A DNA stretch of 64,000 nucleotides from assembly GCA_964187785.1 (NCBI GenBank), contig OZ076409.1, forward strand, positions 22,756,001-22,820,000, in the 5' to 3' direction. The position numbers were made by a program, and so were the translations under genes. The notes beneath the pieces were generated by a model. It was not told the origin of the DNA. It saw only the letters and a program-made list of their open reading frames with translations, and did not search any database. The stretch is from Amphiscolops sp. MND2022 (taxonomy: Eukaryota). This document shows positions 1 to 64,000 of the stretch, in pieces (position 1 is the stretch's first letter; the number at the start of each line of letters is the position of its first letter).

Positions 1-1457
1 CATCTTAGTTCCTGTTTGCCAAACAGTCGACCCTTTAATCTACAAAACTGCCGAGAAGTTCTTCTTGAAAAAATTTCAATTAGAAATGTCTCTACATTTC
101 TCTGTAGAGGATTCAATTAACCCATTGGTTAGCCTATCATAAGTCTCCTCAGAAGAAGATATGGGGATAGATGATCCCCCATCTGTTATCGAAGTGGACA
201 ATTCAGACAGTGACATTGAAGTAATAGCGTGTTGTATAGAAGTACCGACCTCAAGACCACTGGGCGTTGCTGGACGCTGCATGACAACCGAGTTATCAGA
301 AGATGAAGACGAATTTTCCCTGTTCAAAGGATTGTACGGCTCATCGATTAGGGAGGTTTCAGAAAATCCACAAATAAGGCGCGTAGCTATTACTACTAGC
401 GGGATTTGGGGAAAATCCGGATCAAATCTCTCAAGGAAGTTGCATAGTATGCGGCCAATTGGCTGATACCATAAGAGAAAATTTACGTTCGATTATCTGG
501 AAAGAACCCACATGGCGGGAGAGACATACTTTGTCCGCCTCAGAAGGAGAAAGGCGTTCCAAGCAGGGATGCAAACAGGTTCTTTTGTTCTCGTACCCAG
601 GGGAGTGTCACAGGCTGCCTCCTGCGATGGTAATCAATACCAAGTTGCAGTCAGCGATCTGGATAACACGCCCCTACCTCCTGGAATGTTGCCACTCTAG
701 GCCGCGTGGACCATCAGTCCACGTTGAAAAGACTCTTATAAACTTTTAGCTCTTATAAGCCGGCCTAATACAATTTTATACCTTTATGGACCGTAGGTCC
801 GCTTGTCTAATTGCGACGTATATTCGCGTTGACATTTTGGTATTTAATTTACAAGGTTTCAATATGATTTTAATCTAGTTATCGATTTTGTGATGCATAC
901 ATTTATACATATGTTTACGTACATATATACGCATACCCAATGTAAACCAGAATAGATTGATGCTCTACGTTTGCGATAGAACGTGGTAAAATTTTGCATA
1001 GAAGGCACTGGAAAGTTCACGGGGAAACGCGTTTGAATCGTCCGGGCCGTTTTGGTCAATTCGGACAAGTAGTCCGCTAATTTAGCATCCAATCACAGTA
1101 CAGTGCTATAGTATTCATTTTTGTCTCACCTAGTTATTTTGGACTGCATGTCCGTTACATGTAAATCATATTCACTGCAATGTAAACAAATTGATGTGAA
1201 GTGATTGTAATTGGGACTTGAATGGCATGCCGCTTTTACGCCCCCCTCACTAGCTCAACCCTTTCGCGACCCAAACTGTTTCTATTTATAACCAAATGAT
1301 GTAATGATGACGTATGATCCGCAAGGACATTTCCCCTAGATTTGATCCTTTTTTCAGAAGCTTGACACCAGGAAAAGTGCTTGTCACTCTCTCCCAAGTA
1401 TTTATATGAGGGTCAGGTAGACCACAGGATGATGATCATTTTTGACGCTCTAGACTA

Positions 1458-1795
1458 GTGGACCTACTGTCTGACTTAGAAAATGTAGACGTAATGTTGG
1501 GTTTCTATTCTAGAAATGAATTAGAAAGCAATTCAGGAGATAAAAATGACGTAGTGGACTTCGAGTCCGACAGACCTAGACAAGACATAGTTCAAAAAAG
1601 CGAAGATTTCAAGTTACTTCTAAATTCAAGTAGTAGAGAAACGAGTGAATCTACCATTGAAACCATGAGACTAGTAAATTCTGAAGTTTCCAAGAAAATT
1701 GATGAATTAAAAAGGGACTTAAACACTTAATTAGTGGAAACTCTAAATTCAGTAATTAGTGAGAAAGTCTTTCCGAATATCCAGAATACTATGAC
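1458..1795 (+). mobile_element. Gag N-terminal fragment of the same LTR superfamily
   Basis: 'LLSDLENVDVMLG' matches '[13 protein letters not shown]' of the 30954 gag; in-frame stop present. Confidence 0.6.
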
Positions 1796-1979
1796 CCGTC
1801 AGAATTCTGTTGTTGTGAAACTGTCTTCGGCATTGTGAAACCTTTTTGCGGAAACAAACTTCCCAAAAGGCCCCCTTCATTTTTTTGGAGTTTTGCGACA
1901 GAATGGATGTTGTTTACATGCGTTTCGGTCAGAAAGTTGCCCCAGTGGTTTAGTGTCAAATCATTCGGTATGCACATCT

Positions 1980-4320
1980 CAAAGTTCATGAATTCACAAT
2001 TCGGATTATAAAATAACACTTTGTTGTATCAAAACCATTTGTTTGGTCAATCTAAGTCCGTTTGTAACCAACATTGGTCTCGGGGGTCAGCTTTCTCAAT
2101 AGAAGTATCCTCTGCAAAGATGGCTATTTTGCTAATATTTCCAATATGACTGGGAAAATAATTGATACCGACTGAAAACAAGAAAATCCTTTAAGGTCGA
2201 TTCTATAGGCACCTTTAGGTGTTAAAATGTAGTTTATCAATCTTGTCGTAACAGTCTGTTTATCCATTGGCTAAATAGTCTATCCAATTCCGAAGATTAG
2301 TCCTCTGTAACCATAGGCATACAGTGTTTACAAAAATATTGAATGATCTAGGGTATCGAACGCTTTCCCGAGTACGATAAAACACGCTTGACTCGCTAAT
2401 AATTTTCCAAGTTTTTCTCTTATATGTCACAGTACTGATTGCATGAATGCACGATCGGTTCTTTCGGAACTCGAATTGCTCAAAAATTTACCACAAATTC
2501 CATCATGCAATTTTGCAAAAATTTTTCAAGGATGTTTCTGATAGAACGAAACAAACTCGGCCTATAGATCTCGGGAGAAGAAGTTTTATCTCCTTTTTTA
2601 GTCGGCATTTTTTCAAAGGAGAGAGTCGACTCAAGTCATGGCTTTCTGTCAGTGTTTTTTGATACACCTGAAATGACCAAAATAGTTCTACCAAAAATTC
2701 GACAAAAAATAAAGGAAGGCGCCAAATTGTACCCGTTGGCTCATGTAACTGAAGCAAAAAAGCTTTTTCCTCGCTTCCGCGTAACGTACAAAACCGGGCG
2801 AGACCGAAGGGTTCTCCTTTTCAGTATTTTCGGCATTGTGAGATTGTTTCCAATGTTTTTTTTCACCAGAAGTTGCCCATTCAATTTGCTTGATGAATTG
2901 CGACAGATTGGATGAACAATCTCGAATTGTCCTCTCTGGTGCGTCAAATCGGTCCAACTTTTTGGTTTTTCGGGTGCTGCAGAAGACAATAATTTGACAC
3001 TTCGAAGTCCACTTTTTCTAAGCCTTAGGTATGGCGCCGAAGTGGTTCCGGAATCTTGAAAATAGGAAAAACCTTCGCTAGTTTCAGGATATCCGGAAGC
3101 TTTCTTTCCGAGAATCTCATATTAAAAACTTCAATCAAATATTTCTCAAGTACTGCAGAACAGTGTTTCAGCATTTCGTTGCTCAATCCATCATGACCAA
3201 CACTTTTCTGAATTTAGCGCGTTCCTTATTTGTGCCACTTCATTTTTGTCATAGTAAATGAGTACCATTGCTTTTCCAAAAAATTGGTACGTTTACTGAA
3301 AGATCGTATTCTGGGACAATTGATGATAGAATTCGTCCGATGGATGTGATACATTGAATAAGTGTTTTGATGTCTGGGATGACAATTTTGAGTTCTTCTT
3401 TTGTCAGTTGATGTTTCTGTGCGCGGAATATGGTTTTACTGGAGGGTTCCTGTCCGAGGTTTTTTTAGTTACAATCTCGCTCAGCATTTCTGAATAAGGA
3501 TGTAACTATATTTCTTTGTCTCTTGTACAGATCTCTAATATTTTCATCTGGCGATTGAGCCCATTGGTCAAAGAGTTTGTCTCTTTTAGGTATAGCGTTT
3601 CTGATTACATTCGTGATTGATTCATTTGAATTGTGTTGTATTTTGACAGTTGTCAAAAGACCAAACTTGTAGACGCATTCCATTATTGTTTTAAAATGTT
3701 TCAACGAAGTTATCACACTCAGGATCAAATTTTTCAACATTGTGGTATCATAGAAAAAAGAAGTTTATTGAGTTTGTGCCTTTCATTTTCCTAATTTTCA
3801 AATGTTGGTAGTTGGTACTGTGTTGATTCTAGGTATTTCGGCCAATTTTGAGTAGTGATCGCTTATCGTAGATTTGATTGTTTCATGTTCAATTTGATAA
3901 CTGGTTATCAGATGATCAATGCAAGTAGATGGCGTAGAGGTTACGCATTTAGGCTAACTGCTTTGGTTTTTGTAAAAATATGCCGAAATAAAATCTCATA
4001 GATTGTTCTATCCAGTGAGTGCTTAAGACAGTCAATTTTGAAGTCGGCCAAAAAAAAACATTATTTTATTTCAATTCACATAGGAATAGCAGAAAGTTCT
4101 CAATTTTCGACAATCTATGGGACATTTGTTGATGTGCGGTCTGTATACTAAAGAGATATTCTTCTAGTGATTGTAGCTGAACTTACTTAACTTATGCTCA
4201 TTCGATATCACTATGTTAATCGATCCGCCTTTTTGTTAGGGATTTGTGGGTGTAGAAACCCGAACCTCCTGTTCTTTTACTAGTATCCCTTGGTATTGAT
4301 AACAATGGGTGGTAAAAATT
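1980..4320 (-). mobile_element. Decayed non-LTR retrotransposon (CR1/Jockey-like) ORF2: APE endonuclease plus RT
   Basis: Minus-strand remnants GGSGFY, LVYRP, ADFKID, STCIDHL (APE) and GKAFDTLDH, IFAEDT (RT); many stops and frameshifts; interrupted by another repeat near 2600-3060. Confidence 0.75.
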
Positions 4321-7300
4321 GGCGCTTCAATAAAATTCCCGTTGTTTTGCCCGGAGCCCTGACGATAGACAAAATTAAGTTCATCACGATTATTGACCGT
4401 CGTAATTAGTACAAGCAGCTGAAAACGCTGATGATAGCGTGTTTTGTTGATGCTTTTTGAGCAAACCTGGTTTCTTCTTAGTAGATAGAATTAAAATCAG
4501 CGATGCAACTGTTAAGACCAAGTTGATCCCTGGAAACTAAAATTACTGAGTTTCACTTTTGAGCGAAATTATTATAAGATACTAAACTGGGAAACATCAT
4601 CTCGCCAAACCGGAACACCCCAAATGATTTTTATCGAAAAATATTGAGCGTAGAGACCCGAAATTTGTCGCACGTATACATGAGCTGTTGTTCTACTCAT
4701 TTATGGAGTTAAAACTGAGTTGAGGCCCTAGCCCTGGGATATCAGGACTCAAGAAAAATACATGAATTTAGATTATTCTTCATTGCGCGAGGAGAAATGT
4801 TTGTTGAGGGAACGCCGCGGGACCGGCCGCACAGGCCAGGTGGAAAAAATTCGTTTGACTTTGGCTTGGTATATCTCAAACGAACCGTAATAACGTATGT
4901 AGTCGATTGCTAGCGTGAATTTTACTCTAATTATTATCAAATCGGAAGTAACAGCCTGAAGTAAGCAAACCATACTCGAATCATGTAACTGGGATGCCTT
5001 TGACCCTAGAACTATATATCTTGGAATATAACATCTTTGGATGACTACAAACACCTTCCAGGTCACAGGCGTGCCTCAATTTTTTCTCAGGGTGCAACCT
5101 TTGACTTTATGGAGTAACGTAATATAAAACGTATAAACCAGTGGCAATTCAGTGATAATTTATACATTTTAACAAGGCGAGAAGATTCGCAGTGAATCAC
5201 ACTCCTGATGACGAAAAACTACCAAATGTTAAAAAATGTGAACCATGTATTTGAACGTGATTGAGCTATTATCCCGCCATTGCGAAATTGGAAACATCTT
5301 GGGAGACTTGAATTATCATGGAATGTGTGCTTCAACTATGAGGCAAAAAATATTTGGTTGAAGTATAACTAGTATTTTCATTATGCTATAAAAAAGAATA
5401 GGTAAACATGAAAGTGACCACTTGCAAAATTAAGATGCTAACGCACAGTAAAGTAAATGTCAAGTGTGACAGATTGTGAAAATCAGATCCTCGTGCGATG
5501 AATAAACATAATTTGGAATATAGTGGAAAAAACACAACCGAGTTAGAGCAATAAGCAAGTTGAGCTTCGAGAGGTACTGGTTCGTCGCTGGCGTCGTGAG
5601 CTTGTCTTTTGCGCTTTGACTTAGTTGGTTGAATCGGGATTAATTGTTTTTTTATGATTATTGTTACAGAACGAGATTTGACTTTTTCAAAATCAAAAGT
5701 GATTAATATGTTACTTCAATTTTTTTAGTAAATCCAAGAGAGCCGCGCTACTGGAGAGTTCTGCATAAGCGGGTACACGATAAAAACCGCCGAACTTACC
5801 AAAAGTCTTCTTTTACCTGATTGTTAGATTCTTGGGAACTTTTATCCGCTCTCGCAATCTAAAATTTATACAAATCGCTCTATGATTGTCTTTGGGAAGC
5901 TTATACTTGAATGATTTAGCTTTTTTCTGAGCTTTAAACGGGCTCTGCTTCGGGCCGTTCACGACTCGTTTTGCGTTGTATCTGGACTTTCTTTACGTTC
6001 TTTGTTACATGGGAAATGGCTGCAGGAGTACTTTGATTTGAGAATACACAAAATTTGAGGCCTAAGCGCTATGCACACCCACTTCGCCCAACACCCGAAA
6101 TACACGTTTCAACTATTTTGCTAGTTTCCCACTAAATTGAATGAGAGTTTTCCTAACTTTTGAAAATGGTTTTTGGCAGGAAATGTTGAGAAAAATCAAA
6201 AAATAAACCCCATTGAAACTATTTCAAAAATTTTATCAGTAAATCAAAATTATTATTTTTTCAATCGAAACAGCTTGTCGTTACACAAAATGAGTATTTT
6301 GTCGGGTTCTTTTGTTTTCCACCCACCACCAAAGTTTTTATGGAGAATTAGTGGAAATATTAAACAAAAACATTACGACTGTTTAGGATCCAGATATGAT
6401 TTTTTTACTCTATTTGTTCTCATAAGGTCACTCATTTATGATTAAAAAAGCATCAGCTTCATTCTCTAAGGCACAAAAAAACAGTGTTCAACATGATCAC
6501 AGTCAGGATGTGTGAAAAATGTTTTTTTTTTCAAACAAAAATCTATTCCAATTCCTGTTATGAGAAAACAATTGAGAAGTTTTGATGGTGGGGGGGTCCA
6601 GAAAAGAGATTTTCGCTTTGTTTCCAGGAAACTCGAGATGTTTGTGTTGAGTTATTAGAAACTCAGGTACATTATCATACTTATAGTTTGTTTTTTCATC
6701 TATAGGTAAACTTTTGACTTCTCGGCACTCTTCAAGAAAACTAGCAAAAAGATCAACATCTATTTCACATTCAGTCACATATAGCAACACTTTGTTAATT
6801 AATAACAACCTAAAATAATGAATGGTTTTAAACCATACAATTGAGTTGAAATGCATAATACTTCACACTTAGCGTCAATCGGAATCACTGTTTCGGATTT
6901 ACAAAGCACTGTAAACTATGCCATGGAACTATATCAAGAGGATTTCTCACAGGAGGGTCAATATTGTAGGGTGATTTTCTCAATTGGAATTTGTCCTCAG
7001 CATTTCTTCCAGGATTCAAGCTCATCTTGAGGCTTCTGTGTCAAATGATTTCAACAACTTTGTGAAAGTTAGAATTGTTCTCAATTTAATCTCAAGTATT
7101 CCATTGATGTATGTTTTGTGGACCACAAATTGTGGTATGAAATTGTTTGAAAAGGACCTATATCCAATGGCCCAGAAATATGGTGTTAGCGCTAAACTAT
7201 TCATTCTACTAAGTGAAGGGGAGAATTTTGGATACAAAAATTAAACGGTAAAGCGTCTTTTTTATACAAACATAAAATCATGTTTCAACTGTATTTCTGA

Positions 7301-7937
7301 TAATAGCATTGAGCAGCACAAAAACGTGAATTGATTCGAAATTTTAACGTTCAATATAGAAAATGCAGCAATTAATTTGTGATTACATAATTGATGTGAT
7401 TCAGCAGAAAACAAATCTATTTTTGAACTTTATTCATTTCAGCTAAAGTTCTATTTAAATAATGGAACCAATAGCGTGATAATATTGAAGAAACATAGTA
7501 TTGAATTAGCTACAAAGTATAATTCTTATGTTTAAATGTTTATTTTTCAAAATAGAGATTAATGATGAAAAACTTAAAAGCTATGCAAAGTCATAAATTT
7601 GTAGTTTTTTTTAATACATTGATCTGATAATCAAGTATTATTTACACTTACAGCACATAAAACGCCATAACTTACTCTGCAATATGGGATATGTAATGGA
7701 GGTCAACTCCTTTGTTACGTAATACCTGGGTTGATATATTAGAATCAAAATTTATGATAATTGGTAATTGCTAACTTCTTGAAAACTTAAGAACAGCGGG
7801 TCAGTTTCAGGAGTTTTTTACCCTTTTTGCCAGCAGTTTTCAGCCAGTTTTTTGCCCTTTCTTGCAAAATTGACAAAATTTTGGTTTCTACGCAATGCTT
7901 ACTTACAAGAAAGTGTTTTCAACCCGGGTAAATTATT

Positions 7938-8420
7938 TTAAGCGTGATATTCGGCAACTATGATTTGACCTGATGCTGACGCGTTGCAGCTGACCCGAAT
8001 TTCCAGACCATCTGTTGTCTTTTCGGTCATTCCATTCGTCTTCTCCGGGATCATTCTCTCCTTCTGTTCCTCCAACTGATGCTCCTCCTCATGCTTCGAA
8101 GCCTCTTTGTTCTCGCCTGCTCCTCTCTTGGTACATTTCGGGAGAAGTTTGAACACTTGTGTTCTGAAAAATTCGTTGAAGATGATATATGTGAATGGGT
8201 TTATGGCGTAGTTGAAGAGATACAAGGTGTGAACAAATAGCTTGATGCCCATTTGCATGCGCTGGGGCACAGTGATGACGAACTCCATGGGTGCCAGTCT
8301 GAACACAGCGATATACAGCGTGTAGGGAGTGCACACTATGACGTAAGCGATGGCCACCACTAGCAGGGCTTTAGTCAGTCTGAGGTCTCTTTGTAAAGTC
8401 TTGGATTTAGCTTTGTTCAC
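7938..8420 (-). CDS. GPCR terminal exon encoding TM6, TM7 and C-tail
   Basis: catcag| acceptor; CTPY and NPFTY motifs, helix-8-like 'NEFFRTQV'; TAA stop. Confidence 0.9.
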   Translation of the reverse strand: MNKAKSKTLQRDLRLTKALLVVAIAYVIVCTPYTLYIAVFRLAPMEFVITVPQRMQMGIKLFVHTLYLFNYAINPFTYIIFNEFFRTQVFKLLPKCTKRGAGENKEASKHEEEHQLEEQKERMIPEKTNGMTEKTTDGLEIRVSCNASASGQIIVAEYHA

Positions 8421-11400
8421 CTGATGAACAAAAAAATATTAGATAAAATTCGATTGTATCGCACAATCTGTTTTAATTTGATAATGGTAACTTGATGTCC
8501 GAGGTAGTACAAGTTGGCACCTTGAATGATCCTTGCAAGGAATTTACTTTTTAATAATCCAAAGGGAACAAATTTCTGGGAAATGGGTTTGCAAATTAAT
8601 ACTCCATCGACTATTAATTTCCAATCCCATTTTCGAGATAATATCAAATCGATTTGCATCAAAAGGTTAATTGAGCTTAAGCTTCATGAAGTTTTATAGC
8701 TCCAGAAAATTTCATGGGTTTGAGTTAACTTTTTGGACGACCTAATTTCGACATCATCGCACCTAGAACTTGGAAAATAGGCAGTATTTGGGGAGCCTAT
8801 ATGTATGCTGATTTTGTCCTTCGTGGTTTAAAAAATTCTACAGTCTAGCAATTTTTCAAAAGTAGGAGTGCACAGTTTAAATATGGAACTTCAGCTAGTT
8901 AGGAAGTTAAATTGTTACCTCTCTGGCTTCGGGACTGAAACTTCCTGTTCCACTTCGGTGTTCATGTTTGGCCCGGTCTGATTGGTCGGGTGACAACTCG
9001 ATCTCGTCTCCCGGTCGAAGTTCGTCTTCCACGCAGACCTTCACTTTCCGCTCCGTCACCTCCTGTTCCTGGGTACTGCCGGCATCTTTGCCAGACTTCT
9101 TGGAGCCTTTCGATGAAAACTTGATTGGGTTGGTTTCTCCTCGTTCGCCATCCGGTTGGTCTGGAACACAGGGAACGGGATGCAAAAGAAGATTGGGTAA
9201 AAAGTTGCAAAAATCTGAGGCTCACGTTAAAAAAAATTAAATAAGCCAACCAAGGATGTTTGATTAAAATCAATTGATTAAGATCATGATTAAAATCATT
9301 AAAATCAGTGGAATATTTTCATATTGTTGAATGTTGAATTGCTCCATTGGAAAGAATGTTCTCTTCGTTTGGATGGATACATAATGATCAGGGTAATCGA
9401 TTAGGTACCGAGAAGACAACGGAACTGTTATTTTGTTTCAAAGTTTTGAATTTGTAACATCTTCAAGATACAAATTTCAAGACATGAAATTATGTTTTTG
9501 ATCTAATGTTGTTTTTCAGTTGTTAGAGATAAATTTTGGAAAAAAATTATGATTTTTAAAATCAAGATCAGATTTATTTGATTTTTTTAAAAATCGGATG
9601 TTAATCCATCTCTGAAGCCAACACGTCCTGGGATGTTCCAGTAATTGCAACAAAATTGCTCCCAAGCGTGTTCAATGTAACCCAACTTAAATTTACTGTG
9701 TGAAAATGAATCTACATGATTAAGTAGAACGAAAACTCAACCACTTTCAGCGTATACTAATATTTAAATAGACTATGGGCTCTTTTTTTACTCAAACGTT
9801 CAAAAAACTAAATATTTACTTAATGGTTATACTAAGAATACTTTTAATTATTTCCAAATCTCTCAACTTACACTATTTTATTGACTTCACAAATTCATAG
9901 TAATACAAATTCACAGCTCTAATTTGTCTAATTTTTTTCCACATGAGCTATGTATCTGCTGTAAAATTAAGATTTTGCCGGATCATTTTTGTTTGTCAAC
10001 TGGATTTAGAAATGGAAAAGAAAAGAGAGTAATATTCTAAGCCTTTTTGTAAATTTTACCTGAAGTATATTTTTCACAATATATTCAGTATAAATTCACG
10101 GCTTGTAAATACAACAAGCTGAATGTACCTACTGACTTAATTTCCAAGAGTTTCTATGCATTACAAGTGAGTTCCATTTACGTTAATGGATCATAGTCTA
10201 TGCATGGAATTAAATTGCATCAAAAATGAACAAAGTGAACTAAAATAATTCTTTTGCCATGAATAAATTACAAGTTGAAGAAAAAATTTCATCTCATTAA
10301 TGGCTAAATGTATCGTTTTTCTCACTAATGACTAATGGAAAAGATACTCATAGAATAGTTTCAAAAATCGAATCATTGGGACCATTTTTAATGCGAAAAT
10401 GGGACATATTCAGCACAAACAAAACGTCAAATTTAAGAGCAAATCGATCCAAGAAGTTGAAATCTTTTCGGTAACTTTGAAATTTATTCCAATGAAAATT
10501 GCACAGATCGTGCATGAGAATATCGCAATAATTAACTAACTTGAGTATACGTCCTTTTTATGAATCCTTTAATCAATCGAAGCTATTAATAGCTTCGATT
10601 GATTAAAGGATTCATAAAAAGGACGTATACTCAAGTTAGTTAATTATTGCGATATTCTCATGCGCGATCTGTGCAATTCCATGCTGGAAAGTGCCATGAA
10701 CATGCATGAAAATGAATGTGGTTTTCATCCGGGTGAGGCATATAGCGACAACAAACCTGGGTTAGCTTGTGAATGGGGGGCGGGGCCTTCACCGTGTTTG
10801 GAGTTGCCGGGCAAAGAGGGATTGCGCAACTTCTCGGCCGCCTTGATGCTCTTCTTGAGGTTCTTGGCAGTGAGAAAGGAGAGAATTGTGATGGTAAGAA
10901 TGATGAGGATGTACGCCGTACATGTACTCACTGCATTGCATATCAAATCAAATAGCAGGCATGAACTTTCTATCTATACCAAGTGTTTCATCGGAAACTG
11001 AGTATGGCCCGAAAATAGTATTTCGAGCAATTAACGATTTTGAAAATTGAAATGGAATTTGACAATACGCTGTTTTGACTGGATTGAGATCTTTAAAGGA
11101 AGATCTTTATTATGGGTTGGTTATGGTTTCAAGTTAATAGAATCCAATACTAAAAAAAAAGAAAGAAAGAGACCATGTCTTATCAACCCCTCACGCAACC
11201 GTGGGGAGAAATAAAAAACAAGTTTCAAATACCTTCATGCCGACTTTGTTTGCGATCTAATTTTGATCCAATAAAGTAATTGATATCGACATAATCCTAT
11301 CTTTTACATCATTTCACAGTTAAAAGTTGCAATTTTTATTTTGTTGCGGAGAAAATTTGCGTTGGAAAAGGCCTTTTTAAACGATTTTAGTTTGTTCCAA

Positions 11401-14400
11401 GAGTGAATTTTGGATATTTTGGACAATAATATCAAAAAATTCGGGTATTTTTTTGCTAAAAGTGTCAAAACAGCTGTATAGACAATCCTCTAGGTATTTA
11501 CATTCATATAAAATTCTTTTATTAGTGAAATATTTTTCTTGAAGAATAAAATGTGCTTTCTTGTTGGGGATGAATTCGAAACAAGGTGTAACTTTGGGGG
11601 GGTTTCGATAAGACACATGATCCAAAGAAAGAATTCAGTGTCATTTATGAACGCATGGTAAAAAGAACAGGTTAAAAATTTATCGGATATGTGAAAATCA
11701 AGGGCGGTTTTATGGGGGGTGCTGGGAAGGCGTCCGCCTGCCCCTTTGGAAAGGTGCATGGAATGAATTGATGTCATAGCCGGTAAAATGAGCCGAGTTT
11801 TTTTCACTTTTAAATATTCAACTGGTGCTCTCGTTCCGGTGCGTCCCGCGTTTTAAAAATCCGCCCACCCGTTGAGAAAATCCTAAAACAGCTCCTGGTG
11901 AAAATGTTGAAAATATGTTAATATGTTTTTGTTCATGCCTGTCCAGTAGGTGTTGCTGACGGCGAGTATCTCCTGTTCGTAGTCTACGAGGACGTCGTGA
12001 ATGAAGAGACAAATCTGAGCGAACAGCGACGACTGTATGACGCTGATCAGCACAATCAGAGTCACCAACTTCTGCACCAGTGCACTGGAGAACACACTAC
12101 CGTACTTGATAGGGAACACCACCGCCACGAACCTAATCAGAGAAATAGACCCATACCATTTGGTATCAACAACACCTAAACGCATTCTTACATGGCTGTT
12201 CCCATTGTGAACTGATTGTGACGTCATATTTAGAAGAATACTGTGATATCAATTCACACAATCGATCGGAAAATACATGTGGGAATGCAGGATGTTATTT
12301 ACACATTGTCAAAGTTGAAAGCAAATTAAGGTTTTCTCATTAATGAACTTTTTATATTCTTCATAGTTTTCATTTTTCAACATGTTTTTAAACTGCAGTA
12401 GTCTGTAGACATGTCCTTAGTTTTTTGCTGCTGTACATTGTGTACTGTAAAAAGGGCTTTGATTGCGCAAACGTTAGCTTTTGAAGTTTGCAACGAAAAA
12501 TAAATGTAAGTTATTAAGCTGCGATGGGCAAATTTTCCTGATAGCACAATTTCAGCTGAGATGATACCTCAAATGTGCTCAGCTGCTTCTTTTTTTTTGA
12601 AGAAAGTGCCCTATATACAAGGGTGTTAAATATTGTATTGCAATATTATTCTCGGCAAAAATAAATAATTCCTATTGCTCAGGAGAAACAATAAATTATT
12701 GAACCAATGATTAAATTATTGTCAAACCGAAAACAATTATTGCCCAAAATTATCTTTTAAATCAAAGTTTAACAATTAATCATTGATTTTGTCAGCCTCT
12801 TCTCATCTCGCAAGCAATGGTTGGTTGAATATCATTTTTTCCGATAATCGGTAAACTCGTTATTGGCCAGTGCCTACTAGCATTTCTACGCATACACGTA
12901 GGCTACACCTAAAACGCATTTGCTGCAATAATTGGCTTCAAAAATAAATAATTTGTATTGCTTTTGCTCAAAAATAAATAATTGCAATTTATTTATTGCC
13001 AATTATTTTCCCGACAATTATTATTTTACCACCTTTGTCTATATATCCAAAATCTGATGCTTTTTCTATTGTTATCGATTTATGTTATCGCTTCGTTGTC
13101 GTATTCTCAGTTAAAATCGTAAAAGCAAATAAAACAAACTTTTCTCTCAAACGTAAGTTCAAAAACTGAGTATAAATAGAAACATTAATGCATTTTTGTT
13201 GTGTTGAAGTTTGTAGGTAAACAACTTTCGATATGTTTCTAATTCTGTTGTTAATTACTTCTAACCCTAGGTGAATCTGCTGGGAAGTTTATCATGGGCA
13301 TTAAGTGTTGTGTTCATGTTAAGTGTAGTGTACATGTTCGTTAAGTGTATCCCTGGTTGGAATTGCTTGATCTTTTTACGAGTTTTTGTAGGTTACCAAG
13401 CTAATTTTTCATGATTTTATAAAATTCTCAAAGAAACGTCCATGCATTAGAACTTCACTGATTCGACGTAATTTAATCAAGCTGCCTATAAAATGCATCT
13501 TGAATTTGGCGGTAATTCTTCGCCGCGAAGATTTGCAGGTTTATTGAGACGCAGTTATAATTTCGAAAGGAAAGCAGTTGGGACCCTCATCAATTTCAAT
13601 GCAAAAAACATCAGTCACATTATAAGTTTCAAAGTAGCGTCATATTCAGCGTGCTATTTGACTAACGGTGATTACATAGGGTATTCAACTGAGAAAGTTA
13701 CGCGTGAAAACCACGTGATCGCAGCTGTCAAGAAGTGGATTTTTTTCCAGTTTTATTTCAAACAGTGGAGGTTGCATTGTAATCATAGAAATTTTTCCAT
13801 GTATGGTCCCTGAATTTTCCATGTTTTGTAAAAAAAGTAGCTTGCTTGTTCCTATGCAGCATGTAAAAAGTTCAAGCAATCTCGACTAGGGACATCAAAT
13901 GTTGATAAACACTTTTAGCATGATTTTGAGAGTCTCATAGAAAATCATTCAAGAAAACTACTTCTTTAGGTATTCACTAGAGCGAAGAGGATTTATTATA
14001 ACGGTCCATGATATGACATTCGGATGTTACCGCTTCTTGTTTTCCTTTCGGAGTTTGATGTTTCAGGGAACCTTTTTCGGTAGACTTGGTAGTATCTCAG
14101 ATTGACCAAGACGGTTTATTGATGATATTTAGTCGGCGCTTTTCGTAGAAAAGCGCACACTATAGTAGTGACTTTTTCAAGACCAACGAAGTGACAGATT
14201 TTATAAGCTTTATAAGCTGACTTGAACTAACACTAAATGCCACACTACTTCTACTGGCACTTGAGATAGAGGTTAATTAATCTTTTTTGAGGTCACCTTT
14301 TACAATTTTTAGCACTATGCGACTTTTTTTCAATTTTTTCTTCATGCGGGTACTGTAGAAAAGAATACTTGACACTTTGAAGTTCTTTTGCTATTTTTGA

Positions 14401-17400
14401 GCCTTAGATATGACGCCGATTCGGGCCGTTCCCGGCTTGTTAGTATTAGTATTCTACCATTTGAGCTAATTAGCTTTGTTTAAGAATTGGTAATGAAGTA
14501 TGAATAAATATTCGACTTTTGTCTGATTTTCTCATTGGGTTATTGTGATAGAGCGATTGAAATGATGTAACATGTTTGTGAACAAGTACTGGTACCAATT
14601 GGCTAAACTCTGAGATTGCCATGCTTCATTGCGTGAAGCCTTGTTAAAAGAAACAGTTTTACTTATTCTAAATTCATCATCATCAATTTACAATTATTCC
14701 CTCAATTTCCAAATTTGACCTCTTTCAGCTATCGCAGAGCTTATTACTCTGTTAAATTGTGAATGCATCATGAACATCATGGAGTCCATTTCTTGAAAAA
14801 GCCTCCAGTTAATTTCATTTAAAAACGTCTCCATCGCCTCGGGGAACCTTTCCTGTCTAGGAATTGTATTTTCATGTCCAAAATATCTGAATTCAATCTC
14901 TTGAGAAAAACGTCCTGTAAGGTGAGAATAGAACTCAGTGTCATAATGATTTGCTGATCCTATAATTGTATTTGCTAATTCCGTTTCAATAAGGTTGATA
15001 TTTTCACCCGCTATCATTATGTCTAAATTATCCATATCAGACATCACGTCCTTTTTTCGAGACTTCTTTGCTTTTGCTTTCGGTCTCCTTGTTGAAGGCA
15101 TAAGAAATTGTTACAACGGAAGAATTGAAGTGTTTCTGCCTTGGAAATCAAAAGTGGTGTTACAGGTCATTTGTATGATATGATAGAGTTTCAGAATTCA
15201 TCAGCACTCGGGAACTAATTGCCCCGGGTATAAATACCTAAACTCATCATGCGTATAGATAGCTCCGTCTATTTTTAGAAGTAGTGACATCATGTCGCTA
15301 AGAAAAAATTCAAAACAATTGTGTCCCGTAGTTACTACAAAGCGCGGGAAATATATCAGAAAAGTCCTTGAGTGACATATACCTTTACATATAACTCAAC
15401 TAACGAAACATTACATGCAATTTCATACACCATGGCATTAGGCCACAAGGGCAAAAACATACATAACGCATTGAATTGGATTTTGAATTCAGGGTTAGTT
15501 CATCATTTTCGAAGCGCCTGGGGGTTTATTTCCAAAGTGTCCGATCAATTTGAGAGCACATAAGCTACTAATCAACATAATTACAGCACAGTCATTCAAT
15601 CACAAGCAGGACCTGCTCTCCTTTATTTAGCGTCTTTCTAGTATAAATGAAGACCGATAACGGCGCAAAGGCTAATCCGGCCGTGCTAGCGCGTTCAGAA
15701 TAGTACAAGCAATACTAAAATACTACACTGTGATTGGCTGAAAATGAAATTGGACGGCTTGTCCAAGGCGACAGGCAAGAAAACACTTGAACTTATTTCC
15801 TTTGCCTGTACGCTTTGGTGTCCAATTTCTCTAACGTGTCCAATTTCTTTAACGTTATATATACAAACGCAACATTTACTAATAAGAAACTACACGTTTG
15901 ATACTAAAACAAAAACAAATAGTTTTGTTCAGCATAGAAAAGTCTTTTATTTTTAAGGAATGGTATTTGACAGGGCCCGCTGGTAGTTATGACAAATGGA
16001 GTAGATATTCTCATCACAGGCGGCCGCCTGGGTTACTTACCATGATCATGGATAATTGCGCGGAATGGTCAATACATGAATCAAGGATGAACCATGGATG
16101 GAAAGCCATGGCCAATAAGCCAGTGACGTTCGATCGTTCTAAGCATTAGTGAGTAAGCTCGATATAGATCTAGTTTGAATTTTATGAAAAATTCTAAGCA
16201 ACGTGCTTCTAAAATTTTACTAAAACGCATTTGTTTGGAGAGAATTTGCCATTACAGAGATTTATAATTGAAAACTGCCAATGAGTTTTTCTACTTTTAC
16301 GACATTCTCAAGCGTTGCGTTTAAATTGATTAGGCTCAAAAAATGAAGAACCATAAGAGCACTGAGTTGCACGTTTCAAAAACTAAACCAAATGGATATT
16401 CAATTTTGCAATCAACATACTGCAAACAAGCATGTCGGAGCCACGAGAATGCGTTTTTTCGTTGATTCAAAAGCACGCTGAGGAAAGACACATTGGAAAG
16501 GCATAAATTGGGAAGGCTCGAGCGTATCAGAACGTATACCAATAACAACGTTCAAATCTTGCACAAAAGTTTGAAAATCACTTGACCTTTTGCTGATTTC
16601 CCACTTTTTGTTTTGGGCTCTAATAAACATATGCTAAGTAACAATTTGTTTTGTTGCTGAAGTCTGTGGACTATCATGAACATAAACGCATTCCAAAATC
16701 GTTCAAAAACTGCATGAAGTTGAAAAATGTGACATTTTTTGGTTCATTTTATCACCATTTTGGAAAATATAGGGTATTTCATTATAAAAAAGTATGGTAA
16801 GAAGTAATTGTTTTTCGATTCTCTGGATCCCCAAATTAACATTTGGAAATTTTGATTCGAATTTTTCATTCCCAGTAAATGTCAAGAAGACGTACAAAAG
16901 TTGAACAAAATTGACAAAAGTTGAAAACTTTTGCATCTATTTTTCTTGGTCATTTTAGGGCTTTTTTGAGATAATAAAATGTTTCTTTTTTCTGTTAAAA
17001 TGAATGCTACGTAGACAACGGTTTCTTTTACGAACTTTCTGGATGGATATTCACACTCTTATACCCTGGATTCTCAGTTTGAAATAAGAACGAATAGCAA
17101 TAAACAACTGTATTCTAACAAGACCATATGGAGAAAGAGCACCCCGGTAAGCTGAAGCTCGATACGGGCAGCGTACTGGGATAAGTGCTTTGAGCAGCCC
17201 TTAGTTGATTACTCTGTATGAACACTCTGTATAATTTGGCTCACAATAACATTCGAAAAGTTTCCAAAAGCTGCATCAAAATGGTCAAAACTTGGAAACT
17301 CATTACATTTTGAAGCACTTTTTGAAAGCATATTTCCTTGAATGTGTTCTGTGGAGTTGAATTTCTGTGGAACAACCTATATCATTTGGGAACGAAATTG

Positions 17401-18565
17401 AAAGATGGTAAAATTTGAAACAAAAAAGAACGCGCACGCAGCAATGATTTTTTTCCATTTCAAGTAGTTTGAGGCAAATACCCAAAACTTTCGATTTCAT
17501 TGCAAATTTATTGGGCCAAAACTGAATCTTTTATACTTCGGTGATGCGATTCCTTTATTTTATGGATGCTACAGCAATATTAATTGCTGATAACAGATTT
17601 TTGTAAAATTTCATTAAACTTTTTGAGACAATAATGATTTTTAGGTTCGATGAAGCTCTTGTTCATGTGAATCACCATGATTTGACCAACGTTTGTCAAT
17701 TCAAACTTGTCACATGCTTCATTTTTTCACAAAAAACTATACTGTTACGAAGCGCTATGTATGTTTTTTGCCCGCCATTCCTTTTCGTATTCAGACACTC
17801 AGACCATTGATCACTTATTGAACCAAGCGGCACCATATGAATTCTTTTTCCTTCTCATCTGATTTTTTCCTTCTCATTATTAGTGCAATCAATGCACCCA
17901 TAAATAGCGTAAACTGAAGCATTCAAAAATTTTGCGAACCTCGTAGCGGGATGCGGAAAGTTCGTTCAAATGCTTTTTTGCTGATATTTTCAGTGTGTTG
18001 AAATCTGAATTTTGAAAAGGAACTCTTGAACTTCCCAATATGATTACGCAAAACTTGATTACTTTGGACCAAGATAAAACTTTGATTTCCTTCCTCGCCT
18101 CGCTCTCCGCTATTTTTTTTCACTCAATATCCTCATTTTCACTGATGCACCAAACTGTACTACGTCTTTTGAGTGCTTCTTTTGGCATCTTTTGTCATCA
18201 AAAGCTGTTATTTTTCAACTTTTATCTTAGACGGTTCATAATTTCAGGAAGTTTTTGTTTCTGCAGAAATTGCAGAGAACTCTTTATCGTCTTTCTAAAA
18301 GTTTTTTCTATCGTCTTTTGGCTCGTTCCTTTTTGGGTCTATCCCGTCTTCCTACTCTTTTGACTCTGCTGGTTCCATCTGCACTTGAGTTTTCACGTTT
18401 TTCCGCTTTGTTTGTCCGTTTTTGTCTTTCCTTGACCGGTTGCTTCAGTTCTCTTATTGCCACCTTTTGCTTTGCTGCCATTTTTTGATTTCCAGCCAAT
18501 TATGTTGTTTTTTGTCTGCTGCTGTGTTTTGCCGCTTCATTTTGATAGGCTGGTTGATTTGTTTC

Positions 18566-18612
<47 letters not shown>

Positions 18613-21600
18613 CGGCAATTCGCTCTCTTTTGTCCATTCATTCTCTTTATATGACTCTCTCTCGCTTGGCGCTTCCGTTTGTTTTGGTGGCACCTTCTTC
18701 CATTTTGAACAGCTTTGCTGCAGTTCCCCGTGCCCATTATCTCTTTTGGAGATATTCGTCTTCTTCATCCTTCCTGCTGGCAAGACTGTGATCGAATGGT
18801 TGCATTGTTTTAGCAACACTACTTTCCTCTTCTGATACGTCCCCCGTTTCGATCCTCTCAATCTTTCTCTGACTAGGATGGTTCAATATTGTCCCGATTC
18901 GCAATCATCAACTGTCGATTTGAACTCCGGTGTTTCTGAAATGGACTTGGGTTTGTTAGTTAGAATTCTTTTAATTGTATTCGGTTCTTTGCCAGTATAA
19001 GGCTCGTATGGTGACTGGTTTCAAGCAGATGGATTCAGTCTTAGCGCGAATAATGGTTTCCGATAATCCTGAGTTATCTTTACGAACTATAATTCCTTTA
19101 CTTGCTCTCAGTCTTTCGCTTACTGTGCGAATTAGTCTTGCTGCTATCTCATTGCCTTTATGATCACAGATTTGGCATTCTACGTGCTTTATGTATTTTT
19201 TCCCACAGAATTCTTTAAAGCGCATACTTCTAAATTTGGTAGTCGGGTCGTATTCCATGAATAGCTTTGTATTCTTTCAAAAAGACTATTACTCGTACCG
19301 TTTCTGGTTTTGTTAATAATTTTGCTTGGGGCCATCCGTTAAAATGATATATTGACTCAATTAAATACTTATTCACTTTACTTGCATTCTGGAACAGACC
19401 GTCAAAATCGATTGTAATTTCATAATTATCCTCTACGCATTTGGACACTTTGTTTTTGATTCTGTCTAAGAAGTAGTTTGATGTTATTACCTGATACTTT
19501 ACACTGTTTGCTAGCTTTTGCGATTCCGACTATATCTCTGTGAAAACGTGGCCAACAGACGTTGGAGACTGTGGCAAGCATACTATATCACCCGGGATGT
19601 CCGTAGTGCAAACTTCTCATGATATTGGGACGTAATAGATTCGGAATGACCAGTCCTTTGTCCATGAAAAGGTAATCTTTGCTCTCTAGACAGAAGCATT
19701 TAATTGTTCTCTCCACTGTTACATAATTCCCAAAACATTATTTGACCCATGTAATGGCCTGTAGTTGTAATCCTTTGTTGGTAATTCCTGTTCAAAGGTT
19801 GCTGGAAAACTCGACGCCAAGTGGACTGCTCTCCAACCTTGTTCTGTTTTCTGCTGCAGTACGGTCCCTAATCATTCTCGACTGGCATCACTTACAATTC
19901 TCATCAGTTGGTTTTTCTTGAAAGAAGTATTATATTTCCGTAGTTTGTTGTGTTGCCATCTTTTTTCTTAGAAAACCGTTTTTTCTCTGTCCACTCCCAT
20001 TCCTTTTTTAAATAGTGCTTCGTAGTGGTCGTAACGATGCCCTAGGTTGTGCTAAGTTTGCAAGCAATCTCTTCAACTGATTTATTGCTCCCATGAACAA
20101 CCGAACTTCCTTTAGGCTCGCTGGTTTCAACCTGTCAGTGATTGCTTGAGATGTTTCATCGATTGGTCTCATTCAGTTCCAGACAATATGAAATCCAACC
20201 ACTCCGTGCTTGTTTGTGTTAGTTAACCTTCGTCTAATTCAAAAATAAACACGCTTCATCCAGTACTTCTTCTATTTTGCTCTTGTGATCTTTGTTACCT
20301 TTCGGTACTATCAGAATGTCGTCAATGATGCCGAATGTTTCTGAACGTTAAGAAGTGTGTTATCCACTATTTTACCGAATTTTGACGGCATTATAATCAG
20401 CCAGTAAAACAAAGTCATGAACCCATACGATCCTGTTGCTTTTCCTCCGAAGATTTAGAAGTTACCATGTCGGGCGGTTTCCAGGAGAATCTCAGTCTGT
20501 CTATATGCGTATAGCATATCTAGTGATTTGAACCTCACTGTTCCGTCTTTCCACTAGGTTCTCCAAGTTGGGATTCTGGTATTTCTCCTTTTGGAGAGCA
20601 TTGTTGATCGATCTGGCATCTAGTGCTTTTTTGACGAGTTTGTCTCGTTTGACATTTATTACTACTGGCTGTATGTATGTATACTTCGTCAGCAATTTTC
20701 TCCATTCGATGCTTGTGGCCCTTTTCTAAATACTTTTCTGTCTCTTTCTCCACAACTCCTTGGAGTTGCAACGGCACTCTTCTTCCATTCTGTTAGTTAT
20801 ATCTGCGTTTGTTCAAAACCTATTTTTGTATGTCCCTTATTTCGTCCATTCTGGTAAACAGCTAGGGAATTTTTTTTGAGTTTCCAACTGTTATTGTTTT
20901 CATTTGACCAACAACATTATTATACTCACCAATGGAATTTGCTTCACCATCATGATAGTTTAGTTGCCCCAATCAATCTCTTCCAATCATTGATCTTTTT
21001 TAATTTTGTGTGATAATGACTCTTGTATTTATCATTTCACGTTTTCCCACTTGAACTTCTACATTATTAAATCCTACTAAATTTAGTAATTGTTGTAATC
21101 CACATAGTTTTCAGTCTTAGGCATTGGTCTGGAAAATATCACAACTGTCTTCAAAAGTTTCTGCAAATCAGCGCGTGTAAACATTGATATGGGTGAGCTA
21201 GAGTCGATCATTGTGAAACAACGGTTACTTATTTATTTTTCCATTCAATACAAATGGTGGATTTCCTTTATGACCTTCTAGATGAAGCACCATATTGTCT
21301 TCTTGCTTCCTGCTGCGTTCTTCTGATTGGTCGTCCTCTCGAGGAGGTTGAATCTCCCAAATCTAGCTTGATGGTTGCTTCACTGAAGACTCTTACGTCT
21401 TCTTTGGCTTCTTGCACTTTCGTGCGAAATGGCCAATAAACGCACATTTCCTACATCTTTCGTAATCTGCCTTGCATTCCGCTAAATGACTATTTGTAAA
21501 TTCCAGGCCACTTCTTGTGCACGGGTTTTTCCGCTCGTTCACAAGGAAGATTTTATTTCTTTGTAGGCATTTTTCCTTTGTTATGTTTTCTGCTGATTAA

Positions 21601-24600
21601 TTCTCTCTTCATATGCGACTGCAAAGCGAAGGGCATCTTGTGGGTCCTCTTTCGGTTCAGTGCATAATCTTTCCTGCACGGTTTTGTTGTTCATATTCTG
21701 TATGAACGTATTCATTACTACGTTCTACGTCTGTTCGCAAAACTAGCATTTGGAACCAATCCCGTTAAAGTATGCCGAAATTGCCTGTGCGTCTCCTTTT
21801 CTTTTTGTTTTCGTGAAAAGAACTTGAATCTTTCCAGTGCTCTTTTTTCCTCAGTTTGCTGAATGCTTCATCACAACTTGTCCGATGTTCGCGTAATGTC
21901 ACGGCCGCCACTCTCATAAGTGAAAACTTGTTCGTAACACTCTTCGTGAAAGCTGTTCTTAACGATAGAAGAAGGTTTCGAACCACTTTTCTGTCTGCAG
22001 CTTGTTCGTTGAGATTGTTTATTAGGGCCAGATTTCTCGATGCTTGTTCCGTGGCTGTTCTCAACAACTCATTCAGTGATGAGTATTTTGCACTTACTGC
22101 AACTGTGAAGAGGTTCCACCACTTCTGTCAATCTATTTTAGGTGCTGTGTCCGCCGAAACTCTGTATGCTGGCAATCCCGACACCGCTGACGCTCTTCCG
22201 AACTTTGCAACTTCTCCACTGCTTGCTGAATCTCGCAGCGCCATGTTGTAGGTGAAGGCTTCGCGTAACTTTCAATGAAAACAAATTATCGATTGATGCT
22301 ACTGAATTTCAGTGTAAGACCATATGGTAATTGTTTTTTTCTTTTGCTTCCTTTTCTACTGTTGTGTTAGTAACAACCTGCCATTGTGACACAACTTAGT
22401 GAGGTTATTATGTAAGGTGACCGCTTGCGCTGTCACAATATATCTAGTTTTGTTTGCATGAATCAAAATTATGTCGAAAGCGGAGCAAAAGCAATTTCAA
22501 GAGAAATCAAGAATATTTTACTTAGAAGCAAACCAGATCTTTGAATGCCATTGTCGTAAGCACGAGAGTTTGTGGATGTAGTTGGACCGTCTTTCTGACA
22601 GTCCATAAATGGCTTACTTCTCGAGTTATCTCTGGAATCTGAGTTTCGCAGAACTTCGGAATATCCTTCCGGTCTCTCGGCCGGAACGTTCCATCTTTCT
22701 CTGGTCAAATGTCCCGATCCGGCCACAATGGCATTTTGAATCTGGGGTAAAACTTGATTGCTAATTGCATCATTTATGGCTCTCTGTATCTGAACACTGA
22801 CACTATTCATCATCTCGTCCATCTCTCTAGATATTCGGGAATTCAATTCACTCGACAGTCTATTTATCTCAGCACTAGAATTACCTCCAGCAGAGTTTTG
22901 GCCGTAATCGGCATTTGGACTAAGTCCGTCATTTCTTGAATTTAAGTACCTGTTTTCATCATTATTTTCAAATTGATCACCAAAAGTACTTTCAGGTCTT
23001 CTGGTTTGATTACTACTAAGGCTTTCATCTCTCTCATTTCTACTGAAATGGTTTTCTCCGAGCATCATATCTACATTTTCAATGTCCGAAATTATCTCAA
23101 CTCCTCTAGATTTTCTGGTTTTCTTCTGCTTTCTTGTAGGCATTAGAAAGAAAGTCCGAGGTAAAACAGTGAATTAGGTTTTATTCGGAAAATAGGATTT
23201 TGTACGTTGTATCGTAAACAGGTATATCAAACTAAACTTGGAGAAGCAAAATACAATTGTGTCCCTCTCGGAAAAATACCAATATATATACCCCTGAGAG
23301 GGTGACACTCACATTCCTTGCATGACAATCTATTTACAAATTCCATAAAGGGCACATGACCATGGCGGGTGACCACTAACATTCATTCATTTTTAGCGGC
23401 GTCAACTGCATCAAAGCACTTAGGAATTTGTCCCGTTAGGGCCAAAGGGAATTCATACCTAATTCATTCGCAGCAAAATCATTTAAAGTTTACATAAAAT
23501 ATGGAATGCACTCAAATGCATTTTCTAACTGCAAATACTATCATCAAAGGGGAGCGGAGGAATTTAGCCTTATTATATTAGGCAAACAACACTTTGACCA
23601 AACATCAAAACTAATACTTTCAAATTGTTTACAGTGAGAGGAATGTAAACTATTTAGCGGCACGTGCCTACACACGTGCGTAGAATCAACAAAACAAAGA
23701 CACAGTTTCATGCAATAGAAATGAACATAATATAGCAATATGGCCTAATACGGCCATTGGACTTGGGAGCTGGCCAATAGTGAAGGCCGGAATAGGACAG
23801 GTGACGGGTATTCGGATTGCTACTACTGGTCGTTATTATTGCACTAATTGGATTTAAAAAGCTCATTAACATCTTCAAGTATATAAATATAATCTTACAT
23901 GACTGTAAAACAAACTCATTCATGCTTAAAAGCATCTCTAATAATAATAAGCAAAATGGCCTAAACCGGCCATTTGCCTTTTGTCCTGCATTACCAATCT
24001 AATATAACGTCAAGTGGCCATATACGGCCAATCAATTAAAAATGTGTACAGCGCTTTACACAATCTGGCCTGAATAGGCTAATTGCCTCGTATTAAGTAA
24101 ACATTATTAAAATACTGGTCAAACGGCCTTAACCGTCTGAAAGAGCTAAGTCTGTGGTGTAGTTAGTTAATACTGCACTAGAGGGGTTATTCAGCCTAAG
24201 AGTACAAGCACATGAATCCTGGTTAATAATTAGCATCACAATTGCGCTTTTTGTGAAATGGCCGGAACCGGCCGTCTGACTGGATATTTATTAAAAGTAG
24301 CGAAGCTATGTCCACAGGCCTTATTCGGCCATTAATGAATGGAAGTATTAACTGCGTAGCAAATGGAGTAATTTGATTGGACAAGGCCGCGTGCTCAAGT
24401 GACGTATCTGGTACGGGATTTTATCAATAGCAACTATAATTAAAACAATTACCAACACTTCTTCTAACACTTTTAATCATGGCATCTGACGTATTAAGAC
24501 AACTTCAAGTACTTTCCAAGAAAATACACAGCACTACTGATTAAATAGCACAGATTACTTGATAAAAGCTAAATAGGCCGGAACCGGCCATTGGACCAGC

Positions 24601-27600
24601 GTTCACGAGCATAGTAGTTAGATTAAGGCAAGCGGCCATAACCGGCCAAATAATGTATTGCTGAGAGATAATGCTAATACTAGCTATACTGCACTGTGAT
24701 TGGTTAATTTGCAGGAGGCAGCCTGCGACACTGCGGGTGGAATAAATAAAAACGACCCTGCATTCAGTCTTTTCAAATAAGCTTCCTTCATCATTGCTGT
24801 GACCTAGGCCGGCTCACCTCTTGGAGTGACCGGGCACGAAACTGTCTTTGATTTCGTTCAAGTATTGTACACCCTTGGTACCATCGATTAGGAAGTTGGG
24901 TCCGGATGTGTCAGGTCCAAAGGCCCAGATCTTTCGCAGGTCATCGGGTCCCCATTGTGCTTCTACCAATTCAGCTTCATTATCGTCTCCTTTCACGAAA
25001 GTCTCGTATATAAATCGAGTTCTGGCCTTGGCTTCGTCACTGGCCTTAACGTCACCAAGGTCAATCTTTTCAGCGAGTCCTTCCAGGAAAGGATCTGCGG
25101 TAACGAATAATCGGTTGTGCTTGTTGGGAGACTTGCTGAGAGCAGGCTCTTTTCCCGATGAGATGACAGTTTCTCTGAAGGACACGACGGGGTCTTTCTT
25201 GATGATGGGAATACAAGCGTGGTCCTCCTCCAAATCTTTCAAACAGATCTCCAAGTGCAATTCTCCGGCACCTGCCACCTAATTTGCCAGAACGCGAAGT
25301 TGCTTCCACCTCTGGAGCCAGCTGACATGCCCTCTTTTCCCAAGTCGGCCTTGATGAGTTTGCCATCGTATGTATAGACAGCCCACTTATTGGATACCTT
25401 CAGAGTTGGCGAGTGAGTTCCCAGAAGAAGTCTCTCGCCACAAGGAGACCATTCGAAGCATGTGATATCTTGGAAATCGACGATCTTCGCAATCAAACTG
25501 AACGTGGGTCGATACCAGATTTCTACGTTACTTCTCACTCCTCCGTGGCCGTAGAGCGCCAGCAAGTGGCCCTGAGGCGAAAAGCTACACGCGGTTCGCA
25601 GCCCAGTCCCGAAGTCATACACAGAAGAACATTTCGAGTTGAACAAGGACGCTTTTGAAGGCATGTGTCCATAAGTAACACAGAATTCGCTGACGTTTGG
25701 ATCCCAGCAAATATTGTAGATTGGACCCTTCTTGTTGAGTTCCACAATACTCGAGGAGCCCTCTGTCGAAATGTAAAAGAGCATGGTCTCTCCATAGTAG
25801 GCCTGTCCCGATTGATCCACCTCAGTCATGGACTTGATTATCAACCCATTTCCTGGATTGTTCCAATGCAGGGTCGCTTTATCAGCTTTGAAGAAGCTCT
25901 TCGAAGAAAGTGCCGAGTACTGGTCCAGGTCGGGAAATCTCAGAATCTTCACAACTGAAGGCGTTCCCTTTTTAGATCCGGCCACGTAAATGGCAACATG
26001 ATAGGGCTCTTTAGGTAACATTTCAACAACAGTCAGCCCTGGGATATTCAACTTGTACTTCGGGGTGCTGAAGTCACCATCGACATAGAAAACAGCTGTT
26101 TCCTTCAGAAGTTTGCAACAAACTTTCTCATCGTCAGAAAACTGAGGTCGCCAGTTCTCGAAAGATCCTTGTGTGAAGGTTGCAACAACATCTTGTCCCA
26201 AGAAGGAGAAAATGCAAATATTGTTCTGACTTTTATTGGCATTGCTAAAAGGTTCGAATGTGGAGATGTATGTATTTTTCGGAGAAAATTCAATACTGAT
26301 CACTCGAGACTTTGGATGCTTGAAGACAACTTGCAAGTTTGATGCATTAAAAACCATGAGGTTTTCAGCATCGCACCATGCGAAAAAATTACCACAACTG
26401 CTCCAACTGAATACCTGGTTGACTGAACGCTGAGTGGCTTTCGCATCAATTTGACGAGGCGAATAAGCTGTAGGCCCACTGGTTGGATAGAGGAGAAAGC
26501 CTTCGTTGCCTCCGACACAGAGATGAGGCAACGATGCACCTTCACTATCACCACCTTGCTGGCTGGTCATTTTATTTCTTTGCTAACCTTCGACTAAATG
26601 ATTGCTCTCAGAGTTGCGTGCTCAGAATTTACCTCAGAAATATCAAAATTTGATTGAAAATCTGAAAATCGAGTACGTCAGAGCTGGGTTTCTTTAAAAT
26701 CAAGTATCAAATCAAAACAGCGAACACTAAAGTAAGTGGGAAGCACTATCAATGACAGTAGAAGCAAATTTTTGATTGACAAAGGTTTCATCACAGGCGA
26801 ACACAATTCTGTTTTCTGAATCCATTGACGTAGGGTACACGGACTTTTTCCACATGTTGCAATCTATTTAATAAGTTTATCACAACAATTACAATTAGGC
26901 TTTCGATAAAAGGGAAATTGGAAAGTAAAATGGCGAAAATAATAACTAAAATAATCCAGAATGCGGAAATTCTAACTAAATGGTAATAAGGGCAACGGAA
27001 CAAAACGGCAAAACGGAACAAGGTAAATGGCCATAATCGGCTTCTAACTAACTGATTTGTAAATAATGAGCAATCTTCTGTACATTTCGCTGGCAGACTC
27101 CATGCACAGTTTTAAATTCGTAAATAGCCATAAAATATTAACCCGGTAATCTCTTCAGCCACGAACTCCAACTTTTCAATTTTGATTATCATTATTCTAA
27201 TTCCTTTTTTATTTGGATTTTTGTTCATTTGAATTCATCTTTACGACGTCCATCTCTCTCCGACTTCAACTTTGTTGCTGACTACATTTTCCTCGGAGTA
27301 TTCCGGAGCATCTTCCTCTTTTCAGCCGAGCTCGGCCACTTTCCCCAACTTCACCAGCCGAATGAGGACGGTTACCCAGAAGGAGTTTCCATCACTGCAG
27401 GATGTCTTCAAACACAAGTTGATCTGGATTTTTATTTTGAACTAATTTAACTTGATCAGGGTTAAAATTTGTTCACAAAATGCTTCCTGCTTCCATCACT
27501 AAACACGTGATAACACGTTTCATTCAAATTTTTAGAACACTTTCGAAAGGTTTCTGACGCGGCAAAATGGATTTCTTTCAAGGAAGCTAACCGCCAAATT

Positions 27601-30600
27601 TCATCTCTTTCTGTTTATAGAATCAGAACAAAGAGACTACTCGAACACCAGATCCCAATTCACCCGTGGGTACAGGTTATGCTGTTGTGTTTTCACCGCC
27701 CCTGTTTCCTCCTCTTAGAGTAGAGAGGTCCCCAAGTAGTACTGACAGTGTTGATGTTACAGCTTACGCTGACGAAAAGGTCAGACTCCATGCAGAGGCT
27801 CAATTGCTAGAAGGGTCACAGGTCGCTGAATCATTCATGGCGACCAAGAGACAAAGGACGAAGAAGGAAGAAGGGTAGATGCAGTAGGAGGAGAAGTAGA
27901 AGGAGAGGTAGAAGCAGAGGGAGGAAGGACTTTAAAAATGAAAAGGAAAAGAAGAAAAGAGAGCAGTGTTCCTTCTTGGACGCCTATTAATCTTTTCCTA
28001 GTATCTGAAGTCTTCTGAGTAGTTTGAATTAGGATTAGGTCTCAAACTATATCTTCCACCTCTAGGACTCAGATTTTCATTCCCTTCATCATTTTGCGAT
28101 ATTTCGGGCACGATAATATCATCCCCCCTTTTTGGAGATTTTTGTGCATCGCTTTCATTAGCAGAATTTCGTTCTGAAACATTTGCATTGTTTTCTTGTC
28201 TTTCGGACAGATCCGGCAAAGATTTTTCTGGATTTTTGTGGTAAACGGCCGAATCCGGCCAATCAGAGTTTTCATTTCTAGTAGCTTCACTATCTTCATT
28301 TGCATTGCTGACGTCACTTTTCAGTCGTTTATCTCGACTGTGCTCTGTATCGTTGACGTCATTCGGACAATCAGTCGTGATTATGTAATCCGCTTCATTC
28401 TCGCTTGCGTTATCTGCGTTCGCTTTTGCCGTACTCGGTCTTTCTTCATTCGGCAAGCTAGCCGGAATAGGCTCGTTGCCTCGTGTAGCTAGCTGTTCAC
28501 CAAAGTTTGTTTCCCACGTAACTGTGTACAAATCGTCCTGCGGAATGACAATTCCTTCGTCCGGCAGTAATCGCTCTTCTCGGAAAATGTCCTCAAGCGG
28601 TTGATTGGGGACAAACTTTTTGAGGCGAACTCGATGCAAGATCTGAGTTTTAAGGTTACTGTTGGTTGACAGGGGTATACAGTCTGGTTCACCATTTTTG
28701 GTAATGAGTACATTCTGGAACTGTCTCTCGTCTAGTAGCGATTGTGGAATTGATTCTGCACAGTTTTCGATATTCTCGGTTCCCAAGGGGTTTGGAAACA
28801 CCGGATGGTTTAGCGCTCTGGTTTTCTTGTTATGGGTAATTGGAGGGTTCTCGTGGACTGTCTTGTTGCAATGTTCAATATCGTCTAGAACATATTGAAA
28901 TTGCAATAGATCCTGGTTGCAGATCTCAGTGTCCCAGTAGTGATCTCTTCCATAATCTGGGTCGATGTATGTAGGGTTGTAGTCGACTACTAAGGGAATG
29001 GGCCTGAATCGGGTAGTAAAGGTAGTTGTGTAATCAGGATCCCAAACAGGAATTGATTTCTGGAACAAATGGGTATTATTATAGGTAATAATGATAGCTT
29101 TTTCAATTTGCTGCTGCCAGACAACAGAAGGATAGCCCATCAATTGTTGTTGGTAATTATGAAAGTTTTTGGTTTGAGGGTCCGATTTGATGTATTGACG
29201 GACAGAGACTAGTTGGTTGTATTGGAGTGGTGGCGAAGCTAGTTTTTTGACTCATCTTTGCTTGATGAGGATTGGGAATTGGATGATGTTGGCTTGTGAT
29301 GGGGTTTTGAGGATTTAGGGTCAGGATCGCTGTCCGACGAGTCCTCTGGCCTGGTGCGTTTGGGCTTGAGATGCGCACCAGCACCTTGCCAGCATCTCTC
29401 CTCAGGGTGGTTTGTCTTGCCACATGTCCCACATTTAGGATAAACCTTTTTCTGTGTGGGCTTGCCTTGTTGGGCATCTTTCTCCTTCTTCTTTTTGCGC
29501 TTTTCACAGTCTTTGACGATGTGGCCCTTTTCTTTGCAATAGTTGCAGGTAATGTCACTCATTTGGACGTTTGATGGAAAAGTTTTTGTTTTTGTGGCTG
29601 AAGACGTCATTGATGCCATTGGTAGGTCATCAGATTCTTCAAGCGCGTTTAGCTCCAATTCTCTCTCAAGATGAGCGACAATTTCGTCATAGGAGCCGTT
29701 CTCTAATCTGGCCATATTTACTGATCTTTTTTGCTTGGGCGGCAGTTTCGCGTATAGGAGACTGTCAATAATCTTTTGGGCATGGTCTCCGAATGCTTTT
29801 TCTGCGCCTTGATTCAGCTCTTCAAAAAAATGTGGTAGTTTTGTCGTATTTGGATCAAATACCAGACGGTGCCATTTATGTTTGGCAGTTGCTTGAGATT
29901 CGGGTTTGACGTATTTCCGTCTGAAGATGACTAATACGTCCTCGAGAGTTTGTCTGTTAGCTGTGCTAATGTTTCGGAATGTTTGCAGAGCGTTTTTTCT
30001 CAAAAGCGAATGAAAACGATTAATTTTCATCTGCTCGGACATCAACTTGATCATCGTGTGGAATAGATATACGAACAGCCCGAACTTCTTGCTTTTGCCG
30101 TCAAAAGTCATAGTGTTTGAGTTGACTGGCCGGATAGTGGGTTGTTGGGCTGTTGGACGGTTCTGCATACTGGTCGAGACATCAGCTAGCCTGTTGATAG
30201 GGTCTTGTTCCGGGGCCGGAACGGTCCTTTCTTGTGCTGGGATCGTCGTGTCGAGCAGGGGATTGAGGTCATCATGAGATCGGTTGAGATGACTTCTTGA
30301 TGGCGTTCGTCCCGTGAGAAACTCAGGAATATCAGTTGGAGATTCGTTTTCTCCTGTCACCATGTCGTAAGCACGAGAGTTTGTGGATGTAGTTGGACCG
30401 TCTTTCTGACAGTCCATAAATGGCTTACTTCTCGAGTTATCTCTGGAATCTGAGTTTCGCAGAACTTCGGAATATCCTTCCGGTCTCTCGGCCGGAACGT
30501 TCCATCTTTCTCTGGTCAAATGTCCCGATCCGGCCACAATGGCATTTTGAATCTGGGGTAAAACTTGATTGCTAATTGCATCATTTATGGCTCTCTGTAT

Positions 30601-33600
30601 CTGAACACTGACACTATTCATCATCTCGTCCATCTCTCTAGATATTCGGGAATTCAATTCACTCGACAGTCTATTTATCTCAGCACTAGAATTACCTCCA
30701 GCAGAGTTTTGGCCGTAATCGGCATTTGGACTAAGTCCGTCATTTCTTGAATTTAAGTACCTGTTTTCATCATTATTTTCAAATTGATCACCAAAAGTAC
30801 TTTCAGGTCTTCTGGTTTGATTACTACTAAGGCTTTCATCTCTCTCATTTCTACTGAAATGGTTTTCTCCGAGCATCATATCTACATTTTCAATGTCCGA
30901 AATTATCTCAACTCCTCTAGATTTTCTGGTTTTCTTCTGCTTTCTTGTAGGCATTAGAAAGAAAGTCCGAGGTAAAACAGTGAATTAGGTTTTATTCGGA
31001 AAATAGGATTTTGTACGTTGTATCGTAAACAGGTATATCAAACTAAACTTGGAGAAGCAAAATACAATTGTGTCCCTCTCGGAAAAATACCAATATATAT
31101 ACCCCTGAGAGGGTGACACTCACATTCCTTGCATGACAATCTATTTACAAATTCCATAAAGGGCACATGACCATGGCGGGTGACCACTAACATTCATTCA
31201 TTTTTAGCGGCGTCAACTGCATCAAAGCACTTAGGAATTTGTCCCGTTAGGGCCAAAGGGAATTCATACCTAATTCATTCGCAGCAAAATCATTTAAAGT
31301 TTACATAAAATATGGAATGCACTCAAATGCATTTTCTAACTGCAAATACTATCATCAAAGGGGAGCGGAGGAATTTAGCCTTATTATATTAGGCAAACAA
31401 CACTTTGACCAAACATCAAAACTAATACTTTCAAATTGTTTACAGTGAGAGGAATGTAAACTATTTAGCGGCACGTGCCTACACACGTGCGTAGAATCAA
31501 CAAAACAAAGACACAGTTTCATGCAATAGAAATGAACATAATATAGCAATATGGCCTAATACGGCCATTGGACTTGGGAGCTGGCCAATAGTGAAGGCCG
31601 GAATAGGACAGGTGACGGGTATTCGGATTGCTACTACTGGTCGTTATTATTGCACTAATTGGATTTAAAAAGCTCATTAACATCTTCAAGTATATAAATA
31701 TAATCTTACATGACTGTAAAACAAACTCATTCATGCTTAAAAGCATCTCTAATAATAATAAGCAAAATGGCCTAAACCGGCCATTTGCCTTTTGTCCTGC
31801 ATTACCAATCTAATATAACGTCAAGTGGCCATATACGGCCAATCAATTAAAAATGTGTACAGCGCTTTACACAATCTGGCCTGAATAGGCTAATTGCCTC
31901 GTATTAAGTAAACATTATTAAAATACTGGTCAAACGGCCTTAACCGTCTGAAAGAGCTAAGTCTGTGGTGTAGTTAGTTAATACTGCACTAGAGGGGTTA
32001 TTCAGCCTAAGAGTACAAGCACATGAATCCTGGTTAATAATTAGCATCACAATTGCGCTTTTTGTGAAATGGCCGGAACCGGCCGTCTGACTGGATATTT
32101 ATTAAAAGTAGCGAAGCTATGTCCACAGGCCTTATTCGGCCATTAATGAATGGAAGTATTAACTGCGTAGCAAATGGAGTAATTTGATTGGACAAGGCCG
32201 CGTGCTCAAGTGACGTATCTGGTACGGGATTTTATCAATAGCAACTATAATTAAAACAATTACCAATACTTCTTCTAACACTTTTAATCATGGCATCTGA
32301 CGTATTAAGACAACTTCAAGTACTTTCCAAGAAAATACACAGCACTACTGATTAAATAGCACAGATTACTTGATAAAAGCTAAATAGGCCGGAACCGGCC
32401 ATTGGACCAGCGTTCACGAGCATAGTAGTTAGATTAAGGCAAGCGGCCATAACCGGCCAAATAATGTATTGCTGAGAGATAATGCTAATACTAGCTATAC
32501 TGCACTGTGATTGGTTAATTTGCAGGAGGCAGCCTGCGACAGCCATTATTATGTTGTAAGCCATTTCAGTGGACTACATTTAACCATGCAAATTAACCAT
32601 TTAACCATTCGGGAACTCATACCCCAAAAAGTCTCCGAAACCAGACCTAAAAGCCTTTTCTGCAATAAATTTATCATTCAAGTCACAATTGCAGCTCGAA
32701 GGTGCTAGAAATACTTTTTACGAATACTACATCAAAATTTGAAAACTGTATCGAGTACTTAAACTAGCTAAAACAAGCGTAATGTTTCTGTACACGTGTC
32801 AACGTGTTTACATTTGCGTGGGGTGTTTACGATACATTCTCGACACAAAACCTTGCATGAGATCCCACAAAATCATAACTCTACTCTGCAAAGCAAAAAA
32901 TTCAGGTTCTCAGCTAGCTTAAACATAAATTTAAACTCTCTTGACGTTAGTGTCGGAGGAATACTTAACAGCAAGCTGTCAAATGAAAATGGTCCATTTG
33001 TGTCAATCATAACTCAGTGATAAAGAAAACACAGACTGATACGCGCTTCTGTTACCTTATCTGACATGAGAATCGGCAACTGTCTATTCTGCATGTGAAG
33101 CATCTACTTAATTGCCATCCTTATTTGGATAAGTTGCACGGTTTCCGTGCGAAAAGAATTTAATTGCAACATTAACTTCTCCCCAAGAAGTGTAAATAGT
33201 GGAACATTTTCCTTTTGCCCACAGGCAAAAAATTATGAGCAGAAATGGCAAATATTGCATAAATCAGTAATTGATTATATGAATATATGTGTAGTCATCA
33301 AAAAGGAGTAAAATAGAATGTTTTGGGTAAAGAATCAATTTCATTATACACACCAAAAGTGGATAAACTTTAGGATAGTACCTATGAATCCACAATGGAG
33401 GTAGCAGAAGCAAACAATTACCCCAAATCCACGGGTGGACGCCGACTAAGCAGTTCTACTATTCTACACGGCGCCCTTTTCGGATACTATCTCTCCATAG
33501 CAAGCTATGTTACCATGTTTGGAGCAATTGGTCAAACAATGGCCGGCTTGAAGATGTGGTTTCAATGTGACTTGCACAAGGTCACAGAGGTCTGACTGCT

Positions 33601-36600
33601 CACCGTTGCTTTTTTTGCTTTTCTCCGGTAAAAGTTTCATTTTTTGTCATTGACCATACCACTAAGCTAGGGATGAAGGACTAGCTGACGGCCCAATGGT
33701 CAGTTGAGAGAGAGTCGAACCTGATACTGTGCAAGTACAAGTCAAGTTCTCTAACCACTACACCATGCTCCCCAGGTACACTATTAATTATTACAAAAAA
33801 GATCTAAGTACTTGATTTTTTCCTTTTTACTGGAGGTTCGCTTTGTGTAAATTCGCCACTGTGTATCAGCAAAGTACCGGGTACTTCAAGTACCGTACTT
33901 GTGATATCAGTTTGGAATTTTTACCCTGGAAGGCCCCCTTTTGACGTTTTCTGTTGAAAAAGTATATGGAAAGTTTCGAAGTACCACTGCCCCTCTTGTT
34001 TTGTTTATTTTTTTTCTCAGATCCTGCAAAATTCCTGCAGAGAAACGTTCTTCGCCAAGGATAACCGCAAGGAGAAGTCGTCTTCGAACACCCACTAGCT
34101 TCGCTAATTAGGTTTCGCTGCAATCCGCGTGGTCTCTCATTTATAGCAGTCGAACAATTTGGAAACCACAATAGATTCCATAGTTTCTCATCTTCGAAAA
34201 CTATAGCTTCTGATTAGACTCTACCGAACTAAATTACTGCATGTTTTTCAGTAATGGTAGCCAGTTCGTTCCAATCAAACTCATCGGTAAATTTTGTGAA
34301 GTCATCTCGGACGAGTGTGTCAATTTTTTCTCAGTCTTAATAGCAGTTCCGTAATCCGTGAACTTCGTTGAATCGTTTTCAAGGCAAGTAATGCTAAGAT
34401 CAGTTTTGAATAAAATAAATCGAGAAGTTCTTAGTGCTGACACATGTGATATATCACAATGACTTCACTTTTCACTCGTTCATTTATCAGTAGTGCTGAT
34501 ATTTTCCGTTCAATGTTGAACGATATTCACAAACAAATTGGGATTTAGCTCCTGAAATCGAACGTTTTTATCTTTTTTAATCAGTTAAAAATTATATTAG
34601 ATTTACTAAGGTAAATGAGGACTCCAGCCATGTTGGTCTTCATCAATGTCTCTTCTATGAGACAGTAACTGTTGCAATTGCAGGTACAAGACATGAGAGA
34701 TCTGAACCAGAATTAGATGCTTAAAGTAATTTATGTTCATCTGTCTGTAACGGAAGCCTGTGGCACAACGAGTTTTCAGAAAAATCGACCAAAAATTCTT
34801 TCAAATCTGACGTGGCAAATTGAGCATGTTTTGGCCAAAGTACCTGTCAAAAATCAGTACAGAAGACGAAGCAAGCCGTCCGGACGGGAACACGGAGTGT
34901 AGAAGCCAATGCGCTTAGAAAACTCATAAATAGACTCTTTTTGAGGTGCTAACTCCGGTTTTTACCGATTTTCAGCATTATGCTACCCAAAGTAGCGGAA
35001 ACCGGAAAAATGCGTCTTTTCGCTTATTTATCCTTTTTTGGTGCTTGGAGTGCCTGCGCCCCAGCTTGTAGCTGTGTGGTTGGCCATATTCGTGCCTATT
35101 TTGATGTGTTTCTACTGTATTGCTTCGCCCAAAAGGTGCCATTTTTGTTTGTGCGTAAAATTTTCCAAGGTTTTCAGTTTTTCCTCCAAGTTTCAACGTG
35201 ACACTCAAAAGGTGTGGAGCTCGCGCGCTCCAAATATCTTAATTGCTGAATTTTGTCTACTCTGGCCTACTTCATTCCAGTGCTTACACTCGCGAGCAGT
35301 TCGTAGTTTGCTTATACGCAGCTTAACCGATGCTACTGAACTCTTTACAGGTATGGAGCTTCACATCAGTGCGTGTTGCCCAAACCAAGCCAAACTGTGA
35401 AGAAAAAGTATTGAAAAAACAGCTAGTTTTCCTTTTAAACAGTGGTTTTTCCGCTGAAAAGAAGTTTCACCGAGAACGTCTCTTAATTTTCTGGAAACTG
35501 GATTTTTACTGCCGTGGAAAAGAAGTTTTCCATGAGAACCACGTGCGTTTTGGAGCCTGACGACTCCGTAAAAAAAATTTTAGACGTCCAAACGACCACT
35601 GTGCTAGAAAGATCCTATTCAAATTTGGTGCGAAAAAAATCTTGTGCTAACAATTTGATGCTTTTTTTGGGATTTGATCAATTTCAAGGTGCATTTTTGA
35701 GTACTTTTTTCTAACTCGAGGGCTAGCTCTGTTTCAACAGTTTGTGGACGATGCAGGTTCCTGGATTGCAAGAAGCAAGACCTCAAGGTTGCCCAATCAG
35801 TGAAAAATGACAGTGCCACGGGACCCTTGCAAAAAAACATCAGTTTGAACTCCCAGTGGATTGCAATGATGTGGAGATGTTTCCAGCTTCTCCGCATGAC
35901 AGGGACGTCATTCCTAATACCCGGGGAGTGGATGTAACGGAAGCTTGTGGTACAACGAGTTTTCAGAAAAATCGACCAAAAATTCGTTCAAATCTGACGT
36001 GGCAAATTGAGCATGTTTTGGCCAAAGTACCTGTCAAGAATCAGTACAGAAGACGAAGCAAGCCGCCCGCGGAGACGACAGACGACCGAACGGGAACACG
36101 GAGTGTAGAAGCCAATGCGCTTAGAAAACTCATAAATAGACTCTTTTTGTGGTGCTAACTCCGGTTTTTACCGATTTTCAGCATCATGCTACCCAAAGTA
36201 GCGGTAACCAGAAAAATGCGTCTTTTCGCTTAATTATCCTTTTTTTTGGTGCTTGGAGTGCCTGCGCCCCAGCTTGTAGCTGTGTGGTTGGCCATATTCG
36301 TGCCTATTTTGATGTGTTTCTACTGTTTTAGCTAGCCCATGCGCTAATTTTCGCAGTTTAGATCTTAGTACCCATTTTAGACCTTATTCACATGTCACCC
36401 TGGAATTTCACCCTGGAATGGAGATTTACACTGTTTATGCTTGGCGTTGTTTTTAAAGGTTGTCTAGACGGTGGTTATGAAGAGAAAAGGCATAATGCCC
36501 GTTATTCTCAGCAGTTACAGACTGGAACAGACCGGAGAGCATCCCTAGAGACGGTTCCCCCTTCTCGGGACCGGCATTCCTTAGGAGGACAAAATGGACT

Positions 36601-39600
36601 GGAGTTGTGGTGATTAATCCCGAATCTTGACCCATAGCTTCGGTTCCTTCATCCCTTGTAGCGAATAAACGCTCAGCGCTTTTCATTACAGTCGCTTCAG
36701 AAAAAATGTTTCGAAAACTTTATTTAATGGAATAAGTAAGTTGATCAGGGTAAAGTAACATGCAAGTAACATGTAAGTAGCAGTCGGAAATATTTCTGTC
36801 TTCATAAACGTTTGAACACGTTTGCCATTTTTTTGCAATCACTGGGGAAGAACAAGATAGCATTTCGTTTAAGACTCTATCAAAGCAACTTCTTTTTTTG
36901 ATTTTCAATCAACGTAGTTCTGAAAATCTTCCTTTTCATTTCTTGGTTGTCGTACGTTTGACAATATCAGTCTTCATTATTTGCATATGGTAGCGAACTT
37001 TTGATTTTGCTAGCGATAAATGTATTTCAGCTGTCACTTCAATACGATCATTCATGGTTGTTCGCAAAGTTTCAGTTGTTTTTGTTCGTTCTAGGTGAAA
37101 ATGTATGATCAATACACGTTTTGGATGTTGGCGTTCTTATGGTTGGTAACAAGCTTTGTAAATGGTTCTTCAAATAGTAGTTTGATTTCGTTTCCGTCGG
37201 AATGGTCTGAGAAAGTTGGGCCCTCTAGGAATATTTGAATGTCAATTGAGCAGTACTTTAAGGCTGCCCTAAATATGCAGCATCACTAAACTTCGGTTTA
37301 AAACGATTTCGTAGTTTTGAATTTTGCTTGTAATTGTTTTCAGTTATCCATGTTGCACTTGGTAACATGGCTTCAGGTTTGTTTAGGAACGTTTGAAGTA
37401 GCCATATTATGCCTGGCTGATGAAATCCTGATTAGACTTCATCTCTAGCCCGCTATTCCAGATATTTTCAAAAACAATTCTTATAAGGTGATTTCGAGGA
37501 GTGAATATAAAAGTTTTTTTTTATTTCAGTGCATTTAGCCACATCATTAAAGCAGGCATTTTCCCTGTAGGAGTTCATTGTTGTAATCTCGGTCTATCAC
37601 GATAAAAAGGTTCTTTATCTAAGACGATAAATTCGTATCTTCTTTAGCAACTAATCTATAGTATCAATCTCATGTTCAATGGTCAATACTCTATTGTACA
37701 ACACTAAATGTAGTAAACTCAAATTGACAGTAATTAGAGTTTTATGTTTGACAACAATAATATGCTCTCTGTCTAGGTTCATAGTTTTGAAGGTCATGAT
37801 ATCCACATGATATCACATTCCCCCCTCTTCGGGGTTGTCCGATGGGGATTTGTTGTAGTGGCCGTATGGTACGGATTTCTTCATTGTTTTGCCGCATTGG
37901 ACGGTCGTTCTTCGTCTCATTTCTCTCCGCTGTTTCCGCTGTTGTTTCCTGTAATAAATTACCGTGGTTAGTTAATTTTTTCTTATTGTTACTAATGTGG
38001 TACGGTATCCCGCCTAATTTTTCGGTTTGTTTTGCAAAAGGTAGTCTATTGGATCTTCTGACCGGTTCTATCGGTTTTTCTGTTCTATTTTTTCTTTTAT
38101 AGCTACCTTGTTCCGGTGTCAGGTTAGTTTCCTTCGGGTGGAGCTGAAGTTCATCTTCGATGTTGACTTGTATCGGTTTTCCTTCCGCTTTATTGTAACA
38201 TTCGAAGTCGTCATCGTCAGATATGATGCTCAGGTTTAGGTTTTCTGTGTTTTTGTTTGGTGAAGTAAATTGTCCCTTGTTGTTCCTGGGTATTTCCTTT
38301 CTTTTCGACCAGTCCTCGCTTCTTTCGTAGTTTGCGGTGTTCTTCGGTGTTTCTTTCCTGCTGTAGATGCAGGGTGCTCCGCTGGTGGTTGTATTGTCCA
38401 GTGTTTTGGAGCAGGTGGGTTGGTCTGCGGTGTTTTGGCGGGTGTTGATCTTCTTTGCCGGTGTTGTTGTTTGCTGAAATGGTAGCGGGTTGGATATTAA
38501 TTTCCTGTGGATAACTTTATTTTTATCCGTTGTTACGGTGTGTCTTGTTCCAGATACAGCGGTTTGTACTTTATTTTTGAATTTACTTTCCATGGATCCT
38601 TTTTTGTAGTTTTTTTCGTAAAATTTGAAAGGATATTCAAATTTACTTACCGCACTGGTCGGTTTTTTTGTTTGGGAGAATGTCATCCCTCGCTTGTATC
38701 TTGGTTCGGCTATCTTTTTCTTTGACATTACCAGGTGATCCGTGATTTGTCCGGTTGAATTTCTGGTGATATACACCGAGAGATCTTTGGAATCCACTGA
38801 AATAGAATTTTTTAGGTTAGACAGTTTGGTTCTTGGTGTCCGTCCGAAATGTAATTCAAACGGAGTTTTCTTTATTTCTGAATGTATTGTAAATCTTAGG
38901 ACGTATAGTGCTCTATTTACGCTTTCACGAAGGTTTTGGTTGTCTTCTAGATTTGCCAGAGTTAGGTTCTTCAGCGATTGGATTGTACGCTCGACCAATC
39001 CGGTGCCAGTATGTAGGTTTGCCGTACCGTATATGCGGTTGATATTATGCGTCTTGCAATATTCTATGTATTCTTTGGAGATAAAGGCGCCGCCTTTGTC
39101 CGACTTTATTTGTTTCGGTACTCCGTATACATTTATGTATTCATTCAGAAATGAAATGACGGTTTCATGGTTCGTATTTTTGCATATTTTTGCTACGGGC
39201 CATCGGCTATTTTTATCCACCGCAATTAGTATAAACGGATTGCTTTGCAGTTTTTTATTGTTGAGATTTCCCGTAAAATCAATTTGTATTTCTTCACCAG
39301 GTGTTTTTGTCGGTTCGATTTTTGATTTTTCGGTTTGGGGTATTTGGAATTTTAGATTCTTACCAGCGTTGAGGCAGGCTGAGCAGGTTTTTGATTTCTT
39401 TTCAATATCTTCCCGCATGTTCGGCCACCAGAATATTGCTGCGTCGCTGTACATTTTGTTTATCCCGGGATGTCCAAAATGTAGTGCATTGAGTGCTGCG
39501 TAGCGTAGTGATTTTGGAATTACGATGCGGTCGTCGACCAATATAATGCCCCAACGGTATGTCAGTTTCTTGGCTACGGTTTTGTAGTTCTGCGGAATTT

Positions 39601-42600
39601 GATCCAATTTGTTGTCCTCGATGCAGCAGTTTAGTTCGATGAGATCAGGGTCAGCGGCCGTCTCCTTGATTATCGTTTCCAAGTCTAGCATGAAATCTAG
39701 TTCTGCCGATCTGACGTTATCTTCTTGTTGTCTGTTACGCTTCGGTTTTTCTTCAACTACGCGGTTGATTCTCACGTAGTGTACGGCAATTTCTTCGATT
39801 GGCCCGTCTCTGTATTCTTGGACTGGTATTGCTGGGTAAGTTCCGGGTTCGTGGGTGGCTACTGCTTCCTCCGAGTTATTTGAGACGGTGGATTCTGTGT
39901 CTCGGTTGGTTTCATTTCTCTCGGTTTGTTGTTGTTCGGTGTTTTGGGTCTGGGGAATGTCGTCCCCAAAGTTTTGAAAATATCCTCCGCCGATATGTTG
40001 TTCTCTGATCTTTTGTCTCAGTTGAATGTCAATTCGCTTTATTTCTCTTCTTTCATCTTCTTCCGGTCTTCTCGGTATGTAAATTTCTCGGCCCAAATTC
40101 TTGTTGAAATGTGGTCTCATTACACCCGGTCTCGCCAATTGTACTCTTCTTCTCACGAGTTCCGAAGTTTCGGGTGATTTATCTCTTGCATTGATAATGG
40201 CCATGATATCGTCATCTGCACCCCAATGGTGTCGTAATTGTCCGTCTGTGCGGAAGAAGCGTGTATTGTTTTCATTGTTATTCATTTTTATACAGTCAGT
40301 ATTGGATGAATGCTGTTGTATGCGGTAATTAGAATCAATATGGCTTTTGTTTGTTTGGTAGCGTCGCGTGTCAATTAGCGAGCGCGTATCACGCATGTTT
40401 GCTTTGGCTGCCGTGGTCGCGTCTTCTGATTGGTCGAAAATCCGTCCTATTCGGGCGTTTACCGTTGCTAGTTGCGCGATGGCGTTAATAACAAATTCTT
40501 CTTCGTAATTTTCTTCCGGTTCTGGATTTTCGGTGGGATTTCGGCTGATGAAATCCGTGAATTTGATTTCTTTGCCGGCAGTGTGTTTTAAGCAGATGTC
40601 GAAGTGGTTCAATCTGTCTAGCCATCGTGTTAGTCGCGCACTATATTGTTTATTTGTCTTGTTTCTCTTCAGGAGGGGTTCTAGTGCTTGATGGTCCGAG
40701 AATAATTGGACTTGTTTGCCATATAAATGGAATCTAAATCTTTCCAAGCCCCATACGACGGCTAATAGTTCTAATTCTCCGATAGAATATTTTTTTTCGG
40801 CGTCGTTTAGGTATCGGCTGGCAAATGCTATCGGTTTTAGTTCTCCGTTGCCTTGTTTTTGCCAGAGTGCTATTCCCAAACCAGTTTTGCATGCGTCGGT
40901 TGTGACGATGTTTTCTTTGTTGCCGTTGTAGTGTGCCAAACAGGGTAATGATGTTAGTTCTTGTTTTATTTTGTTGAAGTCCGAATTTCGATCGGTTGTC
41001 CATTCCCATTTCGTCCCTTTTTTGAGTAGTTGTCTCATGTTGTCTGTTTTCTCGGATAAATTCGGTATGAATTTCGCAAAGTACTGTATAGCTCCGAGGA
41101 AAGATTTTAGTGCTTTGGCGTTTGTTGGTGGTTCTAGTTTATTTATCGCATCTGTCTTTTCTTTGTTTGGCCTGATTCCGTCTTGTGATATCGTATGTCC
41201 GAGCCATATTGTTTCTTTTTGATAGAATTTTGACTTCTTTTTGCTTGCTTTGTAGCCTTCATTTTCCAGTTTTGTCAGTACCGAATATAGTTTTCGGGTA
41301 TGTTCTTCTTTGGTTCCACGTGTGACAATTATAATGTCATCTAGCCAAACTGGTGTTTGGTGACCCAGGGTTCTGTCTATTTTTTCTTGGAAAATCGTTG
41401 GTATGTCGGCGGGGCCGTAGAATCCTTTTAAGAATCGGTAATATCCATTTATTTTCTCTCCTGTCATTGCAAAGTTGCAGTGTTTGCTTGTTTCGGGGGC
41501 CAGTTTCATTTGTCCGTATGCGTAGTCGAGGTCTACTACGGATATCCAAATTGGGTCGCGGTCGTTTTTGGATAATTCGGCTGATATTTGATTTAATAGT
41601 TCTTCCATATTTGGCATGTGTGGCCTTTTCTTTACGCAGCTGTCATTGAGTTTTCGGGCGTCTAGCGCGATTTTTACCGTCTTGTCTTTCTTCACCGTAA
41701 TTACAACGGGTGATACAAAACAATCTTCTTCGATTGTTTCTAATCGTTCGAGATGTCCGGATTTTATTAATCGGTCCAGTTCGTTTTTTACGTCTTTTTG
41801 TAAATGGTACGGTATTGGTCTGGCTTTCTGCTGGATGGGGTAGCATCCTGGCTTTATTTGAATTTTCACTTCTATATTTTTAATTGTATGGTTTGTTTCG
41901 AATAGTTTGTTGAATTTCGCGTAGATGGTTTCTGATTGGTTGGTTGGTTCGTCCAATTGAATTTTGTTGATGGTGATTGGTAATTGTTTCAACCAGTTCA
42001 CGCCTAATAATGGAGTGATATCGTTTCTTTTTGTAATTAGGATTGGTAATTTTGTTGTCTTTCCGTTGTGTTCGATATCGGCCCATATTTTCCCGAGGAA
42101 TTGGATTTCGTTTTTGTTTACGTCTTGATATCTTTCTTTCAGGGGTTTTATATCTCTTTGGTTGTAGAGTTCTGGGTTGTTTGGCATTATTGTAACTGGA
42201 GAGCCGGTGTCAATTGTGAAATTTTGGTATTTGCCGTTAATTTTTAGTTTGATCCCGTAGTTATCGTTTTCATCCGGTAGTACTCTATTGATTTGCGTGA
42301 TTTGTTGTATTTCTTCTGGTTCACTTTCTTCTTCTTCGGTGTATGTTTCTTCCAGGTAGTTGATTTTTTGCTTTCTCGTGTTCTTATTGGTTTTGCTGCG
42401 GCAAACTCTTGCGAAGTGTCCCATTTTGTGGCAATTATTACATTCTGCCGTTTTTGCCGGGCATTTGTGTGATGGTGACCAGTTTTGCTGTCCGCAGAAA
42501 CCGCAGTTGTTGTTTTTTGCGGTTGTTTCGGTATTTTTCCGGTAGTTTCGTGGTTGTATCTTCTGTATGGGTTCTTCTTTAATTTCTTTTTCTTTCGCCA

Positions 42601-45600
42601 GTGCTGGTGGTATTGTTGATTGCTTATGTCTCTTTTCATAACTATCTTGGGTTACCAGATCCATGGTAGTTTTCAGATTCAGTGTTTTTTCGCGGATGAG
42701 TTTTTCCCGTAGTTTTTTATCGGTAATACTAGTGATAAATTTTGATATTAGTAGGTCTTCTTGTTTGATATCTTTGAATTCGCAGTTCTTTTCGAGGGAT
42801 ACTAATTTTCGCCAGTGTTCTTCCGGGGTTTCGTTGTCTTCTTGTTTCGCCCAGAAGAAATCTCCTCGGCTGTGGTAGGTGTTTCGTTTTGGCATGTAAT
42901 AGTCTTTGAATAGTTGGATGAGTCTTTCTGTATTGATGGTATCGGGATCTGTGTTGAATTCTCCTTTGGTGATCGTCTCTATTGCCGATGGTCCTGCTCC
43001 CCAGATGAAATCTTGTCTTATTTCCGGTTCTTTTGTTGTCCATTCGTTACTTGTTGGCATTGTTTCCCCGGATAAAGCCGGTTTTATATCGATATCATGG
43101 ATTCGTTTTATGTAATGCCGTAATCGTTCGGTCCATTCTTTGGGGGTGTATAATTTTTTCCCATCAAGTCCGGTGTCTTCAAGGTATGGTAGCAATATAT
43201 TACTCTTGGTTGTCGTCATTGGTATTTGGTCGGTTAAAATTGGATTTACGGATAAAAGTAAATCTTGCTACTGCGCCATGTTGTAATCTCGGTCTATCAC
43301 GATAAAAAGGTTCTTTATCTAAGACGATAAATTCGTATCTTCTTTAGCAACTAATCTATAGTATCAATCTCATGTTCAATGGTCAATACTCTATTGTACA
43401 ACACTAAATGTAGTAAACTCAAATTGACAGTAATTAGAGTTTTATGTTTGACAACAATAATATGCTCTCTGTCTAGGTTCATAGTTTTGAAGGTCATGAT
43501 ATCCACATGATATCACAGGTAACAAGCTTTGTAAATGGTTCTTCAAATAGTAGTTTGATTTCGTTTCCGTCGGAATGGTCTGAGAAAGTTGGGCCCTCTA
43601 GGAATATTTGAATGTCAATTGAGCAGTACTTTAAGGCTGCCCTAAATATGCAGCATCACTAAACTTCGGTTTAAAACGATTTCGTAGTTTTGAATTTTGC
43701 TTGTAATTGTTTTCAGTTATCCATGTTGCACTTGGTAACATGGCTTCAGGTTTGTTTAGGAACGTTTGAAGTAGCCATATTATGCCTGGCTGATGAAATC
43801 CTGATTAGACTTCATCTCTAGCCCGCTATTCCAGATATTTTCAAAAACAATTCTTATAAGGTGATTTCGAGGAGTGAATATAAAAGTTTTTTTTATTTCA
43901 GTGCATTTAGCCACATCATTAAAGCAGGCATTTTCCCTGTAGGAGTTCATTTGATTTGATCATAAGTTAGTGATGGCACAGGGTATGAGGTCAAACGTTT
44001 TCAATCATTTGTAACAAACACTGATAGCATTTTCAACTGATTTCTTTTTTATTACAGCTCTACAGTATACTAGCTTGTGTGAGAATATTAAGCGGAAAGT
44101 TCCCTCTTCCTAAGCTGCAAAAAGATTTCACGAATCAATTCAGAGATATATAAAGTTCAGATGCTGCGAAAACTTTGTACTAGTACAAAGTTCTCGCAGC
44201 ATCTGAACTTTATACAGCTGTCAGAACAAAAAATATCCTTTCAGTAGATTTTCTGAAAATTAGTTTTTTTCTTATTTTTAGTTAATTTGTGTGGCGTATC
44301 TATAGCTCATTCATTGGTGTAGCATGCCAAGAAACTGTTGTTGGCAATGGAATCAACAGGTACCCGAGAATCGCCCTGTAACCATATTTTGTCGCTTTCC
44401 GTCTTTTTCATACGTATTTGAGTTTTGAGAGTGGCTGTTAAAAAGTTCTTTCCTACAATGGTTGTTAATATTCCGATCGGTTCTGTGGTTGATATGAATT
44501 TTTCCCTTGTTTGAGGATCAATCAAATATTTAATTTTATTCTTGCTAGATAGTATCCAGTTGATAGTTGTAAAAATTTCACGATAATTTACTAGTTCCAA
44601 TTCTGGCTGGTAGATGCATCCATGCAACCATGGTGACAATGCCAAGTGGATTTTATAATATGCGAAATAGATTTTGTAAACAATACAAAGTAAGTTTTTC
44701 AAACGCCTTCCATAATTTCGAACAAAATTCAATCGATTTCTGGCGTGCCGGCGTCTTGACAACAAAGATTAATTTCCAACCGTCACTAAAATACTTTTGA
44801 AGAGAAAGTGAAAAACTCCAAGAAAGTGGTATCATTACCACTATCATGAGCTAATGATTACAAAGTCAAAACAAGCATAACCAGAATGTTCATAATGCAA
44901 TAATCCTAATTGGTTTTCGATTTTTATGTGATCCATATAATTATAGTCTTACTTAAGTCACTTAAAATGAAAACATCACTGGAAAGAAGAATCTCTGAAA
45001 ATGCCCAGCTCAATTTTGCCAATTATGTAAGCGTTTCTTTTTGAATCTGTTAAATTTACCATCTCAACGCTTCCATTTTTAGAAAAAAGTCAGCAGAATC
45101 AACTCTGTTATATTACAGCTTCTCTGTTTCCTACATGGAGTTGACGAGATACCACAGAAGATAAGTCCCCTCAAAGCTTAGAAAATATATGATTTCATTT
45201 ACCTGTTTGCTGACGTCATGGCCATTATCTGCATGGAAACGAGAGTGAAGAAAGATTGAAGGAAACTGTCCACCACGCAAAGGGGAAAGGGCAGAACGTG
45301 GTCATAGAAAACTTTGATGCCATTGGCTGCAGCCCAGTAGAAGCAACACAGCACATCAATGCATCCTTAAACATGCAAGAATAGGAGGAAAGAAGGAACA
45401 GTTTGAAGAAGAATCAAGATTTCATGAGTTGGAGAAAAAAACTAGACAGTGTGAAAACTTAGGATTTCTTGACACAAACTTCCCCAAGGCTGTTAAGGAC
45501 TGGTCCAGGATTTGTAAGTCCAAAAAGTCAATCCTTGACAGTCCTTGAGGTTAGATTTCTGTCATTACTGATGTGTGATGAAGTTAAAATCTCTTAAACA

Positions 45601-46098
45601 AAATGAAGTCAAAACATTGGTTGTATGACTCGGCATTCCTCCAAAACTGCCTTCGTCAAAACCAGCCGCTAGGAACAATAGTTTCACGTCGCTCCACTTC
45701 GCTTTGCTCCTGCATTTAGGATACTATCGGTGAGTGACCAAGGCTAATCACAATTCCATAATTTAGGAAACTTTAACCTAAAATAGACCTAAATTTTAAC
45801 CTAAATTTTAATCCCAAGTAGGTTTTAACTTTGAAGATTTTGACATGATACCCCTGGAGAGAATAAAGTTCGCAGTTTCTGTCGAACAGAATATTTCTGG
45901 GTTATTATCATTATCATTGATGAGAAGCTTGCCTAGAAGCATGATGAGGTTTTCGCTGGTGACGCGGCATCTTTTGAGGGTGTACGCGTAGATAACAGCA
46001 GAGTTGCCCAACACCCCCACAAAGGCGACACATGTCTGGAACAAAGACACAGACAGCTGCACCTCCCGCGGAACCCCCGAAGAAGAGGACCCTCCCAC
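7938..46098 (-). CDS. Class A (rhodopsin-like) GPCR, spliced: exons 46098(+)-45933, 45365-45203, 12132-11939, 10930-10757 (or 10793), 9160-8919, 8420-7938; N-terminal start exon not located
   Basis: Joined exons keep one frame and give 7 TM segments with class A motifs: TM1 'VGVLGNSAV', TM2 'LGCIDVL', TM3 'CVVDSF...[11 protein letters not shown]' (NRF at the DRY position), TM5 '[14 protein letters not shown]', TM6 '[19 protein letters not shown]', TM7 'NYAINPFTY'. Splice phases match at every junction. Confidence 0.88.
8919..9160 (-). CDS. GPCR exon encoding hydrophilic ICL3
   Basis: GC-richer open segment bounded by ttccag| and GAG|gtaaca; phases 1 and 0 fit the neighbouring exons. Confidence 0.75.
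10497..10678. repeat. 182-bp loop-less palindrome
   Basis: Centre 10587/10588; one mismatch. Confidence 0.95.
10757..10930 (-). CDS. GPCR exon encoding TM5 and start of ICL3
   Basis: tgcag|TG AGT gives [27 protein letters not shown]. Two phase-1 GT donors are possible (after 10793 or after 10757). Confidence 0.8.
11939..12132 (-). CDS. GPCR exon encoding end of TM3, TM4 and ECL2
   Basis: attag|G TTC GTG GCG completes [11 protein letters not shown]...SNTYWT. It ends ACAG|gcatga (GC donor), phase-compatible with the next exon. Confidence 0.85.
12618..13037. mobile_element. hAT-like MITE
   Basis: Imperfect TIRs caagggtgttaaata / caaaggtggtaaaata; 8-bp TSD cctatata/tctatata. Confidence 0.65.
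14700..15773 (-). mobile_element. Truncated, diverged LTR of a family related to the 22552-32541 element, including a gag N-terminal ORF
   Basis: ORF 15101-14694 ([10 protein letters not shown]...[15 protein letters not shown]...QEMDSMM) parallels MPTRKQKK...[13 protein letters not shown]...REMDEMM. It ends with actgtgattgg...cgaca like the LTR terminus. Confidence 0.72.
18571..18610. repeat. (CT)20 microsatellite
   Basis: Read directly. Confidence 0.97.
18900..22437 (-). mobile_element. Degenerate Ty3/Gypsy element with putative 5' LTR at 22244-22437
   Basis: LTR-like TGTTGTA...TCACA with PBS TGGCGCTGCGAG. Frameshifted gag, protease (MIDSSSPIS, ~21190-21212), RT ([10 protein letters not shown]...[16 protein letters not shown]) and integrase remnants similar to the intact element. 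No 3' LTR seen; left boundary approximate. Confidence 0.8.
22552..24730 (-). repeat. 3' LTR (2,179 bp)
   Basis: Copy of 30363-32541; contains the duplicated gag N-terminal ORF (23143-22469), which reads out into flanking DNA. Confidence 0.95.
24835..25278 (-). pseudogene. EEF2: Intronless internal fragment of eukaryotic elongation factor 2 (domain III/IV region)
   Basis: [67 protein letters not shown] are hallmark eEF2 motifs. It has no ATG start and similarity stops after 'KDSFV'. Confidence 0.93.
25239..26570 (-). CDS. EIF2A: Intronless eIF2A (eukaryotic initiation factor 2A) beta-propeller, C-terminally truncated, inside the LTR element
   Basis: Recognisable eIF2A motifs: [24 protein letters not shown]...[20 protein letters not shown]...FSPQG, WSPCGE, FWQIRWQ. 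Uninterrupted 443-codon ORF. Confidence 0.93.
27998..29248 (-). pseudogene. pol: Internally deleted pol in the -1 frame of gag; no protease, RT, RNase H or integrase core
   Basis: The -1 frame is open from the heptamer A AAA AAC (29248-29242) to 27998. No DTG, YxDD or DDE motifs are present. '[12 protein letters not shown]' resembles the post-integrase HxxRLK motif of Gypsy elements. Confidence 0.7.
29239..30954 (-). CDS. gag: Gag-like protein (571 aa)
   Basis: Two CX2CX4HX4C knuckles ([28 protein letters not shown]); located at the 5' LTR/PBS. Confidence 0.88.
   Translation of the reverse strand: MPTRKQKKTRKSRGVEIISDIENVDMMLGENHFSRNERDESLSSNQTRRPESTFGDQFENNDENRYLNSRNDGLSPNADYGQNSAGGNSSAEINRLSSELNSRISREMDEMMNSVSVQIQRAINDAISNQVLPQIQNAIVAGSGHLTRERWNVPAERPEGYSEVLRNSDSRDNSRSKPFMDCQKDGPTTSTNSRAYDMVTGENESPTDIPEFLTGRTPSRSHLNRSHDDLNPLLDTTIPAQERTVPAPEQDPINRLADVSTSMQNRPTAQQPTIRPVNSNTMTFDGKSKKFGLFVYLFHTMIKLMSEQMKINRFHSLLRKNALQTFRNISTANRQTLEDVLVIFRRKYVKPESQATAKHKWHRLVFDPNTTKLPHFFEELNQGAEKAFGDHAQKIIDSLLYAKLPPKQKRSVNMARLENGSYDEIVAHLERELELNALEESDDLPMASMTSSATKTKTFPSNVQMSDITCNYCKEKGHIVKDCEKRKKKKEKDAQQGKPTQKKVYPKCGTCGKTNHPEERCWQGAGAHLKPKRTRPEDSSDSDPDPKSSKPHHKPTSSNSQSSSSKDESKN
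30363..32541 (-). repeat. 5' LTR (2,179 bp)
   Basis: Matches 22552-24730 at offset 7811; I noticed only one difference (C24456 vs T32267). Confidence 0.95.
33697..33772 (-). mobile_element. tRNA-derived SINE head or tRNA pseudogene
   Basis: A-box TGGTGTAGTGG and B-box GGTTCGACT at tRNA-like spacing, ending ACCA; the acceptor stem does not pair. Confidence 0.6.
34746..36326 (+). repeat. Two close copies (34746-35118, 35933-36326) of a ~380-bp dispersed repeat; diverged copy at about 54990-55545
   Basis: Direct sequence match starting tgtaacggaagc and ending gtttctactgt. Confidence 0.8.
36650..37144 (-). mobile_element. LINE APE fragment
   Basis: Minus strand reads [11 protein letters not shown] at about 37103-37135. 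Confidence 0.5.
37145..37578 (+). repeat. Left copy of 434-bp direct repeat flanking the Gypsy element
   Basis: Identical to 43518-43950 except for one T in a homopolymer. Confidence 0.92.
37579..43517 (-). mobile_element. Full-length, probably intact Ty3/Gypsy LTR retrotransposon (Mag-like organisation)
   Basis: 239-bp LTRs at 37579-37817 and 43279-43517 that look identical, TG...CA; PBS TGGCGCAGTAGCAAGATT (tRNA-Ser-like); PPT GAAGAGGGGGGAA; single gag-pol ORF. Confidence 0.95.
37742..43219 (-). CDS. gag-pol: Gag-Pol polyprotein, 1825 aa
   Basis: CCHC knuckle [14 protein letters not shown], protease IDTGS, RT ([12 protein letters not shown]), RNase H (TDAC, ELELLAV, SDHQAL), integrase H-H-C-C and D-D-E (QIDF, SDKG, VER). 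Gypsy domain order. Confidence 0.95.
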   Translation of the reverse strand: MTTTKSNILLPYLEDTGLDGKKLYTPKEWTERLRHYIKRIHDIDIKPALSGETMPTSNEWTTKEPEIRQDFIWGAGPSAIETITKGEFNTDPDTINTERLIQLFKDYYMPKRNTYHSRGDFFWAKQEDNETPEEHWRKLVSLEKNCEFKDIKQEDLLISKFITSITDKKLREKLIREKTLNLKTTMDLVTQDSYEKRHKQSTIPPALAKEKEIKEEPIQKIQPRNYRKNTETTAKNNNCGFCGQQNWSPSHKCPAKTAECNNCHKMGHFARVCRSKTNKNTRKQKINYLEETYTEEEESEPEEIQQITQINRVLPDENDNYGIKLKINGKYQNFTIDTGSPVTIMPNNPELYNQRDIKPLKERYQDVNKNEIQFLGKIWADIEHNGKTTKLPILITKRNDITPLLGVNWLKQLPITINKIQLDEPTNQSETIYAKFNKLFETNHTIKNIEVKIQIKPGCYPIQQKARPIPYHLQKDVKNELDRLIKSGHLERLETIEEDCFVSPVVITVKKDKTVKIALDARKLNDSCVKKRPHMPNMEELLNQISAELSKNDRDPIWISVVDLDYAYGQMKLAPETSKHCNFAMTGEKINGYYRFLKGFYGPADIPTIFQEKIDRTLGHQTPVWLDDIIIVTRGTKEEHTRKLYSVLTKLENEGYKASKKKSKFYQKETIWLGHTISQDGIRPNKEKTDAINKLEPPTNAKALKSFLGAIQYFAKFIPNLSEKTDNMRQLLKKGTKWEWTTDRNSDFNKIKQELTSLPCLAHYNGNKENIVTTDACKTGLGIALWQKQGNGELKPIAFASRYLNDAEKKYSIGELELLAVVWGLERFRFHLYGKQVQLFSDHQALEPLLKRNKTNKQYSARLTRWLDRLNHFDICLKHTAGKEIKFTDFISRNPTENPEPEENYEEEFVINAIAQLATVNARIGRIFDQSEDATTAAKANMRDTRSLIDTRRYQTNKSHIDSNYRIQQHSSNTDCIKMNNNENNTRFFRTDGQLRHHWGADDDIMAIINARDKSPETSELVRRRVQLARPGVMRPHFNKNLGREIYIPRRPEEDERREIKRIDIQLRQKIREQHIGGGYFQNFGDDIPQTQNTEQQQTERNETNRDTESTVSNNSEEAVATHEPGTYPAIPVQEYRDGPIEEIAVHYVRINRVVEEKPKRNRQQEDNVRSAELDFMLDLETIIKETAADPDLIELNCCIEDNKLDQIPQNYKTVAKKLTYRWGIILVDDRIVIPKSLRYAALNALHFGHPGINKMYSDAAIFWWPNMREDIEKKSKTCSACLNAGKNLKFQIPQTEKSKIEPTKTPGEEIQIDFTGNLNNKKLQSNPFILIAVDKNSRWPVAKICKNTNHETVISFLNEYINVYGVPKQIKSDKGGAFISKEYIEYCKTHNINRIYGTANLHTGTGLVERTIQSLKNLTLANLEDNQNLRESVNRALYVLRFTIHSEIKKTPFELHFGRTPRTKLSNLKNSISVDSKDLSVYITRNSTGQITDHLVMSKKKIAEPRYKRGMTFSQTKKPTSAVSKFEYPFKFYEKNYKKGSMESKFKNKVQTAVSGTRHTVTTDKNKVIHRKLISNPLPFQQTTTPAKKINTRQNTADQPTCSKTLDNTTTSGAPCIYSRKETPKNTANYERSEDWSKRKEIPRNNKGQFTSPNKNTENLNLSIISDDDDFECYNKAEGKPIQVNIEDELQLHPKETNLTPEQGSYKRKNRTEKPIEPVRRSNRLPFAKQTEKLGGIPYHISNNKKKLTNHGNLLQETTAETAERNETKNDRPMRQNNEEIRTIRPLQQIPIGQPRRGGNVISCGYHDLQNYEPRQRAYYCCQT
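43518..43950 (+). repeat. Right copy (433 bp) of the flanking direct repeat
   Basis: Starts immediately after the LTR's terminal CA. Confidence 0.92.
44149..44214. repeat. 66-bp loop-less palindrome
   Basis: Centre 44181/44182; one mismatch. Confidence 0.92.
45203..45365 (-). CDS. GPCR exon encoding TM2-TM3 (not in ORF track)
   Basis: tttaag|GA TGC ATT GAT... gives (G)[53 protein letters not shown](R), then an AG|gtaaat donor. Confidence 0.88.
45933..46098 (-). CDS. GPCR exon encoding TM1 and ICL1
   Basis: Translates ...[16 protein letters not shown]...SENLIMLL-G. It follows a tttag acceptor and an in-frame upstream stop, so a further 5' exon is needed. It ends at a G|gcaagc GC-type donor. 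Confidence 0.85.
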
Positions 46099-48600
46099 AG
46101 ACTCTCTAAAACCACAAAATTAGCCACATGAAGTTTCAAAACCAGAAAACGAAAGATTCCAGCGTCCGATGTTGTATTCTTAGGATTCTGCTCATTTTGC
46201 GATGCTCCGATGCTTGCTTAGTCCAAGTTGCTTAGTCCGATGAGCTACCAAAACGAAGACTGGGATTTCAAATTTCAGTGATAGTAAATCTTTGATAAAC
46301 ATACTAACAACTCGCAAGACTGTATACATTATATGAAAAATGCGACTCGTGTCACAGAAACGGTAAAAACAATAATAGTTACAATAAAGTTGCACCAGTT
46401 TACACCCCATATTTCCATGAAAGATACTTTAGTTTTCCCGGGGTGACACTTTATCGTCAGTAATGTTTGAAAGTTATAGACATACTTAATTGCCTATGAA
46501 TAATTTAATGAGACGTATTAAAGATTTTTATGACGTTAAGCCGGAACGGAGATGGATCCAAAAATCTGGTGCTTAAACTTTAAACCGCAATATCTCCAAA
46601 ACGATTTTTAGCGCGTTCGAAATAAGACAATCAGGGCTTTCATTTCGATATTTAAATTGCTGGGATGGGGGCGAAGTCCTCCGCTGGCGTGCGGTTTCGC
46701 CGCACTGGCTCCGGACTTTGCGCCAAAACTTTGCACGCGTGGTGTCCCAAGTTCAGCTTGTTTCAAAACATGCTAGGGCCCCTTTGACCAAATCTTCTCC
46801 GCAGTATTATAAAGTGGCCACACAAGAAAACAGGAAAAACGGAAACTTTGCGCTATTTTTTCTGATTTTTTTGGTCCCGTTTTTTTCTGGAGACATCAAG
46901 TCAACAATCCGTGAATATGCGTGCAATGCTATGTAATTTTGTCTGAAAATATTATTCAAGAGTTTCCGAGTTTTCTTTACCATACGGTGGGCTGGTGCCT
47001 CTAGAAGTTTGTAGATCTTGAGTGGTGCAAATACGTACGTACATAGAGTTGCTTCATCAAGATCTACTCGAAGTCTATATGGCTATGATTATAGGACCCA
47101 TTCCTAGATTTCCCAAAATCAAGAAGTTTTTAATTATGGTAAAATCTTTATCCAGTTTTCTCTTGTCTTTCTTCCGCTCATTTTCGCATTTTGTTAAATA
47201 TAATCTCAAAATATTTTCTTTTTAGGTGAAAGCGATACAGAGGAATATTTGGGAATTAGTAGGGGACCAGCTGATAAAATATTCAAGTTACATCTAATCA
47301 GTCAAAGACATCAATTTAAACATCCTTGTTAAATGAACAGGGAAGCTAACCACCACTGATATTCGTCGTTTAGTTTTTGTTTGGAGGGTAAAATCGTGTC
47401 ATTGATTTCAAGATGTTTTCAAAATCTTAAAAACCGGGGATAAACTGGTCAAAAATTGGAAAAACGGCAAAAAGTCCCAATTTTGTTCAAAATCATCTAC
47501 TTGTAACTCTCAATTTTTTTCTCAGAATTTTGAAATGCTAATGTAAGCTAGATGAAATTCTGTGAAACTCTCACTTCTGATGTTTTTCAAAATTTTCAAC
47601 CGATTTAGAGAAAATTGAGCCTAAAATCACTCGGGGGACGATTTCTCCATCACAGCACTGTACTTCACTAGTTTTCGCACAACGGTATGCGGAAAACTGG
47701 TCGAAAACAACTCGTCGAATAATAATTGATTGCAAACTCGTCGAATAATGGCAGGTTGCCCCACTCGCACCACCAGCGACTCTATAATTTTGGAAGTGTT
47801 GCTTATGGGACTACACGGCTCTTTCCTGCCCCCCCCCCCCACCACAAAAATTTTTGAATACCTTTGCTGAAACTTTTAGACTAGCCTAATTAAAAGTAAA
47901 ACCTTCTTTCATAACAGGAAGTCAACTTCTACTAGAGTAGTTTCCCGCTAGAACAAAACATTGTTCACACATTTTGACAATAATTATGGTCGTATTAAGT
48001 GTTTATTGATGACTCAAAACAGGAAGCTGTTGATTTGTTCATCAAAAATGCGTAACTGTCAAGAAAGAAAGTGTGAACAAAGTTTGTATCTGAATCCTAA
48101 GCTATTACCCTGAGAATTAATTTAAAACTGAAGCTTTCTGGCTTGTATTCAAATCTATTTGTTATAGGATTTTCACTATACATATTTTTTAAATACATCT
48201 TTCAGTATACATATTTTTTAAACAAATATGGTGGTGGGGGATAGAAAAGAGCCGACTACACAAAGTATTAAGTATCAGGACGTGATTGCTTGGTTGGTAA
48301 GGTGGATAGGTACACTCATCAAGCCGCAATTAATCAATCAAAAAACATCAATTTACACTTCCTGGTTAAAATGAGCAGGGAATCTAACCACCGCCGATGT
48401 TTTTTATTTATTATTTGGGGGAAAATCGAAGCACCGATTTCAAGATGAAGGCAAATCTTTAAAGCATGCCGTTACAAATTAGCCATTTCAGTAAATTAGC
48501 ATATTTTTTCTTTGATCATTCAATGTTTGGTTGGTAGAAATCATTGGCAAATCTACTTTATTTCTTTGCGTCTTGAGTATACATCTGTTAATAATACTCT

Positions 48601-48690
48601 AAATTTTGGTGAAGATATTAGAATATCTCATATATGTGATATTCTAATATCTTCACCAAAATTTTAACTGAAGTATACTTCAGTTAAAAT
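48601..48690. repeat. Two abutting loop-less palindromes (48601-48664, 48661-48690)
   Basis: 64 bp with one mismatch and 30 bp perfect. Confidence 0.92.
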
Positions 48691-48875
48691 ACAGCAAAAT
48701 CTTTTGAGATAATAAAAATGTCAAATTTGGCAAGGCGCCTGTCTATGAGACAAACATGTTCAGTATCAAAAGATTAATGTGAAACTTCTCCAGTTCTTCC
48801 TTCCATCTTTCTTCCAGCGCAGTTCTCACCCCTGTCACAACTTGTCGCTACATACACCTGGTCTTACGTGAGCAC

Positions 48876-49305
48876 CAGTGAAGGCCGAAATTCATGGAAA
48901 ATGTAGATCAAATTCACGGCGCATTTCACGAGGAAAAAAAAACAAGTTTGCCGGTGAAATTCACGGAAAACTTTGAAAACATGGGATTTCAAGAACAAAA
49001 AATTGCTTTCTCGCACATTAGTTTCCAGTAACAGCATGTTTTATCACAACTTTCTCGCAATCAACATTTACATTTCTAAGTGAAGCAATTTGGGAAGACT
49101 TTATTCAGATTGACTACTTCTCAAATTCTAAGACTTTGATTGAGAAATTGGCAAGAATACAGTTGTCATTGATTGACAATTTTACTGAGAATCCCACAAA
49201 ATTTAGTTTGAGTTTCGATTACACACAAATGTCTCGGATTTATGGGAATCTTGTTTTACACGCAAATGCCACAATTTTACACGCTGTCAATTTCTACCAT
49301 CCCTA
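48876..49305. mobile_element. hAT-like MITE
   Basis: TIRs cagtgaaggccgaaatt / tagggatggtagaaatt; 8-bp TSD gtgagcac/gtgagcat; subterminal ttcacg repeats. Confidence 0.62.
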
Positions 49306-49664
49306 GTGAGCATATACAGCACCATACCTGTTACATGTTACATGTTACATGTACTCCGTGGTTATAAAGGGGAACGCGCATCTTGAGGCGACAAATTAAT
49401 AAACCGACAATCAAATATTGATTCGAGGCAAGTGGTTTCAATACTGATCGACCATGCGTCAAAATTATCATTCCGGTCGACCTAATGGCTTGTCGGTTTA
49501 ATTGCCTGTCGGTTTAATTGCCGGTCGGTTTAAGGCTTCACTTCCTTATAAAGGGATTTATATATTTCAGATAGCTTCCACTTACGACCTCATGCGCGGC
49601 AACACATAGAACAAATGAGGATTATAAGGTTTAAAGGTTGGACCATAGTTGAAACTGCTTTTTA

Positions 49665-49941
49665 CGGTGGCAAGACAAAATAACCAAAGTCAAAATAACC
49701 AAGGTCAAAATAGCCAATGCCAAAATATCCAATATGCCAAAATAGCCAATGCCAAAATAGCCAAGACCAAAATAGCCAATGCCATATAGACCAATACCAA
49801 AACAGTCAAAGTGACACTATAACATTGGCTATTATGTCACGTTGGCTATTTTGGCATTGGCTATTTTGTCACGTTGGATATTTTGGCATTGGCTATTATG
49901 GCATTGGTTATTATGACTTAGGATATTCTGACATGTAACCG
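49665..49941. mobile_element. Foldback-type MITE made of inverted arrays of a ~15-bp unit (caaaatagccaatgc)
   Basis: CGGT...ACCG termini; flanking direct repeat cttttta on both sides. Confidence 0.7.
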
Positions 49942-50400
49942 CTTTTTACATGCTGCTTGCCTGTATGCATGTTTACTTATTATAAAACCTAAAATATTCA
50001 GTAAGCTTCCGGTGGTTAATCTTTCAAGATTATGCTGCAGCTTCCACTACTGCAATTAAAACTGGAATAATTTCACGCATTGTCACCGATATGATATATT
50101 CACGTTATTATCACACTGTGGATTCTCAACTACTCGTGTAGTCATCACTTCTCAAAAAGCACGCTGAATATGACGCTAGTTTACTGTTTTTTATGTGACT
50201 GAAGTTAATATGCATTAAATTGCGGTAAAATTGATCCCCTCTCAACCGCATTCAAAATAGAACTGATGCATAATGAAACCTGCAAAACTTTACGGCTTAA
50301 TACTGCCTCCAAGTCTTACCGGATGCATCTTTCGAGGCGCTTGATAAAAGTCGAATACAAAAGGGAAATATTTTCACATGAAAAGTCTCATAGAACTTTT

Positions 50401-50926
50401 GGACCGTGTCATCTATTTCTCCCCAAACTGCGGCGGGGGGGGGGGGGGCTGAAATAAGACAGAAGGTTCAAATACCATTATGTCGACATCGCTTGCGTTA
50501 GAATTTTGGTCTAATGAAATAATTGATGTCGACATAATCCTATCCATCATTAAGATACATATTCCGCAACGAACTAGCAAGATATTGCTAGTTCGATTAA
50601 CAGCCAATAGAAACGGGTTATTTGATTACATTGACTGTCAGTTAAAAGTTGCTCATTAGATTTTATAGCGGACAAAATTTGCGCTGAAATAGGGGCATTT
50701 TATACAATTTTAGCTTGTTTCAAACTTTCAAACGTGAATTTCTGCTATTTTGGACAATATTATCAAAAATTAAGTTTTTTTACCTGAAAACAAAGTCCAA
50801 ACAATTGTAGAGACAATCCTCTAAGTATATAAGTGAAATATGTTTCTTCAAGAACAAAATGTGCTTTCGTGTTGGGGGAAAAATTCCCAACAAGGTGTAC
50901 CTGGCGTGGGATACATGACATGGTCC
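50401..50926. mobile_element. MITE with GGACC(A/G)TGTCAT TIRs (Merlin-like); diverged copy at about 11170-11625
   Basis: TIRs ggaccgtgtcatctat / ggaccatgtcatgtat; flanks gaactttt/gaattttt; internal blocks shared with 11260-11600. Confidence 0.6.
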
Positions 50927-52489
50927 GAATTTTTGAATGTCATAATAAACCGCCATAATAAAAGTGTCGTTGCTGGCAACTTTGAAGAACATGTAAAATT
51001 TCAAACAATTTTAACAAGGGGAAATGCTAATCAAAACATCAAAATTGAATTCAGCGATACTCTAATGGCTGTTGAGAAAATGTGATGATTAATTCATGCC
51101 TTACGGAGACGTTATTTGAATGTACTTTTGAATTGGGATATGAAAAAGATTCAAATTAAAACTTACAAAAAACAAATTGGCATTATTGAAGTTCCATTCC
51201 ATTCTTTTCCTAATTGCGACAACTGATCTAGTTATATAACAAGCCTTTTTTAATTTTTTGAATATTCACCATCAGCAAAAATCAGAGAATTGACTAATGA
51301 ATTGTCAAACGCATAAATTGGTCATTACCTCAAGATGTAACGTCAAGCAGCCGAAACAAAATTTCGTTGAAGTGTGCGATATCAAAAAAGTCAATTCAAA
51401 ATGGCGGACCTGGCAGGTACAGAAAATCAAAAAAGAAGCGAAAAGCGCACACAAGACACCCACCCCACCCCGATGTGCAAACGACAAGCAGAAAAGAGCC
51501 CCAGAAGAAGGAGAAGGCAGAGAATTCAAGTGTTGAAAACTGAAAAATGCGTGGGAAAAAGATGTACAACCTATCAATGGACTTTATCGAAAACTCTGAA
51601 ACCCTCATGAAAGACCCAGAAAAACCTTAGTTGATTAGTTTTGTTAATATCAAGGTAGTTTCACAGGTACTTGATAATGTTTGACCTATTAGGTTCTTGT
51701 TTTAGACATTATTTCGTGAATAAAGTGCACTTTGGCTTAACCCCTGTTTCTAGACCTCGGGAGTATGTAGGACGTCGCAGGAACGTTAGGAACCTTAATA
51801 TTCGTTTTTACAGGCTTGCGGGGCGTGTCCGGACTTTGAGAGTGCTGGCACGTCGCCTCGGAGCTCTAACAGAGGAGTCTCCTTAGACGTATGGAAAGTC
51901 CCCCTAGGAGACCATTTTGGGACAAAAACTGATGTCTAGGGCTGTTGTAAGACAACGGCCTCCTGTTTAAGCACCCTAGGCATTATCCCACTTCTATGAT
52001 GTACGCTGCTACGTGGACGTTACAAGAGGAGATTCTTTATCTGACGCAAATGTATCTTTGTTCATTTGGGCATATTGCTCAGTTCCACGTCATCGAATTT
52101 CGTGTGATTTTCGGTACACAGAAGAAAAGCGTTATGACTTGTAAAAATTTTTCTACAAACAACACCATGATAAACTCCTACACACAAAAAAAATCATTTC
52201 AAAAGTTTTTCAAAAAATCTCTGAATTCAAAAGACATCAATATTCAGCATCCACAGTTTACAGGAACAATGGTTTGGCAGTTTCGAGTTCTATGCGAAGC
52301 TGTGGGTTACGATAGAAAATACGAGAAATTGCAACTATCAAAAATAATTGATGAAACATTTTTCGTAAAGAAAGCCAATTTACTTTACAAAGTATCAATG
52401 TATTGATCAAAGGGACGAACAAAATTCATGAATTTATCATTTCTCAAAGTAACGTTCATCAGGATTTGTCAGATATTAAGTTTAATTTG

Positions 52490-52950
52490 AACAAGACGGG
52501 AACGTCTAAAGTCGGCGCTATATCTGAGGCTCAAAAAGCGCAAAAGACTTTTTAAAAAAAAACTTGAAATTTTTGATTTTTTTCTTTCAGAAAATGTCGC
52601 ATATTAATATTAATATATATTCTGTTGCAAAATATCAAAAAAAACTCGAAAGGGGGACTCTTTTGAGACATTAAAAAATTTTCAAAAAAAGTCGCACAGT
52701 GCCGAAAAAAATCGAAAGGGGGGACCCTTTAGTCTCGTCCGGTTTTGTAGGTTACGTTAAAATAGTAAAAGATTAAAGGGGGACCCTTTTGCACTAATTT
52801 CCGCTGACCGGACTTGGCCTTATGGTAGTAGTTTTAGTAGTTTCGATTGTAAGAAAAGTGGCCCAATCAGAGTGAGATTGTAGTAGACTGTAAAAAAACT
52901 AGCCACTGTAAGAGTCGGGCACTTTTCACTAGAAAACCGCCGACTAAAAA
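52490..52950 (+). mobile_element. Non-coding interspersed repeat, Helentron/DINE-1(HINE)-like; reverse copies at about 14128-14441 and 2595-3060
   Basis: Begins aacaagacgggaacg..aagtcggcg and ends cgccgacta in A-runs; the same termini occur inverted at the other loci. Family assignment is by resemblance only. Confidence 0.5.
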
Positions 52951-55900
52951 AGAATGTTGTTTTGGGGAAGCATTTTGTACGAATATTGTTTCACTTCTAT
53001 TGCACATTTCTCTTTGACTGAAGTTTTAAAAGCAGATAAAAAGAACAGCTAAGCAGCAAATTAGGATAATAACAAAAAGATAAAACCCGGTAGAGTCTTC
53101 ACGGCTCGAAAAACGCTTAGATTTTCAATGCTCAGTATGAGTTTCAGAAAATCTCACAGTGCGGATTTTATGCAAACAGGGCACTTCACAAGCGAAAAAT
53201 AATTTTCCTAAACTTGCTATTCCTTAAATAACAGAGAAAAAGATGAAATAGCCGAAACAATTAATTTTGAAAACTTTCGAAAAGTGAAAGAAAATTGCAC
53301 AACGTCCAAAATATCAAAAAGGACCTTTCAGACTCGAAAAAGTTTTTTTCCTTGCTGAAAACATCAAAATACGCAAACCAGAAACAAGAGCCTCTAGGTA
53401 ACGCAAGGTAATCAGCGTGCTTGGTGAGAAGTGTGTTGAAAAAGTGCAAAACAAAAGAAAATGAACCTGCAACTAATATTGTTTTTTCAAAGAAGCTCCG
53501 ATTAAAAAGGCCATATCTTTTCGGACTAAGCTTTCACCAACAGTTAACTACAATTGTAGCTAATAATGTCTCCGAGTCGGCATTACTGAAGGAGTTGCAT
53601 AACTGTCGAAAATCAAAAAAAAGGTTTTTAGTAATATAAACAAATAAGTTATTCGTTGGTTGGCCAACAGGCAATTTAAACGCGGTACAAAATAATCAGT
53701 GTTAAACCGGGACAGAACCGATTGTTTCTCTCCAAGATACGTTTATACCGGAAAATTTAGAAAGACCCAAAGGGACCATTTAGGGTGAAACACTTTTTCT
53801 TAACTGGTAAAATCACAAAAAACTCTAGTTTGTAATTTATCCGAAAAATGTTTTGTTCTCAAAATGTCAAACAGGACCAAAAAATCGTTGGTCTTTTTTT
53901 CAAAATAATTAGAAAATCGTTTGAACTGGTGAAATGAAAGACCGTGAGCACAAGGTCTCACTTATCTTACCGGCGCTTGATCAAGTCCTGAAATACTTGT
54001 CATGAAATACAGATCTTGTTACGCAATTATGCTGTAATCCAAGGACTGAATTTAGTTACTAAAACTAGCAAAAATGTGTCCGCAGTCTGAATGGCGTTTC
54101 GCTTGGTAAAGTTTCTTTCGTTTTGTTTGCTTCGCATACCGGCTTTGCGTAGCTGCTGTTCTCTAGCTAGTCCGTTTCTTATTTTGCAGTCTTTAACGAA
54201 ACAAATTTACAGGTGAAACCATGTCGTGCTAAAATTTCGTTGAGTGCGTGTCTTCTCTGATTTCATGTGATGGCGATAAGGCCATACTTGTGAAGTCGGT
54301 TGTGCTGAAACTCAGATTCAAGTCACCGGCAGTTAGTGTGAACAATTAATTTGAATAGTTCGACTTTTCACATGACTGACTGATTGTTTTTAAAAGCCTG
54401 CTGGTACTTTCAAGCTTGTTAATGACCACGAGAGCTCACTAAGAGCCTAGTTGTAAGACCATATATGAGCGATACTTTTAGGTAGAGCTTTTTTTCCTGA
54501 GCCATTTTGTTTTTAATGGCTCGAATCCAAAGAAATTGAACCATTGTTTGAAAGCTTGAGATACTTCAAAAATTCGTACTCAATCGACAAGGGTTGTTGA
54601 TAGTGTCATCTTTCTTAGAATTTTTTGCTGTTGCTCAGAAAAGTCCCTTTGATTTTTTGCTGATTGAAGTCAACGGGCTCTATAGGTGCGTAAGTCTAGC
54701 GATACCGCTTTTACTTGAAAATGGAGGAATGAATTTCAATGAAAAATAATCAGTATGATCATTTCACTTGCATCTTAAAAAACATTAGGTATACCCATAC
54801 ACGCAAGGTAAGCATATAAAAAGGAATTATTTGGAATTGTTGGAGTTATATACGACCAATAGAACGCTTTTCTTGTTAGTTGATGAGTTGCCAAACCAAC
54901 GGATTTGTTTGTGCATAGTTAATGATTTTAGGCAGATGCAACGGCACCCTCTGGTACAGCAGATTCAGTCGATATTAGAATTTAGACTTCTGACATGTCC
55001 AGAAAATTTTCGAAAAATTCTAATTCGATCTTTGACGTGGCACTGAGCATGTGATTGCTCTTTTCGCTGTTTCTAAGAAATTGACAGGTACTTCGACAAC
55101 AAAGAGCAAGAACGAGCAAAAAACATAAGGGCAGCCGCCACAACAGATGCCAGAGACTGCAAAAACCTTTGAAAATAGACTCTTTTACAGGTGCTAACCT
55201 TGATTTCAGCAGTATGCTACCTTAAGTAGCCAAAACCGTAAAGACGAGTCTTTCTGTCTAATTCACGAATCTGTGCCTGTGGTGCCCCAGCTTGCGAGCT
55301 GAATGTGGACATTGCCAAATAATTGTTGTCGACGAGATTGTTGCATTTTGTTGTGATTTCATGGCTACTTAGCAGTTTTAAGTAATATTCCCCAAGTCAC
55401 ACTGAATGGCGAAATTTACATTTATACTTCCTTTTGGAACGTTTTTAAAGGCTTTCTAAGCGGTAGTTTCAAAGAGAAAGCGTAATTCACGTTACTGACA
55501 GCAATTAAAGACTGGATAAAGCTGGCGAGGGCTCCTTAAGAGACGACTACACCCTCCTGACGGGAAAACTTTTACCCAGGAGGCAAAATGGGCATATGGT
55601 TATGGGCGCCTGTCCCGGGCAAATACCCATGTCATAGGTTCCTCCATCTCTATGACGGAACAGCGACAATGGTGAGAGCTTGTCGTTACAAGAGCTCTCT
55701 CTAGGATCATAATTCCAGACGGTTGGTTGATTCACTTTGCCCTTACACATTGGCAACGCCAAACCATTACAGTTGTTCAAATAATGGTTCGCTTTAGAGA
55801 ATTGACTTTTTTATCAGTGCTATATGAAATATACTTCGACTATTATAGTACCTTTTCGATTAAAAACGTTCTACAAAAATTGCTACGTTATGTCTAAGAA

Positions 55901-56104
55901 ATGAAGAGGCCTGAAGAACTACAAAAAGTCCCCTTGAAATTGCGGTACTGCAAAACTTTCAGGGACTAAAGGGCCATTATTCGAGTTTTTCGGCGCTGCC
56001 ACTTTTTTCGAATGTTTTTCTTTTTTTTTCGATAGGTTTCACGTTCGATCTGTTTTCAGTAAGACAAAATTTTTTTCGTGACCAAAGTTACCCCTATGAA
56101 GAGC

Positions 56105-56875
56105 GCCGTGTTGAGATCCCATGGGTTCCCATGCATGGCCATCGATTGCCCTTGGTCCGTCCCTGGGGTTAATTCGGAGGCACAGACCGCTCCCCATCGA
56201 CGTCCCATTGACGGCCCAGCAATGGTCCATCAATGGCAAAAAAGTGTCCGAAAACCTCGAATTCGGCAAAATTTCAGTTATGAGTTTTGAGTGCTGTCAT
56301 GCAATATCATTCCGGTTTGGGTTTTTGGTTTCAAGGGTTTCCCTAACGACCCGTGTAGCATTAAGGACGCTTTTCGGATTTTCTAGAGCCGCTAGATAGG
56401 TAAAAGTTTTTGTATTTTTGGAGCAATTTTATCGATTTAGGAGCAATCAAAAAATTGGCATTTTCATATTTTAGGTGTATTTTCTTGGAGGAGTATTTAA
56501 AGATTAAGATCTAGAGGAATAAGATCGATCGTTTAGATCAAAAACTTTGACATGAACAACTTCGTAAAGGAGAATAAGATCTAAAAGTGAGAGGAATAAG
56601 ATCTAAATTTAGATATTATTCCCTTTTCCGATCAAAGTATTCAGATCTTATGCCCTCCTCTAGAGAAATTAGTTTTTTTGACTGTTCATGGTTCAGAGTG
56701 AGAATTCTCAAAATCTATAGTGAATTCCAGATCAGGGTTATTTTGGCTCTTCGAAGGTAAAATTTTTTTACTTCGATGGTAAAAAGGTCGGCGGCCATGT
56801 CAATGGGCTATCGATGGGGATGCGATGGCCCATCGATGCCCCATGGATGGGCTATCCTGGGAACCCAACCCGGGG
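56105..56875. mobile_element. Probable non-autonomous TIR element with catcgat/cccatg subterminal repeats
   Basis: ccgtgttgagatccc vs reverse-complemented end ccgggttgggttccc; GC-rich repeated motifs at both ends. Confidence 0.45.
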
Positions 56876-59029
56876 CAATTCTCTAAAACTTGCTCAAGAT
56901 CAGTTATTGTGAAAATTCTCAAACATTTCATAAAGGCCACCAAAGCTCGAAACACACTTTTTTCTAACTAAAGTTATCGAAAACACCAAGGGAAACCATC
57001 TGGTCTCGTAAATGGTTTAAAAGTAAACAAAAATGTACCTTTTGATGCGTTGTATGTTTGCTACATTACGATACATTTCCACTAAGAAGTTGAACAAAAT
57101 AGTGGACCTTCCAGTGCCACCCGGAGAAAAACTACCCACTTGCTTTTTCTTTAAAAATACTGACTAAAAAGGACATTTTATTGTTTTCAGCATATACCCC
57201 TGATAGAGGAGACTTTTCACACTTTTTTGCCTGGCCATTTATTTTTCTTTTCAAATGCTTTCTTTAAAAAAGAAAACTTATATCGCTTTGTTTTTTCACT
57301 TGTCATAATTAGCGAGACATTGTTCTTTTGAAAACGCTTTTCGAGAAAAGAAAAAGGTAAAATTCACTCTACTTTAGGTCAAATTTAAATACGGATTTGG
57401 AGGTACTTCTCAAAGACTTTTAAACATTTTTTCACAAGAAGATCTGAAAAAACGCTGAAGTTGGTAATTGACGAAAAGTGTTTAAACTCATAATTCCTTG
57501 TGTATGATAACAAAAGGTTTTTGTTGCCAGGCTTAAAAAAGAATTTATTTGGGAGCCCTTTTAAGCTGCTTTTTAGGATTAGATAATTGCTTTCCTCATT
57601 TGTGGGGCTTTTATCAGGGCATTTGAAGTTTCTCAAGCTCTTAATGTTTTCCCAAGAGTTAAGTAGCATCGATGGAAAACAAAACTAATGGCTTTTGTTC
57701 GCTCTCCCAATAGAATTCATAAAAGTTATTTCTTCGTATCAATATGTCGGCTTGAAAAGTCGCTTTTAGCTTGGTAATTTTGAAACTTGCTAAAACGTTG
57801 TTTTTGAAGCAACAGTTTTGTTTAGCTGAGGAAAAAACCATTCTAGGGGTTTTTTTAGTTTCTAAGGAACCATTAGTTTCTAAAAAACCATTCTAAGGAA
57901 ATCTATAGTGAATTCCAGATCAGGGTTATTTTGGCTCTTCGAAGGTAAAATTTTTTTACTTCGATGGTAAAAAGGTCGGCGGCCATGTCAATGGGCTATC
58001 GATGGGGATGCGATGGCCCATCGATGCCCCATGGATGGGCTATCCTGGGAACCCAACCCGGGGCAATTCTCTAAAACTTGCTCAAGATCAGTTATTGTGA
58101 AAATTCTCAAACATTTCATAAAGGCCACCAAAGCTCGAAACACACTTTTTTCTAACTAAAGTTATCGAAAACACCAAGGGAAACCATCTGGTCTCGTAAA
58201 TGGTTTAAAGGTAAACAAAAATGTACCTTTTGATGCGTTGTATGTTTGCTACATTACGATACATTTCCACTAAGAAGTTGAACAAAATAGTGGACCTTCC
58301 AGTGCCACCCGGAGAAAAACTACCCACTTGCTTTTTCTTTAAAAATACTGACTAAAAAGGACATTTTATTGTTTTCAGCATATACCCCTGATAGAGGAGA
58401 CTTTTCACACTTTTTTGCCTGGCCATTTAATTTTTTTTCAAATGCTTTCTTTAAAAAAGAAAACTTATATCGCTTTGTTTTTTCACTTGTCATAATTAGC
58501 GAGACATTGTTCTTTTGAAAACGCTTTTCGAGAAAAGAAAAAGGTAAAATTCACTCTACTTTAGGTCAAATTTAAATACGGATTTGGAGGTACTTCTCAA
58601 AGACTTTTAAACATTTTTTCACAAGAAGATCTGAAAAAACGCTGAAGTTGGTAATTGACGAAAAGTGTTTAAACTCATAATTCCTTGTGTATGATAACAA
58701 AAGGTTTTTGTTGCCAGGCTTAAAAAAGAATTTATTTGGGAGCCCTTTTAAGCTGCTTTTTAGGATTAGATAATTGCTTTCCTCATTTGTGGGGCTTTTA
58801 TCAGGGCATTTGAAGTTTCTCAAGCTCTTAATGTTTTCCCAAGAGTTAAGTAGCATCGATGGAAAACAAAACTAATGGCTTTTGTTCGCTCTCCCAATAA
58901 AATTCATAAAAGTTATTTCTTCGTATCAATATGTCGGCTTGAAAAGTCGCTTTTAGCTTGGTAATTTTGAAACTTGCTAAAACGTTGTTTTTGAAGCAAC
59001 AGTTTTGTTTAGCTGAGGAAAAAACCATT
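56711..59029 (+). repeat. Tandem duplication of ~1.13 kb (56711-57842, 57899-59029) with a 56-bp spacer
   Basis: Duplicated ORFs in the track; only a few substitutions and one indel seen. Confidence 0.93.
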
Positions 59030-59286
59030 AGCCAAGCGAATCTAAATTGTACTTGATCATTTCAAAAAAGTAAAAAAAGTAATATGTAAGTTTTTTTGGA
59101 ATTTGGTTGAATTCGTTCAGTAAAGGGAGTTTTTCGAACAACAAAAGAATTAAATTCTTGATATAGAGTCAAAAGTGCTTCTATAAACGAACTCAAGTAA
59201 GTCATAAAAGTTTTTTCTCCGAAAAAGTCTAAGCTGACTGTTAAAATCGAGTTTTTCAGAAGTTTAAAAATGTATTTTTCCCAACA

Positions 59287-59499
59287 GGATTACCTTACAA
59301 TTACCCCCATTTTCGAAAACGGTAAACCCTACTATGTCATAGTAAGATAATAGTACAATCATGTTCAGTCATTCCATGATCATAGTCTTTGCCATGCTAA
59401 CCATTATATGAACATACTATAATGATCATTTTGTGCCATGATCTTAATATGGCAGTAGGGTTCACCGCTTTCGAATATTAATTAATATTAAGGTAATCC
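59287..59499. mobile_element. Small inverted-repeat (MITE-like) element
   Basis: ttcgaaaacggtaaaccctact / agtagggttcaccgctttcgaa, plus outer ggattacctta / taaggtaatcc. Confidence 0.55.
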
Positions 59500-60479
59500 T
59501 TAAGGTAATCATGTAATAAAAAAACTTTTGGATTTTGGAGATACAGATTTTTTTCGGAAAGGACACAAATGACAAAATCCCATTTTTTTCGAAATTTCAT
59601 CGGTGGAAAATTGCCCAACGCATTTTTTGTAAGTATGTCATGTTTGGAAAAATGTTATCAGAATTTGTAAGGAATGTTCGACATTGTACCATACTTGCAA
59701 GTTTGCGATTCTCAGACAATTTTGTAAGAAATGCATACATTTTCAAAGTATAATTCACGTAACATTCATGATGTATAAACATCCACTTGAGCTATATTTT
59801 CCTGAGGTGGTGATAACTATAATAACCGCCAAAAGCAGAAACAGATGATCTGCATCAGTTATGCTCGCGGTGCATTGTATCCCTTGACCTTGTTCAAATC
59901 CAATTAGACTAGATCTTACATATTCGGTGTTAAATTAATAATCTGGTTGGCGAGGCTAGTTTCGAATTTGATGTTTTGTTCATGTGCTCAGGTTCCTGGA
60001 AAATAGGGTGGTTTGCAAAAAATATTATACACAGTATTGAGATTACATGACACTCAGTTTCTAATGGGGGTTTTCCAATGTCGCCAATTATACTGCACTG
60101 GCATTAGGGTGCCTCAATATTTCTCAGGGTAGTAACAACCGTTTGGCTAGCATCATTTTAACAGAAAAGCAGTCAAGTTTCACTGGAATGTCGAAAATCG
60201 AGCTGTCAAAAACACGTTTTCAATAATTCGATATTAGCAAAAATATTAGTTTGACATTCCATTCCAGAGAAAAAACAATTTCATAAAAAGGAATTTCTAG
60301 GTGAACAAAAAATGGAAAGCCTAAAAATAGCGCTGGAAAATATTTTTAAACAAGGACCTAAAAGTTTAGAATAGAATAGAAAAGTTTATTTATTCTAAAA
60401 AATACACAAAAGCTAAACGTTATAGATATCTTTAAGAAAAGGACAAAAGAAAAACTTTTCAGCTCGTTGAGCTTTGGCC

Positions 60480-61700
60480 TAGTCATGACCGGCTAAACTT
60501 GTATCAAGGTATAGCCTAGGTGACTCAATTCGTAATTGTTTGAAAACCTCTTTCACCACTTCGACGAAGAACATTTCGTAGACATTGAAAAAATTATATT
60601 TCGTGTAAACGTTTTGTAGTGTCCCATTGTCGCCGGTAGAAAATAGCCCAAAAAATTCTTCGCTGAGCTTTATCGATATGCTCAAGGCTCGTTTTACAAG
60701 TAGATCCATAGTTAACAATTAATTGTTTGGAATTACGCTTGTGGTACTTTCACCGCATGTTCGCATGTTCATTGACTTCACTTGTTTCTTCAATCGATTT
60801 GATGCAATTTTTGATCCAATAGAAAATTAAAATTTAGGGCTTTCGGCCCTTTGAGATTTTGCAAGCATCTAGTTTTGAAGAAAAGGTCGTCCGTTCTCTT
60901 TATGGCAGAGGAAAAAGATCTTCATGATATGACATTCAAAATTGGTTTCAAACTGAACAGCGTGGATACTCAGTTGAATGCTTATATACATTCCCACGCC
61001 ACCTCTCAATTGTCCATACGTTCGAGGTTTAGATTCAACGGGCTGATAGCCAGCAATACTGAAAGAGATCATTTCCTGTGAGCCAAGTTCCAGTGAGTAC
61101 AAAAAGAAGTGAAAAGTGTTTCCATTCGCATAATTCAGCTGGTGATTCATCAAAATGTTACCTAAGTGATCTTATATTCAAACCTAGACAAAAACCATTT
61201 TTAGATGGATTGTTCACAGTTATTGATTGGTTCTCATTAGTTTTCATAAAATAAAAGTAGAGTTTGTTTTGTTGTTTCAGAAGGGGGTGGTTCGCAGTCA
61301 AACTCCATGGTAGCTCAGTTACGCTGATTCAGAAAAGAATTGTACGTTGAGTATTTTTTATGTACGTCAGAAGTTTGACCGCAAACAGTTTTATCGATGA
61401 TCCATTGGTGTTGTTGAATTAATTGCAATGTTCTCAGATATTAACTGCAGCGGGTCCAAACAGATATTTTTCAAAACTGTCATACATTCATCTGCTTGTG
61501 ATTCTCGTATGCGTTTGAGTGCACTCTTCAATATTGCTTCATTGATATTACGTTTAACCCTTGGTGTTTGTACAGAGGACTGTTTATCATTTATTCTGTT
61601 AAAATATCTGAAAATGACTTGTGATTCGACGTAGGCACAGCTTCAAGTGACGATCGGTTAGAATTTTAAATAGTGTCTTTTAACTTTGCAGTTGGAACTA
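60480..61700 (-). mobile_element. Decayed LINE 5' portion (APE endonuclease, possibly ORF1)
   Basis: 'GYQPVESKPR...RGGVGMYI' is the typical APE RGGGV motif; boundaries approximate. Confidence 0.6.
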
Positions 61701-63826
61701 TCACTAGGTAAATAATCGCATAAAGTTTTCGGGCTCTCAAAGTTTCAAGCTTTGCCAGCAAACAAACGTTTCACAACTTTGAACGCTGCTATCAATCATT
61801 CAACCAAGCATCTATTCGTAGAAGCGAAAGGCTTTTCACACATTGAAAGTGAGGACAAAAAGCTTGGTCAAGAAGTTTAAACCTTTTCCGATGGTTAAAC
61901 TCAGTTCAACCAAAAGCTTAATTCTAGATAATTGGCATAAAAGCTTAATTTTTATTGTCTTGTTTACAAATATAATAGGTGTTTGGATAAATTTTTGTAC
62001 GTTCCGTTTTTTTGGTAGGTGACCATTGGTAGGGACTATTTTACAAGTTATTTTTTGCTTACGTTCACAAACAAACATTTGGAAGCAAAACTTAAAAATG
62101 CGTCTCGAAACGAACTGTGAGTCTGAATTTAGCTGAATTTACTCATGTTTGGTCTACAACGTGGCCTAAAAAATTTTGGAGGTCATCCAGTAGTGGTGAA
62201 CGAGTTTAACGAAACTTTCAACACTAGCCCATAAATATAAGTGACACTGTTTTAGCCGAAGCTTGTTTTTCCAAATAAAAAAAAACATTAAATCAAATAT
62301 CTGGCGAATAGTCTTAGAGAGAAAACGTCAAACTTGCCAATGAAGTTCATTGATGCGCTTAGTTTCTTAATTTGATGAAATCTCGAAACGATGAAAGAAT
62401 AGATTTCGACAATTTTCGACTATTTTGGTAACGTCTAAAGAAACAGTACATTGATAAATCCTCGCAAATTTGATTACAGTGAACGTTTTTCGGAAGGTTT
62501 TGAAACTCTTTTTGTTGCTCATCAATAATTCAGGACAATTTCAGAGTTTTGGCAGTTACTTTGAACTTAAATCATAAAGTCGCTAAAGCTTAGTTTTCAA
62601 ACAACAGGTAGGTTTTTCATTGACATCTCAATTCATACTCAGTATTGAGATGCAGTTCGATGATGTATTGTTCACTCTTGTTTAGTTCTTATGAGCGAAA
62701 ATTTATCGCAGCCGGTTTACTGCTGGAGGTCGATTGGTATACTAACCTGCTTTCTACAACTATTTTCGTTGGTAAAGGACTTCTCAAAAATGCTCGTTTT
62801 TCAAAATCGGGATTTTTAAAAGGTTGCAGAAGTGTAGCTCTCTGTCCTTGCGACTCGCCAATTTTTTTGAAACGCTTCCAGATAGCTAATAACAGCTTCA
62901 TAAGGTTGTGGTTGACGTTAGTAAAGGAATTTAACTATGGCAGCTCAAACGATACGCGCTGAACTCTAGTTGAAGTGTCGTCCATTATCTTTTTCATGAA
63001 TCGGAAGAAGCTATTAATATGATTTAGTAGGCACCATGTCAACACAGCCTCAATTGTTAAAATACTATACTCAGGTTTTGAAAAACTAATACGGATTGGA
63101 TACCTTTCTAATTAAAGTGGATATATTGATTAAAAAGTAATCACAAACAAGTTTTTATGCTATAAAATAAAAAATTCATGAGTAGGAGGATCAAAGGAAA
63201 TTACTGAAAGATTCATCGAAAATTTGAAAATTCTCACGGTTGAAATAAATCACCACATTACTCATAGAACTAACAAAATAAGAGGCTCCTGAAATGTTTA
63301 AATATAGATAACTATCAACTCAGCGATCCAGAAAAAGGTAATTCCTCTGTTACAAGTGGCAATAGGTATGTAGTTTAAGTGTACTACGAACTTATGTGGA
63401 CTCAAGGTGAACTCTGAAGATACAAACGCCTCGGTTGAATAAATATATAGATCGTGCGTTAATTCGAAAGACCCTGGCTACCTGGAAACCAACGAGACGA
63501 CTCTCTAGAGCGTGGGCATGGCCCCTAGCACGATCGTTTGTAATTATAGACTTTTTTCGAACACAAAGTCATTCTGCAGGAAACAGGTTTAGATCAAGTT
63601 TTGTTTTTCCAAATCTGTAAACCTGTCTGATTGATCTCTCTTCTGAGAAAATATAATCTCGAGTTGAAAAAAAATCATAAATTCACTTTCGATATGAAAT
63701 AGTTTATTAGGAAGTTCGAAAGTTCTTCAGCGTCTCAGATATCGATTAAAAATTGATAAACGAGTTTGTAAAGTTGAGATTGCCTTCTGTTCAAATGTCA
63801 TCCTAATTAATTTTCGTGATGTTTTT

Positions 63827-64000
63827 TATTTATAGTCCTTGGCTGCAACATTACGAGTTTGATTTTTTAAATTTAAAAACACACTTGTGATAAGGAAGTG
63901 ATTGTTTCAATCATGATTGAAACAATCACTTCCTTATCACAAGTGTGTTTTTAAATTTAAAAAATCAAACTCGTAATGTTGCAGCCAAGGACTATAAATA
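63827..64000. repeat. Perfect palindrome of at least 174 bp running off the window end
   Basis: Centre 63913/63914; no mismatch seen up to 64000. Confidence 0.95.

Follow-up and report, generated by a model that had tools for sequence, protein, structure and literature searches.

The window (64,000 nucleotides of Amphiscolops sp. MND2022, contig OZ076409.1) contains a non-autonomous LTR element of Ty3/gypsy type, a superfamily assignment that rests on homology of the pol ends. It carries a chimeric retrocopy composed of a spliced leader (SL), the 5′ 1.6 kb of a trans-spliced eIF2A mRNA and 451 nt of eEF2, and belongs to an SL-bearing lineage that probably swaps its cargo serially. Host-mRNA cargo has been exchanged repeatedly in this lineage, and the apparent reason is that the element contains a copy of the host SL.

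A complete and very young LTR element

The element is complete, spanning positions 22552 to 32541 and reading on the minus strand (Table 1). Self-BLAST of the window returned a direct repeat (22548-24730 and 30360-32541) with 99.9% identity, and exact comparison showed two LTRs of 2179 bp each with a single mismatch (24456 C versus 32267 T), starting with TGTCG and ending with CGACA, that is, with TG..CA ends. The same 5-bp target-site duplication (TSD), GCCAT, is present at both outer flanks. These comparisons bear out the earlier note's description of an LTR-bounded unit with a 5-bp TSD and near-identical LTRs, and the insertion is very young. The family is abundant and young as well: the 40 best-scored LTR matches, from 3994 first-look candidates, are all 97-100% identical.

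Table 1. Features of the eIF2A-bearing element, in window coordinates
Feature	Position	Strand	Basis or remark
TSD GCCAT, element's 3′ side	22547..22551	.	flank comparison
3′ LTR, 2179 bp, TGTCG...CGACA; includes first 197 codons of gag-frame ORF	22552..24730	-	
Conserved 3′ internal tail of family, 97 nt	24731..24827	-	sister-copy comparison
eEF2 fragment, ∼451 nt, out of frame with eIF2A	24829..25279	-	97% to closest genomic eEF2 locus
Chimeric ORF, 443 codons: truncated eIF2A beta-propeller + 10 out-of-frame codons	25239..26570	-	translation, Pfam
8-nt microhomology GGTGGCAG at eIF2A/eEF2 joint	25272..25279	-	parent comparison
Processed eIF2A mRNA copy: 293-nt 5′UTR + 433 codons	25272..26863	-	exon matching to parent
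SL in element: 30-nt SL + internal 6-nt duplication (TAATTG), 36 nt	26864..26899	-	genome SL match
Family spacer, no long ORF	26900..27997	-	also in canonical cargo-free copies
Internally deleted pol, 417-aa frame	27998..29251	-	alignment to Ty3/gypsy-type pol
gag frame, two CCHC knuckles	29239..30954	-	translation, Pfam
PBS-like sequence	30338..30362	-	directly after 5′ LTR, starts TGG
5′ LTR, 2179 bp	30363..32541	-	
TSD GCCAT, element's 5′ side	32542..32546	.	flank comparison

A PBS-like site, TGGTGACAGGAGAAAACGAATCTCC, adjoins the 5′ LTR; its complement resembles, by eye and without a matched tRNA gene, the T-arm and acceptor end of a tRNA. No polypurine tract was found beside the 3′ LTR: the final 15 nt (TTATTCCACCCGCAG) are not purine-rich, and the closest short stretches of purines are ∼35-75 nt upstream. 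The gag frame is open from an ATG within the 5′ LTR (position 30954), with another ATG lying across the LTR boundary (30363-30361). Its translation shows two CX2CX4HX4C motifs; the corresponding Pfam match, zf-CCHC, is weak (E 0.0036, below its cut-off).

The 417-aa frame following gag has no Pfam match, and it aligns at both ends with a Ty3/gypsy-type pol of 1690 aa (the first 165 and the last 217 residues), a protein that carries RVT_1, RT_RNaseH, Integrase_H2C2 and rve. Protease, reverse transcriptase (RT), RNase H and integrase are thus absent from the pol of the eIF2A-bearing element. Because the RT-RNase H-integrase domains are deleted, the element is non-autonomous and presumably must depend on a helper, which would supply RT and integrase; the closest full-length pol that we found shares just 68-72% identity with the retained pol ends. 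The earlier note had described a helper-dependent, pol-deleted element: it is LTR-bounded and pol-deleted as described, the helper is what the deletion leads us to expect, and the loss of pol is common to the entire abundant family rather than peculiar to this copy. The interior does lie on one sense strand, all three coding items sharing the window's minus strand.

A processed eIF2A copy joined to an eEF2 fragment

The region between pol and the 3′ LTR consists of non-coding family spacer and cargo, and we rejected the proposal of a gene in the env position. The 1.4 kb previously described as non-coding resolves into ∼1.1 kb of family spacer, the SL and the eIF2A 5′UTR. The cargo replaces ∼164 nt of the canonical 3′ interior. 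Its eIF2A part consists of 10 precisely joined exons with the introns removed, and these match the intron-containing parent gene on another chromosome (G000:C4:69258819-69270251) at 97.7-100%, with an overall identity of about 99.5%. The 443-aa frame matches Pfam eIF2A (E 4.7e-54) and is open from its own ATG, as had been claimed, but only 433 of its codons are eIF2A, the last 10 being out of frame. It is followed by a 154-aa frame with an EFG_IV domain (Pfam). The exact exon joining and the microhomology at the eIF2A/eEF2 joint support the idea that the cargo was acquired from processed mRNAs by RT template switching.

The eIF2A/eEF2 chimera occurs once in the assembly; by the earlier note's own yardstick, this copy taken by itself would be a one-off retrocopy. 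A single-copy chimera could also be produced by misassembly, with an LTR element joined to eIF2A and eEF2 cDNA-like reads. We consider this explanation extremely unlikely: the joints are biological ones (the SL, a start exact to the acceptor, the 8-nt microhomology), the TSDs match, and the same architecture is present at nine other loci with other cargoes.

The cargo begins with the host spliced leader

What, then, makes this lineage unusual? The answer lies at the head of the cargo, which begins with the host 30-nt SL, a feature that the earlier account omitted. In the genome, the SL 30-mer followed by GT occurs 2027 times at ≤2 mismatches, while the reversed control gives 0; the exact 30-mer occurs 1709 times, followed in 1190 cases by GTAAGT. 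The genomic SL sits with 5S rRNA in a tandem array of ∼904 bp, a spacing read from the match coordinates, and TRF detected no tandem repeat of period ≤500 at the SL locus. In the SL gene, a GTAAGT donor is accompanied by two stem-loops and a AAUUUUUGA site, and the fold z-score is -4.09. An identical SL sequence is printed for the acoel Symsagittifera roscoffensis, and about 30% of genes are given as trans-spliced in that acoel (PMC9911081).

In each of the three parents checked (eIF2A, XRN and CSE1L), a ...ttcag acceptor coincides with the start of the cargo. The DNA-encoded SL matches the exon of the host SL RNA and is placed at the parental trans-splice acceptor, which is what identifies an SL-tagged retrocopy. 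The 6-nt duplication within the element's SL was considered as the footprint of a misaligned switch and was rejected as a clear footprint, since no register explains it.

The same joint would be obtained if it had been made in RNA, with the element's SL copy acting as trans-splice donor onto host pre-mRNAs and RT making only the 3′ joint. The chimeric-RNA model of oncogene transduction is an analogue of this scheme. However, the elements carry the SL exon only: in none of the 10 cargo-bearing copies described below is the SL followed by the GTAAGT donor, the stem-loops or the Sm-like site, which makes an RNA-level origin highly improbable.

A lineage with seven cargoes and nested remnants

When the genome was queried with a 65-nt sequence spanning the spacer-SL junction, 10 of the best 40 matches (from 367 candidates) were full length, and the other 30 matched the SL part only. 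There are therefore at least 10 cargo-bearing copies, counted from the best 40 of 367 candidates, and together they carry seven cargoes: eIF2A, XRN, CSE1L (two copies), ACSL, TRPM (three copies), WDR36/Utp21 and a nucleoside transporter (CNT). Eight of the nine other copies have their own 5-bp TSD and flanks (seven printed, one by eye); in the ninth, the ACSL copy (C9), the LTR ends lie outside the stretches compared. Both CSE1L copies and all three TRPM copies have distinct TSDs, indicating that the chimeras underwent secondary retroposition; the eIF2A copy is single. One copy, TRPM_C3a, is a recombinant in which a TRPM cargo is followed by a 3′ end of ACSL type.

The 3′ joints vary in position: measured from the 3′ LTR, they lie at 450, ∼450, 194, 195, ∼100, 77 and 44 nt, nested within either the eEF2 remnant or the tail, of which at minimum the last 44 nt are kept in all mobilised sister copies. 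Microhomology is present in all three 3′ joints that were checked against the parental sequence, at lengths of 8, 10 and 9 nt, the last including one mismatch. The 3′ part of the eEF2 fragment is common to five other element copies, and the eEF2-derived signature AGAGGTGAG or a longer eEF2 remnant is found in 8 of the 10. To judge from the sequences, the eEF2 fragment was left over from an earlier cargo; the 97% identity between it and the best eEF2 locus, versus ∼99.5% for eIF2A and its parent, fits an older acquisition. Cargo exchange implies an SL-eEF2 progenitor, which none of the 10 copies represents, and in eEF2 the XRN and TRPM joints are separated by no more than 1-3 nt, a coincidence that cargo exchange does not predict.

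Could each cargo instead be a separate acquisition by a cargo-free element, made through two illegitimate switches guided by microhomology only, with the SL as a passive tag? Double switches of this kind are documented in LTR-mediated retroposition (PMC5131818), and at the 5′ joint the element does have AG, though nothing more, in common with the 5′ end of the SL. Against this, the element-SL joint is identical in 10/10 copies although a 2-nt homology is available anywhere in the element. The eEF2 signature or remnant in most copies implies that new cargo entered elements that were already cargo-bearing, and none of 30 canonical copies scored contains cargo. We therefore regard independent capture as improbable and favor serial exchange behind a fixed SL.

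The sister copies also bear on whether the cargo has a function. The earlier note had suggested a selected, translation-related cargo, in which truncated eIF2A with eEF2 sequence would modulate translation of the element RNA. The intact 443-codon frame with its own ATG would suit such a role, as would the long open frames (372-599 aa) in all seven cargoes, but open frames are expected in copies this young, with one LTR difference and five coding substitutions relative to the eIF2A parent (3 synonymous, 2 nonsynonymous, too few to judge selection or to make the proposed dN/dS comparison informative). Moreover, the eEF2 sequence is out of frame, a long stretch of element transcript precedes the ORF, and the chimera is single-copy. 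The sister cargoes are unrelated in function, and the two CSE1L copies differ by 2 synonymous and 11 nonsynonymous changes and look unconstrained. No sign of selection was seen in the eIF2A or CSE1L substitutions, so a selected function is very unlikely and the cargo is presumably neutral. With unrelated sister cargoes, and with eEF2 a likely leftover of earlier cargo, we also rejected the idea that both pieces were chosen for ribosome function; the shared translation-factor theme looks coincidental.

A possible mechanism: SL-guided cargo exchange

Capture by an LTR element ordinarily takes two template switches, both of them illegitimate, and such events are rare and isolated. In the present lineage one of the two switches apparently is now homologous, because the element itself contains the sequence with which trans-spliced mRNAs begin. 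In the particle, RT would start minus-strand synthesis by copying the 3′ LTR, then the tail and some of the resident cargo. RT would then jump, at a short microhomology, to a co-packaged host mRNA and proceed to its 5′ end, through the SL. The SL-complementary cDNA end could re-anneal to the SL copy in the element RNA, in a step resembling strong-stop transfer onto an internal "R", after which synthesis would resume through the spacer, the deleted pol and gag. In each such cycle a new mRNA would supplant the 5′ part of the old cargo, and a nested 3′ remnant would stay behind.

We lean slightly towards a broader reading, in which the embedded SL serves as an internal "R-like" repeat to which any trans-spliced mRNA in the particle can return its cDNA. 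On this reading the lineage would transduce the 5′ halves of mRNAs serially, guided by homology, and would constantly supply truncated and chimeric retrogenes; the same could hold in other animals with SL trans-splicing. The series is a natural one: seven cargoes in at least 10 copies, with nested remnants, make the history of template switches directly readable, and they map the minimal 3′ cis region to at most 44 nt before the LTR. Trans-splicing can thus shape the origin of retrogenes and of exon-shuffled chimeras.

Comparison with known systems

Retroviral reverse transcription involves obligatory strand transfers, including the R-region strong-stop transfer. The proposed SL step is similar in that homology would guide the cDNA end from the 5′ end of one template to a matching repeat in another; it differs in that the repeat is a host SL lying inside the element, and in that a host mRNA serves as donor template. 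Acutely transducing, replication-defective retroviruses are pol-defective, depend on a helper, and acquire host coding sequence by RT template switching. Our element is likewise pol-defective, carries host coding sequence and probably needs a helper. Unlike these viruses, it belongs to a lineage in which cargo is exchanged serially and without evidence of a selected function, and since its cargo opens with the SL of a mature mRNA, read-through into a host gene downstream did not create the 5′ joint.

The SL-tagged retrogenes of dinoflagellates, with their "relic" DinoSL, offer a further parallel, as there too a DNA-encoded 5′ SL proves origin from a mature trans-spliced mRNA. Those retrogenes are dispersed rather than cargo of LTR elements, and the abstracts do not present the SL as a recombination site in a retroelement (PMC6050394, PMC5585692, PMC12014239). 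Our literature search found no description of an SL acting in the proposed way inside an LTR element.

The closest known process is LTR-mediated retroposition (Tan et al. 2016, Genome Res, PMC5131818, which cites maize Bs1, rice retrocopies in LTR elements and yeast Ty chimeras). As described there, a retrocopy supplants part of the interior between the LTRs, introns are removed, junctions are microsimilar, two parental genes can be combined in one chimera, and the non-autonomous chimera can undergo secondary retroposition, all of which apply here. The terms "spliced leader" and "trans-splic" are absent from the main text of that paper, and in contrast to the process it describes, the 5′ joint here is fixed at an embedded SL in 10 copies, with seven cargoes swapped behind it and nested remnants. 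The mechanism of capture is thus a known one; what is new, on our best reading, is the embedded SL as a homologous landing site for RT, and the serial replacement of cargo.

The window element and its family

Self-comparison of the window revealed one long direct repeat (22548-24730 versus 30360-32541, 99.9% identity), and base-by-base comparison resolved it into two LTRs (Table) that begin with TGTCG, end with CGACA and are alike but for one base (24456 C, 32267 T). The five bases outside both outer ends are GCCAT. The window element is thus the complete unit of the earlier note, with near-identical LTRs and a 5-bp target-site duplication (TSD); misassembly is extremely improbable. All reading frames of the element lie on the minus strand. 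Directly downstream of the 5' LTR is TGGTGACAGGAGAAAACGAATCTCC, which begins with TGG and looks like a primer-binding site; no polypurine tract was identified in the element.

The Pfam zf-CCHC match of the gag frame (E 0.0036) is under its cut-off. The gag-frame ORF is also open within the LTR and reads in frame across the primer-binding-site-like sequence into gag. Because of this continuity, and because a diverged protein-level relative of the N-terminal part occurs elsewhere in the window (Table), the LTR-encoded stretch is probably real coding sequence, unusually long for an LTR.

The 417-aa frame that follows has no Pfam match, and a search of a large protein collection matched it to 67 longer proteins. 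Its residues 49-203 correspond to residues 1-165 (72% identity), and its residues 201-417 to residues 1474-1690 (68% identity), of the best match, a 1690-aa protein with RVT_1, RT_RNaseH, Integrase_H2C2 and rve in Ty3/gypsy order. Judged by this alignment, the frame is a pol with everything between its two ends gone, in agreement with the deleted pol noted previously; the element would therefore depend on enzymes supplied in trans.

The family is abundant in the searched genome assembly (1.07 Gb): the best 40 of 3994 first-look candidates for the LTR query are all 97-100% identical across the full 2179 bp, and the gag-to-pol query gave 5397 candidates, with 38 of 42 among the matches listed being full length at 95-100%. 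The usual, canonical member measures ~5.9 kb from LTR start to LTR start; its first LTR is followed by gag and deleted pol (2365 bp), the spacer (1112 bp), a stretch of ~150 bp and a conserved tail, about 85-97 nt long, before the second LTR. Because usual members share this layout, pol loss and most of the "1.4 kb non-coding" stretch are family-wide traits: the stretch exists, but most of it is family spacer. The sole peculiarity of the window copy is that ~164 nt of canonical interior are swapped for ~2.07 kb.

Features of the window and of cargo-bearing copies elsewhere in the searched assembly; 3' joints are given as the length shared with the window copy, in nt counted from the 3' LTR
Feature	Coordinates	Strand	Copies	3' joint	Remarks
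LTR pair	22552-24730 and 30363-32541	minus			2179 bp each; base-by-base comparison
5' LTR	32541->30363	minus			repeat comparison
LTR-borne part of gag-frame ORF	30363-30954, also 22552-23143	minus			open for 197 codons, from ATG 30954
gag frame	30984->29239	minus			581 codons stop-to-stop; two CX2CX4HX4C knuckles
Relative of gag-frame N-terminal part	14694-15110	minus			29% identity, pairwise E 1e-6
Deleted pol frame	29251->27998	minus			417 aa
Spliced leader of window copy	26864-26899				6-nt tandem duplication TAATTG TAATTG
eIF2A cargo	window		1
XRN 5'-3' exonuclease cargo	G000:C7:10868393-10870360		1	194
CSE1L / exportin-2 cargo			2	450 and 445	same joint
Acyl-CoA synthetase-like AMP-binding enzyme (ACSL) cargo			1	~100
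TRPM-type SLOG domain protein cargo	incl. C6:33290826-, C3:52129024-		3	195 (two copies), ~100 (third)
Concentrative nucleoside transporter (CNT) cargo			1	77
WDR36 / Utp21 cargo			1	44
Another LTR element, full-length in look	37145-43951	minus			repeats 37145-37817 and 43279-43951, 99.8-100% identical; single 1841-codon gag-pol-like open frame, 37742-43267
Tandem repeat	56711-59029				1.13-kb unit, two copies, 99.6% identity (self-comparison)

Origin of the eIF2A-eEF2 cargo

The first ~1590 nt of the cargo, the host-mRNA copy inside the element, match 10 pieces of a locus on another chromosome (G000:C4:69258819-69270251) at 97.7-100% identity. Since each piece is bounded there by ...ag and gt..., this part is a copy of spliced eIF2A mRNA (293 nt of 5'UTR, 433 codons) that Pfam recognises as eIF2A (E 4.7e-54). 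Of the three eEF2 loci in the genome, the closest is only 97% identical (438/450) to the eEF2 piece, which is ~451 nt long and has an EFG_IV match. The joint between the two pieces falls inside an eIF2A exon and has an 8-nt overlap, GGTGGCAG, that both parents contain. The eEF2 piece is out of frame with eIF2A, and the 443-codon ORF therefore stops after 10 foreign codons.

These results bear out the intronless eIF2A of the earlier note, and its 443-aa ORF and eEF2 fragment are both present, although the last 10 codons are not eIF2A and eEF2 is not in frame. The divergence from the parental gene that it proposed to examine comes to five coding substitutions (3 synonymous, 2 non-synonymous), a number too small for an assessment of selection. 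Further copies of the chimera, whose count was also proposed there, did not appear: all 13 candidates for the 2034-nt cargo query were scored, and the whole stretch is present in the window only.

A spliced leader at the 5' joint

At the end of the spacer, canonical copies continue TCAATTTTGATTGG... (ten family copies aligned); the window copy and nine others continue with a common 30 nt, CCTAATTGTTGTGATAAACTTATTAAATAG, and then with copy-specific sequence. The tandem duplication in the window copy is absent from the other nine, and in two of the TRPM copies this stretch has a T>A change. Followed by GT, the 30-mer occurs 2027 times in the genome at ≤2 mismatches (reversed control, 0); exact occurrences number 1709, of which 1190 are directly followed by GTAAGT. 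Most occurrences fall within an array, on the same chromosome, whose unit measures ~904 bp. In the unit the 30-mer is followed by GTAAGT..., two hairpins and AAUUUUUGA; its fold beats 200/200 shuffles (z -4.09), and its 5S rRNA gene scores 117.5 bits. The 30-mer is also the trans-spliced leader printed for the acoel Symsagittifera roscoffensis, for which the same source describes an assembly of 1.1 Gb in which LTR retrotransposons make up half, and trans-splicing of 30.2% of genes (PMC9911081). The genome studied here accordingly belongs to this acoel or a near relative. From its copy number with GTAAGT, the 5S array, the unit fold and the published match, we conclude that the 30-mer is the host spliced leader (SL). 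The array itself is large (G000:C1:16.23-16.43 Mb), and in each unit a single SL RNA gene and a single 5S rRNA gene share a strand.

In the parental eIF2A gene, a splice acceptor, ...ttctgtgtttcag, ends right before the cargo start. Because an acceptor adjoins the cargo start in all three parents checked (eIF2A, XRN, CSE1L), the cargoes are copies of mature, SL-trans-spliced mRNAs. It is very unlikely that the embedded SL works as a trans-splice donor, since the SL intron and the Sm-like site are absent in 10/10 copies.

Genome-wide, ~519 exact 30-mers (1709 minus 1190) have no SL intron after them. In a sample of 12, the upstream contexts were all different and the downstream sequence was varied and mRNA-like in look; SL-tagged retrocopies thus appear to be frequent here. 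The AG that precedes 11 of these 12 suggests that the SL may start two bases further upstream. A dispersed repeat family also starts exactly at the first SL base (G000:C1:10390140-10390286, C1:3726231-3726377 and at least 34 other places; 158 candidates, with 36 of 42 among the matches listed spanning the SL plus 117 nt at 92-100%). The upstream DNA is unique at one locus tested, and a few copies have the SL attached instead to an internal ...ttttcag acceptor; the members look like copies of a trans-spliced transcript spread by retroposition.

Sister copies with other cargoes

A 65-nt query across the spacer-SL joint gave 367 candidates; among the best 40, which were scored, 10 match throughout and the remaining 30 in the SL part alone, so that the lineage has at least 10 cargo-bearing copies. 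Their cargoes (Table) are 5' parts of mRNAs; all lie in the sense direction, and their open frames span 372-599 codons. Of the nine other copies, eight (all but the ACSL copy) show an individual 5-bp TSD, one of these read by eye, and unrelated flanks. Capture was therefore followed by renewed mobilisation of cargo-bearing copies, twice for CSE1L and three times for TRPM. The CSE1L parental locus (G000:C8:61691616-61693205) is collinear with the 1590-nt cargo, of which the initial 472 nt and the final 251 nt match at the expected spacing; this parent thus apparently has its 5' 1.6 kb in one exon, preceded by a trans-splice acceptor.

The earlier note raised the possibility of a selected cargo that modulates translation. 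We consider this highly improbable: the sister copies carry unrelated cargoes, eEF2 is not in frame, the eIF2A/eEF2 chimera is single-copy, and between the two CSE1L copies there are 2 synonymous against 11 non-synonymous changes.

The 3' joints are nested. Sequence derived from eEF2 persists in 8/10 cargo-bearing copies, if only as the AGAGGTGAG signature at its end, which is absent from canonical copies; the joints of the remaining two lie downstream of the AGAGGTGAG point. The third TRPM copy is a recombinant, since it combines the TRPM cargo with an ACSL-type end. Microhomology marks all three 3' joints compared with their parents: eIF2A-eEF2, CSE1L-eEF2 (10-nt overlap, or 13 nt with one mismatch) and CNT-tail (9 nt with one mismatch). 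The joints of the XRN and TRPM cargoes with the eEF2 remnant fall at nearly the same position (within 1-3 nt), just before CCTTTGGACC; this site may be a template-switch hotspot.

A proposed model for serial cargo replacement

For the anatomy observed here, the simplest account, and a likely one, is a one-time acquisition of an SL-bearing mRNA followed by SL-guided serial replacement of the cargo. The founding mRNA was probably that of eEF2, because its piece has diverged furthest and is the remnant that copies have in common. Element RNA would thereafter contain the sequence that heads trans-spliced mRNAs. Reverse transcriptase, presumably from a helper, would copy inward from the 3' end, switch at microhomology into a host mRNA that we infer to be co-packaged, and run off its 5' end through the SL; the new cDNA end could then re-anneal to the element's own SL. 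Each capture would take only one illegitimate switch, and the product would have a constant 5' joint and, on its 3' side, a truncated remnant of the old cargo. Independent capture of each cargo by two illegitimate switches is unlikely, given that the spacer-SL joint is identical in 10/10 copies and that the 3' remnants are nested.

Relation to known systems

DNA-encoded SL relics are known in dinoflagellates as markers of retrogenes (PMC6050394, PMC5585692, PMC12014239); in the open-access and bioRxiv literature we found no description of an SL within an LTR element as a recombination site. The general process is LTR-mediated retroposition as in Tan et al. 2016 (PMC5131818), who describe retrocopies in place of the element interior, microsimilarity at the joints, multi-gene chimeras and secondary retroposition. 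Spliced leaders are not mentioned in the main text of that paper, whereas the lineage of the window element has one at its 5' joint.

Follow-up and report, generated by a model that had tools for sequence, protein, structure and literature searches.

The closest described system is the LTR-mediated retroposition of Tan et al. (2016; PMC5131818), in which a partial, intronless copy of a host mRNA lies between two LTRs. According to the main text of that article, in which "trans-splic" occurs 0 times, such retrocopies can be chimeras of several genes and can transpose again as non-autonomous elements, the microsimilarity at their joins has a median of 6 bp, and both ends of the cargo are usually truncated at short chance matches; one family, BLASTOPIA, has a fixed switch-back site. 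Two other systems bring spliced leaders (SLs) into contact with reverse transcription. In dinoflagellates a DNA copy of the SL marks the reverse transcription of a trans-spliced mRNA, and this relic SL, as PMC12014239 presents it, is a passive tag on dispersed retrogenes whose responsible element is not identified there. In C. elegans the Gypsy/Ty3-type element Cer1 interacts with SL trans-splicing: SL1 is spliced to an acceptor of the element's own subgenomic RNA, and the account given in PMC3315495 describes neither an SL in the element DNA nor a host cargo.

The locus reported here, from the acoel Amphiscolops sp. MND2022, resembles the retrocopies of Tan et al. in its partial, intronless host mRNA between two LTRs, in the chimeras of several genes and the renewed transposition seen in its family, and in the microsimilarity at the joins, here of 6-10 bases, but differs from them in that the 5' join always falls at an SL held by the element itself, so that the cargos are 5'-complete from the trans-splice acceptor, while older cargos are kept as nested 3' remnants. 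The fixed site of BLASTOPIA is the nearest detail to this junction. Unlike the relic SLs of dinoflagellates, the acoel SL is inherited with the LTR element that contains it, and it serves more than one mRNA. In the openly accessible literature on SL-linked LTR capture and in the follow-ups of BLASTOPIA, no account of an SL that serves repeatedly for capture came to light. The kind of retrocopy is known, each feature of LTR-mediated retrocopies that we tested being present, while for the swapping of cargos at a resident SL we found no report.

The window, by which we mean the whole stretch of 64,000 nucleotides that was analysed, contains a copy of eIF2A inside an LTR element at 22552-32541; the parts of this element are on the minus strand. 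Its 5' LTR (30363-32541; 2,179 bp, TG...CA, with the start of gag inside) and its 3' LTR (22552-24730) differ by 1 mismatch over 2,179 bp, and the 5-bp target-site duplication GCCAT stands on both sides (32542-32546 and 22547-22551). The primer-binding site TGGTGACAGGAG (30351-30362) is complementary to a tRNA-like 3' end with 16 genomic occurrences. The primer may be tRNA-Leu; ARAGORN at default settings found no tRNA gene at 2 loci. The gag ORF (29239-30954, 571 aa, with a zinc knuckle) ends in the slippery heptamer A AAA AAC and the gag-frame stop TAG (29239-29248), and the -1 frame stays open over a pol remnant of 415 aa (27998-29245) from which the enzyme core is deleted and for which a Pfam search returned no match. 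This is a -1 frameshift layout, as the first-pass annotation had supposed. The RNA fold behind the slippery site is weak (-7.3 kcal/mol, computed without a shuffle control). A longer relative, whose LTR is 93% identical, has reverse transcriptase and then RNase H at the place of the -1 frame, and this undeleted type has 509 pattern matches in the genome. Since relatives with about 93% identical LTRs possess both enzymes, the family is pol-deleted and needs a helper; by its LTRs, primer-binding site and target-site duplication, the eIF2A-bearing element is a non-autonomous LTR retrotransposon. The internal region is 91-100% identical at the 40 places of the family that were scored. Its 3' internal end (24731-24827) is pyrimidine-rich, and before the 3' LTR no polypurine tract is present here or in 5 of 5 relatives, all of which are pyrimidine-rich there instead. 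The tract concerned (24731-24760) ends in CAG, resembling a splice acceptor, and is conserved in the same 5 of 5 relatives.

The captured ORF (25239-26570, minus strand, 443 aa) matches the Pfam eIF2A family with E 4.6e-54 and human eIF2A (8DYS) with E 7.8e-87. Searched against the genome, this copy matched itself and, on contig C4, a single spliced host gene, and nothing else, so that the eIF2A cargo is single, with the host gene but no sibling copy beside it; our genome searches score the best candidates only, and cargo copies devoid of an SL could escape them. Ten exons of the host gene are matched and its 9 GT-AG introns are absent from the copy, which is thus intronless. The two differ at 5 positions of 1,592 nt, all in the coding sequence, 2 of which change a residue. 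The 5' UTR of the copy (26571-26863, minus strand, 293 nt) starts exactly at a TTTCAG acceptor of the host gene. Within it are 3 upstream ATGs and a TTTTCAG whose last base, 26662, is 92 nt upstream of the AUG. An upstream ORF of 42 codons is also present, in frame with eIF2A; the long 5' UTR and its second possible acceptor suggest alternative trans-splicing of the host eIF2A gene.

At the other end, codons 1-433 of about 600 are kept (25272-26570, minus strand). The host protein goes on after FWQIRWQ with KRPVADF..., in the same exon, to its end at 600-601 aa, and 167-168 residues are missing from the copy. Splicing was considered as the source of this cut and rejected, as the break is in the middle of an exon, 79 nt before the host donor. 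The break coincides with an 8-nt microhomology GGTGGCAG common to host eIF2A and host eEF2 (25272-25279, minus strand), behind which an eEF2-derived tail and TGA follow (25239-25271, minus strand); the out-of-frame eEF2 origin of this tail had been recognized in the first-pass annotation, which however counted 9 residues where there are 10. The nearest named eIF2A is that of the acoel Convolutriloba. In the protein collection, the exact chimeric protein is found only on one 108,787-nt ENA contig; 8 other exact chimeric proteins were looked up and 7 were found, each on long ENA contigs only. Two Logan members of the eIF2A cluster were examined as possible further instances of this copy, but they are full-length and 91-94% identical, hence distinct from it.

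Directly upstream of the eIF2A 5' UTR lies a host spliced leader of 31 nt, enlarged by a 6-nt TAATTG duplication unique to this copy (26864-26900, minus strand). The element motif equals the published SL of Symsagittifera roscoffensis, a species in which, according to PMC9911081, 30.2% of genes are trans-spliced. Its 22-nt core has 1,948 occurrences in the genome. The SL RNA genes stand in tandem with 5S rRNA (E 8e-27) in a 904-bp unit at G000:C1:16.23-16.41 Mb, and GT follows the SL directly in 19 of the 19 array loci read. The SL RNA folds into hairpins, and AATTTTTG is presumably its Sm-like site. The TAATTG duplication is absent from the array copies read; it fits a mis-registered switch within the SL, and slippage would also give it. 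Since A precedes the SL in 86 of 95 dispersed full copies, the leader probably begins with A, and the join of the founder element to the SL then rests on a 2-nt AG match.

We sampled 115 dispersed SL loci, out of 736 SL matches without a following GTA. A shared upstream flank joined to different downstream sequences was found for this LTR family only, and no other family among the 115 had the cargo-swap pattern. The remaining loci show the reverse pattern; by inspection, most of them are the 5' termini of LINE-like elements, and many LINE-like families apparently undergo trans-splicing and are then copied along with the leader at the 5' terminus. Most dispersed copies (L220-L249, L264-L353) head repeats whose ORF1-like frames look, by eye, either Cys-rich and PHD-like or esterase-like. 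At 5 of the 115 loci, partial SL repeats stand immediately upstream. At L241 a partial SL precedes an ORF, which we take to resemble the start of a BEL/Pao gag.

What lies behind the SL was then compared between copies of the family. Among 34 copies read across the cargo site, 25 have a short element segment of 219-231 nt, 1 has a duplicated piece of element sequence and 8 have host mRNA. The SL is present in 8 of the 8 copies with host cargo, and none of the 26 copies without SL has any. A pattern search returned 10 copies with an SL junction and 35 with an empty junction. All ten SL carriers have two LTRs, a primer-binding site and a 5-bp target-site duplication of their own, their LTR pairs have 0-9 differences (39 in one), and the SL is inserted at one identical internal nucleotide in all of them. 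The leading cargos are eIF2A, a TRPM-like channel (3 copies), CSE1L (2), XRN2, an acyl-CoA synthetase (ACSL), WDR36 and an SLC28 transporter, the gene names being our reading of Pfam matches; these seven mRNAs are a small sample, and neither the three copies of TRPM nor the two of CSE1L can be counted as independent. Each of the 7 lead mRNAs starts, on the genomic DNA, at the first base after a T-rich AG of the host gene (TTTCAG in 6, TTTAAG in 1).

The cargos are flanked by both LTRs of one element, whose internal sequence they replace, and their ends have neither a poly(A) tail nor a LINE-type target-site duplication. The host genes of the XRN2, TRPM, ACSL, WDR36 and PNPT1 cargos have several exons; host CSE1L and SLC28 match as one block, which means that a loss of introns cannot be shown for those two. 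The XRN2 copy, L140, is a three-gene chimera of 599 aa (L140:1655-3451, minus strand), where XRN2 is in frame with a PNPT1 fragment (RNase PH match) followed by eEF2. In the TRPM-loaded copies L129 and L138 the cargos are 99.95% identical, the LTRs are identical within each copy and the target-site duplications differ; judged by these marks, the pair is a very recent re-transposition of a loaded element. One of the two has an internal deletion of 500 nt.

Two linked SNPs upstream of the SL distinguish the carriers. At 12 nt (26912, minus strand) C is found in 10 of 10 SL carriers and in none of 35 empty copies, all of which have A. At 34 nt (26934, minus strand) G is found in 10 of 10 carriers and in 1 of 22 empty copies. 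The searches for carriers and for empty junctions each allowed one mismatch, so that the other allele at -12 would have shown. On the evidence of these positions, a single event produced the SL junction, which now stands ahead of seven different mRNAs. This bears on the hypothesis of a non-homologous hot spot, in which the enzyme reaches the 5' end of a capped mRNA and jumps, each time independently, to the same element nucleotide (GAAAG), without any resident SL. Such independent jumps would hit the common haplotype, which is not what the carriers display, and only 2 nt are shared at the site. A fixed switch-back site serving five retrocopies is nevertheless on record for BLASTOPIA in Drosophila, in the main text of PMC5131818, and in the present family four carriers (TRPMc, ACSL, SLC28, WDR36) rejoin the element without an eEF2 remnant. 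The scatter of the carriers on the backbone tree would likewise suit a hot spot: on a tree of the whole internal region (3.5 kb) they do not form one clade, with 3 label changes against a mean of 8.8 after shuffling. We attribute this scatter to recombination between copies, which is to be expected if co-packaged RNAs recombine; beyond the last ~35 nt before the SL, which alone are diagnostic, the copies have a mosaic make-up.

The 3' side of the cargos tells against the hot spot as well. Behind eIF2A lies the remnant of an earlier eEF2 capture (24830-25279, minus strand), which matches residues 546-680 of vertebrate eEF2 and is 93-97% identical to the host eEF2 loci at C1:62.03 Mb, C1:62.16 Mb and C4:74.78 Mb. 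Its 3' junction with the element is common to 5 other copies; these six copies, with 4 different lead mRNAs, have an identical junction and share one substitution that is absent from the 3 host eEF2 loci. Two further substitutions absent from host eEF2 link the eIF2A and CSE1L copies. Such private substitutions point to descent through loaded copies, and with them we consider the hot spot improbable. The remnants are nested, with 450 nt left behind eIF2A, ~350 behind CSE1L, ~95 behind TRPM and ~95 behind XRN2-PNPT1, and this is what repeated overwriting from the 5' side would leave. PNPT1 in L140 and TRPM in L129 join eEF2 at the same TTTGGACC site; this means that one of these cargos probably replaced the other there. 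In 9 of the 9 joins tested on the 3' side, 6-10 exact bases are shared between both donors. At least 6 shared bases were found in 0.16% of random position pairs, but since the join count is the best run within a 50-nt window, the rate expected by chance for each join is larger, at a few percent. The join of eEF2 to the element has gapped similarity only.

We propose that the SL of the element is an inherited landing pad for template switching by reverse transcriptase, at which trans-spliced mRNAs have replaced each other serially; we give this reading, whose mechanism is deduced from genomic fossils, a probability of roughly 0.8. In LTR elements minus-strand synthesis proceeds from the 3' end of the element towards the primer-binding site. 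In the founder, reverse transcriptase, copying a trans-spliced mRNA, would have reached the 5' terminus of that mRNA and from there switched to the element at the AG match, thereby fixing the SL. Later on, the enzyme of a helper element, copying the element RNA from its 3' end, would use 6-10 shared bases to jump into a host mRNA packaged alongside, run to the SL of that mRNA and return to the SL-bearing element RNA through 31-32 nt of identity. Every new cargo would then be 5'-complete and 3'-truncated, and would overwrite the front of the old cargo while leaving its tail. In the copy described here, eIF2A would have overwritten the front of a resident ending in eEF2, by a jump that happened to fall at WQ codons.

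The start of all cargos at acceptors could also be obtained by splicing. An element RNA whose SL-GT serves as a donor would be trans-spliced onto acceptors of host pre-mRNAs, the resulting chimera would enter particles, and a single jump at a microhomology would complete it, as when retroviruses capture oncogenes. This would account for efficient packaging, and the SL is indeed followed by GT in 2 of the 7 cargos, WDR36 and SLC28, where the bases read GTC or GTT; donors of the GTT type are known from the introns of host eIF2A. However, the intron part of the SL RNA, which follows the SL in the arrays, is seen in 0 of 10 carriers, the 6-nt duplication inside the SL is no product of splicing, and ordinary SL trans-splicing already accounts for acceptor starts. 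Hence, we hold the splicing route to be unlikely, to about the same degree as the hot spot, and prefer template switching at a resident SL.

We then considered the protein that the copy would encode. AlphaFold2, run on an alignment of 30 rows, gave a model with pLDDT 83 and pTM 0.83, in which the last strand is at residues 427-432; a cut at residue 433 is therefore a cut at the end of the propeller. The TM scores of the model are 0.84 to 8DYS and 0.81-0.82 to the nine-bladed 3WJ9. The first-pass annotation had maintained that eIF2A is cut at the end of a foldable propeller, naming structure prediction as the check, and on both counts the model agrees with it: the predicted nine-bladed propeller is complete rather than partial. 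Compared with the WD-repeat domains of 3WJ9 and 8DYS, which it resembles in this way, the predicted product is a natural 3' truncation with a foreign tail of 10 residues.

The same annotation had seen in this product a potential decoy or dominant-negative form connected with the frameshifting of the element. More generally, a propeller-only eIF2A could be expressed and selected as a decoy that tunes translation or the -1 frameshift of the element. The frame is open and the predicted propeller complete; residues 1-424 of S. pombe eIF2A are, in the description of PMC4125824, a stable fragment that was crystallised; the propeller has been suggested, in PMC7139343, to bind initiator tRNA and the C-terminal part to bind eIF5B and mRNA; and the TTTTCAG upstream of the AUG, if used as an acceptor, could yield a translatable RNA. 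Against this, eIF2A occurs in a single copy, so recent (1 LTR mismatch, 5 changes) that selection would leave no visible trace, and its siblings bear unrelated mRNAs, several of which are cut inside a domain. The positions of these cuts in the Pfam profiles are 107 of 335 for WDR36, 103 of 443 for XRN2 and 284 of 384 for ACSL; two cuts other than that of eIF2A do fall near Pfam domain ends, at residue 533 in CSE1L (Cse1 ends at 530) and at 383 in SLC28 (the Gate match ends at 370), and these speak against our own reading. The heptamer is independent of the cargo, being kept in 31 of 32 copies, and neither reverse transcriptase nor RNase H is encoded in the -1 frame that it serves. Between the 5' LTR and the AUG of eIF2A there are 3,792 nt with 60 ATGs. 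As reported in bioRxiv 10.1101/2023.01.23.525275, residues 1-433 of human eIF2A gave no gain in -1 frameshifting in cells or in vitro, and the full-length protein had no effect on HIV-1; the frameshifting result, as it stands in that preprint, does not address a dominant-negative action. Purifying selection across copies, by which a selected accessory gene would be recognized, is not found for eIF2A, the copy being single.

The place of the cut itself need not reflect selection. The lead mRNAs have cargo sizes of 1,157-1,841 nt (8 joins), and within this range eIF2A mRNA and the resident sequence have 8-mers in common at 5 sites, among which the WQ site is counted by construction; 3 of the 5 leave the propeller whole. 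From this count, the coincidence of the cut with the end of the propeller is probably due to chance. The eIF2A fragment is likely a passive cargo, and a selected decoy seems to us very improbable, even more so than the two rival routes of capture.

If the landing-pad reading is true, it removes a limit from LTR-mediated capture, which normally depends on chance matches of ~6 bases at both ends: with a built-in SL, one end would be identical to thousands of mRNAs over 31-32 bases, and the start codon would always be kept. Once one copy held the SL, every trans-spliced gene (~30% in the lineage) would have become a homologous substrate. We think it somewhat probable that the SL was in this way turned into a reusable cloning adapter, and the element into a self-refreshing shuttle which loads 5'-complete mRNAs, stacks old cargos into fusions such as XRN2-PNPT1-eEF2 and transposes them again, and that retrogenes and shuffled exons would arise in this way in trans-splicing lineages generally. 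Higher rates of capture and a bias towards N-terminal fragments would then be predicted in trans-splicing animals and protists, and the SL relics on dinoflagellate retrogenes would have a testable source. The pattern of a shared upstream flank, an SL and different genes is easily searched for in nematodes, flatworms, tunicates, cnidarians and dinoflagellates. Captured fragments in an LTR element could also feed the silencing of their parent genes by small RNAs.

Finally we must note some other features of the window. A second LTR element at 37145-43951 has one gag-pol ORF of 1,825 aa (protease, reverse transcriptase, RNase H, integrase); its repeats match in two blocks of different order, and its ends look rearranged. 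An ORF at 14694-15101 is similar to the start of gag in the eIF2A-bearing family and possibly belongs to a diverged solo LTR. Perfect or near-perfect palindromes without spacer are found at 10497-10678, 44144-44219, 48601-48664 and 63827-64000.

Follow-up and report, generated by a model that had tools for sequence, protein, structure and literature searches.

An eIF2A-eEF2 junction carried by a multi-copy LTR element in an acoel: a probable case of template switching during LTR-mediated retroposition

Introduction

The closest described systems are the LTR-mediated retrocopies compiled by Tan and colleagues (Tan et al. 2016, PMC5131818). Microsimilarity is reported there at 25 of 29 retrocopy junctions, with a median of 6 bp, and is absent from the other 4; signs of secondary retroposition are reported as well. 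The paper describes Drosophila CG4799_CG11924_r, carried by the Pao element BATUMI, a chimera in which partial mRNAs from a pair of genes take the place of internal element sequence and all three switch points have microsimilarity; it also cites maize Bs1, with three captured genes in one LTR element, and the mouse "Super" retrocopy, with four genes plus Alu (PMC5131818).

Here, we analyze a locus in a 64,000-nt stretch of Amphiscolops sp. MND2022 DNA (hereafter the window) in which coding sequences of two translation factors, eIF2A and eEF2, are joined inside an LTR element. As in CG4799_CG11924_r, the two partial messages replace internal sequence, and as in Bs1 and "Super," several unlinked host genes are involved; the features given for LTR-mediated retrocopies, namely about 6 nt of microsimilarity, bases added de novo now and then, the lack of poly(A) and signs of secondary retroposition, resemble what we find (PMC5131818). 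The differences from CG4799_CG11924_r are the acoel host, the translation-factor coding sequence, and a pol-less carrier with 2.2-kb LTRs; microsimilarity is supported here at one of three joins, by codon constraints, and at all three in the Drosophila case (PMC5131818).

Our locus also resembles another system. In retroviral transduction of host mRNA, reverse transcriptase (RT) switches at a short shared sequence, and the resulting defective genome needs a helper. The switch at a short shared sequence and the helper dependence are alike in the two; our locus, unlike those transductions, shows no sign of selection, and no env-like gene was identified in it.

Results

The cargo lies within an LTR element on the minus strand, whose direct repeats of 2,179 nt differ at one position (2,178/2,179 identical). 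Both LTRs begin with TGTCG and finish with CGACA, and the target-site duplication (TSD) ATGGC flanks each outer end, at 32542-32546 on the 5' side and 22547-22551 on the 3' side. In the order of the minus strand, the element consists of the 5' LTR (30363-32541), which includes gag codons 1-197; an adjoining primer-binding site (PBS)-like stretch that starts with TGG, assigned by position only and of approximate extent (30345-30362); a gag-like ORF of 571 aa with a weak CCHC knuckle (29239-30954); ORF2, of 380 aa, without a PR, RT, RH, or IN-core domain (27998-29140); an unassigned 1.4 kb that contains the element-to-eIF2A join and the eIF2A 5' UTR (26571-27997); the eIF2A and eEF2 pieces; an ORF3 remnant; and the 3' LTR (22552-24730). 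No tRNA gene was found in the 64-kb window.

The carrier belongs to a multi-copy family: The cluster of its LTR-borne ORF has 80 members, that of gag 71 and that of ORF2 62. Since the ORF2 relatives among the members listed are similarly short, the loss of pol predates the capture of the cargo. A Pfam search of the carrier copy returned no pol domains and no match of any kind for ORF2; three ORF2 relatives gave nothing above the Pfam cut-off, and ORF2 is also unlike the pol of the neighboring Gypsy element. Comparison of ORF2 with the atlas yielded weak leads to integrase C-terminal clusters (0.88-0.89), and at a guess ORF2 might be an integrase C-terminal tail. The carrier Gag has weak zf-CCHC and DUF1759 matches, below cut-off; the family may belong to Gypsy or to BEL/Pao. 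No DNA of the family was found with a gag query against viral and genome contigs, and a 14-nt element pattern had 118 loci, none of which (0/118) resembled the element by blastn.

Several other features were observed in and around this family. Its gag begins within the 2.2-kb LTR (197 codons) and continues across the PBS (30954-30363); because gag starts inside the LTR, the 3' LTR also carries the gag N-terminus (23143-22552, minus strand), which runs on into flanking DNA, and the same holds for every 3' LTR. By eye, the cargo element appears to have inserted beside or into what looks like an older gag-pol-like sequence in advanced decay, at about 18400-22550 on the minus strand. A full-length Gypsy element lies at 37145-43951 (minus strand), with identical 239-nt LTRs, a PBS, a polypurine tract (PPT), and one 1,841-aa PR-RT-RH-IN ORF; a direct repeat of 435 nt (99.8%) stands on either side of it in place of a TSD of 4-6 nt, and this repeat could be a target duplication of unusual length or an artefact of the assembly. 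The window further contains spacerless near-perfect palindromes of 64-182 nt (10497-10678, 44149-44214, 48601-48664, and 63827-64000), which could be hairpin elements or could stem from amplification; tandem-like duplications whose period is close to 1.19 kb (56711-59029, 99.6% identical, and 34746-36329, 91.7%); and a 15-nt repeat array arranged as an inverted pair (49661-49941), MITE-like or minisatellite-like.

The upstream cargo ORF is eIF2A (Pfam PF08662, E=4.7e-54; human eIF2A, E=9e-87). It comprises codons 1-433, the WD-propeller part (25272-26570, minus strand), retains its ATG, is free of stop codons, and spans the region of solved propeller structures; the C-terminal ~170 residues are absent. 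The closest named relative is from the acoel Convolutriloba macropyga (69%), and other proteins reach 94% and 90%, which makes an acoel host very likely. One genomic-type eIF2A ORF matches the cargo N-terminus at 41 of 43 residues. Five intron positions, near codons 43, 111, 168, 201/202, and 367/368, are all read through in the cargo; they were deduced from the short genomic-type ORFs P0178, P0180, P0181, and P0182 (4 of 8 hits were informative), and both the reading of such ORFs as exons and the assignment of P0158 and P0181 to the host's own genes are judged from breakpoints, contig sizes, and identity. Since these five introns are missing, the eIF2A piece evidently derives from a spliced mRNA. 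An alignment-based search for eIF2A in metagenome contigs found nothing.

The downstream ORF is eEF2 (vertebrate residues 546-683, E=7.6e-52), here a fragment of 150 codons from V531 to G680 (24829-25278, minus strand), without an ATG start of its own and out of frame with eIF2A. The genomic-type ORF P0158 is identical to it at 147 of 150 residues and extends from about G508, through HVVAG, to WATKE (E687), after which intron-like sequence follows; P0043 breaks where P0158 does, and P0159 resumes there. Judged from these ORFs, both ends of the eEF2 piece lie within one host exon. Because the piece sits inside a single exon, its lack of introns is uninformative about an RNA origin: RNA origin is what we infer for it, and capture of this piece as DNA fits equally well. 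The proposal of the earlier note that RT jumped between two cellular mRNAs stands for eIF2A, which comes from spliced mRNA, and may hold for eEF2. Its corollary that three joins are required (element-eEF2-eIF2A-element) is borne out by the LTR context together with the mRNA origin of eIF2A.

At the join between the two pieces, the minus strand reads ATT AGG TGG CAG GTG CCG at 25283-25265 in the eIF2A frame and GTG GCA GGT GCC GGA from 25278 in the eEF2 frame. Homology to eIF2A stops at W432-Q433, where near-parental proteins read FWQIAWQ followed by K or R, and homology to eEF2 begins at V531, where near-parental proteins read DHV-VAGAG. The seven bases GTGGCAG (25272-25278) thus encode both W432-Q433 and V531-A532-G533, as had been claimed: Bases and both readings are present, and both homologies are strong. 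The overlap was tested on back-translated near-parental proteins, in place of parent DNA. All seven patch bases (7/7) are compatible with the codes of both parents, and the eIF2A code fails from 25271. When 498,150 clean joins were simulated, a dual-code fit of at least 7 nt arose in 1.13% of them, and among 200,000 simulated joins with a scar of 0-3 nt it arose in 0.73%; cargo DNA took the place of parent DNA in this single, post hoc test. On this basis, the patch exceeds chance at about the 1% level (post hoc). Four to six of the seven bases must be common to both parents, and 2-6 of them must form an uninterrupted run, the figures varying with the position of the crossover; identity of the parent DNAs over the full 7 nt is likely. 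Within the 450 nt of eEF2, TGGCAR has a single occurrence, which lies at the join and in the eIF2A register.

The bases just before the patch fit less well, and the earlier view that the join contains no filler is doubtful. Base 25280 is incompatible with both parent codes, and 25279 is compatible with eEF2 alone; together they form the AG of codon 431, which is Arg (AGG) in the cargo, Ala in the three closest relatives (P0001, P0155, and P0178), and Cys, Ala, or Gly in three more distant proteins. None of 15 other Arg codons counted in the cargo is AGG, and a change from Ala to AGG takes two substitutions. A conserved Glu five codons upstream is altered too; two altered codons among the last eight has P ~0.02 at a background of 12/433 (17 window-specific residues minus five that are native according to P0181). 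Because Arg431 and its AGG codon are unlike the relatives, AGG is otherwise unused, and the changes cluster, we favor a probable junction scar of 1-2 nt at 25280-25279, a reading that draws on the relatives' proteins. Arg431 could instead be native to the host, in which case there would be no scar. As had been stated, there is no poly(A) at the junctions: No run of six or more A occurs in 24731-27000, and both pieces end within coding sequence. The two frames are offset by 2, and the eIF2A reading ends ten residues past Q433; an in-frame eIF2A-eEF2 fusion protein is ruled out by this offset.

The 3' outer join had been placed at about 24835. Downstream of it lies a 3' remnant of ORF3 (24684-24828, minus strand), recognized by homology to relatives, which runs into the 3' LTR and has an in-frame stop at 24806-24804. 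A search with the remnant returned 27 proteins, 24 of them shorter than 400 aa; among these 24, ORF3 homology extends from 24827 in 20, and none continues upstream in frame. The eEF2 code fits as far as 24829, with a single mismatch at 24834, and the ORF3 relatives and the eEF2 code together move the join to 24829/24828, with the element taking over again at 24828/24827. Ser precedes Thr in 19 of the 24 relatives, which limits any in-register overlap at this join to 1 nt at most; a slipped overlap could exist in the family's own DNA. In the window, the 18-nt pattern of the 3' junction has one occurrence. Nine queries failed to locate the upstream part of ORF3, which in the longest relative amounts to about 200 codons, in 28000-26571; the score of the best query was reached by 20 of 200 shuffles. 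Because homology starts at 24827 and the upstream part is missing, the cargo evidently replaced element sequence instead of interrupting it. A stretch at 26860-26595, picked out by eye as a possible ORF3 N-terminus, was rejected, as none of the nine queries beat the shuffles. The 5' join, from the element to eIF2A, is located within 27997-26571.

Of the ORF3 family itself, we note a CxxC motif, a length of up to ~260 aa, and two occurrences in the window, 24828-24684 (minus strand) and 65-702 (plus strand). Two tested members had no Pfam match, and the reading frame crosses the plus-strand primer region and continues in the 3' LTR. That primer region is not purine-rich in the carrier family (CCACCCGCAG before TG), unlike that of the relative at 596-605.

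Compared with near-identical genomic ORFs, 5 of 193 cargo residues are different, among them the conserved-site changes R20G, F26L, and S679P. The carrier has private residues at 4/571 positions in gag and 4/380 in ORF2, each compared with 14 listed members. Because the changes in cargo, gag, and ORF2, together with the stop in ORF3, are too many to match 1 difference in 2,179 nt of LTR, an older cargo-bearing copy probably transposed again, the capture preceding the latest transposition. The appearance of an earlier capture could also be produced by differences between haplotypes or species, by gene conversion of the LTRs, or by collapse in the assembly, and the divergence of the cargo would be overstated if the near-identical ORFs belong to a different haplotype or species, as they may. 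The only ENA member of the eIF2A cluster is this window, and no second cargo copy backs re-mobilization.

Discussion

Based on these findings, we propose that RT template switching made the junction and left a small scar, probably in a copy that preceded the most recent transposition, and we hold this reading with fairly good confidence. RNA of the non-autonomous LTR element would have been co-packaged with host eEF2 and eIF2A RNAs in a virus-like particle, where RT supplied in trans would carry out reverse transcription. During minus-strand synthesis, RT would quit ORF3 near 24828 and copy 450 nt of eEF2 RNA; it would then shift to spliced eIF2A mRNA, the nascent strand pairing over the (G)TGGCAG patch, and extension from a slightly mispaired end would introduce one or two wrong bases. 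RT would proceed into the eIF2A 5' UTR and then back to the element, and the product with both LTRs would integrate with a 5-nt TSD, an earlier capture copy probably being re-mobilized later. All joins may have arisen in a single cycle of reverse transcription, and in this order. Both pieces are in sense orientation relative to the element, and the locus has the cargo between both LTRs, ORF3 replaced, the eIF2A introns lost, and no poly(A), as in LTR-mediated retrocopies.

The main rival is a DNA-level capture of eEF2: an LTR-mediated eIF2A retrocopy would have formed first, and the repair of a later double-strand break, in which a genomic eEF2 exon or an eEF2 cDNA was copied via microhomology, would then have put eEF2 sequence in place of the 3' portion of eIF2A and a portion of ORF3. 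End-joining repair typically leaves microhomology with one or two scar bases, and the eEF2 piece sits inside a single exon (G508 to E687). We nevertheless regard this account as unlikely: The ectopic donor would by coincidence have to be another gene for a translation factor, and in sense orientation, for which abundant mRNAs offer a simpler account of donor choice (an inference on our part), and the eEF2 piece contains no intron sequence. Rather less probable is template switching without homology, in which the overlap of W-Q with V-A-G would be fortuitous and the AG at 25280-25279 de novo filler. Base 25280, which fits neither parent, and the 3' join without a clear in-register overlap speak for it, as do the bases that Tan et al. 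report as added de novo at 3 of their 29 junctions (PMC5131818); the scarcity of a 7-nt in-register fit among random joins with a 0-3 nt scar (0.73% of 200,000) speaks against it.

Splicing deserves separate mention, for both contexts resemble splice sites: A fusion made in cis or in trans, with ttag|GTG serving as acceptor in eEF2 or CAG|GT as donor in eIF2A, could have been retroposed afterwards. A check set beforehand asked whether the join coincides with an eEF2 exon boundary, and it did not go against the fusion reading: P0158 runs unbroken through HVVAG, as does P0043, and because such genomic-type ORFs cross the join site, ttag|GTG is not an eEF2 acceptor. The eIF2A exon of a close relative (P0178) is likewise uninterrupted through IAWQKRPAADF, with no donor after Q433. 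Moreover, the parent codes permit no AG before V531 (V530 is GTN) and no GT after Q433 (K/R codons), and an acceptor's TTAG would be lost from the spliced product. We give splicing hardly any weight. A chimera from library amplification or assembly seems just as improbable. The four zero-spacer palindromes, perfect or nearly so, and the 435-nt duplication in the window could have come from amplification, and a single copy is on record; joining genomic DNA, on the other hand, cannot remove five introns, and the TSDs match, the element ends are coherent, and the cargo is sensibly placed in ORF3.

As for the product, the out-of-frame chimera is most likely a pseudogene, and because residues at conserved sites have changed, the cargo appears to be decaying. 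Bs1 is counted by Tan et al. among potential encoders of functional proteins (PMC5131818), in contrast to our out-of-frame cargo with its conserved-site changes. There is a small chance that the truncated eIF2A is expressed as protein. It is a long shot that ORF3 was exchanged for a stop-free, ATG-bearing eIF2A propeller without its C-terminal tail, which the element expresses and has re-mobilized; if true, the element would have transduced a shortened host translation factor that influences how element or host mRNAs are translated, comparable to retroviral oncogene capture.

We regard the eIF2A-eEF2 locus as genuine and as a reasonably well supported addition to the known cases of LTR-mediated retroposition; the mechanism is already established, and the product is probably non-functional. 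In the mostly open-access literature that was searched, we found no case of an LTR-mediated multi-gene retrocopy in acoels; a chaetognath paper on an unrelated matter was all that came up. The locus provides a switch point between two mRNAs that formed in nature and probably bears a scar of mispairing, and it apparently extends LTR-mediated multi-gene retroposition to acoels. With about 60-80 related ORF sequences, this young family is well suited for testing the frequency of host-mRNA capture and a possible bias of capture toward abundant translation-factor mRNAs.
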